The translations under genes were made by a program, and so were the position numbers. Of a DNA stretch of 64,000 nucleotides, positions 1 to 64,000 are shown piece by piece. Origin of the DNA: Escherichia phage vB_EcoM-ZQ1; sequence record MW650886.1. One strand, 5' to 3'. How positions within the stretch are numbered: the first letter of the stretch is position 1; the number at the start of each line of letters is the position of its first letter. The notes under the pieces are model-generated. The model did no database searches and was not told the DNA's origin. It worked only from the letters and a program-made list of their open reading frames with translations.

Positions 1-13
1 TGGGGATTAGTTT

Positions 14-1909
14 TTAATCAGAGAATACTAATCCGATTCGCTCCAGAATAAGGTAGTCAGAGGTGGTGGACGATACAACCTTTATAGCCACTGTAGTAAC
101 TAAATGTGGTGGGTTCGATAAATCTGTAAAAAACCACTCAACATCGCCGCCGCCTACTTTTGTGACAGTAGTATCATACACCCTACCAGATGCGATAGTT
201 GGGTTGAAAGTGAGGGACAGGGTGGCGCTGTTACTTGAACCGTTGTTGTCGGTGAAGGCTGCTATAATCGCCTCCAGACGTACTGGTCGCCCAAAGTTTA
301 TGGTGAATTGCTCCCCTGTCTTAATTCGGATAACTCCTGCTGGGTCATTCCATGTAGCAGTTGATGCAGGGTTTAGCCAGAACACATCCCCTGCGACAAT
401 AGGCTTTGTCTGGTATTTATAGCAGTTAGCGGGCAGGGCGTTAGCCTTTCGGAATAGTGTACGTATCAACTTACAGTCTTTTATTTTACTCTTGCGGATG
501 GCAAGACTTTGTTTCACGAGATTATATATCTGGTCATCGTTTTCCAGAAAGTGCCCATTTTTATCAGCATAGAAAGCCCACATGCCAATCTTAGAAAAGT
601 TTTTACAGATGAAGTTATTAACCGCTGTAATCTGTGCGGATTTTAAAGTTGGGGCCTCGTTCTCATACCAATACGCTGTTAGTAACGGGATGATACGTCC
701 TGCCCTCATCCCCTCCTCCTCCATAGCCGACCACATAGAGGCAGCATATCGACGGATACCAACTGCATCTATGAAATGCGCGTACTGGGATGTAAATACA
801 AAATCAATATCCATATGGAGCGGTAGAGAATCCCAGTTAACTTCTGCGTTACTAGCGGCGTACAGCGGTAGGTTACTAAGTGTTTTCACTTTAGCAATAA
901 TCTCCCCCTGGCGAGTAAGAGGGTATGTAGACAAATTCGGCTCGTCGAATAGGTATAGCCCTACTACAGCGTCATGGTCAAATAAAGAAGACAGCTTAGC
1001 GAAATCTGCATCCAGGTCAGATGAATATGCACCATTTGGCACTGCCTGAAGTATGACGTCGAAACCATACAACTCAGCTAAGTCCAGAAACGCACGGTAT
1101 GTATCAACACCTGCAGTCCAGGTGTAGAACATGAATGTCCCTATCCCTAAGTTACTGGCTTTTTCAAACAGAGTAGGGTCCAAGTCCAACTTAGTCCAAA
1201 CTTCTGAAAAAGCAACAATCCCATCAGAGTTTTTCTGTCGTTTAGGTTCGGAAATAGTGAATCCTTTGCCTGTAGCATCATAAAAAGTGTGTGCATTACC
1301 ACTTCCAGGAGACCCTGTGGTGCCAGTGGCACGATAACTAACCGTTCCATATTTGAACCGCAGGAGGACGCTATTTGTTTTTATCTGCGAGACTTTAGCT
1401 GTGGCAATATTTATAGCTTCGTTGACTGGTTCTCCACCCAATTTTGAACGCAAATCGGGGTCAATTTGAAGCTTCCAGTCACCATTACCCACCGGGTTAG
1501 TCTCTGACGTAATAGTTACAGGTAGAGTTCCTAAGTAGGTGTAACCTATGCCATTATGAAACAGTAACTCATTTCGAGTATTCACCACCAAACCAGTAGC
1601 AAACGAATCAGACAGGCTTACGAACTCTCTACGTGTAGCAGCCAGTTCACCCAAATCAACTGTACCTGCTGAATGTACCAGGATTGCATGTTCGTTCAGA
1701 CTTATCGCAGTCGTTCCTGAAACAATACCTGAAGGAAGAGAATAAGCCCGTTGGGTAGACTCATCATAAATTACTTTAAATCCACTGAGGTCAATACCGA
1801 CAGTGAAATAAACGACTTCGTCTTCTTTGACACCGAAATTTCGAGCGATAGATTGTTTGTTAACTTCTATGGAAGTGGAGCCGCGTGGTTGATTGAATTG
1901 AGAAATCAT
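14..1909 (-). CDS. Tailspike / tail fibre protein with C-terminal putative glycosidase (depolymerase) domain
   Basis: 631-aa ORF; N-terminal ~95 aa module (VKEDEVVYFTVGIDLSGFKVIYDESTQRAY...) is near-identical to an internal module of the adjacent 1050-aa ORF; C-terminal half has TIM-barrel glycoside-hydrolase-like motif (LYLFDEPN); late-promoter-like motif and SD upstream. Confidence 0.55.
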   Translation of the reverse strand: MISQFNQPRGSTSIEVNKQSIARNFGVKEDEVVYFTVGIDLSGFKVIYDESTQRAYSLPSGIVSGTTAISLNEHAILVHSAGTVDLGELAATRREFVSLSDSFATGLVVNTRNELLFHNGIGYTYLGTLPVTITSETNPVGNGDWKLQIDPDLRSKLGGEPVNEAINIATAKVSQIKTNSVLLRFKYGTVSYRATGTTGSPGSGNAHTFYDATGKGFTISEPKRQKNSDGIVAFSEVWTKLDLDPTLFEKASNLGIGTFMFYTWTAGVDTYRAFLDLAELYGFDVILQAVPNGAYSSDLDADFAKLSSLFDHDAVVGLYLFDEPNLSTYPLTRQGEIIAKVKTLSNLPLYAASNAEVNWDSLPLHMDIDFVFTSQYAHFIDAVGIRRYAASMWSAMEEEGMRAGRIIPLLTAYWYENEAPTLKSAQITAVNNFICKNFSKIGMWAFYADKNGHFLENDDQIYNLVKQSLAIRKSKIKDCKLIRTLFRKANALPANCYKYQTKPIVAGDVFWLNPASTATWNDPAGVIRIKTGEQFTINFGRPVRLEAIIAAFTDNNGSSNSATLSLTFNPTIASGRVYDTTVTKVGGGDVEWFFTDLSNPPHLVTTVAIKVVSSTTSDYLILERIGLVFSD

Positions 1910-1938
1910 GATAATACCCCATAAAGGATGACCAATAT

Positions 1939-1949
1939 GGGGTATTTAG
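1939..1949 (-). promoter_or_regulatory. Late-promoter-like motif CTAAATACCCC (minus strand) about 30 nt upstream of tailspike start
   Basis: Minus-strand sequence CTAAATACCCCATATTGGTCATCCTTTATGGGGTATTATCATG; resembles T4-type late promoter TATAAATA; same motif recurs upstream of other late genes. Confidence 0.4.
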
Positions 1950-1987
1950 GCTGAACTAATAAATTTATGAACAAAGGTATAACAAGA

Positions 1988-2012
1988 ACCCCGCCGAAGC
2001 GGGGGTTTTTAT
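1988..2012. terminator. GC-rich hairpin (ACCCCGC-CGAA-GCGGGGGT) with flanking T/A runs, intrinsic terminator between the two tailspike genes
   Basis: Perfect stem-loop followed by TTTTTAT on the plus strand; on the minus strand it immediately follows the stop codon of ORF 2009..5161. Confidence 0.5.
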
Positions 2013-5000
2013 AACTTACCTAGTGCGATAGCGACGTACGGCGACGTTGTATTCCCGACAACGTTATACAGCCCAATCGGCGTTCGGTCTAATGATGGTA
2101 GCCTTGCCCCTGCAACACCACCAACACAGCCCAAAGGTAATGGGGTACTAAAGTTTAAATTAAGACGCTCAAAGATGGAGAAAGCCAGCGTTGGCACTAC
2201 CGGCACCAGTTCAATTATTTGAGGTCTTGTGCTAGCCGGAATGGAAACATTGTAAAACGATGCGAATGTTGTCCCGTCAGCCCTTTTCAATAACGGAGTC
2301 ACCGTCATGCCTGACTCCACTGGACCAATCATCAGGAACAGCCTGGTGATACCTGACAATTCAGTATTAACGCTGAAATACATATTACTGCTACTGGAGG
2401 TAGAGTTCACTCCAGAGAGCGAACCGAAACACGGAGTATCTTTTATGATACTTTGCAACCAATTAGCTTTAAAATTAGTTACCCTTTGTGTTCTGTTTTC
2501 CTGGGAGATAAAGAAATTCTGCCGGTGGATGCTGGTTACAACGTTCTCACCACTTCCGGAGTCTGGGACCTCATCAAACGATATTAACTCGTACACCCCA
2601 TCGGACACTTTCTTAGCCGACGCGTAGCAGCTGAAATAATCACCTTGATACACTATCTGTGATGTACTGAATGTGCTTAGATCGTAGGTAATGGTCAAGC
2701 TTACATTGCTGCGGTACATCGGAGTCACAGGACGTGAAGTAGTACCGGTAATTACCAGTGGGTCATCGAAGTCAGTGTACGCCTCAATTCGCGGGCCAGC
2801 GTACACATAATTGCTAACCAGTATTGACCAGCCGTTCGCCCCGGTTAGGTCATTTGTTTTACAAATAGCGATACCACCTGCGGAGCTACCAGTATTTGCT
2901 CTGATTACAGCAATCATTTGCCCGCGATAGTATCCAAGACAGGTTTCATTAATCAGGCTCCGCCCTGGAAAATCACTTATCTGAAAACTTTTAGTAACTG
3001 ACCATGTAGTACTTGCATTCAGAAGTACATCTGATGAAGTTACAAGCTGAACTTCTGTACCTGTTATACTGTAACGAGAAATAATAAGTTTGCCATCCGG
3101 TGTTGTTAATACGTTACCCCACTGATAATAATCATCCGTTGTTACGATGTCAGATTTGCTTGTAAATGCACCAGAGTTATTGAGATCTACGTACCCTACA
3201 ATAGTTTTTTTATAGGTATCTGCGGCGACGTCATGCAGCGTAAAGGCGATAATTAACTGATTACCTGGGTTGCTAACCGAAATGCTTGGCTCTTTTGCCG
3301 CTATACCCGCAGGTGGCACATATTCCCATATAACAGAAGCACTCCCGTCCTTGAGAATTTCTGCGATGCAGGCACTGTGCTTACCTGTTGCCTGATCGAT
3401 GTGTGCTGGCGATCGACGGAAACATAAAAGATTACGACCATTCCAGAATACGGTGTTACCAAATCCGTCATACTGTACCGTGGTATCTGTGTCTTTTAAT
3501 GACGTGAGGGTTGAAACGGCGGTTTTTAATGATGACATTGATTCTTTGGAAGTCACATCAACTGATGAATCCAATATAGATATTTCGTTATATATTGTAT
3601 CGATATTCTCCTGCACAGTTTTCCCATTACTGGAACCTGTAATCTGGGCACCATTATCTGATAATAAATCACTTCTTAAAGAAGCATCACCAACGCTAAC
3701 CCACGCACCAAGACCAGTACCACCAGATGCTTCAGGGGTTGAGCCAGATGGGACAGTTTTTGGAAACTCCCCTTCCCAGCGGTATTTACCTGTTGTATGG
3801 GTAAGTAATTCATTTTTAACATTAAGTGTAGCACCAGAATCAAATGTCCCGGACAATGTGACGTACTCTTCACGAGATACAGCCAATTCCCCAAGATCTA
3901 CAGAACCCGCTGAATGCACCAGTATAGCGGAAGAACTAAGACTGACAGCAGTAGTACCAGGGACAATATCAGCAGGCAAGGGATAAGCCCTTTGCGTCTC
4001 CTTGTCATAAATAACTTTATACCCACTTAACGCAGCACCAACACTAAAATAAACGACCTCTGTATCTTTAACATTGGCTACACGAGCCACTTCCCGCAAA
4101 GTATAATCAATTTGATTATAGATGTTTGGTGTTCCATTGATAATTACAACAACTTCATCCTCTGGTTCCAGTTCTTGCGCCAGAGTGATTTTACTGGTTA
4201 ATGGATCGAATGTGAATCCCAGATTTTTATACTGGCGACTTCCGTTTATATCAATGGCCGGAACATCATCAACAACGACGTCCAACGTGATTTCGGTTTC
4301 ACCACCAATCGCTGAACCCCCATTATAGACCCAAGTAATCGTAGAAGAACTAGAACCACCGCCATTACCCAATTGAATAGGAGTATATTCAATCACCTGA
4401 AGTTCTGTGTTGGCTGGCAAAGAAGGACTGAAAGTGATTACATTCCCATCTAGTGAATATTTGGATTCCGCAAGACGTTTCCCATCAGCATACACGTCCA
4501 CGATTGTTGGTGGAGTATTGAGAGCGACAGAACTTGTTTCAGACGCCAAAATTTTTGTAAAGATTTCACGACTGTAGACACGACCTTGGCCAAGACCGAC
4601 GCCGGATGTGATAACCCAACCTTGTTCAGGTCCAGACCAAGTGAACGTTGCTGATACGTTATCAGTTGTTATAGCCATGTCTTCAGTGGAGCCATACAAA
4701 TTATTTCCAGAAGGAGACACGGTCAATGGGTAAGTGGCAAATTTCCCATAAGCATCACAAATAGTAACGGAATCCCCAATACGCGTAGGGGAAGGGAGAA
4801 CCACTGTAGATGCCCCTGTGGTATTATTAATGAGATAGCCTCGCCCTTCAGTGAGCGTTGCCGTAGAGGCATGCGGAAGGACTTCCCAGCGGATACCACC
4901 GCCACCCAGCGGCAACCATCCACCATTTTCATAGAAGCCCTCAAATTCGTCGGAGTCGGCATTGTAGCGAACGGAAGACGGGAGTCCTGTGCTGGCATTA

Positions 5001-5161
5001 CCCTCGGGTAAAGTCAGGACAGCATCTGGTCCATGCTCAATCGTACCCGTGTTGAGGAGACCAGCCAAAGTAGACTGCTCTTCAGCCGCCAGACCGAGAG
5101 GGAAAACAGGCTGTGTTGGTTTATTAGCCATTTCAAATACCCCTAAATGTGTTCGTTTCAT
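2009..5161 (-). CDS. Large tailspike protein (about 1040-1050 aa); start probably the second ATG at 5131
   Basis: Long ORF with Gly/Ser/Thr-rich beta-rich composition; shares the ~95-aa module with ORF 14..1909 (residues around 350); first ATG lies inside an inverted repeat and the promoter-like motif, second ATG has SD AGGGG. Confidence 0.55.
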   Translation of the reverse strand: MKRTHLGVFEMANKPTQPVFPLGLAAEEQSTLAGLLNTGTIEHGPDAVLTLPEGNASTGLPSSVRYNADSDEFEGFYENGGWLPLGGGGIRWEVLPHASTATLTEGRGYLINNTTGASTVVLPSPTRIGDSVTICDAYGKFATYPLTVSPSGNNLYGSTEDMAITTDNVSATFTWSGPEQGWVITSGVGLGQGRVYSREIFTKILASETSSVALNTPPTIVDVYADGKRLAESKYSLDGNVITFSPSLPANTELQVIEYTPIQLGNGGGSSSSTITWVYNGGSAIGGETEITLDVVVDDVPAIDINGSRQYKNLGFTFDPLTSKITLAQELEPEDEVVVIINGTPNIYNQIDYTLREVARVANVKDTEVVYFSVGAALSGYKVIYDKETQRAYPLPADIVPGTTAVSLSSSAILVHSAGSVDLGELAVSREEYVTLSGTFDSGATLNVKNELLTHTTGKYRWEGEFPKTVPSGSTPEASGGTGLGAWVSVGDASLRSDLLSDNGAQITGSSNGKTVQENIDTIYNEISILDSSVDVTSKESMSSLKTAVSTLTSLKDTDTTVQYDGFGNTVFWNGRNLLCFRRSPAHIDQATGKHSACIAEILKDGSASVIWEYVPPAGIAAKEPSISVSNPGNQLIIAFTLHDVAADTYKKTIVGYVDLNNSGAFTSKSDIVTTDDYYQWGNVLTTPDGKLIISRYSITGTEVQLVTSSDVLLNASTTWSVTKSFQISDFPGRSLINETCLGYYRGQMIAVIRANTGSSAGGIAICKTNDLTGANGWSILVSNYVYAGPRIEAYTDFDDPLVITGTTSRPVTPMYRSNVSLTITYDLSTFSTSQIVYQGDYFSCYASAKKVSDGVYELISFDEVPDSGSGENVVTSIHRQNFFISQENRTQRVTNFKANWLQSIIKDTPCFGSLSGVNSTSSSSNMYFSVNTELSGITRLFLMIGPVESGMTVTPLLKRADGTTFASFYNVSIPASTRPQIIELVPVVPTLAFSIFERLNLNFSTPLPLGCVGGVAGARLPSLDRTPIGLYNVVGNTTSPYVAIALGKL

Positions 5162-5164
5162 CTA

Positions 5165-5175
5165 GGGGTATTTAG
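5165..5175 (-). promoter_or_regulatory. Late-promoter-like motif CTAAATACCCC (minus strand) at the start of the large tailspike gene
   Basis: Minus strand reads AAATACCCCTAGATGAAACGAACACATTTAGGGGTATTTGAAATG; motif is half of an 11-bp inverted repeat. Confidence 0.4.
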
Positions 5176-5183
5176 TTTTCACT

Positions 5184-6395
5184 TTAGAAAGAAGCGACTA
5201 GATTGTAGTCAACGGAGCACGCAGTCGTCGTGTTCGCATTTGTTATCGTCAAACGAAGTTTTGAAGACACTACAGAACCCGCGAATGTCACCGTACCGGA
5301 AGTGGACTTCTGTACCAACAGCTCAGACTTGATAGTCCCGTCACGGGTGATCGTCACGCGGTACGTATCCACGACGTTGCCTGTACCCCATTGTGCACTG
5401 ATCAACACCTGGCAAAGGTTCACCAAATCGAAGTCGGGTAACGCAGAGTTCCCAGAAGCAGAGACAGTGATACCGCTTGGGTTGGTCTTCCCGATCTTCA
5501 CACGGGCAGCAATGTCGGCGTCCAGGCTTGTCATTTTGGCGTTGTAGGTCGATGTGTTGACCTTTCCAGACAACGTGGTATTGATCGTGCCGATATCACT
5601 CTGAATGCCGCTGATGGAACCGTCCAACGCCGCCATCTTCGTGTTATACGTACTGACGTTCACTTTGTTGTTCGTCAGATCCAGTATACTGGTGTCCAGG
5701 CTAGACATCTTGGAGTTGTAAGTCGACGTGTTGACCTTCGCAGCCAGAGTGGTGTTGACAGTGTTGAACTGAGACTGGATATCCAACATATCGGCATCAT
5801 AATCAACAACCTTCAGATAAGCGTTGAAACGCGTATCATTGAAGATAGAAGCCACAAACGCAGATGTGTCGTACTTGACAGTGTCGGTTCCACTCACCAG
5901 TAACATGGTAGTTGGCACACCAGTACCAGAGTAATTGGCCAGATTTGTGCCATCGAAAGTGAGTTTGTTGTAGCCGCCAGGTAACAACTCGATTTTCAGA
6001 CCAGAGTTAACCCCGGCAGTGTCTTCACTCACGCCGTGCTTGCGCAGCATAGACAGATTGACGCCATCAGTGGAATCAACTGGCTCATCTGCGATGGTAA
6101 GTTTCTTCCCCGTAGGGATACTGACACCAGCATTGGCTCGGATTTCTGCGGCAAAAGTCTTCCGCCCGTTGATAGTTTGTTCACCACCGTCGGTACGGAT
6201 CACTTTGTTTTCCAGTGTGTCGTAGATATTATCCACAGAACGCTTCAGCTCATACGTCAAATGAGCTGAAGGAGGAAACAACGAATCATCAACAGCGAAA
6301 TCGTTGACAACATCAGTCTTGCTTATTTTATCGTCAACAGAAGAAAGGATTGCATCAATCTGCTGACCTGTGTATCGACTCAGAAAATCGGCCAT
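5184..6395 (-). CDS. Tail fibre protein with internal sequence repeats
   Basis: 403-aa ORF; repeated units VNTSTYNSKM / VNVSTYNTKM / VNTSTYNAKM typical of fibre shafts; strong SD AAGGAG upstream; located between baseplate-like and tailspike genes. Confidence 0.5.
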   Translation of the reverse strand: MADFLSRYTGQQIDAILSSVDDKISKTDVVNDFAVDDSLFPPSAHLTYELKRSVDNIYDTLENKVIRTDGGEQTINGRKTFAAEIRANAGVSIPTGKKLTIADEPVDSTDGVNLSMLRKHGVSEDTAGVNSGLKIELLPGGYNKLTFDGTNLANYSGTGVPTTMLLVSGTDTVKYDTSAFVASIFNDTRFNAYLKVVDYDADMLDIQSQFNTVNTTLAAKVNTSTYNSKMSSLDTSILDLTNNKVNVSTYNTKMAALDGSISGIQSDIGTINTTLSGKVNTSTYNAKMTSLDADIAARVKIGKTNPSGITVSASGNSALPDFDLVNLCQVLISAQWGTGNVVDTYRVTITRDGTIKSELLVQKSTSGTVTFAGSVVSSKLRLTITNANTTTACSVDYNLVASF

Positions 6396-6397
6396 TT

Positions 6398-7252
6398 TTA
6401 ACTCCTTGAACTTTCTAGGAATACAGTAAACCCAGCAGGATGGAAATGCTGACGGAAGACGCGATCAAACACACCTTCAAAATCAGATACGTTGCCAGGA
6501 ACTCTTATCACATACGTGAATTCATCATAGTAGTAATCGTCACGCATTCCTGTCGCGCCGTCACATTCAAAGTTGTCGTCCAGGCCACCAATTGCTTCCT
6601 TGGGATAATACACACTCACTGGGCAACCAAAGTAAATCCAGAAGAACAATTCAATCGCTTTCTTCGTCCCGCGAATGCGATAAATGTGTTTAAGTAACTT
6701 CAACCAGCGTACATGGTCCAGTGTCCGGCGTTCAGTTCCCTCGACATACACAGAGAGTGTGTCTCCGTCTGAAGTCACCAAACTGTCCGAACCAACTGGC
6801 ACAAACTTCCCGAACTCTAGGAAGGACTTATCAACCGTTCTCTGGAATCCAAAATCAGCATACCAATCGTCGATGCGTTCGTTCTTGTCTTCCATTGAGA
6901 TTAATGGCCGACCGTCCACGTCCAGCAAATCTTCGAAGTCTAGCGCCATCATGTTCTCAAACGTGCGCGTCAGGAACTTGTCTTCCAAGAAGTCTTTGGC
7001 CTCAGTACCTGGTGTCTTGCGCTTCTTGATGTCAATCAACTGCTCAATAGGAGACTGATCCGTATTTGGGTTCACCCAACCACCAGTGTCTGCCAGATAC
7101 GCCAAGATCTCCTCTTCGGTGAATCCCTGCTGTCGATACAACCAGTTGAAGAACGTATCCATAAACTCGATGAATACTGGGAATTCATTCTGGTAAAACA
7201 ATGGGGTTTCATATTTCACCCCATTGTGTCCGTTATTAAGATCTTTGGACAT
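6398..7252 (-). CDS. Hypothetical structural protein (baseplate or fibre-associated by context)
   Basis: 284-aa ORF overlapping the end of the upstream baseplate-like gene by 17 nt (translational coupling); no recognisable motif. Confidence 0.4.
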   Translation of the reverse strand: MSKDLNNGHNGVKYETPLFYQNEFPVFIEFMDTFFNWLYRQQGFTEEEILAYLADTGGWVNPNTDQSPIEQLIDIKKRKTPGTEAKDFLEDKFLTRTFENMMALDFEDLLDVDGRPLISMEDKNERIDDWYADFGFQRTVDKSFLEFGKFVPVGSDSLVTSDGDTLSVYVEGTERRTLDHVRWLKLLKHIYRIRGTKKAIELFFWIYFGCPVSVYYPKEAIGGLDDNFECDGATGMRDDYYYDEFTYVIRVPGNVSDFEGVFDRVFRQHFHPAGFTVFLESSRS

Positions 7253-9014
7253 AACGCACCTCCGGCTCCACAGTTACAGCACCGATGCGGAGCACCTGAT
7301 TCTGTGTGGCCTGAATGTTCTGGTCAAGACCGTCTGGAGACACAATTATTGTCACACCCTCAGTGTTGTAGTTAGATACTATGATACGCTGGAGTTCAAC
7401 AACGCCAGTCGCATAATCAACCGTTCCAACAGCTTGTACCAGATATTCCTTGGTTGTGTCTGTTGTACTCACCTTGTACATATTCAGGACACCACTGACG
7501 TCGCGTATGTAGTAAGTGAATTCGACCTCGGCCGGAAGCGGCTTAAACCCACTGATACGCACAGAACCAGACGCAATCGAGCGCCCATAATCGAATGTGA
7601 AGCTGTCCAGTACCCCATAGTCTGGCTTGAAATGGCGCTTATACTTCACAGAAGTGATGTTTGACACTATCGATCTGTCCATGTCGGTGATGGCCGACTG
7701 TAACTGCTCTTTATCGAACAGTTCGTCGAATCCTTCTAGATTCCCCAAACCCCAGTTAACAACACCGTTCTTCACGACTGTCTTCAACTGCTCTTCGGTA
7801 TAGGACGTGGAAGTCGGATCCCAGAACACGCGGGTGGTGACATCAACATAAGTCAGTTCAGCGTCGACAATCTTGGGTGTGATCGTGCCCACATTGTACT
7901 TGTCTAACGTCGCCACGATATCTGCCTTCTCAGCGTCCGAGAGCGCCTCACCAACAGAAGGTATCACAGCAATGTAAACGTATCCGGAGTCAGGCGGAGA
8001 GAGCGTGTCGCCGCCATATGCTTTGGCGCGGGAGACGTTGGAGAACAGACGCTCGGTCAACACAGCATAATCGACTTCGGCTACCGCCGCACCCTCAGCC
8101 TGATAAGCCAGCGGAGCAAGGCGCTTGATGTCCTCAATGCTCTCTGGGTCCGCACCGCCGGAAGAACGTTCTGACACCAGCTCAACATCTACAAGGTTGA
8201 ATCCCCCGATGGAAGACGCGGAGGACAAGGCAGTGATGTCATTGCCGTCTGCACCAGCTGTCTCCAGATACTGGAGGTACACGACGTTCCCGTCTTCTAC
8301 TCGCTTACAGATATACCCATCACCGAATTCGAACGTGTACATCCCGTCCAACCCCAGCTCAACGAAGTAGAGTTGCGCATACTGGCTCAAATCGAACGGG
8401 CTGACATATCGTGAGAAGGTAGACCGCACGTCAGATGTCTCAGATTCCTGCACCTGCACCACCATATGGTCGATGTCCACGGAAGAAGATGGGATCACAT
8501 AGGTAGAGATCGCGCTGCCTTCCACATCATAGGACTTGTACAGCCAGTTACCCTGTATGAGTTTGATGTTCTCGAACTTGTAAGAGCCGTCTACAAGAGA
8601 GGCACTCACAGGTTGGTCAACCGTGAAGTTATAGGATTTGCCATCCTTCACCCCAATGAACATCGCGCGGCGATCCATTACAATCGTTTCTGGAGCCGTG
8701 CTGGCGTCATATGGAGTGACTGTGACGTTTGCGTACAGGTACGCTGCCTGGTAGTTGTGAGGGGTGTAAGACAAGAACCCAGCCGCAAGACCGACATTAG
8801 AACGCTGTTGAGCAGAGTGAAGATGGCTTTCGCCATTCAGCATGTTCTGCATGAACCCGATAGAGTTGGCATCCGAGGCCAAGATACGCACGATTGCACT
8901 GAGACCAGAACCTTCAAAGTCATAATCCTTGAAAGTTGGATCAGCTTTCATGCGCTTCTTGATAAGATACTCGAAAGCCCTGACATCGAGTGAAGGGACT
9001 GTTTGCGTGGCCAT
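7236..9014 (-). CDS. Baseplate wedge protein (gp6 / baseplate J-like), assignment by size and context
   Basis: About 590-aa ORF; track start is a TTG at 9065, more likely ATG at 9014 (MATQTVPSL...); CTAAATA motif upstream; first gene of the minus-strand structural operon. Confidence 0.4.
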   Translation of the reverse strand: MATQTVPSLDVRAFEYLIKKRMKADPTFKDYDFEGSGLSAIVRILASDANSIGFMQNMLNGESHLHSAQQRSNVGLAAGFLSYTPHNYQAAYLYANVTVTPYDASTAPETIVMDRRAMFIGVKDGKSYNFTVDQPVSASLVDGSYKFENIKLIQGNWLYKSYDVEGSAISTYVIPSSSVDIDHMVVQVQESETSDVRSTFSRYVSPFDLSQYAQLYFVELGLDGMYTFEFGDGYICKRVEDGNVVYLQYLETAGADGNDITALSSASSIGGFNLVDVELVSERSSGGADPESIEDIKRLAPLAYQAEGAAVAEVDYAVLTERLFSNVSRAKAYGGDTLSPPDSGYVYIAVIPSVGEALSDAEKADIVATLDKYNVGTITPKIVDAELTYVDVTTRVFWDPTSTSYTEEQLKTVVKNGVVNWGLGNLEGFDELFDKEQLQSAITDMDRSIVSNITSVKYKRHFKPDYGVLDSFTFDYGRSIASGSVRISGFKPLPAEVEFTYYIRDVSGVLNMYKVSTTDTTKEYLVQAVGTVDYATGVVELQRIIVSNYNTEGVTIIVSPDGLDQNIQATQNQVLRIGAVTVEPEVRYVQRS

Positions 9015-9054
9015 GATAATCTCCATCACCTGAGTTTGAATATGGTGTTGAAGA

Positions 9055-9061
9055 TATTTAG
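9055..9061 (-). promoter_or_regulatory. Late-promoter-like CTAAATA motif upstream of baseplate gene
   Basis: Minus strand reads GGCTAAATATCTTCAACACC about 40 nt upstream of ATG 9014. Confidence 0.35.
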
Positions 9062-9368
9062 CCAACGGGAATCAAAACGCTCGCGCGCGTTTAATTTATT
9101 CGAATATAACTCGCGAGGGGGCTGACGCCCTCGCTCGTAACACCGCCCTGTGCGGGCAGCACCATTCCACAGCCATGGAGGCTGCTTCTCGTTGTTCGTT
9201 GACACTCACAACTCGAAGGGCACTGCGTTAGGATACAGTTTCTTGATGTTGTAGAAAAGTAGTTTTTACCTATTAATAAACCGAACTCCTATTTTGTTGG
9301 TCTTTAATTCAATAACACTTGCACGAATATAATAGCCCGGACAATCAACCGTTATCAAGGAACCTCTC

Positions 9369-9941
9369 ATGCATATCAACACTGCTGTATTAAAACACAT
9401 CATCCCTTTGTTAGAAAAATATGAAGGGAAAGTAATGTCTGAAGTGCCATTTGAGAAAATTCGCACCGAAATAAAGCACCTGACAAATAAAGATGTCAAT
9501 TACCGTCGTATCCTTTCTTCTGGGCTAGAACTTGCAAAGTCTGACTTCAAAACATCTTCGACATTCTCTTTTAATATCGATGCCACTACGACACTAATAG
9601 ATGAATTAACGCAGTCATCGCAATCTCGCCGCGACCGCTTTCGTCATTTGTGTGTTTCCAATGATTTCCCCAGCACCCGCGTTGGGATCAAATTGGAGGC
9701 GATTCGTTCTGACATTTGCTTCACGATAAATTATATTGTCGAGCCAGGCTCCCAACACATTTATTTTGCCGCAGTGATCGGTTTCTATGGCACTTCTATC
9801 AATGGGTGGGCTGAGCGCGTTGAATTAAAAGAGACACTGAACAAACACAGCACTCCTTCCACTCATTATATGTCACAGGCCGCTGCTCGTGAATATGTGT
9901 ATCTGATCGAGCGCGATGTGAAGTTAAAAGTGGTAAAATAA
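9369..9941 (+). CDS. Hypothetical protein
   Basis: 190-aa ORF with SD AAGGAACC; diverges from the minus-strand structural operon; no recognisable motif. Confidence 0.45.
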   Translation: MHINTAVLKHIIPLLEKYEGKVMSEVPFEKIRTEIKHLTNKDVNYRRILSSGLELAKSDFKTSSTFSFNIDATTTLIDELTQSSQSRRDRFRHLCVSNDFPSTRVGIKLEAIRSDICFTINYIVEPGSQHIYFAAVIGFYGTSINGWAERVELKETLNKHSTPSTHYMSQAAAREYVYLIERDVKLKVVK

Positions 9942-9998
9942 CGCTTTATTCAATAAAGAATTGCAGTAAAGTTAGTTGCATGGAAGGGAGGGAACACT

Positions 9999-10145
9999 AT
10001 GTTTTACATGATGTTACTCCTCATCCTTCTGATCGGGATTACCTTTACTCTCCTGGGTCTACCCGATCAGTCCGGTAAACAGTCGCCCACTTCGGCGCAT
10101 CCGGTTTTGTGCGAAGGTTCGTCCGCACTGCTGTGGGCAGTGTAG
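9999..10145 (+). CDS. Small hydrophobic peptide (47 aa, one predicted TM helix)
   Basis: ATG preceded by SD GGAGGG at 7 nt; MFYMMLLLILLIGITFTLLGLP...; below the 60-aa cutoff of the ORF track. Confidence 0.3.
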   Translation: MFYMMLLLILLIGITFTLLGLPDQSGKQSPTSAHPVLCEGSSALLWAV

Positions 10146-11923
10146 CTCAAAGAGGAGAGGACTTTTCAAATTAGCTGGGCTGCAGTAAAGTATTAAGCGT
10201 GAGGCGAACAACGCATCGAGTTAGGCATCTAAAGCCGACCTCGCTAATCCCAGTCTCAGGGGCATGCGTGAATAGAGGCGTGATATCCACCTTGCATGGT
10301 GTCAGTGGACGCACTTGACCGTCGGAGAACGAAACTCCCTGTTGTAGCGTGATTAGCTCAGAATCAGAGAGCACCCTGTTGGCAAGTCGACACCAACATA
10401 TAAGGGGAGGTCGGGGGCGCTAATCTCCATCACGCCGGCAACATTATGAGTCTTCCACAGAGGGTTCATAATGTTGCGTCAAAGGGCAACAAGGTTCCTG
10501 TTGGTTGAATTAACTTGATTCATAGTTCCTACTGATCTTCCCGGATTCGAAGGAGCACCAACAGGCGAGGCCGGATGCGTAAGTTCCGGTAAATCGATGG
10601 TGATACCCTCGCCAACAAAAATAAAAGGTTTTATCAATAACGGGTTACAAAGTATAGTTAACCCACTGAAGCGAAAAGCTGTTTGGGCATTAGACAAACA
10701 CTTCGATGTGAACCCAGGACATGGCGTCTTGTGCTCAAACAGGTTTTCGTTTTCGTTGTGAGTGACTTTGCGGGTTTTTAGAAACTGACCAAGCAAATAA
10801 CTGCTAATGATTCCGAAGTTCTGATGGCGGCGTAACAGCCTATAAGTCAGTGAGGTCTTCCGATTCCTCATCACCAAATTCGGCGCACTAAAATAGACGG
10901 GAGGGTGTGATTAATAATCTCCCGTCGACAATGCCGTTATATCTGACTGTCCAAAGGGGATAAGCTCCTGAGTAAGCAGAGGTGGGTTGCCTAAGTCAGA
11001 TGGGATGTAAGGTCAGCGCTGGCCAAGCATTTGGGTTCGACTCCTAAAAACGGCTCCACATCTTTGAGGATATTCTCACGAGTATCTTGAAAGATGTGAG
11101 CGAAGTCTTGCCATCAGCCCTGATCCCTGGCAGGTGAAGGGCACACAAATCGAAGTGCCTTGACAATTTATCTTAAACCCAAAGGTTGATCTACAAATTG
11201 GACGGCCAATCCGGTGGACGATAACAGCATATTGGGCTATACTGTTGAGTCAGGGCACTTCGATTTGTGAACTTGAGAGAGCGTTGGGTGAAATAGACCA
11301 TGCCTTGCAGATTGCGATGCCTACACATTCCGGACACTGGTGGGCACCAAGAAGAACTCAGTAGCAGACGAGCCATCAGGGTTAGCTACCCGGCGCGGCG
11401 AGGACTGGGAGGCCGAACTAAGGGGAAACCCGAGACAGGCGTAGTATTCTCAAGTTCACAAAATGAAGAGCATTTAAAGAGTTCGATTCTCTTTCAGGCC
11501 ATTCGTGGTGTGATGTGAGTCATGAATGTTCTTCATCTTTGGGTGATTCTATGTTGCCGGGCTATCAACCCATGCTTGCTAGAGCAACCAGCCAGCCTCG
11601 TTTGGTCCGAGCGTTAGAGGACAAGTTGCTTCTACATGGAAGCTGCGAGTTGCGACATTGGTTGCAACTTTGATGGCTCTGGATTTTATAAACCATGTCT
11701 ATGGGTGACGCGGGATCTTTAGTACCAGAGCTATCAAAGTTGTGTCCAACCCGATCTTACAAGCCCGTATCCCGGTCTGGTTAAGACTTGTAAGTGGAAA
11801 GCCCTGGAAAAATAAACGCCTGTGGCGAGGCTATGGTGCAAGCCAAAGACCCACAGAAGCGCATGCCGTGAGGCAGCACAAACAGGCATGCATGAACTGA
11901 TCATGTACAAACGGGATAAAGGG

Positions 11924-11952
11924 TTGACAGTCCTTGGTTGGTACACAATAAT
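11924..11952 (+). promoter_or_regulatory. Possible sigma70-type promoter upstream of tRNA-Met (TTGACA ... AATAAT)
   Basis: Consensus -35 TTGACA at 11924..11929; AT-rich -10-like element follows, but spacing to the tRNA 5' end is tight. Confidence 0.25.
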
Positions 11953-11954
11953 TT

Positions 11955-12031
11955 GGTCCTGTAGCTCAGTCGGTTAGAGCAGTGAACTCATAATTCATTG
12001 GTAGTTGGTTCAAATCCAACCAGGATCACCA
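11955..12031 (+). tRNA. tRNA-Met (anticodon CAT; could also be Ile-lysidine type)
   Basis: Hand-folded cloverleaf: acceptor GGTCCTG/CAGGATC, D-stem GCTC/GAGC, anticodon loop CTCATAA, T-arm GTTGG-TTCAAAT-CCAAC, encoded CCA. Confidence 0.85.
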
Positions 12032-12283
12032 TATTAAGGGGTGTGAAACATGACACTCCGACAAACACAGTAAGCGTTGCAGCCAGCTGTGTATAAAATG
12101 GGATGACTCCACATCGGAAACGATGCCCCAACTTCCAGAAATGGTCGGGCGCAAAGCCTGTAAAGTTCCAGGAGATCGAACCAGAAGGCACTGGTCGCCA
12201 GTTAACCAATCGGCGCTGAGAAGCGCGGGGAGTTGGGCTACGGCAGATCAAATGCTCAATCGGGTGTGAAGCCCGTCCAAATT

Positions 12284-12372
12284 GGAAGGTTGCCCGAGAG
12301 GTTTAAGGGACTCGACTGCTAATCGAGTGGGGCTTTTAGCCCCCGAAGGTTCGAATCCTTCACCTTCCGCCA
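12284..12372 (+). tRNA. tRNA-Ser (anticodon GCT), type II with long variable arm
   Basis: Acceptor GGAAGGT/ACCTTCC, D-stem CCC/GGG, anticodon loop CTGCTAA, variable arm TGGGGCTTTTAGCCCCC, T-arm GAAGG-TTCGAAT-CCTTC, encoded CCA. Confidence 0.85.
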
Positions 12373-12588
12373 AATTACGGTCGTGACTTCCTGAAGAGTT
12401 AGAAGATGTGCATGTCGACTCTCTCGTAATCGGGTGTTTAGGAAGTTAAGAAAATCGCGGCGAGGATAGTGAAATGCAAATAGCTTTCTCTACGTCGACG
12501 ACTTCAGGTTCGACTCCTGACGCGCTCTCCCATAGGGTAGTACCAGTGCAAGCGTGTAGTCTTTCAACCCATCCCATCGATGTGGTGT

Positions 12589-12620
12589 AGCCGGATATCC
12601 TATCCGGCTTTCTTTTTATC
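12589..12620 (+). terminator. Intrinsic terminator downstream of the tRNA cluster
   Basis: Stem AGCCGGATA / TATCCGGCT with loop TCC followed by TTCTTTTTATC. Confidence 0.6.
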
Positions 12621-12741
12621 CCTGTCTTATTATCTTCTTATCGACCCAAGCATGTCCTCCTTTATCGTAGTTTGTTCAATGATACAAAGGGGGTTTAAAA
12701 TTTAACCGTTAACCCCCTATCATAGATTTGAGGATACACTA

Positions 12742-13398
12742 ATGCGTAATGTTTCTATCTGGGAATTGAACGAAGTGATTTCCCATGACACCCCTCCAAT
12801 TGTCAGACTCTTCCGATACAAGGGTGTCAAGCGCACTCTGAATGAGTTCCTGTCGCCTGTTTACGTCTACCGTGATGGCGGGTTCTTCTGCCGCGATAAA
12901 AACATCCCGAACCTTGGTATGACGTTTGATTTGAGTATCAAAGGCCAGGTTGTATTGATGGGTTATGGTAGCCTGGAACAATCTGAGAAAGGCCAGGGCG
13001 CTCCACTTATGGTCTTCGGTTCGTTTGAACAAGCCGTGCACTGGCTGATCAGAAACGGATATGATTTCTATGGCGAAGAAAGCGCCAATTGGCGTCGTCG
13101 CAAGGTCAAGTCTGTTGATCTGGTGGATTTGAATCTGATGTACCAGGCCATGGCTCGCGAGTACGAAAAGAATCTCGTCAAGCCTGTCGCTCAGGAGAAC
13201 AATGTTGTTAACGACGCAACTGAGTCTTCTCATCATGACGTGAACATCGTTCCAGCCTGTGAAACGAAAGCGCCGACACCACCTACTCCTCCGACCAGTC
13301 GTGTTCTGAATGATCAGGGCGCTCCGGTAAAACAAAAGGTCAAGAAGCCGACTTTCATGGAAAACATGATGAAGTTCCTTCGTCTGTTCAAGAAGTAA
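12742..13398 (+). CDS. Hypothetical protein
   Basis: 218-aa ORF with SD GAGGAT; the overlapping antisense ORF 12739..13335 is judged a shadow. Confidence 0.45.
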   Translation: MRNVSIWELNEVISHDTPPIVRLFRYKGVKRTLNEFLSPVYVYRDGGFFCRDKNIPNLGMTFDLSIKGQVVLMGYGSLEQSEKGQGAPLMVFGSFEQAVHWLIRNGYDFYGEESANWRRRKVKSVDLVDLNLMYQAMAREYEKNLVKPVAQENNVVNDATESSHHDVNIVPACETKAPTPPTPPTSRVLNDQGAPVKQKVKKPTFMENMMKFLRLFKK

Positions 13399-13468
13399 TC
13401 CGAGATTCTCCTTTTCTATACTCCTGTAGATACACTATGATAAGCCAATGTCTACAGGAGAAAATAGA

Positions 13469-14662
13469 ATGAACAAGACCATCTTCGATATCCTTTCCCT
13501 CGACCGCAACCTGGTCCATTGGGAAGATTATCTCTACAAGCACACCCCGTGCGAACTTGTCGTCAACCACGAAACCAACCAGCAGGTCTGGTTCAAGCGT
13601 GAAGATTATTTTGCGCCGCTGTCCAATTATGCAAATGGCCAGCAGGGCATCAACGGCAGCAAACTCCGCCAGGCCATCTGGTTGATGGTTGAGCACCTCA
13701 AGGCCGGAGGCTCCCCTGACATCATCCATGGTACTGTCGTTGGTAGTCCGCAGTCCCCTATGGCGACGGCAGTCTCTCGGCACTTCGGCGGCAAGACAAC
13801 CACTGTACTCGGAGCGACCAAACCCACCACCTGTATGAACCATGAAATGGTGAAAATGAGCGCCTGGTTCGGTAGTGAGTTCAACTTCGTCGGCTCGGGT
13901 TACAACAGCACGATCCAGCCGCGCTGTAAGAAGTTGATCGAACAACAGAATCCAAAGGCGTATTATCTGGAGTATGGTATCACCCTCGACCATACAACCC
14001 ACTCCCCTGAGCGCATTGCTGGGTTCCATATGCTGGGTGGCGAGCAGGTTGCCAACATTCCTGATCACATTACTGACCTGATCATCCCAGCCGGATCGTG
14101 CAACTCTTGCACAAGCATCCTGACCGGGCTGGCAATGCATCCGAAGCCTAATCTGAAGCGTGTGTATCTGATTGGCATCGGTCCGAACCGCCTGGACTTC
14201 ATTGAGAGCCGTCTGCGCATCATCGGCAAACATGCCAATCTGCCGCACATTGTCGACTTCACCCGTCGTTATCACGACAACCCAGACTATGTACACGGCA
14301 AGAAGGAGCTTCAGCATGCCTCTAAGAGCGTTTCGCTGGCTGGCCTCCTAAGTGGTATCAGGCAGAAGGAAGAGCCAGAGGTCGTGCTTCCTCGCTTTGA
14401 GGTACACCATTGGGATCTTCATACCACTAATTGGGTTCGTTATAATGACCTGATGGAATATCAGTGGGGTGATATTGAGTTGCATCCTCGCTATGAAGGC
14501 AAGGTCATGACCTGGGTTCAGCAACACAAGCCCGAGTTGCTCAACGAGAACACTCTGTTCTGGATTGTGGGCAGCAAGCCGTACATTGAGCCAATGAAGG
14601 CTGCATGTCCTGAACTGGCTATCCCCGAAGCAGTACCTGTGAACGGATTCACCCCTTCCTGA
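13469..14662 (+). CDS. PLP-dependent enzyme, fold type II (ACC deaminase / D-cysteine desulfhydrase / tryptophan synthase beta-like)
   Basis: Motif GINGSKLRQAIWLM...GTVVGSPQSPMATAVSRHFGGKTTTV resembles the GGNKxRKL...QSNHxRxxAAxA signature of the family; start moved to the ATG with SD AGGAGA. Confidence 0.55.
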   Translation: MNKTIFDILSLDRNLVHWEDYLYKHTPCELVVNHETNQQVWFKREDYFAPLSNYANGQQGINGSKLRQAIWLMVEHLKAGGSPDIIHGTVVGSPQSPMATAVSRHFGGKTTTVLGATKPTTCMNHEMVKMSAWFGSEFNFVGSGYNSTIQPRCKKLIEQQNPKAYYLEYGITLDHTTHSPERIAGFHMLGGEQVANIPDHITDLIIPAGSCNSCTSILTGLAMHPKPNLKRVYLIGIGPNRLDFIESRLRIIGKHANLPHIVDFTRRYHDNPDYVHGKKELQHASKSVSLAGLLSGIRQKEEPEVVLPRFEVHHWDLHTTNWVRYNDLMEYQWGDIELHPRYEGKVMTWVQQHKPELLNENTLFWIVGSKPYIEPMKAACPELAIPEAVPVNGFTPS

Positions 14663-14768
14663 CCCTCCTGAATACCCCATACAATCCGTGTGGGGTATCT
14701 ATGAAAACCTTCCTCCAATATTTCCGGAGAGTCGTCCTGTACAAACCAGACCTCGCCAAGCGGGAAGC

Positions 14769-14779
14769 CTAAATACCCC
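14769..14779 (+). promoter_or_regulatory. Late-promoter-like motif CTAAATACCCC upstream of ORF 14809
   Basis: GCCTAAATACCCCCATATGG about 30 nt upstream of SD GAGGAA and ATG 14809. Confidence 0.4.
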
Positions 14780-14808
14780 CATATGGCTAACCCACTGAGG
14801 AACCTAAC

Positions 14809-15267
14809 ATGCCAACCTCCAAATTGTTTGAATCAGAATACACCAATGACATCCCTGTATGGACTGGTGTTCAAGACGGTATCACGATTGAGCTGTTTGA
14901 TCGTGAAGAGACAGGCGCGGAAGAGATCTATGCAGGCGTTGAAGGCACTGATGTTGTCCGCGCCGCCGTAGCACTTGCTACCTTCCTGGAAGATGCGCCG
15001 ATTGATGGCGTGCCGTTCGAGGCGCACGTAGATCCCAAGGATCCGACCTCTATCATCATTACAGTGAATGGGGTGCCATACACTTCGTACAGTATCGAGA
15101 CGGACGAAGAGGGCAGCGGAGCGCTGTATATTGCCACTGACCTGCAGCTGGAAGACGATGAGATGGATTATCTGATTCAGAACGGGGTGCTGCCACCGTT
15201 TACCGATGAAGAACTGGACACGGAACTGGCCGCCGTCGGGGACGACGAAGACTTCTGGGAAGAATAA
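14809..15267 (+). CDS. Acidic hypothetical protein
   Basis: 152-aa ORF, very acidic C-terminus (DEDFWEE); SD GAGGAA. Confidence 0.5.
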   Translation: MPTSKLFESEYTNDIPVWTGVQDGITIELFDREETGAEEIYAGVEGTDVVRAAVALATFLEDAPIDGVPFEAHVDPKDPTSIIITVNGVPYTSYSIETDEEGSGALYIATDLQLEDDEMDYLIQNGVLPPFTDEELDTELAAVGDDEDFWEE

Positions 15268-15271
15268 GAAA

Positions 15272-15297
15272 AGGGGCTTAACGCCCCTTTCTTTATT
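15272..15297. terminator. Bidirectional intrinsic terminator between convergent genes
   Basis: Hairpin AGGGGC-TTAAC-GCCCCT flanked by A-run upstream and TTTCTTTATTT downstream. Confidence 0.6.
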
Positions 15298-15898
15298 TCA
15301 CCTTGCGAGTTGGATATTGGTTAAAGAGTTTGCCTAGCTTAGACACGTTGATGATCGTTTGGGTCTTCCAGCGCTGGATCCCTTCCGGGGTAGTCACGGT
15401 CAGGATTGAATGCCCCCAAATGTGGGAACCGTCCAGCACCGCCGCGCTGTGGCTACCAATCTTATCTTCCAGTTTGCAAATGAAAGATTCATACTGATGG
15501 GCAGCGTTGCAACGGGCTTCCTTGATGAACAGACGCTGGCGCTCTGGATCGGCCTTGACGATGTTAGGCGCACCCACTTGATAAGAGCGGTTCGGCGGGT
15601 TATTGTCGGCGGTCAGGCTCATATACAAAGACTGCTTTGCCTTCATGCGTTGGTAATCGTGGTGACCCATTCTGATGCCAACAGTTGATGGCCAAGGAGC
15701 GCACTTCTGAAGATCCCAGCCGTTGGCGGCTAGATCGTCCATCACGTTCTTGATGATTTTGTTCGCGTACTGCTCGGCAGCTTCTTCGGCCTGCGACAAT
15801 AGAGGCTCAACAGCGATACGGACAGCAGTTTTTGGTATTGTCATGATATAGCCCTTCAGTTCAAAGTAAGCCCCCGGAGGGGCTTTGTAATTAGACAA
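15293..15898 (-). CDS. Hypothetical protein
   Basis: 201-aa ORF in a minus-strand island between plus-strand blocks. Confidence 0.45.
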   Translation of the reverse strand: MSNYKAPPGAYFELKGYIMTIPKTAVRIAVEPLLSQAEEAAEQYANKIIKNVMDDLAANGWDLQKCAPWPSTVGIRMGHHDYQRMKAKQSLYMSLTADNNPPNRSYQVGAPNIVKADPERQRLFIKEARCNAAHQYESFICKLEDKIGSHSAAVLDGSHIWGHSILTVTTPEGIQRWKTQTIINVSKLGKLFNQYPTRKVK

Positions 15899-16199
15899 AG
15901 ATGAATTTAGAATCTTTGAATGTCAAGCGGGAGCAAACTTCTTCAACCGCGTCAACCACCATAAAATCGTTGAATGCTTTGTGTAGGGCTTTCAGGAAGG
16001 AAGCCGGAACCAGCCCACACGCTGGGTTGTCAAACAAAGCCGAAGAGACGACAGAGTTGAAAGTTGAGTCTGGAGTACAAGACTGGGCAATCATAAGCGC
16101 TTCTGCGTTTCTCACTGCGTGGAACTTAAAGGTAGCAACAACGGTTTCTTTGTTATATTTAGCCAGTTGTGCTTCAAATTGTTCTTTTGTGATTGCCAT
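15891..16199 (-). CDS. Hypothetical protein (start placed at MAITKEQ with SD AAGGAAAT)
   Basis: Track ORF extends to 16286, but the internal ATG at 16199 has a good SD and the extension covers an AT-rich intergenic motif region. Confidence 0.4.
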   Translation of the reverse strand: MAITKEQFEAQLAKYNKETVVATFKFHAVRNAEALMIAQSCTPDSTFNSVVSSALFDNPACGLVPASFLKALHKAFNDFMVVDAVEEVCSRLTFKDSKFIFV

Positions 16200-16294
16200 G
16201 ATGTATTTCCTTCTCTTCAGATTGTTGTTTGTTCGTACTACAATTAGAAGTATACGCCAGTTATTGAAGAAGTAAACTTTATTCAATAAATATT

Positions 16295-16507
16295 TTAATA
16301 AATTTTGAACTCTGCTCCTTTATACACAGCCGACCCTCGTTCTATGAGACCGTCTGGGACAATCACCTTTGTTGGCCAACCACCATCGGGAGCCTTAACA
16401 GTCAGGCGTGTCTTGTGATCACCCAGCTGTGTTTGTTCATAGATCCTTCCGCGTACTATCGTCGCCCCGCCTTGGGTGACGAGCAATCTCTTGTTTACCA
16501 CATTCAT
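16295..16507 (-). CDS. Hypothetical small protein
   Basis: 70-aa ORF. Confidence 0.35.
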   Translation of the reverse strand: MNVVNKRLLVTQGGATIVRGRIYEQTQLGDHKTRLTVKAPDGGWPTKVIVPDGLIERGSAVYKGAEFKIY

Positions 16508-16549
16508 TCCCTAAACACCAAAAGAAAGGGGAGTTTCCTCCCCTTGAAC

Positions 16550-17140
16550 TTATTTCTTCAGATCAGGCCACGCACCAGAGGTCGCAGTAGACCCAGCTGG
16601 GGGAGCAGACTCAAGATCGGGAGAACCCGACTGAGTAACAACAGTGGGATCTTTCTGTACGACCCGAACCCCAAATTGCTTGAGAGCATCCATAGCTTGG
16701 GCTTTTCGCCTGTTGCTTTTGTAGTGGTTGTAGCCTTTGATACCGAATGATGCACTAATTGCTGTCAATAACGAATAGGTATACCATTCAGGTGCGGTAT
16801 CTAGTGCCTGAAGGCCACCGATTACTGCTTTGATGAAATCCCCTTTATGATACTCACCAGGGAACAGAATCAGTTCCACAACCGGAGCAGTCATGACGAG
16901 GATGGCGGGTATGGCCAACACGATAGTCCAGAATTCGTCTTTCCAAGACCCGCCGACTTCGGTAATCTTAGACAGCTCCCAATCTGAGGAGGACTTGATG
17001 GCCTCCAGCTTGACGTCGTGTTTGGCCTGTACAACTTCCCGCTTATATTGGATCAAATCAGTCCCGAGGTTCCAGAGTTGCTTGAGCACCCCTGGGATCA
17101 TACCAACGAGGGGGATTGCCATAATAAACTCCTTGGTCAA
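16550..17140 (-). CDS. Membrane protein (hypothetical)
   Basis: 196-aa ORF with hydrophobic segments (IPLVGMIPGV; WTIVLAIPAILVMTAPVV); minus-strand terminator hairpin AAGGGGAGGAAACTCCCCTT downstream at about 16531..16550. Confidence 0.45.
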   Translation of the reverse strand: MTKEFIMAIPLVGMIPGVLKQLWNLGTDLIQYKREVVQAKHDVKLEAIKSSSDWELSKITEVGGSWKDEFWTIVLAIPAILVMTAPVVELILFPGEYHKGDFIKAVIGGLQALDTAPEWYTYSLLTAISASFGIKGYNHYKSNRRKAQAMDALKQFGVRVVQKDPTVVTQSGSPDLESAPPAGSTATSGAWPDLKK

Positions 17141-17201
17141 TGAATGGCTCTATGGTTAAATATGCCCACGTGCTAACGGCACGGATAACCTGGAGAATTA
17201 C

Positions 17202-18619
17202 ATGACCGTTTTCTATACGAACGTTGCCCGCAGGGGTAATGACCTGTTGATTCGAATTGCAGATGACATGGGTAATCGCCGTCTGTTGAAAAAGAAATTC
17301 GAACCTACTCTCTATTTACCCACGGCTGACTATTCAAATGTTGAAAAGGTCGGTCTTCTCAATGAACCCCTGGTAGCCAAGCAGTTCCCTTCCATGCGTG
17401 ACGCTGACAACTATCTTGAAGAGTACAAGGAAGTCCAGGGTGCTGCCATTTACGGGCAGACCGATTATGCATACCAGTTCATCGCCCATAGCTTTCCTGG
17501 AAAGATTGAGCCGGATTATTCCAACATCCATATTGCTAACCTCGATATCGAAGTGTTCTCCGCCGGGTGGAAAGATGGAAAGATGACCAAAGGTCCATTC
17601 CCTCACCCAACCATTGAGCAGCAGACGTTCAAAGGGAATGAGGCGCGCATTCGCCGCTTCCATCAGCAGGTACTGGCCAACCATGACTTCATCCGTGAGC
17701 ACTTTCCCAGTTCCTTTATCAGCAACAACGTCACTGATCAGTTCCCTATCATTGACAGCAACGGCAAGATCACCCAAGACATGAATGCGGCGTTCCCCAT
17801 TACCCTGATCCAGCTTCAGGATATGGCGACCAATAAGTTCATGGTCTGGGGTATGCCCTGTGCCAAAGACCGCAATAAGTTCGCATACGACACCGAAGAC
17901 AAAGAGATCGGCGGCCTTGAGGTTGTTTATCAGGAGTTCACCACAGAACAAGATCTGCTGCGCTCGTTCCTAGACTTCTGGTCGGAGCGTCAGTTTGATG
18001 GCTGGACTGGCTGGAACATTGAGACGTTTGATAGCCCTTATCTTGTTGAGCGCATGAATCAGGTTCTGGGTGAGGCTGAAACGTCGCGCCTCAGTCCTTG
18101 GGGTATCATTAAGAAGCGTATCATTCGCGATAAGAAGGGCGATATCACGACGTATCAGTTCGTGGGTTGCCCTATGCTCGATTATATGCAGATCTACAAG
18201 AAACACACGTACACCACCCGTGAACGCTACTCTCTTGACTGGATTGCGTATTGTGAGCTGGGTGAGAAGAAGATGGACTACAGTGAGAGCAAGTCGCTCT
18301 TTGATCTGTACTTCAACGACTACTGCAAACACACCCGATATGGTATCAAAGACGTTAAGCTGGTATGGCGACTTGAACAGAAGCTGCGCCTGCTCCAACT
18401 GATGTTCGTCCTGGCCTACCGCACCAAGTCCAACTATGAAGACGGTCTGGGCACTGTGGCTCCGTGGCTGGCCATGTGCTACTATCGCCTGTACGAGAAG
18501 GGGATAGTGCCTAAGATCCAGCGTGTATACGATGGTCCGACCGACTTTGAGGGTGCATACGTCATGGATGTGACACCAGGAATCTACTTCTGGGTCTTCT
18601 CGGAAGATTTGAACTCCCT
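17202..18619 (+). CDS. DNA polymerase, family B (T4 gp43-like), exon 1 (N-terminal exonuclease half)
   Basis: Exo I motif NLDIEV; ORF terminates 5 codons after the sequence DLNSL, which is the first half of polymerase motif A. Confidence 0.75.
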
Positions 18620-19802
18620 TAAGTTAGCAGCATAGGGGCTTTGGTTGGCGACAACCATCGAATAACTCTCTTAATTGCTGGGAAGTCTCTTTAGAGATAA
18701 TCAGCAGCCAAGGTCGGCCACGAAGACCTAAATACTCTGTAACCACGGTGAAGGAGTAAGGTCATGAAGGAAATCAAGAGTCTGTTCTATCGAAATGATT
18801 TGGTAATTGAAGAATCTAAGATAGAAGAATATTTGAAGTTCTGTAAGGAACACAGTTATGATGGTGATGGATACAGTGAACGCCATCATGTACTGCCTCA
18901 GGCACATTATCCTGAGTTCTCTAAAGAAGAATGGAACATCGTAAACCTGTTGTACAAAGATCATGTGGAGGCTCATCGCCTATTGCATGAAGCATTACCA
19001 GAAGATAAATCAGCGTTCTTCGCCTACTTCATGATGAAATCCCATAACGGGGAACTAAGTGAGGAATTGAGAAGAAAGAATGTTGAAATGTTGACGGGAG
19101 AAGGGAATCCTTCGAAGAGGGAAGATGTCAGAAGAAAGATATCCAAATCTAAGAAGGGTGTTAAAAGGGCAGATATGAAGGGTAAGGCTTATTTCGGCGC
19201 TGATAAAGAAACAGCTGAAAGAATTAAAGCCAATTCCAGTCTTGTTCACAAAGGCACTGTCCCCGTAAGACTCCTGGATGGTAGTGTTATCAAAGTTTCA
19301 ACGCAAGACCCGAGATATTTGAGTGGTGAGTTGAAATGTATAATAGGTGCAAAGAAAGGTCAGGTGGGACCAAACACCGACCCAAAAGCGAAGAAGAAAT
19401 TTAAAGATTCTTTAGAGAAAAGGAAGGAAATGTTTGCCAGAATGAGTGGGGAAGAAATAACCACTCATTGCTTGACACAACAGGATTTAGGTAAGAAGAC
19501 TGTAGAGTGGGGCAAGTTGGCAAGAAACTTCAAACGACTCTTTGGTTACGCTGGGTTAAACCCAGATGATTTCCTTGAAGTAGTGGGCGACAAGGTTCAA
19601 CGACTATCGAAAGCAAGACCGACGACTAAGCGTCTGATCTGAAGCGAGTAGAGTAGGGGCAAGCGCCTCGAAATGGAGAGAATCTCTAGACAGTTCTGGA
19701 GATTGTGATATAGTCTGGCCTGTATGGTGACATACAGCAGTGTTCGGTAAACTGAATGACGAACACGGGGGATGAAATAGCGAGCATCCCTGAACACAAG
19801 CG
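18620..19802 (+). mobile_element. Putative group I intron carrying an HNH homing endonuclease, inserted in the DNA polymerase gene
   Basis: Splicing 18619 to 19803 restores the frame and yields DLNSLYPHII (motif A); exon 1 ends in U, intervening sequence ends in G; internal ORF has an HNH motif. Confidence 0.6.
18764..19642 (+). CDS. HNH homing endonuclease (intron-encoded)
   Basis: HNH motif ERHHVLPQAHYPEF...NIVNLLYKDHVEAH; NUMOD-like repeats GEGNPSKREDVRRKISKSKKG; SD AAGGAG. Confidence 0.7.
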   Translation: MKEIKSLFYRNDLVIEESKIEEYLKFCKEHSYDGDGYSERHHVLPQAHYPEFSKEEWNIVNLLYKDHVEAHRLLHEALPEDKSAFFAYFMMKSHNGELSEELRRKNVEMLTGEGNPSKREDVRRKISKSKKGVKRADMKGKAYFGADKETAERIKANSSLVHKGTVPVRLLDGSVIKVSTQDPRYLSGELKCIIGAKKGQVGPNTDPKAKKKFKDSLEKRKEMFARMSGEEITTHCLTQQDLGKKTVEWGKLARNFKRLFGYAGLNPDDFLEVVGDKVQRLSKARPTTKRLI

Positions 19803-21150
19803 ATATCCACACATCATTCAGCAGTACAACCTCGGTCCTGAGACTATCGTTGGCGACAAACACCAGCGCCGCGAGATTATTGAGGCTATGTGTGAAGAGC
19901 TGGCTGCTCAGATGAATAACATGGCAACGCCGATGCACAAACGTCGGTTGATGAAAGCCCTTCACGACAAGCTGTTGCGTGCGGTTGACGAACGCCTGCA
20001 GGTTGTTGATGAGTTGGTTGCCCTGGGTGAGTTCCACTTTGAAACCCTGCGCCGCTACAACGTGTCGTTCACGCCGAACGTTCAATTCTTCAGCAACGAG
20101 AAGATGTCGTTCCTGTCTGAAATCATGCGTGGTATCTACAGCGACCGTAAAGTAGAGAAGGCCAAGGGTCTGAAGTATGAGCAGTGGGCTGGCTGGTGTA
20201 AAGAGATGTCGAAGGGCGACTTCCATCTTGAGTCTGCCATAAAGTCTCGCTACTATGACCCAGAGTGGTATGAAGAGCACAAGAACATTGATCTTGATGC
20301 CCTGACCGAAGTGATGAAGAAGTGGGAAGATCTGGGTGTTGCTCAAGATACCCTACAGCAAGGTCTGAAGATCTTGATGAACGCAGGTTATGGCGCTATC
20401 TCGAACGTCTGGTTCAAAGAGTACTTCAACCTCAACATTGCCGAAGCCATCACCACATCCGGTCAGCTGATCAATAAGTGGAACAAGCGTTACACTGATG
20501 ACTATCTGAACAAGCTGTGTGGTACAACAGGCCAGGACTTCGTCATTGCAGGGGATACCGACTCCAACTACATCTGTATTGAGCGTCTTGTCAAGCAGTT
20601 GTGGCCTGATGTTACTGACCATCATGCTATGGTTGATAATATCGACCAATGGATCAAAGACAACTACCAGCCGAAGACCAATGAGTGGGCACAGCTTCTG
20701 TGTAACACCATGAACGGATTTGAACAGCGCATGGTGTGGGAGCGTGAGGTCATTGCGTCAGCCGCTGTCTGGCGAGCCAAGAAGATGTATGCCATGGCCG
20801 TGTACGACAGTGAGGGTATCAAGTACGAGAAGCCGAAGATCAAGTTCAAAGGTCTGGAAGCCCGCAAGTCCACCACGCCGGAATGGTGTCGTGAGCGTCT
20901 TGTTAAGTGCTATGAGAAGATCCTACTCGGCACCGAAGAGGAAGTACAGACGCTCATCTCCCAGTACAAAGAGGAGTACATGAAGCTCTCTGTAGACGAT
21001 ATCGCCAAGGCATCCGGTGTGTCCGACATAGAGAAGTGTGTGGCCGCCGACGGCTCGTTCATCTCTGGTGCTCACTATGCTGCCAAGGCTTGTGTGGGTT
21101 ACAACCGTCTGGTTGAGAAGAACGAAGACCTCGGGCCTGCCGATGATTGA
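19803..21150 (+). CDS. DNA polymerase, family B, exon 2 (polymerase half)
   Basis: Begins YPHIIQQYNLGPETIV (motif A continuation); motif B KILMNAGYGA; motif C VIAGDTDSNYI. Confidence 0.75.
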
Positions 21151-21446
21151 GTCGGGTGATAAGGTCAACATGGTACTGCTGAAGAATGGCAACCCGTTTG
21201 GCCAGAATTACTTCGCATACCTGAGTTCTTCCCCGAGGAGCTTGGTCTGGGCAAATGGGTGGATTATCAGGCGGCCTTTGAGAAGTCCTTCATTGATCCG
21301 ATTCAGTCTATCCTCGACGTGGTCGGCTGGTCACACAAGCGCCGTGTGAACCTTCTTGCCATGATGCAAAAGAAGAAAGGTTGATTCAATAAACCAAAGG
21401 GGGATATAATTCCCCCTGTTAACCCTTTGACAAACAGGTGATTGAA

Positions 21447-21788
21447 ATGAAACTCAATAAGATTCTTCTGGTGTGTGCTCTGGCTTTCTCTACCACTGCG
21501 TGTTCCACCCTTCTGGACGTTGCATCTACTGTAGACCTTGACGCGCCGACGTTCACCAATGAGCAGGCCGTGTCTAAGATGGAAGACACCATCAAAGCAC
21601 ATGCAGCACTGGACAACACTACCCCAGGTCCGCTCCAAACTGTCTGCAACTATGACGATTCCATCCAGGAAGACGAAACTTACCACTGCATCACCTACGT
21701 GAAGCAGGCCTCCGTCGTTCTGTATGCAGATTGTACCGAAGAACAGTGTGTTGCTACAGGCTACGATAAAGTTGAGGAAGACAAATGA
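21447..21788 (+). CDS. Putative lipoprotein
   Basis: Signal peptide MKLNKILLVCALAFSTTAC with Cys at the lipobox position; SD AGGTGA; track start 21438 is a GTG. Confidence 0.45.
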   Translation: MKLNKILLVCALAFSTTACSTLLDVASTVDLDAPTFTNEQAVSKMEDTIKAHAALDNTTPGPLQTVCNYDDSIQEDETYHCITYVKQASVVLYADCTEEQCVATGYDKVEEDK

Positions 21789-22561
21789 ACAACCTGGTTT
21801 GTATCTATGATATGAAATCAAAGGTCGGTGGCCTGTATCGCGTCCTCGTGGATGTTGACCTGACTTTGGTCGACAGCCTCTCCCCTTGGGTGCAGTGGTT
21901 CAACGAAGAGAATCTCAGCTTATCCAAGCATTATGACGGTCATGGACCAGCGCCGTTCCAGCCGATCACTAAAGAGTGTTATATGTCCCATGCTGGCGAC
22001 CTGGCTATTCTGATGCGTGAACGTGCGCATCCGGCGTGGCTATACCATGAAGTCCAATTGGGGCTGCACAAACAACGTGTGCCAAGCGGTAACGATCCTA
22101 TGGACTGGTGGCGTCGCCCTGACCTGTACGCCAAGATGAACCCACTTCCAGGCGCTTACGAGTTCCTGGTGAATCTGAAGAAGATTCTACTCGAAGACTT
22201 TGACAATGTTGAATTCATCGCAGTGTCCAAGTGTGAGCCGGAACACGAGCGCAGCAAGCGTCAGTTTGTCTATGACAAGTTCCCTGGTATCTTCAACGGG
22301 TTTGTCAGCACCGACGAAAAGCATCTGCTGGCTGGCGATGTCCTGATTGATGACAATCCGAAGTATGTCGAGCCATGCGGCCTGAACAACATCTTTGTCA
22401 TCTTTGTTCCTCAGGGCAATTATGAAAAACTGGATCTTTCGAATTCGGAAGACATGCTTTATATTAAACCAGTAGAAGGCCAGAATCACTTCGACTTCCT
22501 GAACCGCAATATTGTCGAAGTGGTGAACCGCCTGATTAGTCATTATCAATACGTCCGATAG
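21785..22561 (+). CDS. HAD-superfamily phosphatase (5'-deoxyribonucleotidase-like)
   Basis: HAD motif I VLVDVDLTLVDS (DxDxT) and C-terminal DD motif (VLIDDNPKY). Confidence 0.55.
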   Translation: MNNLVCIYDMKSKVGGLYRVLVDVDLTLVDSLSPWVQWFNEENLSLSKHYDGHGPAPFQPITKECYMSHAGDLAILMRERAHPAWLYHEVQLGLHKQRVPSGNDPMDWWRRPDLYAKMNPLPGAYEFLVNLKKILLEDFDNVEFIAVSKCEPEHERSKRQFVYDKFPGIFNGFVSTDEKHLLAGDVLIDDNPKYVEPCGLNNIFVIFVPQGNYEKLDLSNSEDMLYIKPVEGQNHFDFLNRNIVEVVNRLISHYQYVR

Positions 22562-22570
22562 GAGGACATC

Positions 22571-22876
22571 GTGCAAGAACAATCCAAGTTTGGGGAAACC
22601 CCAGACAAGCGTTCCGGTGATAGCGACATGGATAGCGTGATTAACCATGTGAACAACTTCATTCGTCAGCAGGAGACTCCAACTCCTATCGGTGCAGCCA
22701 AGGCTCTTCATGATATACTGGTGAAGATCGGCCAGCGCTCTGAAGCAGATGAAATCTTCTATAACTTCGACGACCAGTATAAAGTGAAGTTTGAAGAGAA
22801 TGGCCACCCACAGGTTGCTGTGTTCTGGGCACCTTGGCTGGGTGGCGTGAGCTGGCGTATTGAGGATGCTGTGTAA
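22571..22876 (+). CDS. Hypothetical protein
   Basis: 101-aa ORF. Confidence 0.4.
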   Translation: MQEQSKFGETPDKRSGDSDMDSVINHVNNFIRQQETPTPIGAAKALHDILVKIGQRSEADEIFYNFDDQYKVKFEENGHPQVAVFWAPWLGGVSWRIEDAV

Positions 22877-24474
22877 TGGCTCGCTACCATTACACATATA
22901 GGATAACTCATGTCCCAACTGGGAGATTCTACGTCGGGATTCGGTCTTGTTCATGCACCCCCGAACAAGACCCCTATATGGGTTCTGGTGTTATCATCAA
23001 AAGGTTGTTGGAATCTCACCCCGCTTCTGAATTCTTAAAGACGATAATAGAAAAGTTTGAAACCAGGTTGGAGGCGTCCGACCTGGAGTCTATTATTGTT
23101 ACGGAAGAGTTACTGTTGGACCCATTATGCCTGAACCTGAAATTGGGAGGAGACAATTCTATCATACCAAACCAATTTAAGGCGGCGTTGGCCAGGACTG
23201 GCAAGAAATACAAATCTGGTATAAATCCTTGGGATGATCCAGAATACCGGGAACGTGTAATAAAATCAATAAAGGAGAACAGGGGTAATTCTCCCTACCC
23301 ATTCATGGTTTCAAATGGTTATTGGTGGGTTTGGAAGGACGCCCGTAGGATCTATGATAGATGGGTGAACAACGGCGGTACTGTGAATCCTACCTGTATG
23401 CCAAAACGAGGATGTGGTTACAAATCTATCGGATTGTGGTATTCTAAACTACTGGACACAGAGTATCGTAATCTAAAGGGCGATGAGAGCGTCTTTCGTA
23501 ATATGATCGCCATGTTTAAAGATGGTTGGATTCCCAAAGAGGACAAACGTTTTATGACTATGATAAATTCTAGCGTGACGCCGGGTATTGTCGTTATTCG
23601 CGGGACAAGTGGAACGGGAAAGGGGACTCGTGTCGTTCAATTCCTTGAGTGGTTGAGAACCAAATATGAGCCAGAACTCATAGAATACGAATTCGACAAG
23701 AAGATGATCCAGGTTGGGTTTTGGTTCAAGGAAATCAATCTGGTGTTCATCGGCAAGTATACAGTGTCCAACAAATCAGGTCTAGCATCATGGACTTCTA
23801 TGGATTTCATACACTCCACTCTCAAGTCTTCTGAGATGGCCAATTCGTTGTTGAAGTATCTCAAAATAAAGTTCAAAGATGCAACTATCATCTTGGAGGG
23901 GGAACCTATGATGCAGAGCCATCGATGGCGTCCCGAGTTCGTACACCAGGACTTGGGGTTCAACAACATGGCATTCATCTCCTTTATTTACCAAGCGCGG
24001 GAAGATTACGACAAACGTATCATCGGTCGTTCTGGTAAGGCGGCGAAGGACACTGGCTGGGGAAGAAATGAACAATACACCAAGGATCACGTCAAGATCA
24101 TGGGTGAGTACGCTTCCATCGGATACGAACTTGAACCAGACTCTCAGAATGAGTTGTTCATTGCAAAGGCAGCGAATGAAAATGGTGTAAAGGCAGTTGG
24201 TTGGAATATACTGAAATTCTTCGATGCCCCTCTCCACTTTATTGGTAGTTTTATTATAGATTTTGTTGGATTGAGAGGGTTGTCCAAAGAAGAGTTTCAA
24301 AAATATTGCGACACCACACCAATGTTGCGCAAGATTAAGGGTAGCAACCCTTTGGCGCACAGAGTCCCTGAGAAGCCGCAGAAGGCATCCAAAACTAAAA
24401 CCAAGGCGAGCGCCCAGCCAGAAGCAACGAAGGCAGCGTCGCGCTCTCTCCTTGACCTGATGAAGAAGGGGTGA
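22876..24474 (+). CDS. P-loop kinase with GIY-YIG-like N-terminal extension (candidate 5-hydroxymethyl-dU DNA kinase-type enzyme)
   Basis: N-terminus YHYTYRITHVPTGRFYVGIRS resembles a GIY-YIG nuclease motif; Walker A GIVVIRGTSGTGKGT at about residue 235, preceded by an internal ATG. Confidence 0.5.
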   Translation: MARYHYTYRITHVPTGRFYVGIRSCSCTPEQDPYMGSGVIIKRLLESHPASEFLKTIIEKFETRLEASDLESIIVTEELLLDPLCLNLKLGGDNSIIPNQFKAALARTGKKYKSGINPWDDPEYRERVIKSIKENRGNSPYPFMVSNGYWWVWKDARRIYDRWVNNGGTVNPTCMPKRGCGYKSIGLWYSKLLDTEYRNLKGDESVFRNMIAMFKDGWIPKEDKRFMTMINSSVTPGIVVIRGTSGTGKGTRVVQFLEWLRTKYEPELIEYEFDKKMIQVGFWFKEINLVFIGKYTVSNKSGLASWTSMDFIHSTLKSSEMANSLLKYLKIKFKDATIILEGEPMMQSHRWRPEFVHQDLGFNNMAFISFIYQAREDYDKRIIGRSGKAAKDTGWGRNEQYTKDHVKIMGEYASIGYELEPDSQNELFIAKAANENGVKAVGWNILKFFDAPLHFIGSFIIDFVGLRGLSKEEFQKYCDTTPMLRKIKGSNPLAHRVPEKPQKASKTKTKASAQPEATKAASRSLLDLMKKG

Positions 24475-24476
24475 TC

Positions 24477-24674
24477 ATGAAACGGTTGTCTAATTATCTG
24501 TTGTTCATTGGTCTGGTTATGGCAGCCGTTTCAATGTGTACTGCCCTAGCCTATCATTTCACCCCTCTGGACTTAACAACCTCAGAGAAGTTAAACGTGA
24601 CTGTGATGTACTGTATTGGCGCGGTGATGTCTATCGGCGCTGCTGGTTACAAAATATTCAAGGAACCAAAATGA
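24477..24674 (+). CDS. Small membrane protein
   Basis: 65 aa, two hydrophobic helices; SD GAAGGGG; track start 24471 is a GTG. Confidence 0.4.
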   Translation: MKRLSNYLLFIGLVMAAVSMCTALAYHFTPLDLTTSEKLNVTVMYCIGAVMSIGAAGYKIFKEPK

Positions 24675-25048
24675 AAATTCAAATTCCTCGCGATGCTGTG
24701 GCTGTTGCGATCGACTACACCGGAAACGCCAAGCACATTACTGCCGTGCGCCTGATTCCTGAAAAGAACTGCGTCATCCCTCAGTTCCAACTGAATGCCA
24801 ATCCGTCATCCAAAGACTTTGGCAAGTGGTTGCAGGCTGCTCCGTTCCGTACCCAGACGAACGCTCAGATGTTCATCTCGAGTAAGACCCACACCGCAGC
24901 CCGTCTGTGGTTCGTGACCGCTGACCGTCGCTTTGTCGATATGTGGGAACGTCCGATGGGGTTCGTGAAGCCGGAAGATATTCAGCTGGCTCCTGAGCCT
25001 GAAGCTGTGGCTCCTGAAGAGGAAGCGAAAGATGCATCATTTATCTAA
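24671..25048 (+). CDS. Hypothetical protein
   Basis: 125 aa; ATG overlaps the upstream stop (ATGA); the track ORF 24536..25048 has an unlikely upstream start. Confidence 0.45.
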   Translation: MKIQIPRDAVAVAIDYTGNAKHITAVRLIPEKNCVIPQFQLNANPSSKDFGKWLQAAPFRTQTNAQMFISSKTHTAARLWFVTADRRFVDMWERPMGFVKPEDIQLAPEPEAVAPEEEAKDASFI

Positions 25049-26267
25049 AATGCCGACGGGCTATACGCCTCCGGCTGAATGGAAGTACCCGATTGACCTG
25101 GCTGTTGATTATCGCAAGCCTGAGAATCGCATGTACCTGCTCAAGGCTTGGGTGGAGGCGCTGTCCTACACAGAAGAGCACAACCAGCAGATGCGTCTGA
25201 TGGACTATGCGATCGAAGTCACTGAAGGCATCAGCCTCGAACAGAAAGTCGAGCGCAAGATCTGGATGGCATTCCTGTGGGGTTGTTGCTATAACGCCGT
25301 CGGGCCGTGGACGATCTACAGTGAGTTCCCTGTGCCGCCTCAGTCTAAGGAAGATATGCAGCGCTTCTCTGATTGGTACAACCTGAACTTTGATCGCATG
25401 CGATTCGATACCGACTGTCGCTACCGCAAGTCCAAGATGATTCCGTGTGTTCAGTCCTATATTGACTGGCTGGCTGGCCGTACTCAATATGACGCTTTCC
25501 GTGGGATGTTGGTGTGCATCGATAAGACAGAACAATTCACCCAGCTGTGGGACACGGCGATGTCCTGGAAATACTTCGGTCGCCTGAGCGCCTGGAACTT
25601 CCTGGAAGCCCTGAACATGGTATTCGGAAACGAATACACCATTGACGTCCCTGGCTTCATGTTGCGTGATCGTGATGGAAGCGAGTCCAACCGTAATGGC
25701 GCGGCGTTCTTGTCCAACCGTGACGATTGGGTGACTAAACACGGGAAGAAAAAGATCAACGGTTGTCCTATCATGGATGAAGAGTGTGACATCCTTGAGG
25801 CCGACCTTGAGCAGGCGTTCCAGGATTGTGTGGCTGAGTTCGGGCACCTGACGTTCATCAACCGCCTGAACTTTGAAACCTCCGGCGCTTGTTGGCTGAA
25901 GAAATTCTTCCGACTGAAGAATACCCGTTACATCGGGTGGGACGCAGAGCGTACTTGGGATGAGATAGACTACATGGAACGCGTCTGGCCTGAATACTCC
26001 TGCGCAGCGCTCTGGGAAGCCCGTTCGCTCTGGCTGCCAGATACCCTGTTGTGCGAAAAGGCTCCTGTAGGGCACGTTCCAGGCGTCCAGAAGTGGAAGA
26101 TGCCTGTATTCTTTGAGACTGGTGTTCCTCTGCATATCTGGCACCTGCAAAAGGGTACGCGCTGGGAACCATCCGAGGTATGTACGAACCTGAAGATGCC
26201 TGTGCGCAAGGTTGAGGACAAGTCGAAGTCCAGCAGCGTCAACCTCATGGCACTCTTGAAACGCTGA
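25032..26267 (+). CDS. Hypothetical protein (candidate DNA base-modification enzyme by context)
   Basis: 411-aa ORF directly downstream of the kinase; SD GAGGAAG; the antisense 369-aa ORF 25041..26150 is judged a shadow. Confidence 0.45.
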   Translation: MHHLSKMPTGYTPPAEWKYPIDLAVDYRKPENRMYLLKAWVEALSYTEEHNQQMRLMDYAIEVTEGISLEQKVERKIWMAFLWGCCYNAVGPWTIYSEFPVPPQSKEDMQRFSDWYNLNFDRMRFDTDCRYRKSKMIPCVQSYIDWLAGRTQYDAFRGMLVCIDKTEQFTQLWDTAMSWKYFGRLSAWNFLEALNMVFGNEYTIDVPGFMLRDRDGSESNRNGAAFLSNRDDWVTKHGKKKINGCPIMDEECDILEADLEQAFQDCVAEFGHLTFINRLNFETSGACWLKKFFRLKNTRYIGWDAERTWDEIDYMERVWPEYSCAALWEARSLWLPDTLLCEKAPVGHVPGVQKWKMPVFFETGVPLHIWHLQKGTRWEPSEVCTNLKMPVRKVEDKSKSSSVNLMALLKR

Positions 26268-26301
26268 TATAAATATCCTCGCCTATAAAGCGAGGATATT
26301 A

Positions 26302-26472
26302 TCATGTTACAAGATCTGTTGGTTTATGCGCTTCCTGGCGCGGTTGTCGGCTTCATCGCTGGTGCTCTGGTCTTCCGTAAACACGCGCAAGATGGTGAAG
26401 TGATTGTTCAGAAGGGTAAGGACATCCTGGAACAAATCGAAGCCAAGCTGGAAGAGCTGAAGAAAAAGTAAT
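26302..26472 (+). CDS. Small single-TM protein (56 aa)
   Basis: MLQDLLVYALPGAVVGFIAGALVFRK... followed by a charged tail; preceded by a hairpin containing TATAAATA. Confidence 0.35.
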
Positions 26473-26497
26473 CTGACTGGGTTGCTTCCTTCAATAA

Positions 26498-26536
26498 AGG
26501 GGAATGGGTTATTATTAGCCCGTTCCCCTTTCTTTT
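26498..26536 (+). terminator. Intrinsic terminator
   Basis: Stem GGGGAATGGG / CCCGTTCCCC followed by TTTCTTTTT; preceded by TTCAATAAA. Confidence 0.6.
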
Positions 26537-26638
26537 TGCAAGAATATACATCATGGCAATGCAACGAATTGAAGATATGTCTCTACTCAACATGGAAGCG
26601 ACTTTTGGCGCTTCCGTTATCGTCATGGGAGAATCCAA

Positions 26639-26857
26639 ATGATCAAGAATACCCGAACAATGAAGCGCGCAATCGCTCACTGTGTCCATTCAGTGGCAAC
26701 TATTATGTTCCGCCACCACATCACATTTGATGAAGCACTGGACCCACAGTACCATGAAGAGCGTTGGGATTTGTTGTTAAAGAACGGCGCCAATCCTGAG
26801 CATAAAGATCAACTCCTTGGGATGACCAAGGCGCAGCTCGTCGGTGAATCCAAATGA
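26639..26857 (+). CDS. Hypothetical small protein
   Basis: 72-aa ORF whose stop overlaps the next start. Confidence 0.4.
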   Translation: MIKNTRTMKRAIAHCVHSVATIMFRHHITFDEALDPQYHEERWDLLLKNGANPEHKDQLLGMTKAQLVGESK

Positions 26858-27966
26858 TCTACCTCCTGTTTGGTGTGCCATTGGTACTGGCTATCCTGTT
26901 TGTGACCTACCACCGCAAGACCCATGAGCCGAAAGAGACTCTGATAGCGACCGCGATTGTAGTGGTGCTATCCTGTCTGATTCAGGCGGGGACTTATGCT
27001 GCGTTCTCCCTTGGCAGTTCAGGGGATATTGAGATCCTGAACGGGTACGTCACTGCAAAGGAGCGGAATGAGGTGAGCTGTGAGCATTCATATGAATGCA
27101 ACTGTTACTACACCACATCTTGTACAGGTTCAGGAAATAACCGATCTTGTACACAAACGCGTCATTGCAGCACATGCTATGAGCACTCTTATGACGTGGA
27201 CTGGGATGTGTTGACGACTGTCGGTAATTTGACGATTGACCGCATTGATCGTCGCGGCCTTGGTCAGCCCCCGCGCTGGGCGCAAGTTCAGATCGGCGAA
27301 CCCGCAGCCCGTGAGCATTCCTACATGAACTATGTGCTGGGTAACAAGGACTCTCTGTTCTCTCGCTCGGACCAGCAGTTTGCTGAGCGCTTCAAAGACA
27401 AGATTCCGAAGTACCCTGAGGTCTATGACTACTATCGCGTCACTCGTGTACTGAATGTGTCAGGGATGGACATTCCTGTTGATTACTGGAATGACTATCT
27501 GAACAATACTCTGAAAACATTAGGTGCTTCACGCCAGGTCAATATCGTCTGGGTTGTGACATCCGGTCAGCCAGTTGAATACTTCCAGGGCTTGGTCTAT
27601 GCTTGGGATGGTGGTAAAAAGAACGACGTTATCGTCGTGACCGACATCAGCAAAGATCTGAAGATCAACTGGGGCAAGAGCACTTCGTTCGCTGATGGTA
27701 TGCACAACCGTGAACTCCATTCTCGCAATGGCATGGCTCTCACAGGCCACGACATGGGCGTCGGTGTCATGGCTGATGTTGTCGCTAACATCACCAAAGG
27801 CTACAACCGCGTTGAGATGAAGGAAATGGAGTACCTGAAGTGGCGGGAACTCAAGACCTGGGAAGTTGTGGTTGTTGTTCTGCTGGGCTGCTTACCATTC
27901 ACCGCAATTTTCATATTGCAGCGAATGGAGTACAATGGTGGCCGTCGTTATCCGTTTAATTTTTAA
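26854..27966 (+). CDS. Cys-rich membrane protein (N- and C-terminal TM helices, large extracytoplasmic domain)
   Basis: TM helices at both ends; Cys cluster CEHSYECNCYYTTSCTGSGNNRSCTQTRHCSTCYEHSY; immediately upstream of the LemA-family gene. Confidence 0.5.
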   Translation: MIYLLFGVPLVLAILFVTYHRKTHEPKETLIATAIVVVLSCLIQAGTYAAFSLGSSGDIEILNGYVTAKERNEVSCEHSYECNCYYTTSCTGSGNNRSCTQTRHCSTCYEHSYDVDWDVLTTVGNLTIDRIDRRGLGQPPRWAQVQIGEPAAREHSYMNYVLGNKDSLFSRSDQQFAERFKDKIPKYPEVYDYYRVTRVLNVSGMDIPVDYWNDYLNNTLKTLGASRQVNIVWVVTSGQPVEYFQGLVYAWDGGKKNDVIVVTDISKDLKINWGKSTSFADGMHNRELHSRNGMALTGHDMGVGVMADVVANITKGYNRVEMKEMEYLKWRELKTWEVVVVVLLGCLPFTAIFILQRMEYNGGRRYPFNF

Positions 27967-27984
27967 TCAAAAGAGGAAGTAAGA

Positions 27985-28554
27985 ATGTCTCAATCTAAGG
28001 GTATTGCAACAGGTTGGATAATTGGTTTGGCTTTGCTGGGTGTAGTGATTCTCGGCATCGGTACAGTCATCAGCTACTTCAACGACTTCAACCGCACTGA
28101 GCAGCAGGTCAAGAAGTTCAACAAAGACTCCGAGAACTACCTGAGCAACTACACGCTCAAAGTTCAGGAGACGGCGCAGATTCCTGACATGTATAAAGAC
28201 GGCCTGAAGGAAGTGATCAAAGGCACGTTCGAAGGGCGTTATGGCGCTGATGGTTCCAAGGCCGTCATGCAGTGGATCCAGGAGCAGAATATTCAGTTCG
28301 ATTCCAGCCTGTACAAAGAGATCCAGGTGGTGATCAGTTCTGGGCGTGATGAATTCCGCATCAGCCAGACCAAGAAGCTGGATATCTGCACAATATACGA
28401 AACCAAGCTGGCTCAGTTCCCTGGTTCGTTGATTGCTGGCATGTTTGGCTACCCGCGTATCGACCTTGACAAGACCTGCCAGGTGGTGAGTGATACCCGT
28501 ACCCAGGCCGCGTTCGACGCTGGTATTCAGAAACCGATTAACTTCAAAGGCTGA
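27985..28554 (+). CDS. LemA-family membrane protein
   Basis: N-terminal TM helix, then LemA-like sequence ending in the characteristic motif KLAQFPGSLIAGMFGY. Confidence 0.6.
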   Translation: MSQSKGIATGWIIGLALLGVVILGIGTVISYFNDFNRTEQQVKKFNKDSENYLSNYTLKVQETAQIPDMYKDGLKEVIKGTFEGRYGADGSKAVMQWIQEQNIQFDSSLYKEIQVVISSGRDEFRISQTKKLDICTIYETKLAQFPGSLIAGMFGYPRIDLDKTCQVVSDTRTQAAFDAGIQKPINFKG

Positions 28555-28558
28555 TGTC

Positions 28559-28972
28559 ATGAGCGTGAAACTCACTGAATCCCTGACACTGGACCAACAG
28601 CAGGCTCTGTTGGATGAAGTAGTGATCTCTGCTATCAAGCAAGGGATCATCAAAGACGACATGTTGATTGACCGCCCCGAGATGATCCATCATCTGGTGG
28701 TGTGCCTGGGTGAGGCCAGCAACCCTCGCAAGAAGATCGTGCTGTTTACTGATGGTGTGATCCTTCCGAGCGGGAAATGTGCGTTCTTGGATGTGGTTGA
28801 ACATCCGAACACGAAAGGCAAAGAGGTCAAGACTTCTGTTCCGGTGACTCCATACACCGAGGGTGTTGACCAGCTGTCTTGGTTTGAGACAATCAACACC
28901 ATTTATGTGATGACACCGGACGGTAAACCAGTTCGGGATCTACGAGGCGGCAAAGTAGAATCTGAAGACTAA
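28559..28972 (+). CDS. Hypothetical protein
   Basis: 137 aa from the ATG just after the LemA stop; the track ORF starts earlier at 28490 overlapping LemA. Confidence 0.4.
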   Translation: MSVKLTESLTLDQQQALLDEVVISAIKQGIIKDDMLIDRPEMIHHLVVCLGEASNPRKKIVLFTDGVILPSGKCAFLDVVEHPNTKGKEVKTSVPVTPYTEGVDQLSWFETINTIYVMTPDGKPVRDLRGGKVESED

Positions 28973-28988
28973 TCGTTCTTCAATAAAA

Positions 28989-29021
28989 GGGGATAGGGTA
29001 TTATTGCTCTATCCCTTTTTC
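28989..29021 (+). terminator. Intrinsic terminator
   Basis: Hairpin GGGATAGGG...CTCTATCCC followed by TTTTTCG; preceded by TTCAATAAA. Confidence 0.5.
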
Positions 29022-29034
29022 GTGGACAGGAAAC

Positions 29035-29385
29035 ATGACAGACAAGCCAAGAAAGATCGTGATTGTTGGAGCCGGACTGGGTTCTCGGTTGATCAAAGTT
29101 CTACTGGAAGAGAAGCTGCCGGGAGTTGAGGTTGTGCACATCACCCCCGATGATATCCCGAAGCGTCGGAATGAGCCTGGTGAGCGCATGATCATCTGTG
29201 ACGAGTTAGAACAGATGCCGGACACCAAGGCTCTGATTGCCAAACTTAAACAACGAGACACTGAATGTGATATGCGGGAGTTCTATGCCGACCGCCGCTA
29301 TCAAGAACCCACACGCCTGCGTGGAGCCGCTTCTCACAAACGTCAGGCCAAGAAGATGAAGAACAAACGCCGGAGCAAACGCTGA
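29035..29385 (+). CDS. Hypothetical protein with basic C-terminus
   Basis: 116 aa; N-terminus KIVIVGAGLGS is GxGxxG-like; SD GGAAAC is weak. Confidence 0.4.
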   Translation: MTDKPRKIVIVGAGLGSRLIKVLLEEKLPGVEVVHITPDDIPKRRNEPGERMIICDELEQMPDTKALIAKLKQRDTECDMREFYADRRYQEPTRLRGAASHKRQAKKMKNKRRSKR

Positions 29386-29840
29386 TGACTACCAAACCAA
29401 CTTATGAAGAACTGGCGCAGACAGTTCTGACCTTTGACAGCACCCTGAAGAATCTTTACAAGGTGCTGGGAAATAACCCGACTTCAGAGTCAGGAGAAAC
29501 AGTTAATCTTCTGTTACTGATGAACCCTCTGTGGGATATTGATACCACTGTTGCTGCCCTGAAAGATCCTGGGGCAAAGGAGCCGGAGCCAGCCCCTGTA
29601 TCCACTGGGATTCAGAAATACCTGGAGAACTTTGATGAGTACTCCTTCACCGATCTGCTCCTGCGTGATATGATCAACACAGAACGCCGTCGCCAGGGGA
29701 AGAACTGTTCTGTGGTCCAGTCTGATGAAGAAATCGAGCAGAGTGTTCGAGAAGATCTGAACAGCACCTACTCGCCGATCGATCTGGCTGTAATGATTGT
29801 TCAGGCGCTGTCCTACGCCGCCAAAGGAGAAACGAAATGA
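29385..29840 (+). CDS. Hypothetical protein
   Basis: 151 aa; start overlaps the upstream stop (ATGA). Confidence 0.45.
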   Translation: MTTKPTYEELAQTVLTFDSTLKNLYKVLGNNPTSESGETVNLLLLMNPLWDIDTTVAALKDPGAKEPEPAPVSTGIQKYLENFDEYSFTDLLLRDMINTERRRQGKNCSVVQSDEEIEQSVREDLNSTYSPIDLAVMIVQALSYAAKGETK

Positions 29841-30037
29841 AGAAATCATCTGCGGCTGTTGCTGCTATGCTAGCGCTGTCAGAAATGGAAATCGTCGCCG
29901 CGCATCGTGGTGATGATATGTGGGGGCGTCGTTACACTCAGGGTGGCACACCCGGCGAACCGGGACATGGTCGCCCGTCTGTAACCCGCAAGAAGAAGGC
30001 GAAGACTCATGGAAAGAACAAGCGCAAACGTAAGTGA
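29837..30037 (+). CDS. Small highly basic protein
   Basis: 66 aa ending RKKKAKTHGKNKRKRK. Confidence 0.35.
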   Translation: MKKSSAAVAAMLALSEMEIVAAHRGDDMWGRRYTQGGTPGEPGHGRPSVTRKKKAKTHGKNKRKRK

Positions 30038-30178
30038 GGAGTGCCTGCAGAAAGATCCTTCAGGCACTCCAAAGTTGGCTAGACCATGGGTGATGTTTGA
30101 TGACCGACGAGATAATCTTCCTTCGAGCAGAGGTCGCTCGATTAAGTAAAACCGAACCCAAAAAGTAGAGGATATGTT

Positions 30179-30526
30179 ATGAGTTCTATTGAACAGCTGA
30201 TCACCCCACAGTATGTGTACTCCAACATTGTTGAGCACCTGCGCTCACAGTTGAACGTGGGAACCCTGAACAGCACTGACCTGAAAGATCTACAAATCGT
30301 TAAAGTCGAAGTGGCGGCCTTTGGTTCTCGCTATCACTTCAATGTGGAATATACGCGTGTAGAAGAGCAGCAGTCCTCTATCATCGCGCTGGCTACTCCA
30401 GTCAACCCACGCAAAGAGCCTGTGTCGGTCACCCGCACCATCATCGGCTATCTGGAAGAGAAGTTGGAACCTGGTGCCCAGCGCCCAATATTCGACTTCC
30501 AGGCGCGATTTGCCACCGAAGATTGA
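30179..30526 (+). CDS. Hypothetical protein
   Basis: 115 aa; SD GAGGATA. Confidence 0.45.
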   Translation: MSSIEQLITPQYVYSNIVEHLRSQLNVGTLNSTDLKDLQIVKVEVAAFGSRYHFNVEYTRVEEQQSSIIALATPVNPRKEPVSVTRTIIGYLEEKLEPGAQRPIFDFQARFATED

Positions 30527-30631
30527 TCTGAACAAAGCCCTCAGCCGAGGGCTTTTCAATTGAAGACACCCACCGTATTATACCCACTCAACCAATATGT
30601 TCCCCTTTGACATTGATAGGATTTCTATACT

Positions 30632-33388
30632 ATGAAAATGCGCAAGTCCGAGCACTTTATCCGCTCGTCGTCTTCCATTCAGGGGCAGGCGTTCAACGTG
30701 AAGATGAACGATAAGATGTTTGAGACTCTGTTCTCATCATTGTATCGTTACAAAGAGGCTGCAGCCCTGCGCGAAACCGTCTGTAACGCCATCGACTCTC
30801 ATGGCATGCGTGATCGTATGCACCGTATGATAGCATCCCACTACGTGCCTCTCACTCCGCCTCCTGCCCGCCATAGCAAATACCTTGCACCGAAGGGTAA
30901 GCAGGTTGTTGTGCATCTACCTGATGACTTTGAGCCATGGCTGGAAATCCGTGATTACGGTATCGGTCTGCCACTTGAGAAGATCATTGGTGAGCCTATC
31001 CCAGCACAGGAAGATGAGGTGCTGCTGGAAGGCAATATGGTCGTGAAGGAAGACGAGATCCCTGACTCAGCTGAGGTCATCGGTGTGCCTGCGTTCTATA
31101 ATGGTGGTCTAGTGTTCCGTCGCGAAGATGGTGAAATCATTCGTACGCCTGGGTTGTATACCACTCTCTTCCACAGTACGAAGGAAGAAGATGATGATCA
31201 GATTGGGGCATTCGGTCTTGGCTCCAAATCACCATTTGCGGTATCGGATTCGTTCACTGTGGAAAGCCGCATGGACGGTAAACTCCATCGCTTCCTGATG
31301 TACCTGAATGCCAAGCGCATCCCGACTGTTGATCTGATCACCAAAGATCTTGAAACCCGTGATCCTAAGCCGGAAGACACCGATGAGTTCAACGGCATGA
31401 CGGTGAAGATCCCGGTGAAGAACGCTCGCTTCTCCGCATTCTCTGATGAGCTGGTTCGCCTTGGTCGTGTTATGCGCCCTGAACAACGTCCAATTGTTGA
31501 GAACGCTTCATACCGCTTCAGCTGGGAAGATATCAGTTATGATTTTAAGGTCAACAACACGTACATCCAGCCGAAAGGCCAGGGGAACACCCATTATGCT
31601 GTAATGGGTGGCGTGTCGTACCCGATTGACCTGAATCAGCTCGACCCAGACACTTCCTCTATCATGAGTAAGTTTCCATCGTCCTACACGTTCTTCGAAC
31701 TTGGCTCGCTGAACGTACCACCGTCGCGTGAAGACCTTTCATATGACGAATTCACGCGTGAGACGCTCTCTGAGGAGTTTAAAGAGACCGCCAATGCAAT
31801 CTTGAAAGAAAAGATGCGTGACCTGGAGCTGGCGTGTAAGCGCGGTCCTCTTGCCCTGTATATGGAGAAGGTAAAACTGAGTGAAATGTTCGGCAGTGGG
31901 TTCCGCAAGATGGTTGAAAAGGAATACCCGGCAGACAAGCGCTTTCATGATTCATATTACCGTTACCCGCTGCCTGTTGAGATTGATCGCGATTATGACC
32001 ATACCGCGCCGTTCAATGAATTGTCATCGCCGTTCTCTATGGAGATCTTCTATGACTGGGGTGAGTCCAGTAATTTGACCATTTCAGAAATCCAGAAGTG
32101 GATTGATCGCGGCCAGCATGTTACTGTGGTGATCGAAGATAGTGTTCGTGCTCGTAACCTGAAGATCAAGCAGCTGAAAGATACAGGGACGATAGTCATC
32201 GTGGCCAAGCCGAACACATCCTATGTCACCAAGCGCAACCAATCTAAGGACAACCCTGCGTTCAAGAATTCTCAGGCTCTCTATGATTTCTTTGAAACTT
32301 GGATTGGTAAAGAAGAAACGACGGTTGATTATCTGTGCTTCGCTGACAAGTTCGTCGATTGGCTGAGTGCGGTGCTGGAGCCTGCCGAAGTCAAGTTCAT
32401 GAACGAACTGACGTATGTCACACCCCCGGTCACCAAAGACCCTGGCCTATTTCCGTTCACGCGCAGCAACTTCGACATATACCAGTCTGAAGAACTGACG
32501 GGCGACCAGATCTCAGATATCATCAACAAGGGCGAGCGCATCGTCTATATTGAGGTGTCTGGTTATGAGTGTATCCATCAGGTGATGGGCAGAACGTTGA
32601 CCGCAGCTGCGGCGCGAGGCATCCGCGAGTCTCTCTACAAACATGCCGTTCACGCGGATGAAGATGGCAAGCCGGTGTATATCAGCGATATGTTGAACGT
32701 TCACAACCGAATCTTCTTGGCTCGCCGTAAATCCGTGCCAATGATGAAGAAGTTCCCAGAGGTCTTCATACCGATTGATGAGATTCTGAAGATTATGTTG
32801 GAGAATGCCAGGCCGATGCTGGAACGCCACAACGCGATACGGTTGCTGAAATCTCATCAGAGGCTTCACCTTGGTTCTAATCGCCTGAAATACGGGTGTC
32901 ATCTGGTAAAACAGGCGTTCGGTGAAGGGGAAGACGGGCGTTATAATCAGCTGGTTAATCGGTATAACCAAATGCTGGATTATGTTGACGATATCTTGGA
33001 CGAACAAACTATCCGCCATTATCAGGCGATGTCGAAGCGTAATGTTTCTCTTCATGAGGTTCGCCGCTTCAAACATTTCCAGGATACGATCAGCACTCTG
33101 AATCTGAATCTGTATACCAATGAGCGGGATGAAAGGGTGTTCCGCGCAGAACAACGCATGTTGCAAATCTTCAGTCACGCATCGGAAGTTCTGAGGATTC
33201 ATGGATTCGTGCCGTTTGATTTACTGAAGACGCCAACACGGAACGCGAAAAAGGCGAACCGCATGACCGTAGAACGTCATCGTGTTGTCCGGTTCTTGAA
33301 AGAGAATTACAAACCAAGCGCCCTGAACCCGATTGAAAATTCTTCGGATTACTTGGACGTTATTTCAAATTCCATCATCAGGGCATAA
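30632..33388 (+). CDS. rIIA: rIIA protein (GHKL-type ATPase domain)
   Basis: N-terminal motifs SLYRYKEAAALRETVCNAIDSH and IGAFGLGSKSPFAVSDSFTV match the rIIA / GHKL ATPase signature. Confidence 0.75.
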   Translation: MKMRKSEHFIRSSSSIQGQAFNVKMNDKMFETLFSSLYRYKEAAALRETVCNAIDSHGMRDRMHRMIASHYVPLTPPPARHSKYLAPKGKQVVVHLPDDFEPWLEIRDYGIGLPLEKIIGEPIPAQEDEVLLEGNMVVKEDEIPDSAEVIGVPAFYNGGLVFRREDGEIIRTPGLYTTLFHSTKEEDDDQIGAFGLGSKSPFAVSDSFTVESRMDGKLHRFLMYLNAKRIPTVDLITKDLETRDPKPEDTDEFNGMTVKIPVKNARFSAFSDELVRLGRVMRPEQRPIVENASYRFSWEDISYDFKVNNTYIQPKGQGNTHYAVMGGVSYPIDLNQLDPDTSSIMSKFPSSYTFFELGSLNVPPSREDLSYDEFTRETLSEEFKETANAILKEKMRDLELACKRGPLALYMEKVKLSEMFGSGFRKMVEKEYPADKRFHDSYYRYPLPVEIDRDYDHTAPFNELSSPFSMEIFYDWGESSNLTISEIQKWIDRGQHVTVVIEDSVRARNLKIKQLKDTGTIVIVAKPNTSYVTKRNQSKDNPAFKNSQALYDFFETWIGKEETTVDYLCFADKFVDWLSAVLEPAEVKFMNELTYVTPPVTKDPGLFPFTRSNFDIYQSEELTGDQISDIINKGERIVYIEVSGYECIHQVMGRTLTAAAARGIRESLYKHAVHADEDGKPVYISDMLNVHNRIFLARRKSVPMMKKFPEVFIPIDEILKIMLENARPMLERHNAIRLLKSHQRLHLGSNRLKYGCHLVKQAFGEGEDGRYNQLVNRYNQMLDYVDDILDEQTIRHYQAMSKRNVSLHEVRRFKHFQDTISTLNLNLYTNERDERVFRAEQRMLQIFSHASEVLRIHGFVPFDLLKTPTRNAKKANRMTVERHRVVRFLKENYKPSALNPIENSSDYLDVISNSIIRA

Positions 33389-33419
33389 TAGTCCTGTTAA
33401 CCAACGTGGGAACTACAAG

Positions 33420-34985
33420 ATGAACAAGATTGACGAAAAGATCCTGAAGCATTTGAAGGAAGGCAAAAGCCAGAGCGCAATTGCTACTCTGTTGGGCATA
33501 CCCCGCTCGACTGTACAACGTGTTTCCGACAAGGAAATCGGTGTTGACCCTACTTCGCTGAAATCTCTGACAACAGATCAGATCGCCAATATCCAAAGGG
33601 ATTCGGCGGCAGGTAATGTCAGCAATGCATTCTTGGCCAAGGTGTACGGTGTGTCCGCCAAGACCATTGCTCGCGCTCTGTTGGTCCGCATTACCGAGGA
33701 GGAAAACAAGGTAACTGTGATCTCTCCTATCAAGCCGGAAGAGCAGGAAGTATTCGAGGTCCAACCGGGCGGCACGGCCAAAGACAAAGATGGCACAGAA
33801 TGGTATGTTGGGGCATATCTGCCGAACCACAACAAGTATCTGTGTCTCACTAACGACGACAATTTCAAAGGGGCTTTCTTTGAAAAGTCTGAATTGACTC
33901 CTGTGGAAGGTGATAGTCGTGCTTTCGATGTTGAAGATATCGGCAAGATGGCAGAAATTTCTGTGGCGCTGTCAGAAGGTGCGGACAAAGTCCCGGGCAA
34001 CGTTGAAATCAGCGTTGTGGTTGACGGGGAAACCTATCCTATCCGTGGATCCTTGGATGCCCGTCGCCGTGTTGGTTACTTTGATGGCATCCTCGGTCGC
34101 ACCCTGCGCCTGGCTCTGTCTTCTGTAGAATTCGCCGTCGCTGTCAAAGACGTTGAAGAAGTGGCTGATGATAAGAAGACCAAGCAGGACTTCGGCGCGA
34201 AAGACCTGGACGTGTTCCTGAACGAACACCAGATCCTGATTCTTCCTGACAGCGTTGTTATCGCGATTGACGGCAAGCCGGAAACGATCACCACTTCACA
34301 CCCGGCCTATGACCGCATCGTACAGGCGATCAAAGACAAAGACGTGAAACTGGCATACTCGCTGATGCGCCCCCGTGAAGCCATCGCGAAGTACGCTGCT
34401 GGTCTAGTAGACGTGTCTGACAACCGTGTCCGCTGGTCCGGTCATGACATCACAGGCACATCCATCGCCAAGCGTGTACTGGCGCTGATGCTGAAGGGTG
34501 ACTTCCACAACCTGGACCGCATGGCGAAGTTTATGGACAAAATGTTCCAGAACCCGTCAGCTTCTCTGGTTCAGTCTGGGCGCATCTATGAGTTCATGGC
34601 GTACTCTGACATCGAAATTGACGACGACGGTGACATCATCCTCTACAAATCGGTGCGCGGCAACTACATGGACAAGCACAGCAACACGATCAGCAACGCC
34701 CCAGGCACTATCGTGCGGATGGCTCGCTCATTCGTGAACGACAACAACTCTGAACTGTGTTCATACGGTTTGCACGTTTGCTCCCTGGCCTATCTGAAAC
34801 AGTGCTTCGGTTCTGTTGGCCAGCGTGTCGTTCGCTGTAAGCTGAACCCGCGTGACATCGTGTCGGTCACCGATGATTTTGGTTCAAGCAAAATCCGCTG
34901 CTGTGAATACCTGGTGTTGGATGACTACACCGCTGAGTACAACCGCCAGCACAAGTCTATTGACGTGACAGGTCTGTACAAGTAA
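33420..34985 (+). CDS. rIIB: rIIB protein
   Basis: C-terminal region YKSVRGNYMDKHSNTISNAPG...CSYGLHVCSLAYLKQCFGSVGQRVVRCKLNPRDIVSV closely matches the conserved rIIB C-terminus; N-terminal HTH-like segment. Confidence 0.75.
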   Translation: MNKIDEKILKHLKEGKSQSAIATLLGIPRSTVQRVSDKEIGVDPTSLKSLTTDQIANIQRDSAAGNVSNAFLAKVYGVSAKTIARALLVRITEEENKVTVISPIKPEEQEVFEVQPGGTAKDKDGTEWYVGAYLPNHNKYLCLTNDDNFKGAFFEKSELTPVEGDSRAFDVEDIGKMAEISVALSEGADKVPGNVEISVVVDGETYPIRGSLDARRRVGYFDGILGRTLRLALSSVEFAVAVKDVEEVADDKKTKQDFGAKDLDVFLNEHQILILPDSVVIAIDGKPETITTSHPAYDRIVQAIKDKDVKLAYSLMRPREAIAKYAAGLVDVSDNRVRWSGHDITGTSIAKRVLALMLKGDFHNLDRMAKFMDKMFQNPSASLVQSGRIYEFMAYSDIEIDDDGDIILYKSVRGNYMDKHSNTISNAPGTIVRMARSFVNDNNSELCSYGLHVCSLAYLKQCFGSVGQRVVRCKLNPRDIVSVTDDFGSSKIRCCEYLVLDDYTAEYNRQHKSIDVTGLYK

Positions 34986-35209
34986 CCAAACCCCATCCAC
35001 CAAGGAGGCTTCGGCCTCCTTTCAGTTCGAAGGCGAGACCAGGGAATACTCCCACAAGAACTTTCCTCCCCGTGATGTTCATGACCAACAGTTCGTGAAA
35101 TTGTTCTGTCGCTGTGGTGGTTGCGACTTCACAGACGAAGGATACGCGATGCACGTATACTGCTGCAATTGCTGTGGTAAATACGTAACAGTCTATAGGA
35201 GAACCAAAC

Positions 35210-35635
35210 ATGGCGAAGAAACCTGAAGTCAAGAAAGTTGAAATTAAAACCGAAGCCCCAGTCGATGACATCCAGGCGAAGGAGGAAGGTGTGTTGCCTA
35301 CCTACCTACAACGCGCCATCGATAACATCCCTCCAGGGGGAGACGGAGGCGTCGTCTACGCTGGCGGGTACGGTTGGGTGTGCGAATACCAAGACGGCAC
35401 GAAGGAACTCCTCCAGGAGCTTCCAGGGCTGGCTGCGACCCTCAAGCGTTATGGTCGCGACAAGTTCGGCAAGCCGTTTGAAACCGGGGCTGTGATTGAA
35501 ACCAACATCACAGTCGAGACTCTGAACCTGCTGGGTGAAGATGATCTCAAGTTGTTGGCTGCGCCGCTGGGTATCACAGAAGAAGATCGCATTCAGCTGA
35601 TTGCGAAGCTGATCGAAAAATTGCAGATTAAATAA
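35210..35635 (+). CDS. Hypothetical protein
   Basis: 141 aa; SD AGGAGAA. Confidence 0.45.
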   Translation: MAKKPEVKKVEIKTEAPVDDIQAKEEGVLPTYLQRAIDNIPPGGDGGVVYAGGYGWVCEYQDGTKELLQELPGLAATLKRYGRDKFGKPFETGAVIETNITVETLNLLGEDDLKLLAAPLGITEEDRIQLIAKLIEKLQIK

Positions 35636-35665
35636 GCCGGTGTACAACAGCTGAACTTATTCAAT

Positions 35666-36058
35666 ATGCCTATCGTTGACGAAAGCAACTTGATGGATTA
35701 TGCACTGAGGCATTATATTGTAGATTCTGTCTCGTGGGATGAACTGCTGGTAGACATTCAGCGGATTTCGCTAATTAATCAATCATTGAAGAGATTTGTC
35801 CCTGGTAAGAGTCCTCGGTTGATTCTCAATCAATTGATTACTGTCTTCAATACGTTCGAAACAGAGGCTGCTTGTCGCATGCTCGTTTTGAAGGTGGATA
35901 AGCCCCAGTTGCCACGCCTCAAGGCTGCTTTGTTGACATTAGGCGTATGGCGCGATGATTTATGTTCCGGTTCATACGAACCAGATAATGAGCTGATGAT
36001 GGCTCTGAACAACGATTTGGATGAGTGGAGGAAACCATGCCAACGATCACTGTATTAG
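35666..36058 (+). CDS. Hypothetical protein
   Basis: 130-aa ORF. Confidence 0.4.
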   Translation: MPIVDESNLMDYALRHYIVDSVSWDELLVDIQRISLINQSLKRFVPGKSPRLILNQLITVFNTFETEAACRMLVLKVDKPQLPRLKAALLTLGVWRDDLCSGSYEPDNELMMALNNDLDEWRKPCQRSLY

Positions 36059-36846
36059 TAGCACCGGAAGTTGTTCGCAACAAACCGGAAACTGAGCGTC
36101 TTCACACTGTAACAGGTACTGCTCGGGGTTGGGAAAAGACCAGTCTTAACCAAGACCCAGACGAGATCCTGACTGAGTGTAAAGGTCTGGATGCACTGCT
36201 GACCAAGAGCAATTTGCAGGCCGATGGCGTCACCAAAGTGGATCCAACCAAGCCCGTTGGCTTCCAGCTGTCTTATGAAATCCACGACCCAAGCGCTGTG
36301 CTGACCACTGGCCTGACCATCACCCCTGAAACTGCTAATGGTGAAGTCGGTCAGGTTGTTGAACTGAAGGCGGTCGTCGCTCCGGAGAACGCGACCTACC
36401 AGGGTGTCAACTGGTACTCTGGCGATCTGACCAAAGCTGTGCATATCGGTGGTGGTAAATTCAAGCTGCTGGCGCCGGGTTCAGTGACTGTTTACGGTGT
36501 AACCATCGAAGGTGACCACACTGACTCTACCGTCATCACAGTGGCTGGCGCTCTGTCTCTGTCTACCGATCTGGCTGCTTCTCAGGATGTAACAACAGGT
36601 GAATCCGCAACCTTCACCATCGCTGCTACAGGCGGCACTACCCCATACACACATACTTGGTACTTCTCTGATGTCCCTGGTGGTGAAGGTGAGGTGATCG
36701 ATGCTGGCACTAACCCCACTGCTGCAACTGCGAGCCTGGTTATCACCACAGTTGCTGCCGAAAACGAGGGTGAGTACTGGTGTGTTGTTGAAGACGCTGA
36801 CGGCCACTCTGTGACCTCTACTCGTTGCGAAATGGCTGCGGTCTAA
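36037..36846 (+). CDS. Ig-like domain protein (Big_2 / I-set-like; possible virion decoration protein)
   Basis: Big_2-like segment (ITPETANGEVGQVVELKAVVAPENATYQGVNWYS) and Ig-like segment ending GEYWCVVEDADG; start at ATG with SD GGAGGA. Confidence 0.5.
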   Translation: MPTITVLVAPEVVRNKPETERLHTVTGTARGWEKTSLNQDPDEILTECKGLDALLTKSNLQADGVTKVDPTKPVGFQLSYEIHDPSAVLTTGLTITPETANGEVGQVVELKAVVAPENATYQGVNWYSGDLTKAVHIGGGKFKLLAPGSVTVYGVTIEGDHTDSTVITVAGALSLSTDLAASQDVTTGESATFTIAATGGTTPYTHTWYFSDVPGGEGEVIDAGTNPTAATASLVITTVAAENEGEYWCVVEDADGHSVTSTRCEMAAV

Positions 36847-36848
36847 TC

Positions 36849-37082
36849 ATGAAAGGCTTCCAGGACTTCCTTGAAGACTCGGCAGCCCCCGGAACCACGA
36901 CCGCCGATGTGGGGAAACCCGAAGGCGGTATGGTGAAAGAGCCTGTCAAGAAGCCCAAGGATCTTGAGGAAGAACAAGAGCAGACCTCCTTCCAAAAGAT
37001 CTTTGGAAACATCTTCAAAGACCTCGACCTGAAGAATGCGCGAAAGTGGAACTTCAGGACAGGCAAATATGAAGAGGAATGA
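36849..37082 (+). CDS. Hypothetical small protein
   Basis: 77 aa from ATG 36849. Confidence 0.35.
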   Translation: MKGFQDFLEDSAAPGTTTADVGKPEGGMVKEPVKKPKDLEEEQEQTSFQKIFGNIFKDLDLKNARKWNFRTGKYEEE

Positions 37083-37111
37083 GCCATGAACGCGATGATC
37101 ATGGGTTAACA

Positions 37112-37136
37112 AAAGAGGCTCCGGCCTCTTTTTCAT
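37112..37136 (+). terminator. Intrinsic terminator
   Basis: Hairpin AGAGGC-TCCG-GCCTCT followed by TTTTTCATTT. Confidence 0.6.
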
Positions 37137-37200
37137 TTCCAGCATTTAGTGTATAATGGACCCGTTCCCCATGAGCGGAACCTAACTGAGGATACACCAA

Positions 37201-37701
37201 ATGAAATCCATGGTCAAACGTAAAGTTGAAATCTCCCTGACTGCCCATATTGAAATGGTCCAACAACTTATCCTGGATGCGTATGAAATCCAGAAAGATC
37301 GCCAATCGAGGGGAGGTGTGACGGACCCCACCTGTCCTGGAAACATACTGTACTATCGCATGCTGCGCCAGACTGGGCACACCGCCGCGCTGAAGAAGAT
37401 TCTGTCCTATGATTTCCAGACAGAGAACAACCTCAACATCATGGGCGTCTTCCATAGCGTTAGTGAACGCGATTCTTTCTTCCGCTCCCGAGCAGGCGCG
37501 GATGTATCATTGCCCGATGTAGACAAGAAACAGCACACGACAACCATCTCCCATTACATGGGCACGGATATCGATAAAGCAAACATCATCGTGTTCTCTG
37601 ATACGTTGCATGACCCCAAGCGCCTTGCATCTGCGCATGAAATGCTGCGGGAAGGTCGCAGCACCCTCACTAATTTGACTTTAGTAGTGTTTCTGGGCTA
37701 G
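37201..37701 (+). CDS. Hypothetical protein
   Basis: 166-aa ORF. Confidence 0.45.
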   Translation: MKSMVKRKVEISLTAHIEMVQQLILDAYEIQKDRQSRGGVTDPTCPGNILYYRMLRQTGHTAALKKILSYDFQTENNLNIMGVFHSVSERDSFFRSRAGADVSLPDVDKKQHTTTISHYMGTDIDKANIIVFSDTLHDPKRLASAHEMLREGRSTLTNLTLVVFLG

Positions 37702-37746
37702 ATAGTTACAGGGGAGGAAACTCCCCGCTTCAACCAGGAGGCGCAT

Positions 37747-37944
37747 ATGTTCAGGTTCAAGATCTACAAAGAACGAAACTCGTTCAAATTCGGTGTCGTC
37801 GCTGGGGTGTGTTTCTTCCTGACGATCGAAAACGTGATCGGGCTGCTCACAATACCACAAATGCAGATAACCCGATTTGTCCTTGCTATCGTATTCGCCG
37901 CTATCGGCTTGGCCTGTAGTTATATGGGCTGCATGAAGAAGTAA
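37747..37944 (+). CDS. Small membrane protein
   Basis: 65 aa with two hydrophobic helices; SD AGGAGG. Confidence 0.45.
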   Translation: MFRFKIYKERNSFKFGVVAGVCFFLTIENVIGLLTIPQMQITRFVLAIVFAAIGLACSYMGCMKK

Positions 37945-37986
37945 TTTCACTACACACAGCAATACTTTGATTTGAGAAACTACATC

Positions 37987-38475
37987 ATGATGCTGTTAAT
38001 GAGCGTTCCACAGAACAAGATGACCCCTGCAACAGAGGGCAAGAATCACTTCAACATCTACAGCCGGAGCCAGACGGAACTCGGGCGCTTCCTCTCGCAT
38101 TTTACCCATCATCCAATGACTACCCATGAACATGGTGTGTTTAACTCCATGGAGGGGTACTGGTATTGGCTGAAGTATAGGGATGACAACCTGCGCCTGC
38201 TCGACGGTTATGAGGCCAAGCAATATGGACAGGGATTGGCGGCTTCCCGCGTCATTGTCCTGGACCCGTCTACCGAAGAATTCAAGCGCGATATCCTATT
38301 TGCAACTAGCATGAAACTCCAGACAATGCCTGAACGTCTGAAGATCAGATTGGCGTACAGTCGCCTACCCCTGATCCATGCATATGTTCAGAACGGGAAA
38401 TACAGTTTTCAAAACTCTATGGACTATATCATTGCCCACATTAATCGTCTCCGCATACAAGGAACTTTGAAATGA
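37987..38475 (+). CDS. Hypothetical protein
   Basis: Track start 37972 is a TTG; first ATG is at 37987. Confidence 0.4.
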   Translation: MMLLMSVPQNKMTPATEGKNHFNIYSRSQTELGRFLSHFTHHPMTTHEHGVFNSMEGYWYWLKYRDDNLRLLDGYEAKQYGQGLAASRVIVLDPSTEEFKRDILFATSMKLQTMPERLKIRLAYSRLPLIHAYVQNGKYSFQNSMDYIIAHINRLRIQGTLK

Positions 38476-39053
38476 AATTTCTACACACTATCGTCGACAC
38501 TTCTTATGACTGCACTGCTCATACCCCAGACCGTTCGCCTGTGTTTGTTCTGAACAAACTAGGTGAAGAGATCTGTGAACTGTCTGATGTGTTTCATGGC
38601 ATAGTATCTTCCGAGCCGTTGAATGGCGAAGTTGCTGATGTCATTATCTCTGCTATTGACCTTCTGTACGTCATGGATTATGACGACGTCCAATTGCGCG
38701 GCTCTCTGAACAAGGCCGAAATGATCGACTCTGTCATCAACCACATGGCGACAGTGAACGATATTTCTTCTAATCTGTTGGAAGAAGACTGGTTCCGTCT
38801 GATTGATCGTGATCCTCAAAAGCATCTGAATCTTATCCATCATTATCATGGCCGGATTATCCGATTGTGCAACCAGCCTTATCGCAGTCAAGACAGATTG
38901 GATCAACTCGTCAATGACCTAATCAAGCATGTTGCGCGCATGGGGTGTGGGGAAGGGGCGATACGTGGATCCTCTTTGATGGCCACTCGCATTAAAGTGG
39001 AGCACGCTATTGAACACAAGGTTGAAAAGTGGCGTACTGAATTTGGCTTATGA
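38472..39053 (+). CDS. MazG-like nucleotide pyrophosphohydrolase (putative)
   Basis: All-alpha NTP-PPase-like motifs LGEEICELSDVF and EVADVIISAIDLLYV. Confidence 0.4.
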   Translation: MKFLHTIVDTSYDCTAHTPDRSPVFVLNKLGEEICELSDVFHGIVSSEPLNGEVADVIISAIDLLYVMDYDDVQLRGSLNKAEMIDSVINHMATVNDISSNLLEEDWFRLIDRDPQKHLNLIHHYHGRIIRLCNQPYRSQDRLDQLVNDLIKHVARMGCGEGAIRGSSLMATRIKVEHAIEHKVEKWRTEFGL

Positions 39054-39319
39054 ATAACATACAACCTTGGGAACACCCGACTGTCGTAAAGACGGGTAAA
39101 TCCCGACAATGGCTCTTGGCTGGTGAATTCTTTGAATGGTGGTATAGTAACGGTGAAGACAAAGTGAAGAACCGTTATTGTTTAATGTTGAAAGAAACCG
39201 GGTTAAGCTCTGTGTGTTCTAAGGCCACAGCACAAACTTGTATATCTAAATTTCAGAAAGGTTGGATACCAAAAGAAGATTCCGCCTGGTTGAAATTTTA
39301 CGGAGATAATAATGGTTGA
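39050..39319 (+). CDS. Hypothetical protein
   Basis: 89-aa ORF. Confidence 0.4.
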   Translation: MNNIQPWEHPTVVKTGKSRQWLLAGEFFEWWYSNGEDKVKNRYCLMLKETGLSSVCSKATAQTCISKFQKGWIPKEDSAWLKFYGDNNG

Positions 39320-41210
39320 TGTAAACAGAAAATACAAAAAGCTCTCACACATCGAGCATATACTCCTTCGCCCAGAGCGCCATCTAGGGAGTATCCGTTC
39401 TTCTGTCGGGATGGCTTGGGTATATGATCTCAGCAAAGACAAAGTTGTGTTTAAAGACAATTTTGAATATAACCCCGCTCTTATCAAACAGTTTGATGAA
39501 ATCATCACCAACTGTGTTGACCACAGCAAGACCCCTGAGGGCAAATCCCTGACGGAAATCACCGTCACAGTTTCCCCGATGAACGGTCAAATCATCGTTG
39601 CTGACAACGGGGGTATCCCTGTGGTCAAGCATGAATCTGGTATGTGGTTGCCAGAAATGTTATTTTCAGAATTGTTTGCTGGATCGAACTTCAACGACGA
39701 AGACGAAGAGTACAACAACCAGAAGTCCGGTGGTCAGAATGGCGAAGGGGCGTCCCTCGTCAACGTGTTCTCCAAATGGTTCCGCGTCACGACTAATGAC
39801 GGCAAGAAGTCTTATACTCAGACGTTTGAAGACAACATGAGCAAGAAATCTAACCCAGTCATCAGCAACGTGAACAGTCCTGGCACATCCATCGCCTGGA
39901 TCCCTGACTATGCTCGTCTGGGCGTCAAAGGACTTGACCAGAACAACCTGCTGATGATCTATCGCCGCGCGTTTGAAGTGGCTGCGTGTAACCCGCGCCT
40001 GAAGATTGTTCTCAACGGGAAGCAAATCCGGATTGACCGCTTTGGCCATTTCGTTGATTACTTCCATGCTGGCTCGGCTGTTGACGAAACCGGGGATTGG
40101 TCTGTTGCTGTAGCCCCTTCATCCGGTACGTTCATGCACGCATCATACGTGAACTCTATTGCCACCCACATCGGTGGTCCTCACGTTGATTATGTTGCCG
40201 ACCAGATCGTGGCAGCGATTCGTCCCCAGCTGGTGAAGAAGTTCAAGACCGAGCTGAAGCCAGCAATGATCAAGAACCACATGTCCTTGTTCATCGCTGC
40301 CGACATCAACAACCCGCGCTTTGACAGCCAGACCAAGGAGCGCATGACCACTCCTGTCAGCCAGTTCGGTACGTCGTACAAGCCCAGCGATAAACTGATC
40401 CGCAAGGCGCTTGAGTTCGTTACGGCTGGTCTGAGCAAAGAACTGGCTTCCCTACGCAATGAGCAGGATGATGCTGAGTTTGAAAAGGCCAAGAAGGATA
40501 TCAGCAAGCGGGATTATCGTGAGATTGAGAAGTATTACCCGGCGACCGCCCGTGGTGACCGCAGCGGATGCTCCTTGCTGCTGACCGAGGGTGATAGTGC
40601 ATCCAACCCTATCCTGAACGCCCGTGACACCAAGAAGATCGGGTTGTTCCCGCTTCGTGGTAAGTTCATCAACTGCCTGAACGCCCCGCGCTCAAAGGTG
40701 ATGAACAATGAAGAGTTCAAGAACCTGTGTACGATCCACGGCGGCGCAGTGCCAGGCCAGCCCCTTGATATCACCCGTTACCCACAGACTGTTGTGGCTA
40801 CCGATGCGGACGATGACGGCATCCACATCCGTGGGTTGTTGATCACCCTGTATTGCACCTACTGGCCGGAGTACGTCCGTCAGGGCAGGCTGAAGCTCCT
40901 GCGCACCCCTTACATGCGTGTGTGGTGTGGTAAGGTGATGCATGAGTTCATGAACAACGCCGAGTATGAGGAGTTCCTGAAGACTCCCGATGCCAAGAAG
41001 ATCACGAAGAAGAAATATCTGAAAGGTCTGGGTGGTAACAGCACTGAAGACTTCAAACGTATTCTAAACAACCTGGATGCGTATACTACGACAGTCACGC
41101 TGGACGATGGCTACCAACAGTCACTGAAGAATGGCTTCGGTGATGAGGCCGCCGATTACCGCAAAACCTGGTTTAGCGATGTTTGTCTATTTGAGACTGA
41201 GGATGAATAA
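39312..41210 (+). CDS. DNA topoisomerase II large subunit (GyrB-like; T4 gp39/gp60 equivalent)
   Basis: GHKL ATPase region plus Toprim motifs LLLTEGDSASNP and DADDDGIHIRGLLITL. Confidence 0.8.
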   Translation: MVDVNRKYKKLSHIEHILLRPERHLGSIRSSVGMAWVYDLSKDKVVFKDNFEYNPALIKQFDEIITNCVDHSKTPEGKSLTEITVTVSPMNGQIIVADNGGIPVVKHESGMWLPEMLFSELFAGSNFNDEDEEYNNQKSGGQNGEGASLVNVFSKWFRVTTNDGKKSYTQTFEDNMSKKSNPVISNVNSPGTSIAWIPDYARLGVKGLDQNNLLMIYRRAFEVAACNPRLKIVLNGKQIRIDRFGHFVDYFHAGSAVDETGDWSVAVAPSSGTFMHASYVNSIATHIGGPHVDYVADQIVAAIRPQLVKKFKTELKPAMIKNHMSLFIAADINNPRFDSQTKERMTTPVSQFGTSYKPSDKLIRKALEFVTAGLSKELASLRNEQDDAEFEKAKKDISKRDYREIEKYYPATARGDRSGCSLLLTEGDSASNPILNARDTKKIGLFPLRGKFINCLNAPRSKVMNNEEFKNLCTIHGGAVPGQPLDITRYPQTVVATDADDDGIHIRGLLITLYCTYWPEYVRQGRLKLLRTPYMRVWCGKVMHEFMNNAEYEEFLKTPDAKKITKKKYLKGLGGNSTEDFKRILNNLDAYTTTVTLDDGYQQSLKNGFGDEAADYRKTWFSDVCLFETEDE

Positions 41211-41211
41211 T

Positions 41212-42543
41212 ATGGTTGCCAAGAGCATTACTGTAACGGACTTTGTCAACACTGACCATAAACAGTTTTCTGTGGTCAACAGCATCCGTCAAATCCCTCA
41301 GCTGATTGACAGTCTCAAGCCAAGCCAGCGCAAGATCCTTTTCGCTGCTCTTGAGTACAACAAGGAGGAGATTGTTGACCGCCTTGGTATGTTCGCCGCC
41401 GCTCGGACCAACTACAAGTCTGGTGGGGAGAACATGAGCGGCACTATCGTGAACATGGCCCAGGGGTTCCCAGGTACGAACAACATCCCGTACTTTGACC
41501 GCGATGGCCAGTTTGGTTCTATCATGGGGCGTGATGCTTCATCTGCCCGATACATATCCGTCGCTGTATCTGACGTTATCCGCAAGATCTTCCGCAAGGA
41601 GGATGAGGGTATCTTGGAATACAACTACCTTGGTGAAGAAAGGCTGGAGCCGAAGTTCTTTCTACCCATCCTGCCCATGTTCCTGGTGAATGGGATCAAT
41701 GGTATCGGCACCGGATATTCCACCGACACCCCGTGTCATTGCGTTAAGTCCGTGCTGAATGCCCTGAGAGCGCTTCTCCGTGGCGAAGACCCGAAAGACT
41801 TAAAACCGTACTGGAACGGCTTCAAAGGAGAGACAGGCTATACTGAGGAAGGAAGAGCATACAGTCGCGGCATCTTCCGTCGCGTCAATGCCACCACCCT
41901 GCATATCACCGAAGTCCCAGTGGGCTGGTTTGCCAAAACCTATGAGACCAAGGTGTTGCTGCCTCTGTACAAGGCAGGTATCCTCACCGAGTACGCCAAC
42001 GACACGACGGAAGATGGCTGGGATATCACGGTTGTGTTTAAGCGCGGCGAACTCTCTAAGCTGAGTGACGAGCAGGTTGAGCAGATGTTCAAACTGTATT
42101 CAGCTACCAAGCCTGTGTGGACAGCATGGGATGAAGACGGTGTTATTCATCGTTATTCTGGTTGGCGGGACATGTTGCTACCGTTCTTCAATTATCGCCT
42201 ATCACGGTACGAAGACCGTCGCCAGTATCTGTTGAAGGACATGGCAGACAGGATCCGCAAGCTGGGTGACCGGGCGGTGTTCATTGAATGGGCGACGCGT
42301 GTTGATCTCCGCCAAAAGATTGACGTGCTGAAGTCTCTGTTCATGCAGGACTACCCGGACTTTGGTGGTGATCTTGACGAGTTGTTCAAGATGCCTCTGT
42401 CGTCTATTACTCTGGACGCCCGTGAGCGCCTACTCAAGCAGATTGAGAACCTTGAAGCACAACATAAGGAATTAAGTAAGAAAGAGGACATCGATCTTTA
42501 CACTGAAGACCTTGATGACCTTGAAAAGGCTCTTGGCCTATAA
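41212..42543 (+). CDS. DNA topoisomerase II medium subunit (GyrA-like; T4 gp52 equivalent)
   Basis: Directly follows the large subunit; GyrA/ParC-like N-terminal breakage-reunion region; start placed at the ATG after the upstream stop. Confidence 0.7.
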   Translation: MVAKSITVTDFVNTDHKQFSVVNSIRQIPQLIDSLKPSQRKILFAALEYNKEEIVDRLGMFAAARTNYKSGGENMSGTIVNMAQGFPGTNNIPYFDRDGQFGSIMGRDASSARYISVAVSDVIRKIFRKEDEGILEYNYLGEERLEPKFFLPILPMFLVNGINGIGTGYSTDTPCHCVKSVLNALRALLRGEDPKDLKPYWNGFKGETGYTEEGRAYSRGIFRRVNATTLHITEVPVGWFAKTYETKVLLPLYKAGILTEYANDTTEDGWDITVVFKRGELSKLSDEQVEQMFKLYSATKPVWTAWDEDGVIHRYSGWRDMLLPFFNYRLSRYEDRRQYLLKDMADRIRKLGDRAVFIEWATRVDLRQKIDVLKSLFMQDYPDFGGDLDELFKMPLSSITLDARERLLKQIENLEAQHKELSKKEDIDLYTEDLDDLEKALGL

Positions 42544-42584
42544 CATCGGAGGGGTTCGCCCCTCCTCACCCGGAGGGTTGCGCT

Positions 42585-42872
42585 ATGTTCTATCTCCGTT
42601 CTGCAGCACCTGTGGTATTCATCATTTCCCTATTTGATTTCTTGGTTCCTCGCTTTATCAAAGAAGAGGTAGCGTTTGGTCTCTATGGTGAGACGGAAGA
42701 CCCAGAGGTCGATGAATATTACCCAATGTGCGCCCTGAAAGATATCGAGGAAGGGGAAGATGTTGCAATGGTCGGCACCATGCGTTCTTTCAATCTGTTT
42801 GGGCTTGCACTCTTTCCGAAACTGGTTGGTGAACTGCGCCCCTACGATCCTGAAGCCACTGTAGATGGTTAA
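42585..42872 (+). CDS. Hypothetical protein
   Basis: 95-aa ORF. Confidence 0.4.
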   Translation: MFYLRSAAPVVFIISLFDFLVPRFIKEEVAFGLYGETEDPEVDEYYPMCALKDIEEGEDVAMVGTMRSFNLFGLALFPKLVGELRPYDPEATVDG

Positions 42873-42919
42873 TCATAACATAGCTTCTGAGCCCTAAACT
42901 TCTGTCTACGGATGATTCC

Positions 42920-43129
42920 TTGTATTTTCATTGTCCTGGGTGTGGTATACTTCATCTATATCGCATTAAGGGCGAAACCCAAGGTCCGATGTGGATGTGG
43001 AACAACAATGTTATTGAGCCTACGTTCACACCGAGCCTGCTGGTGAATGCAACTGATCCAGCATTATTTTGCCATCTGTTCCTGACCGACGGCAAATACA
43101 ATTCCTCGGAGACTGTTTCCATGATCTGA
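42920..43129 (+). CDS. Small zinc-ribbon-like protein
   Basis: 69 aa with N-terminal CPGCG motif. Confidence 0.35.
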   Translation: MYFHCPGCGILHLYRIKGETQGPMWMWNNNVIEPTFTPSLLVNATDPALFCHLFLTDGKYNSSETVSMI

Positions 43130-43188
43130 AGAACCAGACAGTGGATATGGTCGACATCTCTGAACCTGAAATTTGGATTGAATAGATT

Positions 43189-43599
43189 ATGAAATTACTG
43201 GGATATTTTCGTGAACTCCCAACGGGAACTGAAGGCAAGTTGTTCTCACAGGTGAAGGGGGATGACATTGGTGATACGATGATTCCCCTGTACACTCGTG
43301 AACTTCCTGTCGAAGGTGCCTGGGAGCGCCGTGTGGTCGCTGCCGCCAACAAATATGGTGATGTAATCGTCGTTGCTGACCGTCACCACAGCCGATTCAT
43401 GAACAGCCAGCTCAAGATCCTGAAAGAAGCAGGCGTCATTAAATCCACCCATACCCGCGAACAGGGCTTCATCGACAACCAGGGCAACTTCCTCACTCGT
43501 GAAGAGGCGTGCATCGTAGCCCGTGAAGCTGGACAGATCAATCAGGTGCGCCTGAAGACAACCCCTTTCCGCGAACTCTTTTCCGAAGACCTCTATTGA
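43189..43599 (+). CDS. Hypothetical protein
   Basis: 136-aa ORF. Confidence 0.45.
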   Translation: MKLLGYFRELPTGTEGKLFSQVKGDDIGDTMIPLYTRELPVEGAWERRVVAAANKYGDVIVVADRHHSRFMNSQLKILKEAGVIKSTHTREQGFIDNQGNFLTREEACIVAREAGQINQVRLKTTPFRELFSEDLY

Positions 43600-43649
43600 A
43601 GAAAAAGGCGGTATTATTACCGCCTCGACCCCTTGTTTGGTAACATCAA

Positions 43650-43892
43650 ATGAGCCCAGAATTTGAAAATCTGTTCGAGCGATGCTTCGAACCAGGTTCT
43701 GTGTCCGGTTACATGGACCGCCTTTGCACTGCCATTGTAATACGCCTTGCTGCCAAGGGTATCGTTGTCAACACCATTATCAACAATGGGAACAACTTTA
43801 TCATGCAGATGACTGATTATCACCACCGCACAGGCATCATCCAGGTGTCATGTGTTGACAACAGCATTATTGAATGGAGACAGTACGCATGA
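43650..43892 (+). CDS. Hypothetical small protein
   Basis: 80-aa ORF. Confidence 0.4.
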   Translation: MSPEFENLFERCFEPGSVSGYMDRLCTAIVIRLAAKGIVVNTIINNGNNFIMQMTDYHHRTGIIQVSCVDNSIIEWRQYA

Positions 43893-44488
43893 CAACTTAT
43901 GTAATCAATGGTGGTGATCTACTGAAAGCCGCCTGTAGCTTCAATCTGATCGACATCTTTGCCCACGGTGCCAACTGTTGGTCTACCATGGGCGCGGGCA
44001 TTGCTCTGCACATCGGTAACAACTTCCCAGCCCTGCGTGAAGTCGATGCGAACGACCCTCGTGGTCCAGAGCAACGCCTGGGTGGCATGTCCTATGCATT
44101 TGACCACAGCACTGGTGTCTGGGGCGCGAACCTCTACACTCAGTTTTATCCAGGTCCGAACGCTCGCATGCCGTCTGTCATCAGTTCTGTTCAGATGTTG
44201 TTTGAGCAGGTTCACGAAATTGTGGAAGCAACTAAAGACGAAACCGTCTATGTCGGCCTGCCTGCTATCGGTTGTGGTATTGGTGGTCTGAACCTCTACA
44301 GTGTAGTGCGCCATATCAATCGAATCTCTGAAAGCGTGTATGAAGAGACCCGCCGTCGTGTCGTCCCAGTCTTCTATATCAGGGAAGGAGACGGATTCGA
44401 TGATGATCTGATGGAACTTTCTCATCTGGACACAGAAGGTATCATGATTGTCGAAGATGAGCAAGAAATCATCGACGAGGAGGCGTAA
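43874..44488 (+). CDS. Macro-domain protein (ADP-ribose binding / hydrolase fold)
   Basis: Macro-domain signature IFAHGANCWSTMGAGIA and second glycine-rich loop GLPAIGCGIGGL. Confidence 0.6.
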   Translation: METVRMTTYVINGGDLLKAACSFNLIDIFAHGANCWSTMGAGIALHIGNNFPALREVDANDPRGPEQRLGGMSYAFDHSTGVWGANLYTQFYPGPNARMPSVISSVQMLFEQVHEIVEATKDETVYVGLPAIGCGIGGLNLYSVVRHINRISESVYEETRRRVVPVFYIREGDGFDDDLMELSHLDTEGIMIVEDEQEIIDEEA

Positions 44489-45121
44489 ATGTACAAGTCT
44501 AATTTCCTTGCAGTTGCCGACAGCGAAACCCTGGGGCGCTGGGATGATGCAGTCATGCTGTCTTGGGCACACACCATCGCCGACCTGACCAAGCGTTATA
44601 CTCTTCAGCAGCTGGTTGAGGAGCGCACGACGTTCATTAAGCTGAATGTCAAAGAGCAGATCGAACTCGGTCGCGTGAAGGACCAGGGGACGGTAGAATG
44701 GTGGTTGGGGACGGGTAAACGTAACCCGTGTGATGCGGCTCGCGCCGTCAGTCTGTACCCCAAGGAAGATGACATCTCTATCTTCCAGCTGGCCGATGAA
44801 ATCCGCAAGGGTTGTCATCGTCTTGGGGTAGACCCGCGCTCGGTTGACTGGTGTGATCGCAACCTGTTTGATCTGCGCAAGGCTCAGCACATCATTGAGG
44901 TGACATGTAAGCAGGACTCCAACGAGCCTTGGGATTACCACCACACCTTCGACATCGTGAGCTGGCTGAAGGGTGTTGGGCAGCAGGATCGGTATGCTGG
45001 CATCAAGGCATGGGAACTGGAAGGTATGGTCTATCATGACCCTCGTTATGACGCTGCGCTTGACTGGCTGCGTATTCAGAAGACCATGGAAGATCTGATG
45101 GGTCTGGAGGTTGTGGGATGA
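44489..45121 (+). CDS. Putative DEDDh-type 3'-5' exonuclease (DexA-like)
   Basis: N-terminal FLAVADSETLG (DxE) and later YHHTFDIVSW (H-x4-D) resemble DnaQ-like exonuclease motifs. Confidence 0.4.
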   Translation: MYKSNFLAVADSETLGRWDDAVMLSWAHTIADLTKRYTLQQLVEERTTFIKLNVKEQIELGRVKDQGTVEWWLGTGKRNPCDAARAVSLYPKEDDISIFQLADEIRKGCHRLGVDPRSVDWCDRNLFDLRKAQHIIEVTCKQDSNEPWDYHHTFDIVSWLKGVGQQDRYAGIKAWELEGMVYHDPRYDAALDWLRIQKTMEDLMGLEVVG

Positions 45122-45420
45122 TTGTATTCACTGTCATCGGTGTGATCGTAACAGCTGGGGTGTTCACAGCCATATTGGGCTACCTGTACTTCATGTTCCT
45201 TCATCCGTTATTTCAGGCGTTCAGTCTCACGAATTGGTACTTGGCCTGCCTAAAGGCCGACGGCGGCGTGAACATGGCCTCTCTTCCTTACTGGCGGCTG
45301 GTAGCGCATTACTACTCGGTCGGTGGCTGGCCTGGGGAAAGGACATGGAACTCTATCGGTGAGTGGTATGGAATAGGTCGATGGCGTATATTCCCTGATG
45401 AAGACGATCAAGCCCCGTGA
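45118..45420 (+). CDS. Small membrane protein
   Basis: 100 aa with N-terminal TM helix; terminator hairpin overlaps its stop. Confidence 0.4.
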   Translation: MIVFTVIGVIVTAGVFTAILGYLYFMFLHPLFQAFSLTNWYLACLKADGGVNMASLPYWRLVAHYYSVGGWPGERTWNSIGEWYGIGRWRIFPDEDDQAP

Positions 45421-45431
45421 GGGGCTTTTCT
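45411..45431 (+). terminator. Intrinsic terminator
   Basis: Hairpin AGCCCC-GTGA-GGGGCT followed by TTTC. Confidence 0.5.
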
Positions 45432-45484
45432 ATATCCTGGATAGAGTATCATTGGTTCACCAACGAATCCTCGGGAGAGGTGAT

Positions 45485-45826
45485 ATGAAACGTTCGGTTG
45501 TTGTAAATGACATCACGAGATTGATAAACCTTGTCAAAGATGTGTTTCCACAACAGGTGGATGTCGAGTACGTGGGGAAGAACGGGAAGTGCTATCAGGT
45601 TGCTCTACTTCTGAAGCACGTGTATCCCCAAGCAGAGATACATTACAGTCAGACCGAAGGTCATGTGTATACTCTGATTGATGGGCATTACTACGACATC
45701 GACGGCATCCACTTCAGTGTCCCACCGGATACGTGTTTGCTCGAACACAACAGAGGCCATAAACCCCATCGCTGGCATAAAGGGTTTGTGAACGTACCGA
45801 TTTTAGAATGGTTGAGGAGACCATAA
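45485..45826 (+). CDS. Hypothetical protein
   Basis: Start moved to the ATG with SD GGGAGAGGTGA, downstream of the terminator hairpin; track start 45398 lies inside the hairpin. Confidence 0.4.
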
Positions 45827-46386
45827 TGGCAGGAATTGTGAAGTATCTGGGAGACACCCACCTTGGGCACAAGAAGATCTTCAAGCCCCGTGGGTTCGAT
45901 ACCCAAGAGGCGCATGATGCTGCAGTTATCGACAGTATCTTTCAGGGGCTGAAGTCTCGAGACGTCCTTGAACTTGCAGGCGACATCTGCTTCATCGGGG
46001 CTGAGGGGTTCATTCGCCTGATGCGCGAGGGTGCCAAGCGGAATATTGATGAGTTCAAGCGCCGCCCGGTTCCCGATGACTGGCGACCGAACTTTATCAT
46101 CAGGGTGGCGCAAGGCAACCATGACAGATTCAAGATGTTGATGCAGCTGTATCAAGAGGGATGGATTAGCTCCTTTGGTGCGATGTATGAGCGTGATACC
46201 CCGGTTGGTTGTGTGCTGACCACTCACGTTCCTTATCAATTAGGCCGCTGGGCTTATAATATCCATGGTCATCTTCACAGTAAAATGCGTGAAGAACGTG
46301 AATACCTGAACTGCAGCTGGGAACAATTCAAGCGCCCTGTGACATTGGCCGAGCTGCTCTACACCAATCTGGGGATTGAAATATGA
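45826..46386 (+). CDS. Calcineurin-like metallophosphoesterase (Ser/Thr phosphatase-like)
   Basis: Motifs GDTHLGH, GNHD and HGHLH; start at the ATG overlapping the upstream stop (TAATG) with SD GAGGAG. Confidence 0.6.
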
Positions 46387-46700
46387 AAATTTATTTTCCT
46401 GGCCAAAAGGTGCCTTCTGAAGTGCAGAAGGTCACAATCACAGGCTACCGGAAAGGGGATCCATATCTGCGCTTCTCCTCTCCATGTATCGTGAAGCAAA
46501 CTAAAACGGGTTATTATATCAGGCCGATTGTGTTGATGGGCTGTGTAATGACATTCAGAGCTTCCTGTGAACACGTTCTTATACAAGGAAGTCCGAACAT
46601 CGAAGGTGGAGAAACCCACATGAACTGCAAGCCGATTATCCCGACATGGTTGATTATTGGTGTGCTTTCCGTTTTAGCTCTGAAAGGAGTATTGTCATGA
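46383..46700 (+). CDS. Hypothetical protein with C-terminal TM helix
   Basis: 105-aa ORF. Confidence 0.4.
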
Positions 46701-47035
46701 AAAAGCCGCGTATTACAGGACACCAACTCTTGGTTCTCTACGGGATGGAGAACTTTGAGAAAGGTCATTGCCGTTATGGTGAATGGTACTTGCATCCCAA
46801 ATCCTGGACCAATGACAAGGGCAACACCGTCTGGACGTTCCAGGTATGCCCGAACACTGGTGGTTTCACCTCCGTCAAAGGCGACCCATGGGACACCCGC
46901 ACAGGGGCTTCCCTGCTAGCCAAGGGGTTGATCGAACCAGCTGGCTCAATGGTTCATGACGGTTCTTACGTGAACTGGCCGAACACTGAGGTGACGTTCT
47001 ATCGCCTGACTGAACTCGGTAAATCTTATCTCTGA
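46698..47035 (+). CDS. Hypothetical protein
   Basis: 112 aa from ATG 46698 with SD GGAG. Confidence 0.4.
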
Positions 47036-47057
47036 ATAAAGATTCAGCGGTTATTGA

Positions 47058-47090
47058 AGAAGGGGGAGTATATACTTCCCCTTAGTTTAT
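47058..47090 (+). terminator. Intrinsic terminator
   Basis: Hairpin AAGGGGGAGTA-TATA-TACTTCCCCTT followed by AGTTTATT. Confidence 0.5.
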
Positions 47091-47105
47091 TAAGAGGAAC
47101 CGGAA

Positions 47106-47420
47106 ATGACCCCATTAAAAGAAATGTATGAGCGTCTGGCTGAACTACAGGCGAAGGAAAAGCGCTTCTCAGAAGAAGAGTCTGAAATCGCCGAGCTGAA
47201 CAACCTGATTGCCACTCGTGAGAAGTACCTGCATCGCTACATTAATCACCCGCCGCGCATGGTAGACCGCGTCAGCACTATCATGGACCTGGATGAAGTT
47301 ACTCCTGGCAAAGAAATCATTGTCAGGGAAGTCCACCAGATGGTCGCCATGGGTCAGATCTTTGGTCGTGCAGACCAAGACGACATGATCTTCCTCCTTG
47401 AAAAGAAACTGGTGATGTGA
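47106..47420 (+). CDS. Hypothetical protein
   Basis: 104 aa; SD GAGGAA. Confidence 0.45.
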   Translation: MTPLKEMYERLAELQAKEKRFSEEESEIAELNNLIATREKYLHRYINHPPRMVDRVSTIMDLDEVTPGKEIIVREVHQMVAMGQIFGRADQDDMIFLLEKKLVM

Positions 47421-47926
47421 TGGCTATCAAACCCCGTATGTTATTTGCGCATATGCGCTCGGCTCATGCATACGCTCTGTCCAGCTATGCCCAGCGCCTG
47501 AAGGTCGGCTGTGTTATCGTTGACCCGCGTGTTGACCAGCCCCTGTCTATCGGTTGGAACGGGACTGCTCCTGGCGCTCCTAATGTCTGTGAGAAGGAAG
47601 TAGACGGTCAACTGGTATCGGTGGGTGTTATCCACGCCGAGGAGAATGCTCTGAGCAAACTCCCCCAGCACACTGAAGACTGTTGTGGCCTGGTGATGTT
47701 TGTCACTCATAGTCCATGCCCAGAGTGCACCCGTCGTATTATCGGCAGTGGCAAGATCGCTAAAGTATTCTATGACCGACCATATCGTATCATAGACGGC
47801 ATTATTGAAATGCTGGCTGCTGGGATTGAAGTGTATCGCATGGTCGATCAGATTGTTGTAGTCCAGCATTCTGTGAAGAACGGCGAACTGGTATCCACCC
47901 CTGTTTTAGTGAACCCTGACAAATAA
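47417..47926 (+). CDS. dCMP (deoxycytidylate) deaminase
   Basis: Zinc-binding deaminase motifs HAEENAL and PCPECTRRI. Confidence 0.7.
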   Translation: MMAIKPRMLFAHMRSAHAYALSSYAQRLKVGCVIVDPRVDQPLSIGWNGTAPGAPNVCEKEVDGQLVSVGVIHAEENALSKLPQHTEDCCGLVMFVTHSPCPECTRRIIGSGKIAKVFYDRPYRIIDGIIEMLAAGIEVYRMVDQIVVVQHSVKNGELVSTPVLVNPDK

Positions 47927-47936
47927 GGAATTTATC

Positions 47937-48344
47937 ATGCGTTATGTAGATCGTATGCTCGGCAAAGACGAGCACGTTATTGCCTTCACCCGCCCGACTT
48001 GGTGGAGCGGTTTTTGGATTTACGTTCTGGTTATTTTAACGTTTATCCCAACATTTGGATTCAGCTTGTTATTTCTGATACCAACAATTTTAAATGTATT
48101 GACAACTGAATTCGCTGTGACTAACAAGCGTGTCATCGTCAAACGTGGTTTCATCCGTCGTGATGCTGATGAGTTGCGCATCGGTAAGGTGGAGACAGTG
48201 AAGGTTGATCAGTCCATCACAGGCCGCATCTTGGGCTTCTCAACAATCAGCGTGATCGGTACGGGCGGCACCCGCCTGCTGGCCAAGGGTTGTGCTGGTG
48301 GTAATGCGTTCCGTCAGAAGATCTACGATCACCTAGAAGACTGA
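47937..48344 (+). CDS. Membrane protein with bacterial PH-like (YdbT-type) domain
   Basis: Two TM helices followed by a soluble domain (EFAVTNKRVIVKRGFIRRDADELRIGKV). Confidence 0.45.
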   Translation: MRYVDRMLGKDEHVIAFTRPTWWSGFWIYVLVILTFIPTFGFSLLFLIPTILNVLTTEFAVTNKRVIVKRGFIRRDADELRIGKVETVKVDQSITGRILGFSTISVIGTGGTRLLAKGCAGGNAFRQKIYDHLED

Positions 48345-48346
48345 TT

Positions 48347-48559
48347 ATGATCACTTCAGGTTACACCATCGATCTTTATTGTGAATGCTCAGATTGCAAG
48401 GCATGCAGTTGGGCTTGGGAAGAGCATCACACCAAGCGCGGGTTCAAACAATACACTGGTGAGACTTGGGGTGATTGTGTCAGGCAGGCTCGGGCTGATG
48501 GTTGGCAAATCGGGCGCGACAGACATACCTGTTACGCCCCTGGTCACAAGAGAAGTTAA
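48347..48559 (+). CDS. Hypothetical small Cys-containing protein
   Basis: 70-aa ORF. Confidence 0.4.
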   Translation: MITSGYTIDLYCECSDCKACSWAWEEHHTKRGFKQYTGETWGDCVRQARADGWQIGRDRHTCYAPGHKRS

Positions 48560-49170
48560 GGTAAGAGCAGTCCATCATCCCGCTCCGTTGGGGCGGGTTT
48601 AATCTCCTTCCGCATCTGTTCCTTCAGCACCCTGACACGCTCAGCATGGCGACGGTCTTGCATCTCCATATCCCGTTTCTTTTTCGACTTCAGCTCAAAC
48701 TGTTTACGAACATCCGGATCTTCACCCGGAACAAGATGCTCTTCGGTCCATATAATGAACTTCCAGTTCTTCTTGGCACACAGTTCGCGGGTGGCCTCCC
48801 ACTTGGCAGAGTTGACCAACCAGGTTCGCATCGCATTGTTGAATGTCGACTCCTTCATGTTCGGAGTCTTCTTCGGCTGCTTGATCTGGTCTTTGGGCTT
48901 GATCTCAATGAGGGTGACCTGTAGTTCCTCTTGCCCTTCACGGCGCGTCCAGACCTTGAGGTCCATGAAGTAACGATGGGTGCGCCCGTCGACTGGGGAA
49001 ATGTAAGGGATTACGGTCTCCTCACTAGACCACTTTACTATCGCGGAGTTCATATCACAGAACTTGAAAGCCACCAACTCCAGCGAAGAGCGGAAGATGA
49101 TGTTATTCACATTCCCCTGATACTTCTTGGGATTAACTGGGGTGTACTTCCCCTGAAGATAGTTGCTCAT
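48556..49170 (-). CDS. Head completion protein-like (T4 gp4-like), tentative
   Basis: N-terminus MSNYLQGKYTPVNPKKYQGNVNNIIFRSSLELVAFKF resembles the head-completion family as recalled; divergent from the downstream structural block as in T4. Confidence 0.4.
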   Translation of the reverse strand: MSNYLQGKYTPVNPKKYQGNVNNIIFRSSLELVAFKFCDMNSAIVKWSSEETVIPYISPVDGRTHRYFMDLKVWTRREGQEELQVTLIEIKPKDQIKQPKKTPNMKESTFNNAMRTWLVNSAKWEATRELCAKKNWKFIIWTEEHLVPGEDPDVRKQFELKSKKKRDMEMQDRRHAERVRVLKEQMRKEIKPAPTERDDGLLLP

Positions 49171-49179
49171 AATCTAGTC

Positions 49180-49186
49180 CTAAATA
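49180..49186 (+). promoter_or_regulatory. Late-promoter-like CTAAATA motif upstream of structural gene 49221
   Basis: TCCTAAATAGCTATAAC about 35 nt upstream of the ATG. Confidence 0.35.
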
Positions 49187-49220
49187 GCTATAACACTCTA
49201 TCTATTTAAGGGCTGAGACC

Positions 49221-50189
49221 ATGGCCGACTTCAAGAAGACAATCGATAAGATCAAGGTTCTGAACACGAAGGGATTGTCCCAGGCTCAGAAGCAATTGTC
49301 TTATCCCCTAGACGTTACTGGGGGTAAGACCTTGGGACACTATGTCCTATTCAACATCAACCGTATCTCCGGTTCATCTTATGGCAACACGGCTACTCAG
49401 ACTATCGAGAACCCAATACAGAACCCTCTGGGGAATACTCCTGTGGTCTATGGGTCCAAGTCTGGTTCCATCACCAAATATGCATGGGCGCGTCACGTTC
49501 GTTCAAACGAGTCTATCGTACTTTGTATGCCTGAGTCCATTACAACCAACTATGGTGTTGGCTGGAACGGTAGCGAGCTGGGGCTGGCTGGTATGGGGGC
49601 ACAGTTCCTTTCCCGCGCCGCCCAAGACATGACTCAGTTTAAACTGGGTGATGCGCTCAACGTCGGGAAGGAGATGGGGCGATTCGCTGCCACCAAGGCT
49701 ATCCAATCTGCGTCGGAGGCTATTCCATTCCTGCCGAGCATTAACGCTCATGACACCCTTGAGTTGTTCACAGGCACCATGACCAACCCATATGTGGAGA
49801 TGATCTTCCAGGGTGTTCGCAACCGTGAGATTCCATTTACATTCAAATTCACGCCGCGATCTCAGAAGGAAGCCAAGATGGTCCGTGAGATCATCCGCAT
49901 GTTCAAGATGCACATGTACCCAGAGTACAAGTACAACAAGAATTCCAGCGCGTTTTACTTGCATCCTTCAACATTCGACATTACGTTCATGGTCAATGGG
50001 GAGCGTAACCAGTGGCTGCACCGCATCTCCACTTGTGTGCTTTCCAACATGTTCGTCAACGAGACGCCGGACAGTTCATACGCGGTTCACAAAGATGATG
50101 GTATCGTGTCCACGCAGGTTGACATGACCTTCATCGAACTGGAGCCTCTGCATAAAGGGCGCTTTGAAACCGAAGGCGATAGCTTCTAA
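49221..50189 (+). CDS. Putative baseplate / tail-tube-initiator-like structural protein
   Basis: 322-aa ORF, first gene of a plus-strand late block; assignment by context and size only. Confidence 0.35.
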   Translation: MADFKKTIDKIKVLNTKGLSQAQKQLSYPLDVTGGKTLGHYVLFNINRISGSSYGNTATQTIENPIQNPLGNTPVVYGSKSGSITKYAWARHVRSNESIVLCMPESITTNYGVGWNGSELGLAGMGAQFLSRAAQDMTQFKLGDALNVGKEMGRFAATKAIQSASEAIPFLPSINAHDTLELFTGTMTNPYVEMIFQGVRNREIPFTFKFTPRSQKEAKMVREIIRMFKMHMYPEYKYNKNSSAFYLHPSTFDITFMVNGERNQWLHRISTCVLSNMFVNETPDSSYAVHKDDGIVSTQVDMTFIELEPLHKGRFETEGDSF

Positions 50190-50200
50190 GAGAGGATGCC

Positions 50201-50755
50201 ATGAAATATTTTGAGAAGTTTCCACTTGTTTGGCATCAATTGCAAGATGTCCAAGAGAATGATCAGGTGCTGTTACAGAACTTAACGCGCCGGGTGATGA
50301 TCTTACAGAAAATTAAGGACATCGAAGGGCTTCTCCTGCCGTATACGATCCAAGATGGGGAAACCCCAAGGTCTTTCGCAGAACGCGTTTACGGATCCTT
50401 CGAGTTGTTTTGGATACCTTGTCTGATAAACGGCATCATGGACATCAATAAGGACTGGCCGAAACCGGAACGCCGTATTGTTGAAGAACTGACTGCAGAT
50501 TATGGCATCGATGGTATGTGGGATACAGCCTATTATGTCGACCAGTTCAACAATGTGACCGACGCCCGTGCTATCAAATTTGCATATAACCTAGACCTGG
50601 ATGAGCCGTCCATAATTGCTAACTATGGTCTGACGGCAGTTTCATACCATGATGATGCAATCAGTAAGAATGAAGCCAAACGGAACATCCAAGTACTCGA
50701 CCCAGATTATGTGTCTTCGTTTGTCAATCAGCTGGAGCAGGAGTTGGCGAAATGA
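50201..50755 (+). CDS. Hypothetical structural protein
   Basis: 184-aa ORF within the late block. Confidence 0.35.
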   Translation: MKYFEKFPLVWHQLQDVQENDQVLLQNLTRRVMILQKIKDIEGLLLPYTIQDGETPRSFAERVYGSFELFWIPCLINGIMDINKDWPKPERRIVEELTADYGIDGMWDTAYYVDQFNNVTDARAIKFAYNLDLDEPSIIANYGLTAVSYHDDAISKNEAKRNIQVLDPDYVSSFVNQLEQELAK

Positions 50756-52140
50756 TCGAAAACAGAGAGACCCAAGACGGTATTGTAACACCGTCAACAA
50801 CATTTGACCTGAAGTATATGGCGATACTCCCTCATACACCCCAGGGCGGATCACCAACGCCATATGACCTGACGGCGTTGTTTGAGGAGTTCAACGTCTT
50901 CCAGGATCTGGGTCTTGAAGGGAAGTCATCTCCATCACTTACAGCCAATGTCTTGATAAAAGAGGGGTGGGACATTCTTGACACAATGCCTATCTTGGGT
51001 GGTGAAGAAGTTGTGGTGTCATTCAAGAGTCCGGCGGCCTCGGAATACACCACTCTCTCCCTGCGCGTAGCGCGTGTTGGGCGCGTAGCTGATGAGTCCA
51101 ACAGCTCGTCCAAGAAAGCATTCTGGTTGCACATGGTGACCACCGATGCCTATAAGGACAGCATGATCCGATGCTCCCTCGGTCTTGACGGTTCGTATTC
51201 TGACATGGCGAAGACAATCTTCAATCAGCTGGAGTCGCGCACCAAGTTCGAAGACATCGACCCGTCATATGGAATTCAAGAGCGGTTCGCCACCCCGCTC
51301 TGGCCTGTGCTGCGATCTATTGATTATATGGCGAGCCGTTCTTATGACGAATTGTTCATGCCATTCGTGTTCTATGAAGACTTCAATGGCTATCACTTCA
51401 AGAGCCTGACGACGTTGTTCAACCAGGGTAGCCAGTCATTGACAGCAGAAGAGAAGCAGGAACTAGCTCAGCAGAACAAGTTGTTCCGTGATCCTCAGGA
51501 CGCGCCGCTCATGCAGGATAACAACTTCAACTCTGAGCGCTTTATGCGCACGATCATCAAGGCAGAGAAGAAGCTGGCGCGTGACCAGTTCATGGCAAAC
51601 TACCGCGATGTCCTGGCAGTGAACGAGCGCGTCTACGACTTTGAGACCAAGACAGTCACCCCAACACAGCGCATCTATACTGAGTGGTTTGCAGAGACGG
51701 CTCACCTTGATCCGTTCCCGATGTTCTCAGATGAATTCAATCGTCAGAACGTCCGTTACATTGAAGCCCAGCCGGATGGAGCGGAGCAGATTGATTATGC
51801 TCGTCGTGTTATCAACTTCAGTCTTGCCAGCACTGTGATGCGCGTGTTGCTCGTTGGTGATAACCGCCTGAACGTCGGTCAGGTGTTCTACGTCGAAGAC
51901 CAGTCCAACCGTCCTAAGAAGAACGAAAACCTGGCAGAGTTAAGTAAGCTATCGACAGGCCACTATATCGTGACCAAAGTGCGTCACAAGATTTCCCGCC
52001 TGACCAAAGATTATCAGTGCATCGCTGAGATTGCCAAGGACAGTTTGCTGGAGCAGGTGCTTCCACCTCAGACCAATCAGACAACTGCTTCCACCACTAC
52101 TCCTCAGGCGATTGAGAAAGGCCAAGCACAGAAGGTTTAA
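50752..52140 (+). CDS. Putative baseplate hub protein (gp27 / gpD-like), tentative
   Basis: 462-aa ORF immediately upstream of the tape-measure-like gene. Confidence 0.3.
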   Translation: MIENRETQDGIVTPSTTFDLKYMAILPHTPQGGSPTPYDLTALFEEFNVFQDLGLEGKSSPSLTANVLIKEGWDILDTMPILGGEEVVVSFKSPAASEYTTLSLRVARVGRVADESNSSSKKAFWLHMVTTDAYKDSMIRCSLGLDGSYSDMAKTIFNQLESRTKFEDIDPSYGIQERFATPLWPVLRSIDYMASRSYDELFMPFVFYEDFNGYHFKSLTTLFNQGSQSLTAEEKQELAQQNKLFRDPQDAPLMQDNNFNSERFMRTIIKAEKKLARDQFMANYRDVLAVNERVYDFETKTVTPTQRIYTEWFAETAHLDPFPMFSDEFNRQNVRYIEAQPDGAEQIDYARRVINFSLASTVMRVLLVGDNRLNVGQVFYVEDQSNRPKKNENLAELSKLSTGHYIVTKVRHKISRLTKDYQCIAEIAKDSLLEQVLPPQTNQTTASTTTPQAIEKGQAQKV

Positions 52141-52151
52141 CGAGGTGACCC

Positions 52152-54098
52152 ATGGCACAGGAAGCAACGAACAATGATGTTGTCAAAGTTCTAGACAAGA
52201 TCAAGGCGGAGATGATGCAGCGCAAACAACTCCGCGCTCAGAATGAAACCAACAAACAGCTTGACCGGATGAACAAGAATCTGGCCAAGCTGGAATCTGC
52301 CACTAAACAGGGCACCAAGGCCGAGTCCAAGCCATTTGAAATCCGTATCCCGACAGTCAATGAGATCGTCATGGGATTCGCTCGCATGTCTCCGATCTTC
52401 ACCCGCGACTTCAGCGTATGGATGAAGGATACTGTCGATGTGGGTAACGAAGGCAATCGGGAACTGGAGAATATTGCAGGCAAGATTGACCGCCTCGGTG
52501 AGATCACCCGCATGCCAACAGATGACACGTCCCTGGAGTATCTTAACCTGATCTCAGACCAGCTGAAGTCTGCCAATGATGACACCCTCAAGCGCATGGA
52601 CGAGCAGAGTGTGTCTCTGGTCCGCGTGGGATCATTCTTGAACATGATCGACGGAGTGATGATCGAGGTTCGTGACGATGTTGCTGAACTGAAAAAGAAC
52701 TCCGATGACACCCTTACTCGATTGTCTAGCATTGAAAACAAGATTGGGCGCACGGGCGGTCATATCGTTGGAGTGCTGACACGCATCTTTGATGAAGACC
52801 AGAAGTGGCGTGAGAAGGACGAGATGCGCCGTGGGGAAACCGACAAAGAAACGGGTGGTCATCCTCAGGCGGGTTCTGTTATACCCAAAGACGATGACCA
52901 GAAAGACGATTCCTCCGGTATCGGGGCTGCTGTGGCGGCCATGCTTGGCCTGAATGCACTGAAGGGCTTCTTGCTCAAGCCGTTCAAGATCATCGGTGGT
53001 GTTGTCGGGACTTTCCTCGGCATGTTCTCCAAGCTGGGAGAAGGTATCACCAAACTTCTGGGTCCATTTGGGAAGGTGTTTAAGTTCCTGAAAGTCGGCC
53101 CACTGGCTCTCCTGTCTATGATCTGGGACTTCGGTAAAGGCTTCATTGATGCGAAGGAGATCCTGGGTAAAGGTGCTGTCACGATAGTTGACCGAGTACG
53201 GGCGGGGATATCAGAACTGGTTGGTGGATTTGGTGATCTATTTGACTGGGTGTCCAAGATCTTTGGCTTCGATACCAAGGCGGGAGAAACCCTGCGCAAA
53301 TACACCCTCATGATCACTGAGGCTCCCGCTCGTTGGCTGAATGGTATTATCGACTGGATTAGCAACGACTTGTTTGCAGGGATCGGGAGAGACACGTCTC
53401 TTACGGATATCCCTGGCAAGTTAGCAGACAACCTACAGTCCGAGTTGATGAAGCTGGTAGACTGGATCACAGGGGGTATCAGTAGTGTGATCGACGAGGG
53501 CATGGGTGTGGCCAACAAGGTCATTGACGATATCAAGAAGGGATTTGCCGAAAATGTGAAGAAACCTTTCTTCAACATGCTGAACACAATCACCAATGCG
53601 ATGTTCGATATCGTTGACAAGTTCGTCAGCATCATCCCTGACGCTCTGGGTGGACAGGCTGCGAAGCAGAAGATGGATGAGGCTCGCCAGTCTATGCTGA
53701 TTGACACTGATGAGAATCCATCTCCTAATGTGACAGAGACCCAGCAGCCACAGACGCCAGCACAACCGAACATCGATCCACAAACGCTGACTCCAATACC
53801 TTCTGGTGCGTCTTCGGATGACAAGAATATGACTAATGACCGCACCTCTCAGCTGAAAGCTGCGTATGGTTCTATCGGGGGTGGTACTCTGGGCGGGGCC
53901 ATGCCATCACAAGGGAGGGCGCTGTCTAATATTGAGCAAGTACAAGGCGGCTATTCACCGCCTCCAGCCAGCGTCGTGATGCCAGTACAGCAGAATGTGG
54001 ATGCTTCTAAGAGGATCAACACGACCAATAACTTCAACAGCTCATATCTTGAGCCTGAGAACAAAACAGATAATTCCCGCATCCTGTGGGAATGGTAA
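52152..54098 (+). CDS. Putative tail tape measure / hub protein
   Basis: 648 aa; N-terminal coiled-coil-like region and central Gly-rich hydrophobic region (GIGAAVAAMLGLNALKGFLL). Confidence 0.4.
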   Translation: MAQEATNNDVVKVLDKIKAEMMQRKQLRAQNETNKQLDRMNKNLAKLESATKQGTKAESKPFEIRIPTVNEIVMGFARMSPIFTRDFSVWMKDTVDVGNEGNRELENIAGKIDRLGEITRMPTDDTSLEYLNLISDQLKSANDDTLKRMDEQSVSLVRVGSFLNMIDGVMIEVRDDVAELKKNSDDTLTRLSSIENKIGRTGGHIVGVLTRIFDEDQKWREKDEMRRGETDKETGGHPQAGSVIPKDDDQKDDSSGIGAAVAAMLGLNALKGFLLKPFKIIGGVVGTFLGMFSKLGEGITKLLGPFGKVFKFLKVGPLALLSMIWDFGKGFIDAKEILGKGAVTIVDRVRAGISELVGGFGDLFDWVSKIFGFDTKAGETLRKYTLMITEAPARWLNGIIDWISNDLFAGIGRDTSLTDIPGKLADNLQSELMKLVDWITGGISSVIDEGMGVANKVIDDIKKGFAENVKKPFFNMLNTITNAMFDIVDKFVSIIPDALGGQAAKQKMDEARQSMLIDTDENPSPNVTETQQPQTPAQPNIDPQTLTPIPSGASSDDKNMTNDRTSQLKAAYGSIGGGTLGGAMPSQGRALSNIEQVQGGYSPPPASVVMPVQQNVDASKRINTTNNFNSSYLEPENKTDNSRILWEW

Positions 54099-54758
54099 TC
54101 AGACTCCGTGGGCTTGTATTAGCTCACGGAGTCTCTGTTTTGAATATGTGGTATCCTCATCCGGAACCACAGCATTCGTCTTCCTGAGCAAGAACGCCTC
54201 TGAGTTCCAGTAGATGTCATCACGCAGAATCGTATCGTATAGATGAATGAAACCAACGATCTTGTTCAGACCGACAAGGAACCAAATCGGGAACTTCTTG
54301 ATGATGATGTCTGTCAGCAACGGTGGATGACCTGTACCCGTCCCCTTGATGTACTCAATGAAGGTGCAGTTGCGCTCCCTTATGGCAGGGATCATCTCCC
54401 GCTCGAACTCCTCAAGGAAGTTATATGTAAAGTTCTCGTACAGCTTACGGTATTCATCATAATTGGCCTGAGCCTGGCGTGTAAGCAATGTCGTCACCCA
54501 GGTCTTGGGTGATTTGATGAAGTTGGCAATGATGTAGTTCTCTACCACTTCACCCTGTGATGACTCGAACCGACGGGCAAGGCGAGCAAACTGTTTGCAC
54601 ACGGCCTCCTTCGCCAAGAACGTCTCGAACTTGTAATTCATCGGTCCATACAAGCTGTAATCGAAGTCCTTAGTGGTGAAGTGCAGCTTGATCGCCATGA
54701 AGACACAGTAAACGTTGAACGCCCGCTCGAACTCCATCTTCTGCCACTCTGTTAGCAT
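54099..54758 (-). CDS. Hypothetical protein
   Basis: 219-aa ORF. Confidence 0.45.
   Translation of the reverse strand: MLTEWQKMEFERAFNVYCVFMAIKLHFTTKDFDYSLYGPMNYKFETFLAKEAVCKQFARLARRFESSQGEVVENYIIANFIKSPKTWVTTLLTRQAQANYDEYRKLYENFTYNFLEEFEREMIPAIRERNCTFIEYIKGTGTGHPPLLTDIIIKKFPIWFLVGLNKIVGFIHLYDTILRDDIYWNSEAFLLRKTNAVVPDEDTTYSKQRLRELIQAHGV
54101..54141 (+). terminator. Intrinsic terminator after the late block
   Basis: 10-bp stem AGACTCCGTG / CACGGAGTCT followed by CTGTTTTG; overlaps the 3' end of the convergent minus-strand ORF. Confidence 0.55.
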
Positions 54759-55006
54759 TTGCGTTCCTCTTCTTTAATAAATTGCAATAACTCTTCCATC
54801 AGCCCTTTCTTCTTGATGAACTGTAACACCAGGATGAAGCGACGGAAGGAGCGGGGGACAACACGATAACCCTTCGCCCAGTAGTTCACAACATTAGAAC
54901 AATCCAATAAACGAGCCAGCCCAGATTGTGACACCCCGAGGCTCAGCAGAACCTTGTACATGTACTTCTTGTCATTTACCGGAAGCTCTTTCATTCTTAA
55001 ACTCAT
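54752..55006 (-). CDS. Small HTH (XRE-like) DNA-binding protein, putative
   Basis: Segment LGVSQSGLARLLDCSNVVNYWAKG resembles a helix-turn-helix. Confidence 0.4.
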   Translation of the reverse strand: MSLRMKELPVNDKKYMYKVLLSLGVSQSGLARLLDCSNVVNYWAKGYRVVPRSFRRFILVLQFIKKKGLMEELLQFIKEEERKC

Positions 55007-55229
55007 GATATTTGTCCGCTAATGTCTTATAATATTTGTTAGGATTATACTCCTGTTTGGAATAGTGAAGAGTAAGGGAAGCACTCAGACCTAGGATAAT
55101 CACGACAACGAGCGCCTTGTGGTTATTGATCTCGGGAATAGCTATCCACACCAGCAACAACACAAGCGAGCTGATAATCAAGGACAGCAAGAACGTTAAT
55201 GCAATCACCAATGCGAATAGCTCGTCCAT
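54972..55229 (-). CDS. Small membrane protein
   Basis: 85 aa with two TM helices. Confidence 0.35.
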   Translation of the reverse strand: MDELFALVIALTFLLSLIISSLVLLLVWIAIPEINNHKALVVVIILGLSASLTLHYSKQEYNPNKYYKTLADKYHEFKNERASGK

Positions 55230-55459
55230 CAGATCACACCTCTTTGTGATTCTTCATCTTGCGGACAGTGCCCACAAACCCAAGATCCTTCCCGCAATGG
55301 GTGCAGATAGCATGGCAAGCATGGTTCTCACGATAGGTGCTGTGTTTGCAGCGCCATTGCTTGAACGCCGAACGGGCAACTGGGATCAAGGCGATCAAGA
55401 AGACGATGCCGGACATCTGAAGTTCAACCAAGAACTTCGCCCACCAGAAACTCATATAC

Positions 55460-56890
55460 TCACCCATTACCCTTCTCCAACAGGAATGCGATGTTTTCAA
55501 TGTACGCTTTCTGTATCGCATAGACTTCATCCAGTGTGTTGGCCACTTTCTTGTCAATGCGGACTTCTACAAGGCGAGGTAGGAACAAAGACTTCATCGC
55601 ATCATCTGTCTTATCCTGTACGCCATTGGAGAGCACTGCGGCGATTTTGCCAATGTAGTCGCCCTGGTTCTCCCACATATGGCGTCTCAGCTCATCTGAG
55701 ATCCCTGATACGCCAACAACAAGCAGGCTGTCGGAAGTTTTACAAATCAGTGAGCCAAAAGTCTTGGCGTGTTTGCCTTTCTTGTCGGCCTCGTTGAATC
55801 CCACGATTTCAAGGTCACACTCAACCTCCATCTTCAGCTTCAGACCTTCAGAAGAAGTACCATCTTCCCACGGCATGTCTGCGGCCTTACATATCGTGCC
55901 TTCTTCTTTGCGAGCCAGCGCGTCTTTGAAGTGGTCGACGGCTTCGGCAAATGAGTGAACAACACGAGTTTCTTGAACCTGAACCAGACCGTCGTCTTCA
56001 TCAAACAGTTGCTGGATGATATCGAAGCGGCGCTCATACGGGGTATCCACGCGTTGGGCGTTGAACCATTGTTCATACGGCACAACATCCCACACCCGGT
56101 AGATCACCCGATAACGATCTTCTAGGGGTTCTCCTGTCTGAATCACGCTGTTGAGTTTACCGTTACCGACAGCACGAGGCAGGATGGTATTCGACTTGAG
56201 GTCAACAACGAGAAGTTCACCATGGAACACACTCTCACCAATCCCCGTATCGTAGATCAGGTCTTTGAACACCAGTGAAAGGTTATCAACAGAACCACCT
56301 GCGATAAGGGAACCGGAGCGAGAGCGAATCTCAGGCTCTTTATTGTACCGACATATGATGTTGGCGAACATACCGTCTGACTTCAGCTGGCTGTAGACGC
56401 CACGCTTGAAGTCCATCTTCTTCAGCAGGTCAATTGTCATGTTGTCATAACGATGATACGGAAGAATGTTGATCAGGCGTCCAGTGCCTCCGGCGGCGTT
56501 GAATGCAGCGTTGATACCCTTCTCAGCGATACCCGCCTTGATATCACGGTCTAGGATCATCTGAATGAGTTCGTGGTATTGGGGATCCATCTTCAGGGCG
56601 ACAGAGGCCAACAGGGCATCAGCCTTTTGGCCACTGACAAGGCGCTGTGCCATCTGGTCGAGGACGTCATAGACTTCGCTGATGTCATCAGTCTTCTCAC
56701 GGACGAGCATGCGAGGGTACGCGCTGAGCTTCAACTCAGTCCGATAGAACGACGTCATTGGGTCATAGACATACTGCAGGAAGTCTGCCAAGTCTGGGTT
56801 GTTCTTGAATGCTTCGGTCAGCACGGCTTTCTTCGCATTGCTGCCTTTGGTTTCGCGAAGTCGGTGGACTGTTTCAAGGATAGGGATCAT
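55460..56890 (-). CDS. ATP-dependent DNA ligase (T4 gp30-like)
   Basis: Adenylation motif KSDGMFA (KxDG) and ligase-like C-terminal region; 476 aa. Confidence 0.75.
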   Translation of the reverse strand: MIPILETVHRLRETKGSNAKKAVLTEAFKNNPDLADFLQYVYDPMTSFYRTELKLSAYPRMLVREKTDDISEVYDVLDQMAQRLVSGQKADALLASVALKMDPQYHELIQMILDRDIKAGIAEKGINAAFNAAGGTGRLINILPYHRYDNMTIDLLKKMDFKRGVYSQLKSDGMFANIICRYNKEPEIRSRSGSLIAGGSVDNLSLVFKDLIYDTGIGESVFHGELLVVDLKSNTILPRAVGNGKLNSVIQTGEPLEDRYRVIYRVWDVVPYEQWFNAQRVDTPYERRFDIIQQLFDEDDGLVQVQETRVVHSFAEAVDHFKDALARKEEGTICKAADMPWEDGTSSEGLKLKMEVECDLEIVGFNEADKKGKHAKTFGSLICKTSDSLLVVGVSGISDELRRHMWENQGDYIGKIAAVLSNGVQDKTDDAMKSLFLPRLVEVRIDKKVANTLDEVYAIQKAYIENIAFLLEKGNG

Positions 56891-57004
56891 GTGGTGTCTC
56901 CAGGGTTATATGTGCTGCTATTATAACCCTGGGGACTTCAATAGATTATTGGTGGGTGTGGGATCTTGCTTAGCCGATAATGACCGCAAATGTTTCTGTA
57001 TCCA

Positions 57005-57565
57005 TCATGAACCCTCCGCCCAGACAAAGCCGTATTTGTTCAGTAGATCCACGGTTTCACCACGAGCGCGAGCCACGATAGATTCTACTGATTCTTCCAC
57101 CTCGAGTGGTGGGCAACCAGCCTTTTCGTACGTGTTAAGCAAGAGAGCAAGTTCTTTTACGAACTCTTCTTGTTCCTCTCCTCCAAAGAACCACATCCGC
57201 AGATCGTCGCGTTCCCCGTGCTTGTTCAGAGAAGCCATATTCACGTACACGTAATCGTTTTTCTGAACAACGTCATTTATCTCCGGCCAATGCAACCCAG
57301 TCATCGCATAATTGAAGAATTCCGAAGGGGTGACTTCATCCGACAAATAATACAAACGGAAGTCACCGCTGGGGCCATGTTTGCAAGTTCTATCCAGCAT
57401 TATTTTGTGGATGTCAACACGGTCTCGCTTCAAGACTTCCCGTTTCTTCAGTCGACCTCTCAGCCAGGCACTGCCAATACACAAAAGAACGAAAGCAGTA
57501 GCACCAGTGAGTATGTTGAAAGAATCAATAATGTTCATAAGATCCCCGAAGTGATAAAGGGGCAT
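57005..57565 (-). CDS. Membrane-anchored hypothetical protein
   Basis: 186 aa with N-terminal TM helix (ILTGATAFVLLCIGSAWL). Confidence 0.45.
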   Translation of the reverse strand: MPLYHFGDLMNIIDSFNILTGATAFVLLCIGSAWLRGRLKKREVLKRDRVDIHKIMLDRTCKHGPSGDFRLYYLSDEVTPSEFFNYAMTGLHWPEINDVVQKNDYVYVNMASLNKHGERDDLRMWFFGGEEQEEFVKELALLLNTYEKAGCPPLEVEESVESIVARARGETVDLLNKYGFVWAEGS

Positions 57566-57579
57566 AAGCCCCTCCGATG

Positions 57580-58188
57580 TTATTTGCTCAGGCTGGCGAG
57601 GTAGTTGTCGGCTTCGATAGACGACGGGCTGTTGGCGGAGTAGCTCGAATCAGCGATTTCGGTTTCGCGCAGGATGGCATCGATATCGATGGTGGTCATA
57701 CCAGCGGCATAATCGATATCTTCAGGGAGCACCAGACCCAGGTCGTTCGTCTCTTTCTGAACACGAACCAGCTCGAGATTGGACTTGACTTCGTCCAGTT
57801 TGTCACCCAGCTGGATGATCGCACCGTTCAGTTTGTCGCTGCTTGCTTCGATGTCCTTCACCTGAGCCAACAGGGCTTCACCGATACGGCGGCGATGCAG
57901 AATAATCAGGGCGTCGGCGCGGGTTGGTGTGACACCACGAGCGATGGCGTCCTTCAGAACTTCTTCGCGCTTGGCGGCTTCACTCAGGTTCTGTTCTGCG
58001 GTCTTCTTCAGTTTGACGCCGTTGCGGACGTTGGTGACACGGGCTTCCTCCAGGCGACGGATTTCGTCAGACAGCTTGCGAGCAGCCAGGTTCAGGCGCT
58101 TTTCGGTGTCGGTCAGTTTATCCAGACCTGCGGTGACGTTGGCTTCAACAGTGGTGAAGATGCGTTTCAGTAAGTTTTTCAGTGACAT
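57580..58188 (-). CDS. PspA / IM30-family (ESCRT-III-like) coiled-coil protein
   Basis: N-terminus LKRIFTTVEANVTAGLDKLTDTEKRLNLAARKLSDEI parallels the PspA N-terminal helix; heptad-rich throughout; 202 aa. Confidence 0.5.
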   Translation of the reverse strand: MSLKNLLKRIFTTVEANVTAGLDKLTDTEKRLNLAARKLSDEIRRLEEARVTNVRNGVKLKKTAEQNLSEAAKREEVLKDAIARGVTPTRADALIILHRRRIGEALLAQVKDIEASSDKLNGAIIQLGDKLDEVKSNLELVRVQKETNDLGLVLPEDIDYAAGMTTIDIDAILRETEIADSSYSANSPSSIEADNYLASLSK

Positions 58189-58205
58189 CAGTGTGTAGTC
58201 CTCAG

Positions 58206-58547
58206 TTATTTCTTCGGGGGTTCAATTGAGGTGAAAGAATCCTTCCAACTCTTGAATTTTTCAACTAGGGCTTCTTCACCCAGCTCGTCATTTGACACGC
58301 TGTGAATATAGGCGAATGCTCCATAGCCGGATCCTGGCATAGCCTTGCAGATGCGCAGACTGACCAAAGAATCTCCTACGGAAACAAGATAGTGGTCACG
58401 ACGATTGTTCAGGGCATAGTGGTTGTCATGAAACTTGTCGATAACAACACAGTTCTGAGGTTCGACGTCAATCGGTAGCCCGTTGGCTTCGGATCCACCG
58501 CGCCCAAGCACGCAGCCTGGGAATAATGTTTCTACGAGTGTGGTCAT
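58206..58547 (-). CDS. Hypothetical protein
   Basis: 113-aa ORF. Confidence 0.45.
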   Translation of the reverse strand: MTTLVETLFPGCVLGRGGSEANGLPIDVEPQNCVVIDKFHDNHYALNNRRDHYLVSVGDSLVSLRICKAMPGSGYGAFAYIHSVSNDELGEEALVEKFKSWKDSFTSIEPPKK

Positions 58548-58776
58548 GGTCTGTTCCTTCTGTAAGTTCCCATGTATTATATGGGTGAATCGTTTAATGA
58601 ATTATTTGTTATGGAAACCCAGAGCCTTGTAGACTTCTTCACGATTTTAATTTCGGCCTGAGCCTCTGTGTGATTAATCCGGCGCTTGTGTTGTCGGGCG
58701 TCAATGGCATCGATTAGACAACGGATCTCAGCGCATCAGGGGCTTACCCAACAGCCAGTTGAAATACTCGCGCATG

Positions 58777-58989
58777 TCACTTCCTCATCAGTGAGAGCAG
58801 ATTGACCGTAGCCGGGCGCGCATCAGGGGCGTAGAAGACGTCCTGAGAGTGCCTCTTACAGCACGGGCAATCCTTCGTGGCGATTACACAGGGAGCCTTG
58901 CTTACGGCAAATCCGGCGGCTTCGGCTTCCTTCACAGTGGTGAATGGCATGTAAGCACTTGTGCCCTGCCCTCCGCATGAACATTCCAT
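58777..58989 (-). CDS. Small Cys-rich protein
   Basis: 70 aa with CSCGG and CPCC motifs. Confidence 0.35.
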   Translation of the reverse strand: MECSCGGQGTSAYMPFTTVKEAEAAGFAVSKAPCVIATKDCPCCKRHSQDVFYAPDARPATVNLLSLMRK

Positions 58990-59101
58990 CAGCGTTTCCT
59001 CTTAAAGGGGATGACCAGGGCTATGATGAGAAGCATAGCTGTAATCATCCCACATGCTATCAGACCAAAGGCGAACGACTTCAGAACAAACTCAATCAAA
59101 T

Positions 59102-60328
59102 TCATAACTTCCTCAATTTGGCTCTGGTGACCTGAGTTTGTTTAACGCCGTTGTACTCAGTCAGTTCTTTGACACGACCACGGATGATCATATCGCCCTG
59201 CAAGAACTCTGTATCCATATAAGAGGTCTTCCAGGTAATTGTATTGCCTTCTGCTGTTTTGAAAGTAAACAGGTAGCTATCACCATATTCATTGGAGAAG
59301 AGGAAGGTGCGCTTGTCGAACCTGACTTGCACTTCCAGCATTTCACCGACTTCTCCCACCCATTTGTTCTCCGCCTTGCGGTCAGTACGAGGACGATGGA
59401 TGTAATCGTAATACTTCTTGGCACCCCAGCGGACTGTGTTGTTATCCTTGATGAGGTGATAGCCGGGTTCACACATGCGTTTCAGGCGAACATTGAACTC
59501 ATTAGATTCGGACAGCGCACTGATGAAGAGCTTCATATGGTACATTTCCGACTCGGCGTCTTCACGGTATTCGTGTGCCTTGTTTACGAAATACTCTTCA
59601 TCGGAACCTGCTTTTGGTTTCTGGTGAGACCGGACATAGCCCAGTACTTTGTCAAACAGTTCAGACTTGATATCCACGCCTGCCAGCATCACCTGGAAGC
59701 ATGCGCGCAGGTAACTGTGGGTGTCGGTGAAGCGCTCATTTTGGACGCGATATATACCCTCTGGGTCGTCCTCGTCTGGCATGAAGAACTCTTGGATTTC
59801 CAGATAGTAAGACATAATCGCGTCAAGGGACTTCTGATGAGGCACATAATGATGCATACAGGTGCTACCAATCAGCATCTGGGTATGCGTTTCCTCATTT
59901 TCAATCACATACGTGTTCTTGCGACGGATGGCTAGATTGCAATGCTGACACCAAGAGACGTTCTCTGTCTCGAAGCGACGGATGAAGTCAGGATTGATGT
60001 TGTCGGACAGGCGGTTAAGAATAACCTTTGGATATTCGTGATTGAACTGACCGATGATCTTCCAGCCACCATAAGAGATGGGGCGGTCAATGCCTTCGCC
60101 TTCGAGAGTGACAGGTTTCCACCAGTGAGTAAGGATCTCACCAGTGAAGTCGCGGGTGTGGGTTTTGAAGGGTTCACCATAAGTCACAGTCGGAAACGGA
60201 ACACCCAACCTTTCGGCAGTGCGCTCGAGCTTCTTCAGTCGCTCAACTACCAACCCTTCATTGTCGATCGGAATATTGAATGTTTTGACGTTCATTTCCA
60301 GCCTCATGATGTAGTTGTAACTCTTCAA
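59102..60328 (-). CDS. Hypothetical protein (in the gene-order position of a T4-type primase, but no Toprim motif seen)
   Basis: 408 aa; CQHC...CMHH zinc-binding-like cluster. Confidence 0.45.
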   Translation of the reverse strand: MKSYNYIMRLEMNVKTFNIPIDNEGLVVERLKKLERTAERLGVPFPTVTYGEPFKTHTRDFTGEILTHWWKPVTLEGEGIDRPISYGGWKIIGQFNHEYPKVILNRLSDNINPDFIRRFETENVSWCQHCNLAIRRKNTYVIENEETHTQMLIGSTCMHHYVPHQKSLDAIMSYYLEIQEFFMPDEDDPEGIYRVQNERFTDTHSYLRACFQVMLAGVDIKSELFDKVLGYVRSHQKPKAGSDEEYFVNKAHEYREDAESEMYHMKLFISALSESNEFNVRLKRMCEPGYHLIKDNNTVRWGAKKYYDYIHRPRTDRKAENKWVGEVGEMLEVQVRFDKRTFLFSNEYGDSYLFTFKTAEGNTITWKTSYMDTEFLQGDMIIRGRVKELTEYNGVKQTQVTRAKLRKL

Positions 60329-60374
60329 TACAGATTAAATATTAGGCGATTATTTCTTGAAAGTAAAGTTATTG

Positions 60375-60404
60375 AAGTAAAAAGCCCAGTACTTGACTGG
60401 GCTT
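60375..60404 (-). terminator. Intrinsic terminator (minus strand)
   Basis: 9-bp stem AAGCCCAGT / ACTGGGCTT with 5-nt loop, followed on the minus strand by TTTTTAC. Confidence 0.55.
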
Positions 60405-60421
60405 CTTGGTGTTCGATTGGC

Positions 60422-60736
60422 TTATTCGCCACTGACATTCGGATCTCGATCGGGCTTGGCGTTCGGGAACAGGGACTCGTAGAGATCCTGATACTTCTCG
60501 CTCGTTTCGATCGTCTTATGGTAAGTTCCATTGGCGCGGTCGGATACAACCTTGCGCAAGTCGCTGGCCTTGATACCCGTATCTTTCGCCAGCTCGGCCA
60601 GAGTCTCAGTAATGAAAGTCTGTTCCGACTTGATGCGGACCTGGGCGGCACGACAGTTTTCAATCGCACCTATCAGCTTGCGACGGGATTCAGGATCAGA
60701 TGGTAGTACATAAAAGCCGATTTGTTCTACAGACAT
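60422..60736 (-). CDS. Hypothetical protein
   Basis: 104-aa ORF. Confidence 0.45.
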   Translation of the reverse strand: MSVEQIGFYVLPSDPESRRKLIGAIENCRAAQVRIKSEQTFITETLAELAKDTGIKASDLRKVVSDRANGTYHKTIETSEKYQDLYESLFPNAKPDRDPNVSGE

Positions 60737-60751
60737 TTGGTGTTCCTCTTG

Positions 60752-61087
60752 TTAAGATCTCATACCTTGTGGGATCAGATTAGTCCCGCAACGGCGTAAA
60801 AAGAAGTTTACGATTGAGTGATACTGGAACTTCGGGATGATCTCTACACCATCTTCCGTCGTATACCATTCCACTGTGTTGGTGCGCACTGGAAGGGGGA
60901 ATGACGGCAGATCCAGCTGTACGAGTTCACCCTCTTGGCATATCATACCAATTCCATATTCCTCCCAGATTTTACGATTGCTGAAGAACTCCAGAGTCTG
61001 CTCCGGACTCAGCTCAATCGCTTGTTTGGTGTGGCACACCTGTTTGGCGGCCTGCACCAGGCCAGCCATAAAATCATTGTGTGACAT
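60752..61087 (-). CDS. Hypothetical protein
   Basis: 111-aa ORF. Confidence 0.45.
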   Translation of the reverse strand: MSHNDFMAGLVQAAKQVCHTKQAIELSPEQTLEFFSNRKIWEEYGIGMICQEGELVQLDLPSFPLPVRTNTVEWYTTEDGVEIIPKFQYHSIVNFFLRRCGTNLIPQGMRS

Positions 61088-61151
61088 GATGTGCTCCTGG
61101 TTTATATTCAGATCATAAAATTATACCCTATGACCCGCTTTATTGAATTAC

Positions 61152-62576
61152 CTAGAATTTCCAATTATTGACTGTTTGGGCTTTCTGCTCATCGCTGGCA
61201 GCAGCTCCGGACTTGTTGAGGTCATGTTTGATGTGTACGTTTTCGACATATTTGGCCTCAGCCTCAGTCAGGTCCTTCTTAACTTCATTCCAGTCCAGGT
61301 CAAACAGGATCTGTTTGTCTTGGTCCATACCAAACAGGAATGATTTCAGCTTCTGCTTGTTGGCATAACGGTTCTTGAGTATTGAGGCTCGGGCTTTCTT
61401 GACCGCCGCCAGTTCGTCGGGAGCATAGAATGCCATGATGAAGTCGGCCACCTTCGGAATACCGATAGCATCTGCCAAATCACTGATTCCACCATCAGTG
61501 CTATTCTGATTCTCACGATTGAACTGCATACCAGTCCATACAGGGACATCAAACTCAAATCCCAGCGCACGAAACTCACGAGCCACAGACGTGTAATAGA
61601 CGTTCGTGTTCTGCATCAGGTGGGCAGGCAGGCGCGAGGAAGCAGCTTCGCCAAGATAGTCAATAACGATAACATCAGGAGCACGACCAGTTGCCTGGAT
61701 GTACTCAAGGATATCGCGGCGGAATAAACCCGTGTGTCCAGCACCGGAAGGATATTCCTTGATGACGATATCACCCTTGGGCGCACCATCTTGGCGACTG
61801 CGGAGCTTCTCTATCGTTGCAATATACTCGTGCCTTGTGAGTTTCTCTAAAGACTCAAAGTCGCGACGCATGATACGGGCATCAAGACGGTGTCGCCAGA
61901 CGTTCTCGGCCACTTCAAGGGTGAAGACAAAGACGTTCAGCCCCTGCTCCGAGTACCCTGCGGTCAGGTCAATCAGCGTTGTGGTCTTACCTGCGTTGAT
62001 CGCGCCTGTTACGATGTTCAGTGTCTTCTTACCAACGCCACCACGTGTCGCCTTATTGAATATCTCAACTGCGAACGGGATCTTGGCCTCGTTGGAGTTC
62101 ATGTGGTCATACTGCTCTGCCGCCATCTCCCAATAGATGTGACCGAGGTATGAATCAAACCGGATCGCCAGGGCTTCCTGCAACATGGTCGGGATGTTGT
62201 TCATCTCGTCCTTGCGCTTCTCGTCACCGTAGATGTTGACGGCAGTCTTGATTGCGTTGTGTACGGCCTTTTGCCGCGCCCAAGCCTCGGTTTCCTTCGC
62301 CAGCCACTCTTCATTGAAGGTGTTGTCGTTGATGTTCTCCAGGGCAGATACCGCCTGGTCAAACACATATTCGTTCAGCTTTGTCCGTTCAAGAATTATA
62401 GATAGTGCTTCGACAGACGGGCGGGCATTGTACTCTGAGGTATAACTGTCAATCAGACCAAAGATGACCTTTTCGCCTTCGTTGTCAAAATAATCGGCTT
62501 TCAGGTACGGCAGGATCTTTCTTTGGTAATCTTCATTGTAAATCAACTGTGAAAGCACGACAGATTCGAGTAACAT
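61152..62576 (-). CDS. Replicative DNA helicase (DnaB-like; T4 gp41 equivalent)
   Basis: Walker A TGAINAGKTT; DnaB-type N-terminal domain; 474 aa. Confidence 0.8.
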   Translation of the reverse strand: MLLESVVLSQLIYNEDYQRKILPYLKADYFDNEGEKVIFGLIDSYTSEYNARPSVEALSIILERTKLNEYVFDQAVSALENINDNTFNEEWLAKETEAWARQKAVHNAIKTAVNIYGDEKRKDEMNNIPTMLQEALAIRFDSYLGHIYWEMAAEQYDHMNSNEAKIPFAVEIFNKATRGGVGKKTLNIVTGAINAGKTTTLIDLTAGYSEQGLNVFVFTLEVAENVWRHRLDARIMRRDFESLEKLTRHEYIATIEKLRSRQDGAPKGDIVIKEYPSGAGHTGLFRRDILEYIQATGRAPDVIVIDYLGEAASSRLPAHLMQNTNVYYTSVAREFRALGFEFDVPVWTGMQFNRENQNSTDGGISDLADAIGIPKVADFIMAFYAPDELAAVKKARASILKNRYANKQKLKSFLFGMDQDKQILFDLDWNEVKKDLTEAEAKYVENVHIKHDLNKSGAAASDEQKAQTVNNWKF

Positions 62577-62582
62577 TGGCCA

Positions 62583-62912
62583 CTACCCCACCAAAAATTT
62601 ATTATATTCCTGAGCATTACGCTGCATGAGGTCTACAAGGATATCCCCTGACACCTCAGTGAACAAGTCATTTTCTTTCAAATTCACAAACATCAGACGC
62701 AATGGTTTCTTCAATATATCAGTCACGAAAGACAGGCGGGGTTCGCCGTCCACTTCGTTGATGGCCACCTTGCCGAACCTGAATTGAACACCACGGAATT
62801 TGCCAGAAGTGATCTTGATGATCGCCAGCTGATCAGCACCAGGGTCGATGATTGTGTAGTTATTGGGGGAGTCTCCTCCCCCTCCACTGTTATTCGCTTG
62901 TGTTAATAACAT
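62583..62912 (-). CDS. Hypothetical protein (in the position of T4 gene 40 between uvsX and the helicase gene)
   Basis: 109 aa from the internal ATG; track ORF extends into uvsX. Confidence 0.35.
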   Translation of the reverse strand: MLLTQANNSGGGGDSPNNYTIIDPGADQLAIIKITSGKFRGVQFRFGKVAINEVDGEPRLSFVTDILKKPLRLMFVNLKENDLFTEVSGDILVDLMQRNAQEYNKFLVG

Positions 62913-63975
62913 GGTCCATTTGCTCCAGCATGTTAGCAGGCATAACAGTACCGTTAGAAACACCGAACATTTTCTTCACGTCATCGGCGAAGTTGACATT
63001 CTCCAGCAGCGGATACCAGAAATCATCATCCATCTGACGCTTCTGATATTTCTTTTCCTTCTCAGGATCGAAACCACCCTTGGTTGTACGCACATACCAA
63101 CCGGAAGACGGCATATCAACATAACCCAGAGCACGAGCGATCTCAAGCAGGCCGCTCCAGCGATCAATACCGCCGTTGTACAGTACCGTCACAGGGAGCT
63201 TGGCTTTCTCTTTGACATGGCGACCTTTCATGATGCTTATGTTGAAGTTCCAGCCCAGCAGATCTTTGTCTTCCTTCACCTGAGAACGGGTGATAAACCA
63301 GATCAAGTTGGAGGATAAGAAGCCCTGCTTGCCGCCTTTGATGTTAGGCTCGGCATATTGGTTGCCGATCTCATCGTAATAGGAGTTGATCCAAACACAC
63401 ACGAGATTTTTGCTATTGATTTCAGGAGTCATGACACGCCAGAAGCTGTTGAGGGCACGGGCGCGGGTCATGTCTTGAGTGTCGTTCCCTTTGATCGCAT
63501 CTTCAACTTCCTTGGTGGAGGGAAGTTGGCTGATAGAGTCGATGAAGATTATAACATGGTCGCCTTTCTTGACTTCCTGTAGGATCTGCAGCAAGCGGAT
63601 CTTGGTCTGTTCAACGTTGTCGATCGGTACGTACAGGACGCGGTCCATGTCAATGCCCATAGAGGTCCAGTAATCAGCGTTGGCACCCTTTTCCGAGTCA
63701 GCAAATACACAGATAGCATCAGGGAACTTGTCCATATAAGCCTTGACATCGACCAGGCCGAACATCGTTTTGAAGGTACGGGAATCACCCACCATCATCT
63801 TGATACCGGAGATCAGGCCGCCGTCAATACGCCCAGACCATGCGATATCGATCAGGGGAATACCAGTAGAACAGATGATAGACGGTTCCAGAGCGTCGGA
63901 TTTGGACAGCACTGAAGCCTGGTCATCGTGTTTCTTAGCAACCTTCAGCATGCGATCCATTAATGAACTGGCCAT
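62890..63975 (-). CDS. uvsX: UvsX recombinase (RecA-like)
   Basis: RecA-fold P-loop region MMVGDSRTFKTMFGL and conserved blocks HVIIFIDSISQL, DMTRARALNSFWRVMTP, GGIDRWSGLLEIARALGYV matching T4 UvsX. Confidence 0.8.
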   Translation of the reverse strand: MASSLMDRMLKVAKKHDDQASVLSKSDALEPSIICSTGIPLIDIAWSGRIDGGLISGIKMMVGDSRTFKTMFGLVDVKAYMDKFPDAICVFADSEKGANADYWTSMGIDMDRVLYVPIDNVEQTKIRLLQILQEVKKGDHVIIFIDSISQLPSTKEVEDAIKGNDTQDMTRARALNSFWRVMTPEINSKNLVCVWINSYYDEIGNQYAEPNIKGGKQGFLSSNLIWFITRSQVKEDKDLLGWNFNISIMKGRHVKEKAKLPVTVLYNGGIDRWSGLLEIARALGYVDMPSSGWYVRTTKGGFDPEKEKKYQKRQMDDDFWYPLLENVNFADDVKKMFGVSNGTVMPANMLEQMDHVINTSE

Positions 63976-64000
63976 TTCACTTCCTCTTTGTTGTTAATCG

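What the first reader, a model, noticed from the sequence alone, without database searches (positions are those of the whole stretch)
13469..14662. PLP fold-type II enzyme (ACC deaminase / D-cysteine desulfhydrase-like) in a phage genome
The motif pattern GxxGSKxR...G(T/G)xxSxx...A matches the tryptophan-synthase-beta superfamily. Such enzymes are rare in phages. Possible roles are amino-acid-derived DNA modification (adding or trimming an amino-acid moiety on a modified base) or metabolic reprogramming.
Basis: partly seen in the sequence, partly recalled or inferred. Interest (0 to 1): 0.5.

Follow-up and report, generated by a model that had tools for sequence, protein, structure and literature searches.

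The report
Known phage DNA-modification decarboxylase (ViI gp226 ortholog)
This gene is real and is the already-characterised vitamin-B6 (PLP) enzyme that ViI-like phages use to trim a serine attached to thymine in their DNA into an aminoethoxy group (5-NeOmdU), so the finding is correct but ordinary.

Summary

Function does not need to be guessed. The protein is 91% identical over 395 aa to Salmonella phage ViI gp226. Lee et al. (NAR 2021, PMC8989533) purified gp226 and showed it is a PLP-dependent decarboxylase that converts O-seryl-thymidine in DNA into 5-(2-aminoethoxy)methyl-dU (5-NeOmdU).

Two partner genes lie 8–12 kb downstream in ViI order: a 5-hmdU DNA kinase-2 (Pfam HMUD2) and the serine:DNA transferase (Pfam ADDT, 89% identical to gp247). 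The closest published genome, LHE287, carries all six pathway genes. A 51%-identical homolog sits in Vibrio phage 1.255.O, whose DNA was shown to contain 5-NeOmdU.

"Metabolic reprogramming" is not supported. Novelty: already known. The residual interest is that no structure exists for this fold-type II decarboxylase that works on DNA.

The parts
13469..14662 (+). Gene for the PLP-dependent O-seryl-thymidine (DNA) decarboxylase, ortholog of ViI gp226 (397 aa). An alternative in-frame ATG lies at 13448.
13456..13460 (+). Shine-Dalgarno-like AGGAG, 8 nt before the ATG at 13469.
   Evidence: Read directly from the sequence. The LHE287 annotation uses the same start.
13646..13669 (+). Motif G60-I-N-G-S-K65-L-R67. 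Lys65 (codon 13661-13663) is the predicted internal-aldimine (PLP Schiff-base) lysine.
   Evidence: Invariant in 67 homologs. Aligns with ViI K92, M6 gp52 K36 and ACC deaminase GNK51. K92 and K36 were proposed as the aldimine lysines in PMC8989533.
13745..13753 (+). S93-P94-Q95 loop, aligned with Ser78-Asn79-Gln80 of ACC deaminase. The Asn is replaced by an invariant Pro.
   Evidence: Invariant columns. Profile alignment to 1rqx/1f2d. Any role in switching the chemistry is inference.
14087..14116 (+). P207-A-G-S-C-N-S-C-T-S216, predicted PLP-phosphate-binding loop.
   Evidence: G209 and N212 invariant, S210 and S213 at least 90% conserved. Aligned with the 'VTGSTTAG' loop of yeast ACC deaminase.
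14483..14503 (+). H339-P-R-Y342-E343-G-K345 motif, counterpart of ACC deaminase D-P-V-Tyr294-Glu295-G-K.
   Evidence: H339, P340, Y342, E343 and K345 invariant. Weak local alignments to 1rqx/1f2d (sub-threshold second stretches). The role of Glu295 at the pyridine nitrogen comes from my own knowledge of ACC deaminase.
14279..14368 (+). Lineage-specific variable loop (aa 271-300), low model confidence.
   Evidence: Alignment occupancy 25-48% and conservation 0.08-0.16. pLDDT 51-73. Function unknown.
22876..24474 (+). Pathway partner: 5-hmdU DNA kinase 2 (HMUD2 domain, aa 236-531) read in one frame with an N-terminal GIY-YIG homing endonuclease (aa 1-~227). Possible internal starts at 23554/23560 after GAGGA.
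   Evidence: Pfam PF18747 E=3.8e-156. phrog_15209/314 endonuclease. 47% identity to ViI gp243. Junction sequence.
25032..26267 (+). Pathway partner: amino acid:DNA transferase (serine:DNA transferase, ortholog of ViI gp247), which makes the O-seryl-thymidine substrate.
   Evidence: 89% identity over 411 aa to ViI gp247. Pfam ADDT PF18724 E=3.2e-59. Function of gp247 from PMC8989533.
12742..15267 (+). Probable three-gene transcription unit (phrog_4050 unknown, PLP gene, phrog_3852 unknown). It is bounded by hairpin+T-run sites at 12589-12609 and 15270-15290, with a weak promoter-like site at 12694-12723.
   Evidence: Consensus scans only. Flanking genes are syntenic with Vi01_181 and Vi01_184 at 50% and 64% identity. 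Weak evidence.

Best explanation
The gene encodes the last enzyme of the 5-NeOmdU thymidine-hypermodification pathway of ViI-like (Ackermannviridae) phages. It is a fold-type II PLP-dependent decarboxylase that works on DNA, not on free amino acids.

**Pathway, shown for ViI.**
1. A ThyA-like dUMP hydroxymethylase supplies 5-hmdU, which is polymerised into phage DNA.
2. 5-hmdU DNA kinase phosphorylates the hydroxymethyl group.
3. The amino acid:DNA transferase (gp247) displaces the phosphate with the side-chain oxygen of serine. This gives O-seryl-thymidine and leaves the serine alpha-amine free.
4. gp226 removes the alpha-carboxylate as CO2. This leaves 5-(2-aminoethoxy)methyl-dU, which replaces about 40% of T and blocks many nucleases.

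**Inferred for this protein.**
- Lys65 holds PLP as an internal aldimine.
- The free amine of the DNA-borne serine transaldiminates.
- The carboxylate sits perpendicular to the cofactor ring and leaves.
- The carbanion is stabilised by the pyridine ring, whose nitrogen faces Glu343.
- C-alpha is then protonated and Lys65 releases the product.
For: **Orthology and active site.**
- 91% identity with no gaps over 395 aa to ViI gp226.
- None of the 34 differences lies in a column at least 80% conserved across the family.
- K65 aligns with ViI K92.
- dN/dS is 0.054.

**Biochemistry of the ortholog.**
- Purified ViI gp226 is yellow with absorbance at 410-425 nm.
- It converts O-SerT DNA to the 301-u nucleoside.
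- It loses one carbon from 13C3,15N-serine-labelled substrate.
- Omitting it from lysate mixes leaves a +44-u intermediate (PMC8989533; PMC5889632).

**Context in the window.**
- HMUD2 kinase and ADDT transferase lie downstream in ViI order.
- The closest genome, LHE287 (98.5% identical protein), has all six pathway genes at 77-92% identity.

**Product measured in phages with homologs.**
- CBA6, homolog 91.9% identical (H34).
- Vibrio phage 1.255.O, homolog 51% identical with every key motif kept.
- Taipeivirus phiHS2, which is reported to encode homologs of all ViI pathway proteins.

**Fold and PLP site.**
Against: - Nothing was measured for this phage. Neither the activity of this protein nor the base composition of its DNA is known.
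- I found no direct measurement for any Aglimvirinae phage. It is only predicted by Lee 2018 and the 2024 review.
- The dUMP hydroxymethylase, gp67 and gp160 genes lie outside the 64-kb window.
- The kinase-2 copy here is diverged (47% to ViI) and fused in frame to a homing endonuclease.
- The Pfam PALP hit is just below the gathering score.
- The solved fold neighbours listed are deaminases, desulfhydrases, beta-replacement enzymes and racemases; none is described as a decarboxylase. The stereo-electronic details are therefore inference.
Confidence: 0.93

Rival explanations
1. It is a metabolic enzyme acting on free small molecules. Candidates are ACC deaminase, D-cysteine desulfhydrase, or serine/threonine dehydratase (as many GenBank/UniRef records name it), used to reprogramme host amino-acid metabolism.
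For: The best structural neighbours are exactly these enzymes. Public names include 'threonine ammonia lyase', 'threonine dehydratase' and 'threonine deaminase'. Lys51, Ser78, Tyr294 and Glu295 of ACC deaminase are all conserved.
Against: - Only 17-19% structure-aligned identity and no NCBIfam family hit at E<=0.01.
- Asn79 is replaced by an invariant Pro.
- About 120 residues lie outside the shared core.
- The 91%-identical ortholog was shown to act on DNA-borne O-SerT.
- The gene co-occurs with the kinase and transferase genes of the DNA pathway.
- The public names are superfamily-level transfers, not tests.
Confidence: 0.03
2. It acts on DNA-borne O-seryl-thymidine but, wholly or partly, by beta-elimination, the typical fold-type II reaction on O-substituted serines. 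That would regenerate 5-hmdU and pyruvate plus ammonia, so the enzyme would tune or erase the modification rather than only complete it.
For: O-SerT is chemically an O-substituted serine, like O-acetylserine or O-phosphoserine, which are classic fold-type II substrates (my own knowledge). The fold neighbours include beta-eliminating and beta-replacing enzymes. Modification is only partial in vivo, about 40% and 16% of T.
Against: Purified ViI gp226 gave the decarboxylated 301-u product, with loss of a single labelled carbon. No such side reaction is mentioned in the passages read. No evidence here addresses it.
Confidence: 0.03
3. It decarboxylates free serine to ethanolamine, which is then transferred to DNA.
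For: The final adduct is formally an ethanolamine ether. Lee 2018 raised the origin of the ethanolamine group as an open question.
Against: In ViI the transferase uses serine itself. Leaving out gp226 gives a DNA-bound +44-u intermediate, and purified gp226 acts on O-SerT DNA.
Confidence: 0.01

Closest known systems
Salmonella phage ViI (Vi01) gp226, Vi01_182, YP_004327553: PLP-dependent O-seryl-thymidine decarboxylase of the 5-NeOmdU pathway (Lee et al. 2018 PNAS; Lee et al. 2021 NAR)
   Same: 91% identity over 395 aa without gaps. Same catalytic lysine position (K65 = K92). Same neighbours and gene order: tail-needle region, unknown gene, PLP gene, DNA polymerase, kinase 2, transferase.
   Different: 34 substitutions, all at poorly conserved positions. 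ViI annotates a start about 27 codons further upstream (424 vs 397 aa). ViI has one extra small gene (Vi01_183) directly downstream. The partner kinase 2 here is a diverged, endonuclease-fused version.
Pseudomonas phage M6 gp52, YP_001294560: PLP-dependent decarboxylase converting C-alpha-glycinyl-thymidine to 5-NedU
   Same: Same superfamily and the same job: decarboxylating an amino acid already attached to thymine in DNA. The proposed aldimine lysine K36 aligns with K65.
   Different: Only a distant relative: hhalign E=2e-4, 22% identity over 175 columns, 278 aa versus 397 aa. Its substrate is C-linked glycine and needs a radical-SAM isomerase first. It lacks the S-P-Q loop.
ACC deaminase / D-cysteine desulfhydrase sub-family of fold-type II PLP enzymes (PDB 1j0a, 4d8t/4d97, 1rqx, 1f2d)
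   Different: - 17-19% identity.
- Asn79 replaced by Pro94.
- About 120 extra residues, including an N-terminal extension and a variable loop at aa 271-300.
- The reaction is decarboxylation rather than ring-opening deamination or desulfhydration.
- The substrate is a base in polymeric DNA rather than a free amino acid.
- No NCBIfam match.

Membership tests
ViI gp226-type O-seryl-thymidine decarboxylase (5-NeOmdU pathway) | Full-length orthology to the biochemically characterised protein | tested here: met
   91% identity, 395 aa, no gaps. Same PHROG, E=1e-237. No substitution at conserved columns.
ViI gp226-type O-seryl-thymidine decarboxylase (5-NeOmdU pathway) | Lysine equivalent to ViI K92 (proposed internal aldimine) | tested here: met
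   K65 aligns with K92. Invariant in 67 homologs.
ViI gp226-type O-seryl-thymidine decarboxylase (5-NeOmdU pathway) | Co-occurrence with 5-hmdU DNA kinase and serine:DNA transferase (AADT) in the same genome | tested here: met
   HMUD2 PF18747 E=4e-156 at 22876..24474 and ADDT PF18724 E=3e-59 at 25032..26267. 89% identity to gp247.
ViI gp226-type O-seryl-thymidine decarboxylase (5-NeOmdU pathway) | Genome also encodes dUMP hydroxymethylase, kinase 1 (gp67) and aGPT-Pplase 1 (gp160) | tested here: inconclusive
   No match inside the 64-kb window; by ViI gene order these genes would lie beyond its ends. All are present in the closest published genome, LHE287, at 77-88% identity.
ViI gp226-type O-seryl-thymidine decarboxylase (5-NeOmdU pathway) | Decarboxylation of O-SerT in DNA, and 5-NeOmdU in virion DNA | not testable with these tools
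   Shown for ViI gp226. The base was measured in ViI, CBA6, CBA120, 1.255.O and phiHS2, but not for this phage.
Fold-type II PLP enzymes (tryptophan synthase beta superfamily, Pfam PALP PF00291) | The fold | tested here: met
Fold-type II PLP enzymes (tryptophan synthase beta superfamily, Pfam PALP PF00291) | Schiff-base lysine and phosphate-binding loop in register | tested here: met
   Profile alignment K65 to K51, and AGSCNS to the ACCD phosphate loop. Positions invariant or nearly so.
Fold-type II PLP enzymes (tryptophan synthase beta superfamily, Pfam PALP PF00291) | Score at or above Pfam's gathering cut-off | tested here: not met
   32.4 bits against a 35-bit cut-off, covering aa 25-249 only. 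Several homologs carry a precomputed PF00291 hit. Membership rests on structure.
ACC deaminase / D-cysteine desulfhydrase (functional family) | Match to curated family models | tested here: not met
   No NCBIfam family at E<=0.01.
ACC deaminase / D-cysteine desulfhydrase (functional family) | Active-site set Lys51, Ser78, Asn79, Tyr294, Glu295 | tested here: not met
   Lys, Ser, Tyr and Glu are conserved, but Asn79 is an invariant Pro94.
ACC deaminase / D-cysteine desulfhydrase (functional family) | Activity on free ACC or D-cysteine | not testable with these tools
   Not reported for ViI gp226 in the passages read.

The most novel reading that the evidence does not exclude
The family may be a fold-type II decarboxylase that arose from the ACC deaminase / D-cysteine desulfhydrase clade through a small active-site change. 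Its relatives handle D-amino acids. If the L-serine adduct binds in the pose those enzymes use, the carboxylate rather than the C-alpha hydrogen would sit perpendicular to the cofactor.

Two features could contribute. The carboxylate-loop Asn is replaced by an invariant Pro94. The roughly 120 added residues, including the variable loop at aa 271-300, could form a surface that reads a modified base in duplex DNA. The same active site might also allow a minor beta-elimination 'eraser' reaction that would help explain why only part of the T is modified.

None of this is specific to this phage. It would apply to ViI gp226 as well.
Probability: 0.2. Interest if true: 0.4.

Novelty: already known. 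Interest (0 to 1): 0.15.

Why it matters
**What the pathway does.** 5-NeOmdU replaces a large share of thymine in Ackermannviridae DNA. About 60% of commercial restriction enzymes fail to cut DNA containing it, and it is thought to blunt other DNA-targeting defences. This matters for phage therapy candidates, for cloning, and for sequencing these genomes.

**What this finding adds.** The practical value is annotation. Most public records call this gene 'hypothetical', 'threonine ammonia-lyase' or similar, and PHROG 3650 is labelled 'unknown function', although the function was demonstrated in 2021. Nothing about the window copy departs from the known enzyme.

**What remains open.** The open question is structural and applies to the whole family. 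No structure has been solved. It is not known how a fold-type II enzyme is steered towards decarboxylation, or how it reaches a base in DNA.

Tried and rejected
- **PDB sequence search** with the single protein found nothing at E<=1. Only the family profile reached ACC deaminase.
- **NCBIfam** gave no family.
- **Rfam gathering scan** of the whole window found only two tRNAs and no intron model at the polymerase insertion.
- **Model coordinates** are not exposed to scripts. I therefore could not measure active-site geometry or surface charge, and the active-site comparison rests on sequence and profile alignment.
- **First script** failed on file layout and was repeated.
- **dN/dS for the kinase domain** failed because I sliced it out of frame, and at 47% identity it would be saturated anyway.
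- **Antisense ORF 13388..14317 (309 aa)** was considered and rejected as the real gene. The + frame has dN/dS 0.054, the annotated relatives examined (ViI, LHE287, 1.255.O) place the gene on the + frame, and the + frame product has the homologs.
- **'Free-serine decarboxylase' and 'metabolic deaminase'** readings were considered and rejected (see rivals).
- **Not used:** the large representative-protein search and the metagenome scans, because the answer did not depend on them.

Full report
**1. The observation**

The window holds an ORF at 13448..14662 on the + strand. AGGAG lies 8 nt upstream of it, and the closest published genome annotates the same 397-aa product. The motif GxxGSKxR is present exactly as G60-I-N-G-S-K65-L-R67.

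The signal is well beyond chance:
- Pfam PALP scores E=7.7e-8. It is 32.4 bits against a 35-bit gathering cut-off and covers only aa 25-249.
- PHROG 3650 scores E=1e-237 and is labelled 'unknown function'.
- dN/dS is 0.054 against the ViI gene at dS of about 1.

A 309-aa ORF on the opposite strand inside the gene is best explained as a by-product of the coding frame.

**2. Source**

The region is 96.9% identical to Escherichia phage LHE287. It is 89-96% identical to SKML-39, AV101, Ag3 and other Ackermannviridae. The polymerase-kinase segment shares its insertions with Dickeya phage LIMEstone1 and Escherichia phage PC3, which belong to Aglimvirinae.

**3. Fold and cofactor site**

I aligned 67 full-length homologs, down to 42% identity. 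Invariant positions include K65, N62, G63, R67, S93-P94-Q95, G209, N212 and H339-P340-x-Y342-E343-x-K345.

AlphaFold2 on this alignment gave pLDDT 93 and pTM 0.91. The only weak stretch is aa ~275-310.

| Search | Best matches | Score |
|---|---|---|
| Foldseek vs PDB | Salmonella D-cysteine desulfhydrase, then ACC deaminases | E=1e-11 |

About 275 of 397 residues align.

The family profile against PDB sequences aligns these features:
- 'NGsK65lR' with ACC deaminase 'GGNK51xRK'.
- S93-P94-Q95 with S78-N79-Q80.
- The AGSCNS loop with the phosphate loop.
- More weakly (sub-threshold second stretches), 'HPtYEGK' with 'DPVY294E295GK'.

**4. What it is**

The protein is 91% identical over 395 aa, without gaps, to ViI gp226 (Vi01_182, YP_004327553). 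K65 falls on ViI K92. None of the 34 differences lies in a column at least 80% conserved across the family.

Lee et al. 2018 (PMC5889632) showed that lysates expressing gp67, gp160, gp226, gp243 and gp247 make 5-NeOmdU on 5-hmdU DNA. Lee et al. 2021 (PMC8989533) then showed the following:
- Omitting gp226 leaves a nucleoside 44 u heavier.
- Purified gp226 is yellow and absorbs at 410-425 nm.
- It converts O-seryl-thymidine in DNA into the 301-u nucleoside.
- It removes exactly one carbon from isotope-labelled substrate.

They named K92 as the likely aldimine lysine. The second characterised enzyme of this kind, M6 gp52, is only distantly related (hhalign E=2e-4), but its K36 aligns with K65.

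**5. Context**

Gene order follows ViI. Downstream lie three relevant genes:
- The DNA polymerase.
- A 5-hmdU DNA kinase-2 domain (Pfam HMUD2, E=4e-156).
- The amino acid:DNA transferase (Pfam ADDT, E=3e-59; 89% identical to the serine:DNA transferase gp247).

The dUMP hydroxymethylase, gp67 and gp160 fall outside the 64-kb window. LHE287 encodes all six pathway proteins at 77-92% identity.

The two unknown genes flanking the PLP gene are only 50% and 64% identical to their ViI counterparts. The PLP gene is therefore far better conserved than its neighbours.

**6. How far the function holds**

5-NeOmdU was measured in four phages by Lee 2018: ViI, CBA6, CBA120 and Vibrio phage 1.255.O. Two of these are informative here:
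- CBA6 has a homolog 91.9% identical (H34).
- 1.255.O has a homolog 51% identical over the full length, with every key motif retained.

A 2026 preprint measured the base in Taipeivirus phiHS2, where it replaces 16.4% of dT.

Lee 2018 lists LIMEstone, SKML-39 and Ag3 among ViI-like phages expected to carry the base. A 2024 review states that the genes are conserved across the family. I found no direct measurement for an Aglimvirinae phage.

**7. Mechanism**

*Shown for the ortholog:* PLP is bound, the substrate is DNA-borne O-SerT, the reaction is loss of CO2, and the product is 5-NeOmdU.

*Inferred here from alignment and general PLP chemistry:*
- Lys65 forms the internal aldimine.
- The free alpha-amine of the ether-linked serine transaldiminates.
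- The carboxylate is held perpendicular to the ring (Dunathan's principle).
- Glu343, the counterpart of ACC deaminase Glu295, faces the pyridine nitrogen and strengthens the electron sink.
- C-alpha is protonated and Lys65 releases the product.

The invariant Pro94 in place of the carboxylate-loop Asn79 is a candidate determinant of the changed chemistry. The ~120 residues outside the shared core are candidate determinants of DNA access. Neither is tested. None of the solved fold neighbours listed is described as a decarboxylase, and no close homolog is in the PDB.

**8. Rivals**

- *Metabolic deaminase, desulfhydrase or dehydratase.* This is how many records name the gene. It conflicts with the ortholog's biochemistry, the absent NCBIfam match, the Asn-to-Pro change and the genomic context.
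- *Beta-elimination on O-SerT.* This is chemically plausible for the fold but is not what was observed.
- *Decarboxylation of free serine.* This was excluded for ViI.

**9. Verdict**

The gene is an ortholog of an enzyme characterised in 2018-2021 and treated as a family hallmark. Novelty: already known. Interest: low.

**10. Side observations**

*DNA polymerase insertion.*
- The polymerase is interrupted after the codon matching ViI residue 473 by 1183 nt (18621..19803).
- The insertion carries an HNH endonuclease gene.
- LIMEstone1 annotates the same element as 'putative intron I-LimII'.
- Rfam finds no intron model there.
- LHE287 has an intact gene.

*Polymerase frameshift.* The polymerase 3' part carries a +1 insertion near 21133 and a -1 deletion near 21220 relative to LHE287. 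This puts three stop codons in frame. PC3 has no such defect.

*Endonuclease-kinase ORF.*
- The kinase-2 ORF (532 aa) begins with a GIY-YIG homing endonuclease.
- An SD-like GAGGA and in-frame ATGs at 23554/23560 lie just before the kinase domain.
- LIMEstone1 and PC3 annotate this ORF only as 'homing endonuclease F-LimXI'.
- The kinase domain is therefore hidden in public annotation.

Noticed in passing
window 17202..21378 (insertion 18621..19803; HNH ORF 18764..19642): The DNA polymerase gene is split after the codon matching ViI residue 473 by a 1183-nt insertion carrying an HNH homing endonuclease (phrog_12434, E=2e-159). LIMEstone1 annotates the same element as 'putative intron I-LimII', and LHE287 has an intact polymerase. 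Rfam (gathering threshold) finds no group I/II intron here. Whether this is an intron or a truly split gene is open.
   Followed up: partly
window ~21133 and ~21220 (stops from 21148): Relative to LHE287, the polymerase 3' part has a +1 insertion and, about 88 nt later, a -1 deletion. Three stop codons fall in the reading frame between them. PC3 has an intact ORF here. This is either a sequencing/assembly error (possibly linked to modified bases) or a real defect.
   Followed up: partly
window 22876..24474: One 532-aa ORF joins a GIY-YIG homing endonuclease (aa 1-~227, motif YTYRITHVPTGRFYVG) to the 5-hmdU DNA kinase-2 domain (aa 236-531). GAGGA plus in-frame ATGs at 23554/23560 could give a stand-alone 304-306-aa kinase. 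The kinase domain is only 47% identical to ViI gp243, while LHE287's unfused copy is 84%. LIMEstone1 (531 aa) and PC3 (498 aa) annotate the ORF only as 'homing endonuclease F-LimXI', which hides the kinase.
   Followed up: partly
window 13469..14662 and public records: Public naming of this gene is inconsistent and outdated. Names seen include 'hypothetical protein', 'threonine ammonia lyase', 'threonine dehydratase', 'threonine deaminase' and 'PLP-dependent enzyme', and PHROG 3650 is labelled 'unknown function'. The decarboxylase function was shown in 2021.
   Followed up: yes
window 12742..13398 and 14809..15267: The two unknown-function genes flanking the PLP gene (phrog_4050, phrog_3852) are syntenic with ViI but only 50% and 64% identical, against 91% for the PLP gene. 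ViI has an extra small gene (Vi01_183) between the PLP gene and the downstream one, and it is absent here.
   Followed up: partly
window 11955..12031 and 12284..12372: Two tRNA genes, tRNA-Met(CAT) and tRNA-Ser(GCT), lie in a gene-poor stretch just upstream of the operon. ViI has an unannotated ~4-kb gap at the matching place.
   Followed up: no
window 21785..22561: A 258-aa protein with a 5'(3')-deoxyribonucleotidase (NT5C) domain (E=2.8e-8) sits between the polymerase and the kinase, as in ViI (Vi01_194). It might help bias the pyrimidine nucleotide pool, but this was not examined.
   Followed up: no
window 13388..14317 (- strand): A 309-aa ORF runs antisense inside the PLP gene. There is no support for it as a gene, since selection and homologs all fit the + frame.
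   Followed up: partly

Follow-up and report, generated by a model that had tools for sequence, protein, structure and literature searches.

The analysed DNA, referred to below as the window, is a 64,000-nt stretch of Escherichia phage vB_EcoM-ZQ1 (sequence record MW650886.1). It derives from an Ackermannviridae (ViI-like) phage and shares 88–96% identity with Agtrevirus and other Aglimvirinae phages, namely Escherichia phages YX22 and PC3, Salmonella phages SKML-39 and P46FS4, Shigella phage AG3 and Dickeya phage LIMEstone1. The junction described here follows a plus-strand gene for a PLP-dependent enzyme resembling threonine ammonia-lyase (13448..14662 in the ORF list, with the TGA stop codon at 14660–14662). 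Its product matched Pfam PALP with E=8e-8, just under the curated cut-off, and phrog_3650 with E=1e-237. The list of TAAATA sites contains none upstream of this gene on the plus strand between 4008 and 14770. The PLP gene is therefore not driven by a late promoter of the TAAATA type, and its transcription is presumably early.

Two copies of an ATACCCC element and their promoter geometry

The end of the PLP gene and the first copy of the element are separated by 5 nt, a gap in which no terminator was found. This copy begins with P1, a degenerate late-promoter motif (CTGAATACCCC, 14668–14678, plus strand) that differs by one mismatch from the 11-mer CTAAATACCCC; at the orthologous position, the LIMEstone1 record marks a putative late promoter. 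The sequence after the PLP stop reads CTGAATACCCCATAC-AATCC-GTGTGGGGTAT (14668–14698), followed by CT and an ATG at 14701. It contains an RNA hairpin at 14672–14698 (plus strand), composed of the 5′ arm ATACCCCATAC (14672–14682), the 5-nt loop AATCC (14683–14687) and the 3′ arm GTGTGGGGTAT (14688–14698), which begins 10 nt past the PLP stop codon. The preliminary description had placed a hairpin from 14672 onward, and both sequence and fold confirm the position; its extent was underestimated at eight pairs, as 11 were found, including five G-C pairs and one U.G wobble (T14680.G14690). The predicted fold reached -17.8 kcal/mol in a 61-nt context (z -4.63), a value equalled by none of 200 shuffles. 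Among orthologues of this hairpin (family A, below), the stem is unchanged except for one U.G to U-A replacement, and the loop varies (AATCC, AGTAA, AGCAA, GACCA, AACCA and AACCC).

The hairpin overlaps signals on both of its arms. The 5′ arm covers part of the -10 motif of P1 and the CCCC at -5 to -2, while the 3′ arm holds the Shine-Dalgarno (SD) sequence GGGGU (14692–14696), with the ATG at 14701 located 2 nt beyond the stem. This GGGGU ends 4 nt ahead of the ATG and can pair with the anti-SD, forming four Watson-Crick pairs plus a wobble.

The second copy, CTAAATACCCCCATATGG, was found at 14769–14786, exactly as previously described. It includes P2 (CTAAATACCCCC, 14769–14780, plus strand), an exact CTAAATA at 14769–14775 (TAAATA core 14770–14775) followed by CCCCC; the CTAAATA is kept in every relative examined. 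P2 sits 29 nt upstream of the ATG of ORF 14809. This gene, with the SD GAGGAA at 14797–14802, spans 14797..15267 on the plus strand (coding sequence 14809–15267) and encodes a 152-aa acidic protein assigned to phrog_3852. Its product is 96% identical (tblastn) to LIMEstone1 ORF174, which is noted as a "confirmed structural protein" by MS. A canonical bidirectional intrinsic terminator at 15270–15290, called by the terminator scan and annotated at the same place in LIMEstone1, closes this late unit. A fold of positions 14640–14830 paired the SD of ORF 14809 with no upstream sequence. P2 carries a CCCC without a GGGG partner, and the CCCC is therefore not only an anti-SD.

ATACCCC occurs 15 times in the window, compared with 4.4 +/- 2.3 expected, and none of 100 shuffles reached 15; the enrichment that the preliminary description had proposed to look for is thus present at the scale of the window. 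Seven of the 15 matches correspond to three hairpins (1914/1939, 5137/5165 and 14672/14692) plus the second copy, and the remaining eight do not stand out clearly from chance. The 11-mer CTAAATACCCC is found in exact form three times, at 1939–1949 (minus strand), 5165–5175 (minus strand) and 14769–14779 (plus strand).

The promoter motifs are consistent with T4-type late transcription. The LIMEstone1 record annotates the factors gp55, gp33 and gp45, and all three have also been reported for CBA120 and AG3; tblastn gave no match for any of them within the 64-kb window, which covers another part of the genome. TAAATA was observed 25–45 nt upstream of many virion-gene start codons in both the window and LIMEstone1, and the LIMEstone1 record lists 33 annotated late promoters of this type, including both sites orthologous to P1 and P2. 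A consensus of CTAAATAcCcc for the "Viunalikevirus" was reportedly given by Adriaenssens et al. in 2012; our literature searches on the motif in Ackermannviridae returned nothing relevant, and no mapped transcript 5′ or 3′ ends for this family were found in the literature searched. The T4 late promoter TATAAATA lies at -13 to -6, and in Aeh1 the motif CTAAATA starts at -12 and ends at -6 (Nolan 2006). If CTAAATA occupies -12 to -6, the CCCC takes up -5 to -2, and a transcript of the P1 type would be predicted to start at about 14680–14681, after the CCCC. The same geometry predicts a P2 start site at about A14781. Taken together, the LIMEstone1 annotation, the T4/Aeh1 motif geometry and the occurrence of TAAATA upstream of virion genes indicate that the second copy is probably the working late promoter of ORF 14809, a virion-protein gene. 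The earlier assignment of this copy to a late promoter was likewise supported by the LIMEstone1 site, annotated as such and located upstream of an MS-confirmed structural protein.

A lost ADP-ribosyltransferase gene and its remnant

The origin of the first copy became apparent from alignment with relatives. In five of them (LIMEstone1, L005, L006, L007 and L009), a full gene of 152 aa is located between the PLP gene and the homologue of ORF 14809. In LIMEstone1 this gene is ORF173 (152 aa), which matched the Pfam family ART-PolyVal (ADP-ribosyltransferase) with E=5e-12, above the curated cut-off. In the LIMEstone1 record, ORF173 and ORF174 are each preceded by a site labelled "putative late promoter", these sites being the orthologues of the first and the second copy, and the products of both genes are MS-confirmed structural proteins. 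The full ART gene begins ATGAAAACCTT, 2–3 nt past the hairpin, whose 5′ arm reads CTAAATACCCC in these genomes; it ends ...REA-TAA, with the TAA falling within the next CTAAATACCCC. Both copies therefore belong to one sequence family, as had been suggested. Since both read CTAAATACCCC in relatives, the further suggestion that one factor could recognise the two is plausible, the candidate being RNA polymerase with the phage gp55 late sigma. The consensus of these promoters is CTAAATA, followed here by CCCC.

In the window, the ART gene is represented by a remnant of 23 codons plus stop (72 nt, 14701–14772, plus strand), identified by alignment with the relatives. It joins the first ~7 and the last ~13 codons of the full gene, and its TAA stop is embedded in P2. 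The deletion was internal to the ORF and did not occur between the two promoter copies. Only this remnant (~70 nt) was observed in the window and 10 other aligned genomes, and a functional gene directly downstream of the hairpin is absent from the window and present in LIMEstone1, L005–L007 and L009. The remnants differ among genomes, showing a 1-nt frameshift directly after the ATG, other single-base indels, and deletions of 10–13 nt. Based on these frameshifts and indels, ORF 14701–14772 was rejected as a real small gene and is regarded as a non-coding pseudogene remnant without coding constraint.

The promoter upstream of the lost gene has also changed. An intact TAAATA core was not found at P1 of the window, where G14670 replaces A and converts TAAATA to TGAATA (CTGAATA). 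PC3 carries the same change (CTGAATACCCC), and YX22 reads CTGAACACCCC, with the core TGAACA. The core is intact, and the 5′ arm reads CTAAATACCCC, in all five full-gene relatives and in 8 of the 11 remnant-bearing genomes, the window being one of the 11. P1 of the window is thus probably an inactive promoter. As the gene was deleted internally and the -10 mutated, the hairpin in the window is likely a relic of a device that once restricted translation of the ART gene.

Across the 11 remnant-bearing genomes, 1 of 22 stem columns is variable, compared with 28 of 71 columns in the remnant (Fisher p=0.0014); because these genomes are related, the difference is suggestive and not decisive. The stem is conserved even in remnant-bearing genomes with a mutated -10. 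A pure relic should decay, yet the stem has been kept, which points to some continuing function.

Paralogous hairpins and evidence for a selected RNA structure

Two further hairpins of the same type precede tailspike-like genes on the minus strand of the window. Cassette D (1909..1949) consists of CTAAATACCCCATA ... TATGGGGTAT, followed by the ATG at 1909 that starts a gene for a 631-aa protein; its fold reaches -20.5 kcal/mol (z -4.3), and it is located ~40 nt downstream of a canonical terminator at 1989–2004. Cassette B (5131..5175) contains CTAAATACCCCTAGATG ... CATTTAGGGGTAT, followed by the ATG at 5131 of a gene for a 1040-aa protein, and folds with -22.2 kcal/mol (z -7.3). An analogous arrangement with a different sequence, TATAAATATCCTCGC ... 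GCGAGGATAT, occupies 26268..26306 on the plus strand at the start of a gene for a 55-aa transmembrane protein (ATG 26304). In this case the late promoter lies at 26270, and the hairpin reaches -18.1 kcal/mol (z -5.3).

IMG/VR was scanned with the pattern CTAAATACCCC-N5-30-GGGGTAT, in which pairing was imposed only on the outer ATACCCC/GGGGTAT. Ackermannviridae genomes of ~155 kb carry 3–5 such hairpins each, and an ATG is found 2–7 nt past the 3′ arm in every one. The copies fall into seven orthologous families (A–G). In LIMEstone1, the genes downstream of the family B and C hairpins are ORF160 and ORF159, which the record labels "putative tailspike protein", and the gene downstream of family E is the structural ORF129. 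The same cassette, CTAAATACCCC...GGGGTAT-ATG, was also observed upstream of SegE-type GIY-YIG, NUMOD3 and PD-(D/E)XK endonuclease genes in unrelated IMG/VR contigs.

The 3–5 inner pairs of the stem vary between families and stay complementary (CATAC/GTGTG, CTAG/CTAG, CATA/TATG, CCAT/ATGG, CAATG/CATTG and CTAATG/CATTAG). In a stem-only alignment of 25 distinct elements from the seven families, compensatory changes were identified in 4 inner stem pairs (34 cells), and 92% of cells were paired. The covariation score of the stem was 0.272, compared with 0.079 in shuffled alignments; none of 500 shuffles reached the observed value, and slid controls scored low. These compensatory changes argue that the stem has been selected as an RNA structure. 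Furthermore, G.U pairs are formed only on the sense strand, and sense folds are more stable than antisense folds (-22.2 vs -16.5 kcal/mol for B; -20.5 vs -18.1 kcal/mol for D).

Pairing between a promoter and its own SD exceeded that with permuted partners (3.93 vs 2.35 +/- 0.42), a value reached by 1 of 5000 permutations. Similar pairing with their own SDs was observed for the late promoters of the LIMEstone1 endolysin (ORF070), RuvC resolvase (ORF056) and UvsW. On one measure, promoter-SD pairing was ~3-fold higher at late promoters than at non-late genes. RNAduplex energies of late promoters and non-late genes showed no overall shift (Mann-Whitney p=0.30), and the strong tail was enriched, with energies of <= -12 kcal/mol in 4 of 25 late promoters vs 5 of 131 non-late genes (p=0.037). 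Given this modest signal, the claim is limited to a conserved subset of late genes and does not extend to all late promoters. The probability of an unpaired SD was uninformative in the comparison of read-through with late RNA, owing to high background pairing even for P2, and predicted SD accessibility in late RNAs was not uniformly high.

A different structure occupies the same junction in lineage L008, where neither the ART gene nor an equivalent of hairpin 14672 is present. Here P2 is enclosed by a 15-bp stem whose 5′ arm precedes the promoter and whose 3′ arm covers the SD (GAGGA) of the gene homologous to ORF 14809. The stem folds with -26.7 kcal/mol (z -4.4), and the corresponding late RNA is unstructured. 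L008 has thus solved the same problem at this junction independently.

These observations support a model in which both copies are gp55-type late promoters, the first of them fused to the relic of a hairpin that hid the ribosome-binding site of a lost virion gene. We consider this the probable explanation of the locus. According to the model, the promoter CCCC (-5 to -2) and 3–5 further bases would pair with the SD GGGGU of the gene. Transcripts reading through from the PLP gene would hold both arms, and the resulting hairpin of -17 to -22 kcal/mol would hide the ribosome-binding site. Transcripts initiated at the late promoter would begin past the CCCC, without the 5′ arm, and would be translatable. 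Folding predictions agree with this scheme, as RNA from the predicted +1 of P1 is essentially unstructured (-3.4 kcal/mol, z +1.0), compared with -17.8 kcal/mol (z -4.6) for the read-through RNA. In the window, reduction of the ART gene to a 72-nt remnant and the change of the -10 from TAAATA to TGAATA would have left this translational lock behind as a relic.

Alternative explanations and comparison with known systems

The main rival explanation gives the hairpin a role, either at present or all along beside the lock, as a terminator-like, attenuating or 3′-end-stabilising element of the PLP transcript that would insulate the late virion gene from early transcription. Its position shortly after the PLP stop codon (10 nt) and the conservation of the stem after gene loss, also with a mutated -10 (1/22 vs 28/71, p=0.0014), fit such a role, as does the record of Klebsiella phage Menlow, in which the orthologous hairpin is marked as a terminator with the ribosome-binding site of the next gene inside it. 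Some paralogous copies are followed by U-rich spacers, such as UAUUUUCUU. The 3′ flank of hairpin 14672 is CUAUGAAAACC, which is no U-tract, and this hairpin is accordingly not a canonical terminator. The scan that called 15270–15290 and 1989–2004 did not call hairpin 14672 or copies B and D, and copy D, already 40 nt downstream of a canonical terminator, would need no other. The PLP gene of L008 ends without such a hairpin, and an SD in the 3′ arm with an ATG 2–7 nt further on, as found in every copy, would be needless for a terminator. The preliminary description had read the first copy as terminator-like; an independent terminator function is not upheld, since this copy lacks a U-tract, was not called by the scan, and corresponds in relatives to the late promoter and SD region of a full 152-aa gene. 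Overall, we regard a terminator-like or 3′-stabilising role as possible, on balance doubtful.

A combination of the two views can be put forward tentatively. The cassette of CTAAATA phages would be a modular lock at tailspike, virion ART and endonuclease genes, which at the present locus might have been exapted as an insulator or 3′-end element without a U-tract. Such an element may separate early DNA-modification genes from late virion genes, outliving both the gene and the -10.

The palindrome could also be a site acting at the DNA level, either as an operator for a dimeric protein or as a cruciform or non-template-strand hairpin aiding promoter opening. The inverted repeat does overlap a promoter, and ATACCCC/GGGGTAT is invariant among copies; the -10 flank and the SD already account for this invariant part. 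Between families, the inner stem shifts in sequence while its pairing is kept, the loop length ranges from 5 to ~17 nt, and G.U pairs favour the sense-strand over the antisense structure. In addition, the 3′ arm would lie at +8 to +18, beyond the initiation bubble. A DNA-level role is thus very improbable. The idea that each arm is a late promoter, forming a divergent pair as in the window palindrome at 49181/49208, where two exact TAAATA motifs drive divergent genes, has next to no likelihood and was rejected, because the reverse arm reads ATAGATACCCC with the core TAGATA and not TAAATA (CAAATA and TAATAC in the reverse arms of B and D), and the upstream minus strand is covered by the plus-strand PLP gene, so that there is no divergent gene to drive. 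Chance was likewise rejected as an explanation.

The preferred reading, a late promoter fused to a hairpin over a ribosome-binding site, accounts for a conspicuous repeated palindrome of Ackermannviridae genomes on which public records disagree, LIMEstone1 giving a late promoter and Menlow a terminator. It also suggests systematic use, in the therapeutically relevant Ackermannviridae, of translation from late transcripts only, as known in T4. The genes concerned would be those for tailspikes and for the virion ADP-ribosyltransferase, joined in LIMEstone1 by those for the endolysin and the resolvase. In the literature searched, we found no description of such a lock being used repeatedly and in stereotyped form in this family. 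Practical gains would include better annotation of promoters, ribosome-binding sites and terminators, and a ready-made cassette for late-only expression in phage engineering. At this locus, the reading reveals that a gene has decayed and that its promoter is probably inactive.

Among known systems, Rho-independent terminators share with hairpin 14672 a stable, GC-containing stem-loop straight after a stop codon. Unlike a terminator of this kind, the 14672 stem has no U-tract and holds the SD of the next gene together with the -10 flank of the preceding promoter, and the hairpin is missing in a lineage (L008) that keeps the upstream PLP gene. A second comparison is provided by the PeSL of T4-type phages, which Arbiol et al. 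are said to have described in 2010 as a repeated early sigma-70 promoter with a terminator stem-loop that may promote recombination or deletion. The short repeated modules of promoter plus stem-loop between genes are alike in both; in contrast to PeSL, the promoter here is late and the stem-loop covers a ribosome-binding site.

The closest parallels are found in T4 and Aeh1. As there, the late promoters of the present phages are short -10-only motifs, (C)TAAATA, here located 25–45 nt before virion-gene start codons, and relatives of the window phage encode gp55, gp33 and gp45. Unlike in T4, and in agreement with Aeh1, about half of the sites have C in place of T/A at -12. Another difference is the CCCC that some of the sites carry at -5 to -2.

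Hairpins that hide ribosome-binding sites are well documented in T4. In gene e, longer early transcripts fold and lysozyme synthesis is ~100-fold lower, whereas late transcripts lack the 5′ strand of the hairpin (PMC3014915), and I-TevI is under the same control (Uzan & Miller 2010, PMC3014915). The control extends to soc, 25/26, I-TevII/III, segB and Aeh1 mobE (Edgell et al. 2010, PMC2988022). As in these cases, the 5′ arm of the cassette described here lies at a late promoter and the SD in the 3′ arm, features read here from the sequence, and late genes are placed downstream of same-strand genes that would be transcribed earlier. Endonuclease genes form the best-documented class for this control, known from T4 and Aeh1, and the cassette also precedes endonuclease genes in the IMG/VR contigs. 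The LIMEstone1 endolysin (ORF070), whose promoter pairs with its own SD, parallels T4 gene e. T4 gene 49 is controlled in the same way as gene e, and we take the RuvC of LIMEstone1 to be its functional counterpart. Unlike the T4 locks, the element in these phages is a stereotyped cassette that recurs 3–5 times in each genome, chiefly at tailspike genes and the virion ART gene; its SD is the unusual GGGGU, and at the 14672 locus the locked gene has been lost. The observation of two related elements at this junction is therefore real and largely explained by a mechanism known from T4, and it does not represent a new terminator-promoter system.

Promoter–SD hairpins built from unrelated stems

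At window 26268-26306 (+ strand), the -10 flank of another late promoter base-pairs with the SD of the gene that follows it, in the arrangement TATAAATATCCTCGC-CTATAAA-GCGAGGATAT-TATC-ATG. Here, the SD (GAGGA) belongs to the gene of a 55-aa single-TM protein (phrog_3879), which is possibly lysis-related. The logic of this lock is that of the cassette at copy 1, the ATACCCC hairpin upstream of the virion-protein gene ORF 14809, with an unrelated stem sequence.

Furthermore, a different stem occupies the junction upstream of the ORF 14809 homologue in L008 (IMGVR_UViG_2974574446_000001), which carries neither the ART gene described below nor the ATACCCC hairpin. This lineage has a 15-bp inverted repeat, GGTTCTCAGTGTGG...CCACACTGAGGATC (L008:1440-1500; fold -26.7 kcal/mol, z -4.4). 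The late promoter lies within this repeat, which also covers the homologue's SD. Public records disagree on the hairpin orthologous to copy 1: the entry for Klebsiella phage Menlow (L134:716-746), where its 3' arm holds the RBS of the next gene, calls it a "terminator", whereas the entry for Dickeya phage LIMEstone1 (L010:2157-2162) gives "putative late promoter". Additionally, the C-run (window 14776-14780) of P2, the late promoter of ORF 14809, comprises 5 Cs in the window as well as in YX22 and LHE287 but 4 Cs in the other relatives, a 1-nt length polymorphism in the interval between the -10 element and the predicted start site.

Between the divergent gp48-like baseplate gene and its neighbour lies a palindrome made of two exact TAAATA motifs, one on each strand at a distance of 27 nt (window 49181-49214; counterpart at LIMEstone1 16682-16709). 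The complement of each promoter lies in the leader of the other gene, adjoining that gene's SD.

Distribution of the cassette

Two adjacent large genes on the minus strand (window 1-5131), encoding products of 1040 aa and 631 aa, carry one CTAAATACCCC hairpin cassette apiece and are separated by a canonical terminator (1989-2004). Both products contain the internal motif …EVVYF(S/T)VG…LSG(Y/F)KVIYD(K/E)(E/S)TQRAY…, and the pair resembles the cluster of multiple tailspike genes in ViI-like phages.

An identical CTAAATACCCC...GGGGTAT-ATG cassette was found in six loci of non-Ackermannviridae IMG/VR contigs (L088, L103, L032, L046, L070 and L081), followed by genes for SegE-type GIY-YIG, NUMOD3-containing and PD-(D/E)XK endonucleases. 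Its position before endonuclease genes in unrelated phages suggests that the cassette is widespread among phages with CTAAATA late promoters.

Parallels with T4

The product of the gene that the window phage has lost is an ADP-ribosyltransferase of the ART-PolyVal type (Pfam E=5e-12). Across relatives the gene is present, as in LIMEstone1 ORF173 (L010:2191-2649), reduced to a remnant (window 14701-14772) or cleanly absent. The ORF173 product is an MS-confirmed virion protein in the LIMEstone1 record. It may thus far be compared in function with T4 Alt, as an ART that would be packaged in the virion, although Alt/ModA homologues are absent from ViI-like phages according to the CBA120 paper.

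In LIMEstone1, late promoters on the minus strand pair with their own SDs at the RuvC resolvase gene (ORF056; TAAATACCCATAAC...GTTATGGGTATTT, record 41989-42020, L011) and the endolysin gene (ORF070; TAAATACCTTCGCA...TGCGGAGGTAT, record 54247-54282, L132). T4 gene 49 is the functional counterpart of the resolvase, and the endolysin hairpin mirrors T4 gene e.

Follow-up and report, generated by a model that had tools for sequence, protein, structure and literature searches.

A predicted Ackermannviridae promoter class with a conserved box 12 bp upstream of a sigma70-type -10 element

The 8-mer TTCAATAA is probably the upstream recognition element of a promoter class that is specific for the Ackermannviridae, in which this box precedes a sigma70-type -10 hexamer at a fixed distance of 12 bp (consensus TTCAATAA-N12-TATAAT, about 25 sites per genome). 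Promoter function is inferred, on the computed basis of the two-block enrichment, the fixed spacing, the distance and orientation with respect to start codons, and the conservation across genera. The DNA that was analysed (the window) is a stretch of 64,000 nucleotides of Escherichia phage vB_EcoM-ZQ1 (MW650886.1), a phage of the Ackermannviridae (Aglimvirinae, Agtrevirus-like), and its division into coding and non-coding DNA is that of a gene map carried over from phage RPN242.

Fourteen copies of TTCAATAA are present in the window, 10 of which are located in the non-coding 9.4% (binomial p=3.9e-8), where this is the top-ranking 8-mer by count. The same preference is seen in the complete genome of RPN242, with 20 of the 26 copies in the intergenic 7.8% and with 16 of these 20 facing the downstream gene, such that the enrichment in intergenic versus coding DNA, proposed as a check in an earlier note on this DNA, is found in both sequences. 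Exact TTCAATAAA occurs six times in the window (0.59 expected; maximum of 3 in 100 shuffles), and the exact copies of TTCAATAAA and GTTATTGAAG make up eight separate regions, every one of which is non-coding on the RPN242-derived gene map. This agrees with the motif having been described as recurring in at least eight intergenic regions. Of the sites listed there, the one at about 35655 has to be removed, as it consists only of TTCAATAT, overlaps the start (ATG) of the gene at 35666 and has neither a -10 nor a hairpin; the copy at 61139 (-), with its site 61120..61147 (-), the site at 9308..9333 (+) and some ten degenerate copies are absent from the list. When IMG/VR is scanned with the exact pattern, the multi-match contigs are, among the matches listed, almost all 157-164 kb in length.

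The box is tied to the -10 by its spacing. In RPN242, the histogram of distances between the box and -10-like hexamers has one sharp peak only, at N12, which includes 8 of the 26 exact boxes and rises to 13 over a background of about 3 when one mismatch is allowed, and to 26 over about 7 with two mismatches. The N12 peak recurs in Taipeivirus, in Erwinia phiEa2809 (N11-12) and in Serratia phiMAM1. In RPN242, 25 of 45 two-block matches are found in the intergenic 7.8%, and for most of these intergenic matches the -10 ends 28-41 nt 5' of a start codon on the same strand; for the sites referred to here as class 1 this distance is 27-43 nt. In the PWM, which was refined on upstream regions, the information is concentrated in TTCAATA and in T-A---T. 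With this PWM the window has 12 matches of at least 13 bits, compared with 0-2 (mean 0.4) in 20 shuffles, and 10 of the 12 have a start codon 27-61 nt downstream. Class 1 sites are followed, among others, by ssb, nrdA, uvsY, the clamp loader, the primase and td/tk regions, tRNAs and rIIA/B. The spacing peak, the constant distance of 27-43 nt to start codons and the conservation between genera together favor the suggestion of the earlier note that the motif marks promoters, as a prediction, and, on the same basis, that several of the sites are terminator-promoter units. The sites are collected in Table 1.

Table 1. Boxes, predicted promoter sites and hairpins of the window (positions are those of the window)
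Feature	Position	Strand	Elements and scores	Start codon
Exact TTCAATAAA (window scan)	9949, 16282, 21385, 26490, 28979	+		
Exact TTCAATAAA (window scan)	61139	-		
Exact GTTATTGAAG (window scan)	16260, 47050, 60368			
Class 1 promoter, no hairpin	9308..9333	+	TTCAATAA-N12-TATAAT; 18.5 bits	9369 (35 nt)
Box within palindrome TTTATTCAATAAA	9944..9973	+	TAAAGT at N11, weak -10 candidate only; below PWM threshold	
Class 1 variant, tRNA region	10633..10658	+	ATCAATAA-N12-TATAGT; 29.3 bits; conserved in relatives	
Class 1 variant	12675..12718	+	TTCAATGA-N13-TAAAAT; conserved in relatives	12742
Hairpin AGGGGGTT/AACCCCCT	12688-12718	+	holds -10 in loop; no T-run; -16 kcal/mol, z -3.0	
Class 2 (sigma70/T4-early type)	16249-16277	-	GTTTAC-N17-TATACT, as scored TTTACT-N16-TATACT; scan for TTTACT-type promoters	
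Inverted boxes flanking -35	16261-16268 + 16282-16289	-	TTATTGAA-N13-TTCAATAA; within 16249..16290	
S1 (class 1)	21385..21417	+	box TTCAATAA 21385-21392, N12, -10 TATAAT 21405-21410; 33.6 bits	21438/21447
S1 hairpin AGGGGGA/TCCCCCT	21398-21417	+	-10 in loop, no T-run; -15.1 kcal/mol, z -2.6	
S2 (class 1)	26490..26540	+	box 26490-26497, N12, -10 TATTAT 26510-26515; 26.8 bits; conserved in relatives	26553
S2 hairpin, 16-bp	26496-26531	+	-10 at apex, then CTTTTT (terminator-like); -26.5 kcal/mol, z -6.2	
S3 (class 1)	28979..29025	+	box 28979-28986, N12, -10 TATTAT 28999-29004; 25.6 bits	29035
S3 hairpin	~28985-29020	+	-10 at apex, then TTTTT; -24 kcal/mol, z -6.6	
Terminator-like hairpin, then degenerate box	30534..30581	+	hairpin 30534-30555; TTCAATTG-N13-TATTAT; 5' of rIIA	30632
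Degenerate class 1	33364..33389	+	TTCAAATT-N12-CATAAT; 21.8 bits; 5' of rIIB	33420 (30 nt)
Terminator-like hairpin, then box and -10	37111..37157	+	hairpin 37111-37132; TTCATTTC-N12-TATAAT; 19.2 bits	37201
Degenerate class 1, within 3' end of upstream gene	38407..38432	+	16.1 bits	38472 (39 nt)
Inverted-box variant	43594..43625	+	TATTGAAG-N10-TATTAT; -10 in loop of hairpin 43606-43625	43650
Terminator-like hairpin, then box and -10	45410..45452	+	hairpin 45410-45427; TTCTATAT-N11-TATCAT	45485
Inverted box with hairpin	47050..47083	+	GTTATTGAAG 47050-47059; hairpin AAGGGG/CCCCTT 47060-47083, loop TATATA/TATACT; -17.1 kcal/mol, z -3.0	47106
Class 1 variant	55044..55069	-	TTCACTAT-N12-TATAAT	ATG 55006 (ORF list) or 54994 (RPN242-derived gene map); ~38-50 nt
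Inverted-box variant, 5' of DNA ligase	56900..56943	-	TATTGAAG-N10-TATAAT; -10 inside hairpin 56900-56932	56890
Class 1 variant	58576..58601	-	TTCATTAA-N12-TATAAT; 16.0 bits	58547 (28 nt)
Terminator hairpin, then class 2	60339..60404	-	hairpin 60382-60404, T-run runs into TTTTTACTTCAATAAC, then TTTACT-N17-TAATAT; -16.8 kcal/mol, z -3.2	
Box and -10 at N14	61120..61147	-	TTCAATAA-N14-TATAAT; -10 in loop of TCATA/TATGA	61069 (~50 nt)

At least six genera share the box together with its spacing, with diverging flanks. At S1-S3 the box, the N12 spacing and the -10 are invariant in Agtrevirus-like phages, Limestonevirus, Kuttervirus and Taipeivirus, again with diverging flanks. The S1 unit is conserved in six genera, and in its orthologs in Erwinia and Serratia phages the box, the hairpin and the placement of the -10 in the loop are preserved, with stems AGTGGGGC/GCCCCACT and GGGGGC/GCCCCC; the stem sequences show compensatory changes between genera. 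L012, Erwinia phiEa2809 and Serratia phiMAM1 all retain TTCAATA(A/T), two of the three at N12, and the S1 ortholog of phiMAM1 has TTCAATAT at N14. At the level of the sequence, the conserved upstream element of these sites is TTCAATAA, 12 bp from the -10, a position that does not fit a sigma70 -35 hexamer; a canonical -35 (TTGACA-like, 17 +/- 1 bp from the -10) is not found at class 1 sites.

At S1 the earlier note had suggested a sigma70-type promoter made of TTGATT and a -10 in the hairpin loop at 21381-21420. The -10 TATAAT (21405-21410) is indeed in this loop, and the pair is present at 21381-21410 as TTGATT-N18-TATAAT, with 10 of 12 consensus matches, but TTGATT is not the upstream element. 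These letters are where the DNA polymerase gene ends (..GGT TGA). They are lost in L012, phiEa2809 and phiMAM1, in which this coding constraint differs, and a role as a -35 was rejected, as there is no conservation apart from that constraint.

At roughly one site in two the -10 is bracketed by a G-run/C-run hairpin, and in every such hairpin the -10 hexamer is in the loop or at the apex. Folding near class 1 -10s is stronger than at control -10-like hexamers (median -9.7 versus -5.4 kcal/mol; Mann-Whitney p=0.003). The description of the motif as usually abutting an AAGGGG hairpin was too general, since a GGGG/CCCC hairpin is present in four of the eight regions (21385, 26490, 28979 and 47050), whereas 60368 adjoins another GC hairpin and 9949, 16260-16290 and 61139 are without a GGGG/CCCC hairpin. 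A GC stem-loop followed by a U-run, the form of a Rho-independent terminator, is present at 26496-26540 and 28985-29025, where S2 and S3 have long GC stems and then T-runs. In contrast to such terminators, most of the -10-bracketing hairpins, including 21398-21417, have no T-run and carry the -10 in the loop or apex; the U-run after the stem is also absent at 12688-12718 and in all S1 orthologs. In RPN242, a T-run is seen by eye in about 5 of 13 promoter hairpins and is lacking in about 8 of 13. Because most are without a T-run, terminator is not the general role of these hairpins. An Rfam scan of the whole window detected only two tRNAs, and the hairpins matched none of the known RNA families.

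The eight regions of the earlier note do not form a single class. Two of them, 16260-16290 and 60368, are TTTACT-N16/17 promoters of the canonical type with a box (class 2), the box at 47050 is inverted, and 35655 does not count as a site. At 60368, GTTATTGAAG is the box seen from the opposite strand, within the class 2 site 60339..60404 (-). In class 2 sites, which account for a minority of the motif occurrences, the box is in the spacer and/or inverted 5' of the -35, and inverted pairs TTATTGAA-N13-TTCAATAA with the same 13-bp spacing are present at two class 2 promoters; the architecture at RPN242 55282/55303 is as at window 16249..16290. The class 2 sites at 16249-16277(-) and 60339-60383(-) resemble the early promoters of T4-type phages (TTTACW-N17-TAYWAT), fitting TTTACT-N16/17-TAnnnT and often adjoining a terminator hairpin, but unlike these they also carry a TTCAATAA box. 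When the inverted box (TTATTGAA/TATTGAAG) is considered as a promoter element in general, its spacing has no peak, and three sites only fit, at N10-11; it is possible that these inverted-box sites are a promoter variant. The palindromic site at 9944..9973 (+) is possibly, with some uncertainty, a weak promoter for the small ORF at 9999.

Several other explanations of the box have to be considered. These sites might be ordinary early promoters, used by the unmodified host sigma70 RNA polymerase, in which the near-consensus -10 is decisive, TTCAATAA is a phage-specific preference in the spacer/-35 region that makes binding better, and no phage factor takes part. The near-consensus -10, the searches, in which no MotA/AsiA homolog or other activator was found, and the TTG just 5' of the box at some sites (TTGATT at 21381; gtTTGTTCAAT 5' of tRNA genes) are in agreement with this, but we consider it somewhat unlikely, as the box (TTCAAT) is 14 bp from the -10, too near for a -35 hexamer, TGn extended -10s are not systematic, and the two positions at about -35/-34, just 5' of the box, at which the -35 of a sigma70 promoter would start, carry only 0.4-0.5 bit, with about 0.1 bit at the third. 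The separate canonical TTTACT-N17 class in the same genome also argues against it, and the coexistence of the two suggests two recognition modes. A role of TTCAATAA as the operator of a DNA-binding regulator (such as the HU-like or DsbA-like phage protein, or a host nucleoid protein) that modulates or represses promoters is quite unlikely. In the prevailing arrangement, one box of defined orientation stands at a single, fixed distance from the -10, as is typical of promoter elements but not of operators, the inverted orientation has no spacing peak, and HU-type proteins usually do not have such sequence specificity. Nevertheless, an operator would explain the inverted pair around the class 2 -35, with its identical 13-bp spacing at two promoters (including window 16261-16289), the box is found 5' of hairpins in both orientations, and the phage encodes a HU-family protein (PF00216) and a PHROG 639 'transcriptional regulator'.

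A reading without any promoter role, with the box as the A-rich conserved 5' flank of intrinsic terminators or as the remnant of a copied recombination cassette, is highly improbable. In its favor, the T-run of the S2 and S3 hairpins is paired with the AAA of TTCAATAAA, and the break in identity to relatives falls exactly on the S2 cassette (85-96% upstream, about 60% just downstream, with three different first genes), as at PeSL recombination points. However, about half of the two-block sites are without any hairpin, the spacing is fixed with respect to the -10 and not to the foot of the hairpin (AAACCAAAGGGGG versus AAAGGGG), the box is invariant when flanks vary between copies and genera, and the distance to the start codon is constant. 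Hairpin promoters of the N4 virion RNA polymerase have a 5-7 bp stem and a 3-nt loop, and are used as single-stranded DNA by a phage-encoded RNA polymerase; they were rejected here, the loops being 4-9 nt with a sigma70 -10 and no large RNAP ORF being found in the window or in the RPN242 annotation. The sigma32, sigma28 and sigmaE consensus sequences do not fit in sequence or spacing, and the resemblance to the H-NS (TCGATAAATT) and IHF consensus sequences provides leads only and leaves the fixed spacing unexplained. Nothing of use came from scanning 13 kb of T4 for early promoters of a comparable kind.

If TTCAATAA is indeed the upstream element of a promoter class, the box, at about -32 to -25, would take the place of the -35 hexamer, 12 bp from a near-consensus -10 (TATAAT). 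The -10 would be read by the host RNA polymerase with sigma70, and the box would be read not by sigma70 region 4 but, most likely, by an early phage protein that acts like T4 MotA/AsiA, in which case the class would be 'middle/delayed-early'. Class 1 may then serve DNA replication, nucleotide metabolism, tRNAs and rIIA/rIIB, and class 2 (canonical TTTACT-N17-TAnnnT), a small set in which some members have a box beside the -35, may be immediate-early. T4 middle promoters likewise have a stringent sigma70 -10 at 12 +/- 1 bp from their box (Hinton 2010, PMC2988021), and the likeness extends to a box near -30 that replaces the -35, with N12 to a TAnnnT -10 in RPN242 and three further genera, and to the replication, nucleotide-metabolism, tRNA and rIIA/rIIB genes that are served (PMC2988021). 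Unlike the T4 box, (a/t)(a/t)(a/t)TGCTT(t/c)A centered at -30, TTCAATAA has no TGCTT core, and there is no MotA/AsiA homolog here. The T4 middle promoters need early phage proteins and become active a few minutes into infection. That the box of class 2 promoters takes two further positions, one within the spacer and one 5' of the -35, counts against this explanation, as a simple model of an activator at -30 leaves these unexplained, and, as regards the phage factor, host sigma70 RNA polymerase alone might use the strong -10.

Searches for a box-binding factor gave no candidate. With T4 MotA and AsiA, phmmer found no match at E<=10 among all ORFs of RPN242 and the window, and the best tblastn match (E=0.05) is inside a topoisomerase gene. 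Screens with Pfam, PHROGs and NCBIfam of 20 RPN242 proteins (those encoded 3' of TTTACT-N17 promoters, the one annotated as 'DNA-binding protein' and neighbors of the ligase/helicase region) detected no sigma-like or MotA-like factor. No transcription-factor domain was found in 19 of these, and the twentieth is the HU-like protein (PF00216); the other matches are to enzymes and to PHROG 639 'transcriptional regulator', homologs of which carry PF11126, which we take to be the T4 DsbA family. T4 DsbA is a binder of late promoters. A PDB sequence search with the PHROG 639 regulator gave nothing significant, and the annotated DNA binders are the DsbA-like and HU-like proteins only. It is also conceivable, although rather unlikely, that sigma appropriation proceeds without MotA/AsiA, with an early phage protein reading TTCAATAA at -30 and with the inverted repeat around the -10 being part of the promoter mechanism, not only an RNA terminator. 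This inverted repeat could be extruded under supercoiling, generating a pre-melted -10, or could act as a sensor of supercoiling or read-through, and the way in which the T-rich box is recognized could be influenced by the thymidine hypermodification of Ackermannviridae DNA.

In the promoter model, the hairpin would be folded in read-through transcripts from the upstream gene, which would be terminated where a U-run follows (26490, 28979) and attenuated or stabilised where it does not (21385). Transcripts of the promoter itself, with their 5' end some 7 nt past the -10, would include no more than part of the 3' arm and could not form the hairpin. With the hairpin folding only in read-through RNA, the unit would be a compact terminator/insulator combined with a restart promoter.

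This organization resembles PeSL and PmSL, the cassettes in which T4-like phages combine a promoter with a stem-loop (Arbiol 2010, PMC2839356; Comeau 2014, PMC4122927). Their stem-loop is a proposed terminator/attenuator, and PmSL is the 'middle' version with a Mot box. The common layout, a stop codon, a promoter, a polyG/polyC stem-loop overlapping the -10 or between the promoter elements, an SD and a start codon, is found at 21385-21447, 26490-26553, 28979-29035, 12675-12742 and 47050-47106. Unlike in those cassettes, the class 1 upstream element is TTCAATAA at N12 and not a sigma70 -35 (PeSL) or a Mot box (PmSL). The cassettes described here are in the Ackermannviridae, are orthologously conserved across genera, and, instead of being mainly in hyperplastic regions, are at conserved junctions of core genes (DNA polymerase, ssb, nrdA). 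PeSL/PmSL cassettes coincide with breakpoints of gene replacement or indels between close relatives; the identity break at S2 is of this kind, whereas the genes on either side of S1 and S3 are orthologous in all relatives.

In the searchable literature on Ackermannviridae, no transcriptome, no TSS map and no mention of the motif string was found. The abstract of the 2012 'Viunalikevirus' paper reportedly mentions 'conserved regulatory sequences', and this paper may already describe the motif. In the LIMEstone1 GenBank record, the TTCAATAA sites are mostly bare terminators or unannotated; the S3 ortholog is annotated as a terminator plus '-10 putative promoter', and the ortholog of 60339..60404 (-) as a 'putative middle promoter' and terminator. 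The AG3 and LIMEstone1 papers report only a handful of sigma70-like sites, and for ViI-like phages, which lack MotA and AsiA, early and middle promoters were not identifiable by informatics (Kutter 2011, PMC3184105). The defined consensus TTCAATAA-N12-TATAAT makes the question of early and middle promoters in these phages directly testable, as it predicts start sites and gives a DNA bait for the factor. It would also provide a second, independent '-30 box' promoter architecture to be set beside the sigma appropriation of T4, and may allow better annotation of therapeutic and biocontrol Ackermannviridae phages.

The core of the recurring motif (hereafter the box), TTCAATAA, is the commonest 8-mer of the non-coding DNA of the window, and 10 of its 14 copies fall within the 9.4% of the window that is non-coding (p=4e-8). 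The form TTCAATAAA is present in six copies (0.59 expected) and GTTATTGAAG in three exact copies, and all nine are non-coding. By megablast, the window is placed in the family Ackermannviridae: long stretches of it share 97-98% identity with the Escherichia phages A221, PC3 and RPN242 and with Enterobacter phage fGh-Ecl02, and Dickeya phage LIMEstone1 is about 90% identical to it. The whole genome of RPN242 (154,840 bp, 195 CDS) was used as an annotated stand-in for the genome-wide statistics, and its genes were mapped onto the window by BLASTP, with window-specific ORFs added by hand. In RPN242, 20 of the 26 copies of TTCAATAA are intergenic, where intergenic DNA makes up 7.8% of the genome. 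The recurrence in intergenic DNA described in the earlier note, and the enrichment over coding DNA that it named as a check, are thus both found. The regions that it listed hold, except for 35655, where there is just TTCAATAT, in overlap with a start codon, and which is rejected as a site; an exact minus-strand copy at 61139 had been overlooked.

A second block, being a -10-like hexamer, is seen beside the oriented boxes. In RPN242 the distance between TTCAATAA and a TATAAT-like hexamer has a single sharp peak at 12 bp, with 8 of the 26 exact boxes, 13 sites at one mismatch (background about 3) and 26 at two mismatches (background about 7). In this genome 25 of 45 two-block matches are intergenic, and 16 of 20 intergenic boxes are oriented toward the downstream gene. 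Most intergenic matches have 28-41 nt between the end of the -10 and a same-strand start codon; the leaders would thus be about 20-35 nt long and include the ribosome-binding site. After refinement on the sequences 5' of all 196 genes, a PWM converged on 27 sites, with 0.7-1.5 bit at each position of T-T-C-A-A-T-A, 1.5-1.9 bit at the T, A and final T of the -10, and a G-rich stretch immediately 5' of the -10. Just 5' of the box (about -35/-34, where a sigma70 -35 element starts), two positions carry 0.4-0.5 bit and a third about 0.1 bit. The PWM finds 12 matches of at least 13 bits in the window (mean of 0.4 in shuffles), and for 10 of these a start codon follows after 27-61 nt. The statistics on spacing and geometry were taken from non-orthologous sites of a single genome, which come nearer to independence than related genomes do, these being non-independent samples. 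As judged from the sequence, the geometry of these box-N12-TATAAT sites (class 1) is that of promoters, and they are probably promoters, a prediction with good computational support.

The conservation was studied at 19 loci from an IMG/VR search anchored on the DNA polymerase, to which Taipeivirus UPM2146, Erwinia phage phiEa2809 and Serratia phage phiMAM1 were added. The three textbook class 1 units, S1, S2 and S3, keep box, 12-bp spacing and -10 unchanged in Agtrevirus-like phages, Limestonevirus, Kuttervirus and Taipeivirus, with variation in the flanks and partly in the stems. The S1-ortholog stem is AGGGGGA/TCCCCCT in the window, Kuttervirus and LIMEstone1, is lengthened to CAACAGGGGGA/TCCCCTTGTTG in Taipeivirus by compensatory A-to-C and A-to-G changes, and is AGTGGGGC/GCCCCACT in Erwinia (GATAAT in the loop, N12) and GGGGGC/GCCCCC in Serratia (TATACT in the loop, box TTCAATAT, N14); no T-run follows the hairpin in any of the S1 orthologs compared. 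The N11-12 spacing peak is found again in each of three distant genera (27-41 kb sampled from each). Both the box-plus--10 signal and the placement of the -10 in a hairpin loop are thus under selection. Together with the spacing peak and the start-codon distance, this conservation agrees with the earlier suggestion that the motif marks promoters. At 21381, a sigma70-type promoter with TTGATT as upstream element and the -10 in the hairpin loop had been proposed; the loop placement stands, and TTGATT is ruled out as a selected element, as it vanishes wherever the polymerase C-terminus differs. The predicted S1 leader (21420-21436, CCCTTTGACAAACAGG) also contains, downstream of the hairpin, a perfect TTGACA hexamer that four of six sampled genera keep (Erwinia and Serratia have lost it); no -10 is suitably spaced from it.

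About half of the class 1 sites have a G-run 5' and a C-run 3' of the -10, which pair into a stem with the -10 as loop or apex. The median local folding energy is -9.7 kcal/mol for class 1 -10s versus -5.4 kcal/mol for 914 control -10-like hexamers (Mann-Whitney p=0.003; p=0.011 against intergenic controls), and in the window the values are -15.1 kcal/mol for S1 (z -2.6), -26.5 for S2 (z -6.2) and -24.0 for S3 (z -6.6). The GGGG hairpin earlier described as usually abutting the motif is present, as a GGGG/CCCC hairpin, in only four of the eight regions. The hairpins of S2 and S3 have a T-run after them and resemble intrinsic terminators, and the earlier idea of terminator-promoter units is supported at several sites; T-runs are missing at S1, at 12688-12718 and in about 8 of the 13 -10-bracketing hairpins of RPN242 (counted by eye), so termination cannot be what these hairpins do in general. 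A transcript starting about 7 nt past the -10 would begin within the 3' arm at S2 (about 26522) and S3 (about 29011), or at the end of the arm at S1 (about 21417). This geometry suggests that the hairpin would fold only in read-through RNA from the upstream gene, and it may insulate each class 1 unit against upstream transcription.

The order of stop codon, promoter, polyG/polyC stem-loop over the -10, SD and start codon matches the PeSL/PmSL layout of T4-like phages, whose stem-loops are proposed terminators or attenuators and recombination points (PMC2839356; PMC4122927). Unlike in PeSL/PmSL, the upstream element is new here and most cassettes lie at conserved core-gene junctions. The identity to 23 related loci drops exactly at S2: it is 85-96% over the 400 nt 5' of the cassette and about 60% over the 400 nt 3' of it, and three unrelated first genes come after S2 in otherwise near-identical phages; by this comparison, the region just 3' of S2 (26540-26860) is a predicted PeSL-like modular exchange point.

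Two of the listed regions are not class 1 but lie, on the minus strand, within canonical sigma70/T4-early-type promoters (class 2), which have a spacing peak of their own at 17 and about 10 intergenic copies in RPN242. Here the box is in the spacer beside the -35, a terminator hairpin often adjoins, and in two cases a second box is inverted 13 bp upstream (TTATTGAA-N13-TTCAATAA). Sites with only an inverted box are counted as a possible promoter variant, because there are three per genome and a search for a spacing peak found none.

Predicted elements and genes of the window (positions in nt)
Feature	Position	Strand	Description
Class 1, textbook	21385 (S1), 26490 (S2), 28979 (S3)	plus	
Class 1, further or degenerate	9308, 10633, 12675, 30555, 33364, 37132, 38407, 45428, 55044, 58576, 61120-61147		absent from the earlier list
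Class 2	16260-16290	minus	GTTTAC-N17-TATACT, scored as TTTACT-N16-TATACT
Class 2	60368	minus	TTTACT-N17-TAATAT
Inverted box	47050; 43594; 56920-56943 (minus)		TATTGAAG, 10-11 bp from -10 in hairpin loop
Late-promoter-like inverted repeats	1913-1949, 5135-5175	minus	
Late-promoter-like inverted repeats	14672-14698, 26266-26300	plus	
Late-promoter-like element	1941, 5167	minus	CTAAATACC
Late-promoter-like element	26266		TATAAATA
Tailspike and baseplate genes	1-9000	minus	
DNA polymerase gene, split	17202-18635, 19756-21384		exons; I-LimII-like intron ORF 18764-19642
Thymidine-hypermodification set and HU-family protein	23578-26267		also RPN242 35510-36169 and 70893-71171 (outside the window)

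The window also contains a tRNA region and genes for rIIA/rIIB, topoisomerase, ligase, helicase and UvsX. The DNA polymerase gene of LIMEstone1 is split likewise, with one intron more. Compared with RPN242, the last polymerase exon has a 1-nt insertion at about 21136 and a 1-nt deletion at about 21219; this pair, about 80 nt apart, places about 27 codons out of frame with a stop codon at 21148-21150, and reflects either sequencing errors or a disrupted gene. The hypermodification set comprises P-loop nucleotide kinase 2, aGPT-pyrophosphorylase clade 2 and 5-hmdU DNA kinase (PF18748), and the phage encodes an HU-family protein (PF00216) alongside it. In SPO1, likewise with hmU DNA, early promoters are regulated by the HU-like protein TF1. 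In virion DNA, the T-rich box and -10 would carry the modification.

Late-promoter-like elements are seen in the 5' arm of inverted repeats (for example TATAAATATCCTCGC..GCGAGGATATTatcATG) whose 3' arm covers the SD and ends 2-3 nt before the start codon. The repeat at 14672 has the arm ATACCCCA and does not include CTAAATACC, of which the closest copy is at 14769. This layout is that of T4 e, soc and I-TevI, in which the ribosome-binding site is hidden in read-through early RNA and exposed in late-promoter RNA. A 104-aa protein with an HTH-like segment (60422-60736, minus strand) matches PHROG 639 'transcriptional regulator', and its homologs carry PF11126, the family of T4 DsbA, a late-promoter-binding protein; the TTCAATAA-N14-TATAAT site at 61120-61147 lies upstream of its gene.

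The class 1 consensus is absent from the papers on CBA120, AG3 and LIMEstone1, and early and middle promoters of ViI-like phages were explicitly described as not identifiable by informatics (Kutter 2011, PMC3184105). In the LIMEstone1 record, S2 and the td/tk site bear a terminator annotation only, S3 has a terminator and a lone -10, and S1 is unannotated. The abstract of a 2012 'Viunalikevirus' paper reportedly mentions conserved regulatory sequences, and for this reason the consensus may have been described there.

The class 1 box, at about -32 to -25, has the same position and spacing as the T4 MotA box, which lies 12 bp +/- 1 from the -10 and replaces the -35 at middle promoters (Hinton 2010, PMC2988021). 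T4 middle genes serve replication, recombination and nucleotide metabolism and include tRNAs (Hinton 2010, PMC2988021); downstream of class 1 sites are ssb, nrdA, the clamp loader, the primase region, the td/tk region, uvsY, tRNA genes, rIIA and rIIB. Clusters of small unknown genes are downstream of class 2 sites. The class 1 box differs in sequence from the MotA box, and homology searches of RPN242 and the window ORFs detect no T4 MotA or AsiA homolog, in agreement with their reported absence from ViI-like phages (Kutter 2011, PMC3184105). For these reasons, class 1 is best described, on our analysis, as working like a T4 middle promoter without being one. Class 2 sites would be immediate-early promoters read by the host sigma70 polymerase, and class 1 would be a phage-specific (middle or delayed-early) class, with sigma70 on the -10 and another reader on TTCAATAA; that class 1 requires a phage factor and belongs to this temporal class is a tentative proposal.
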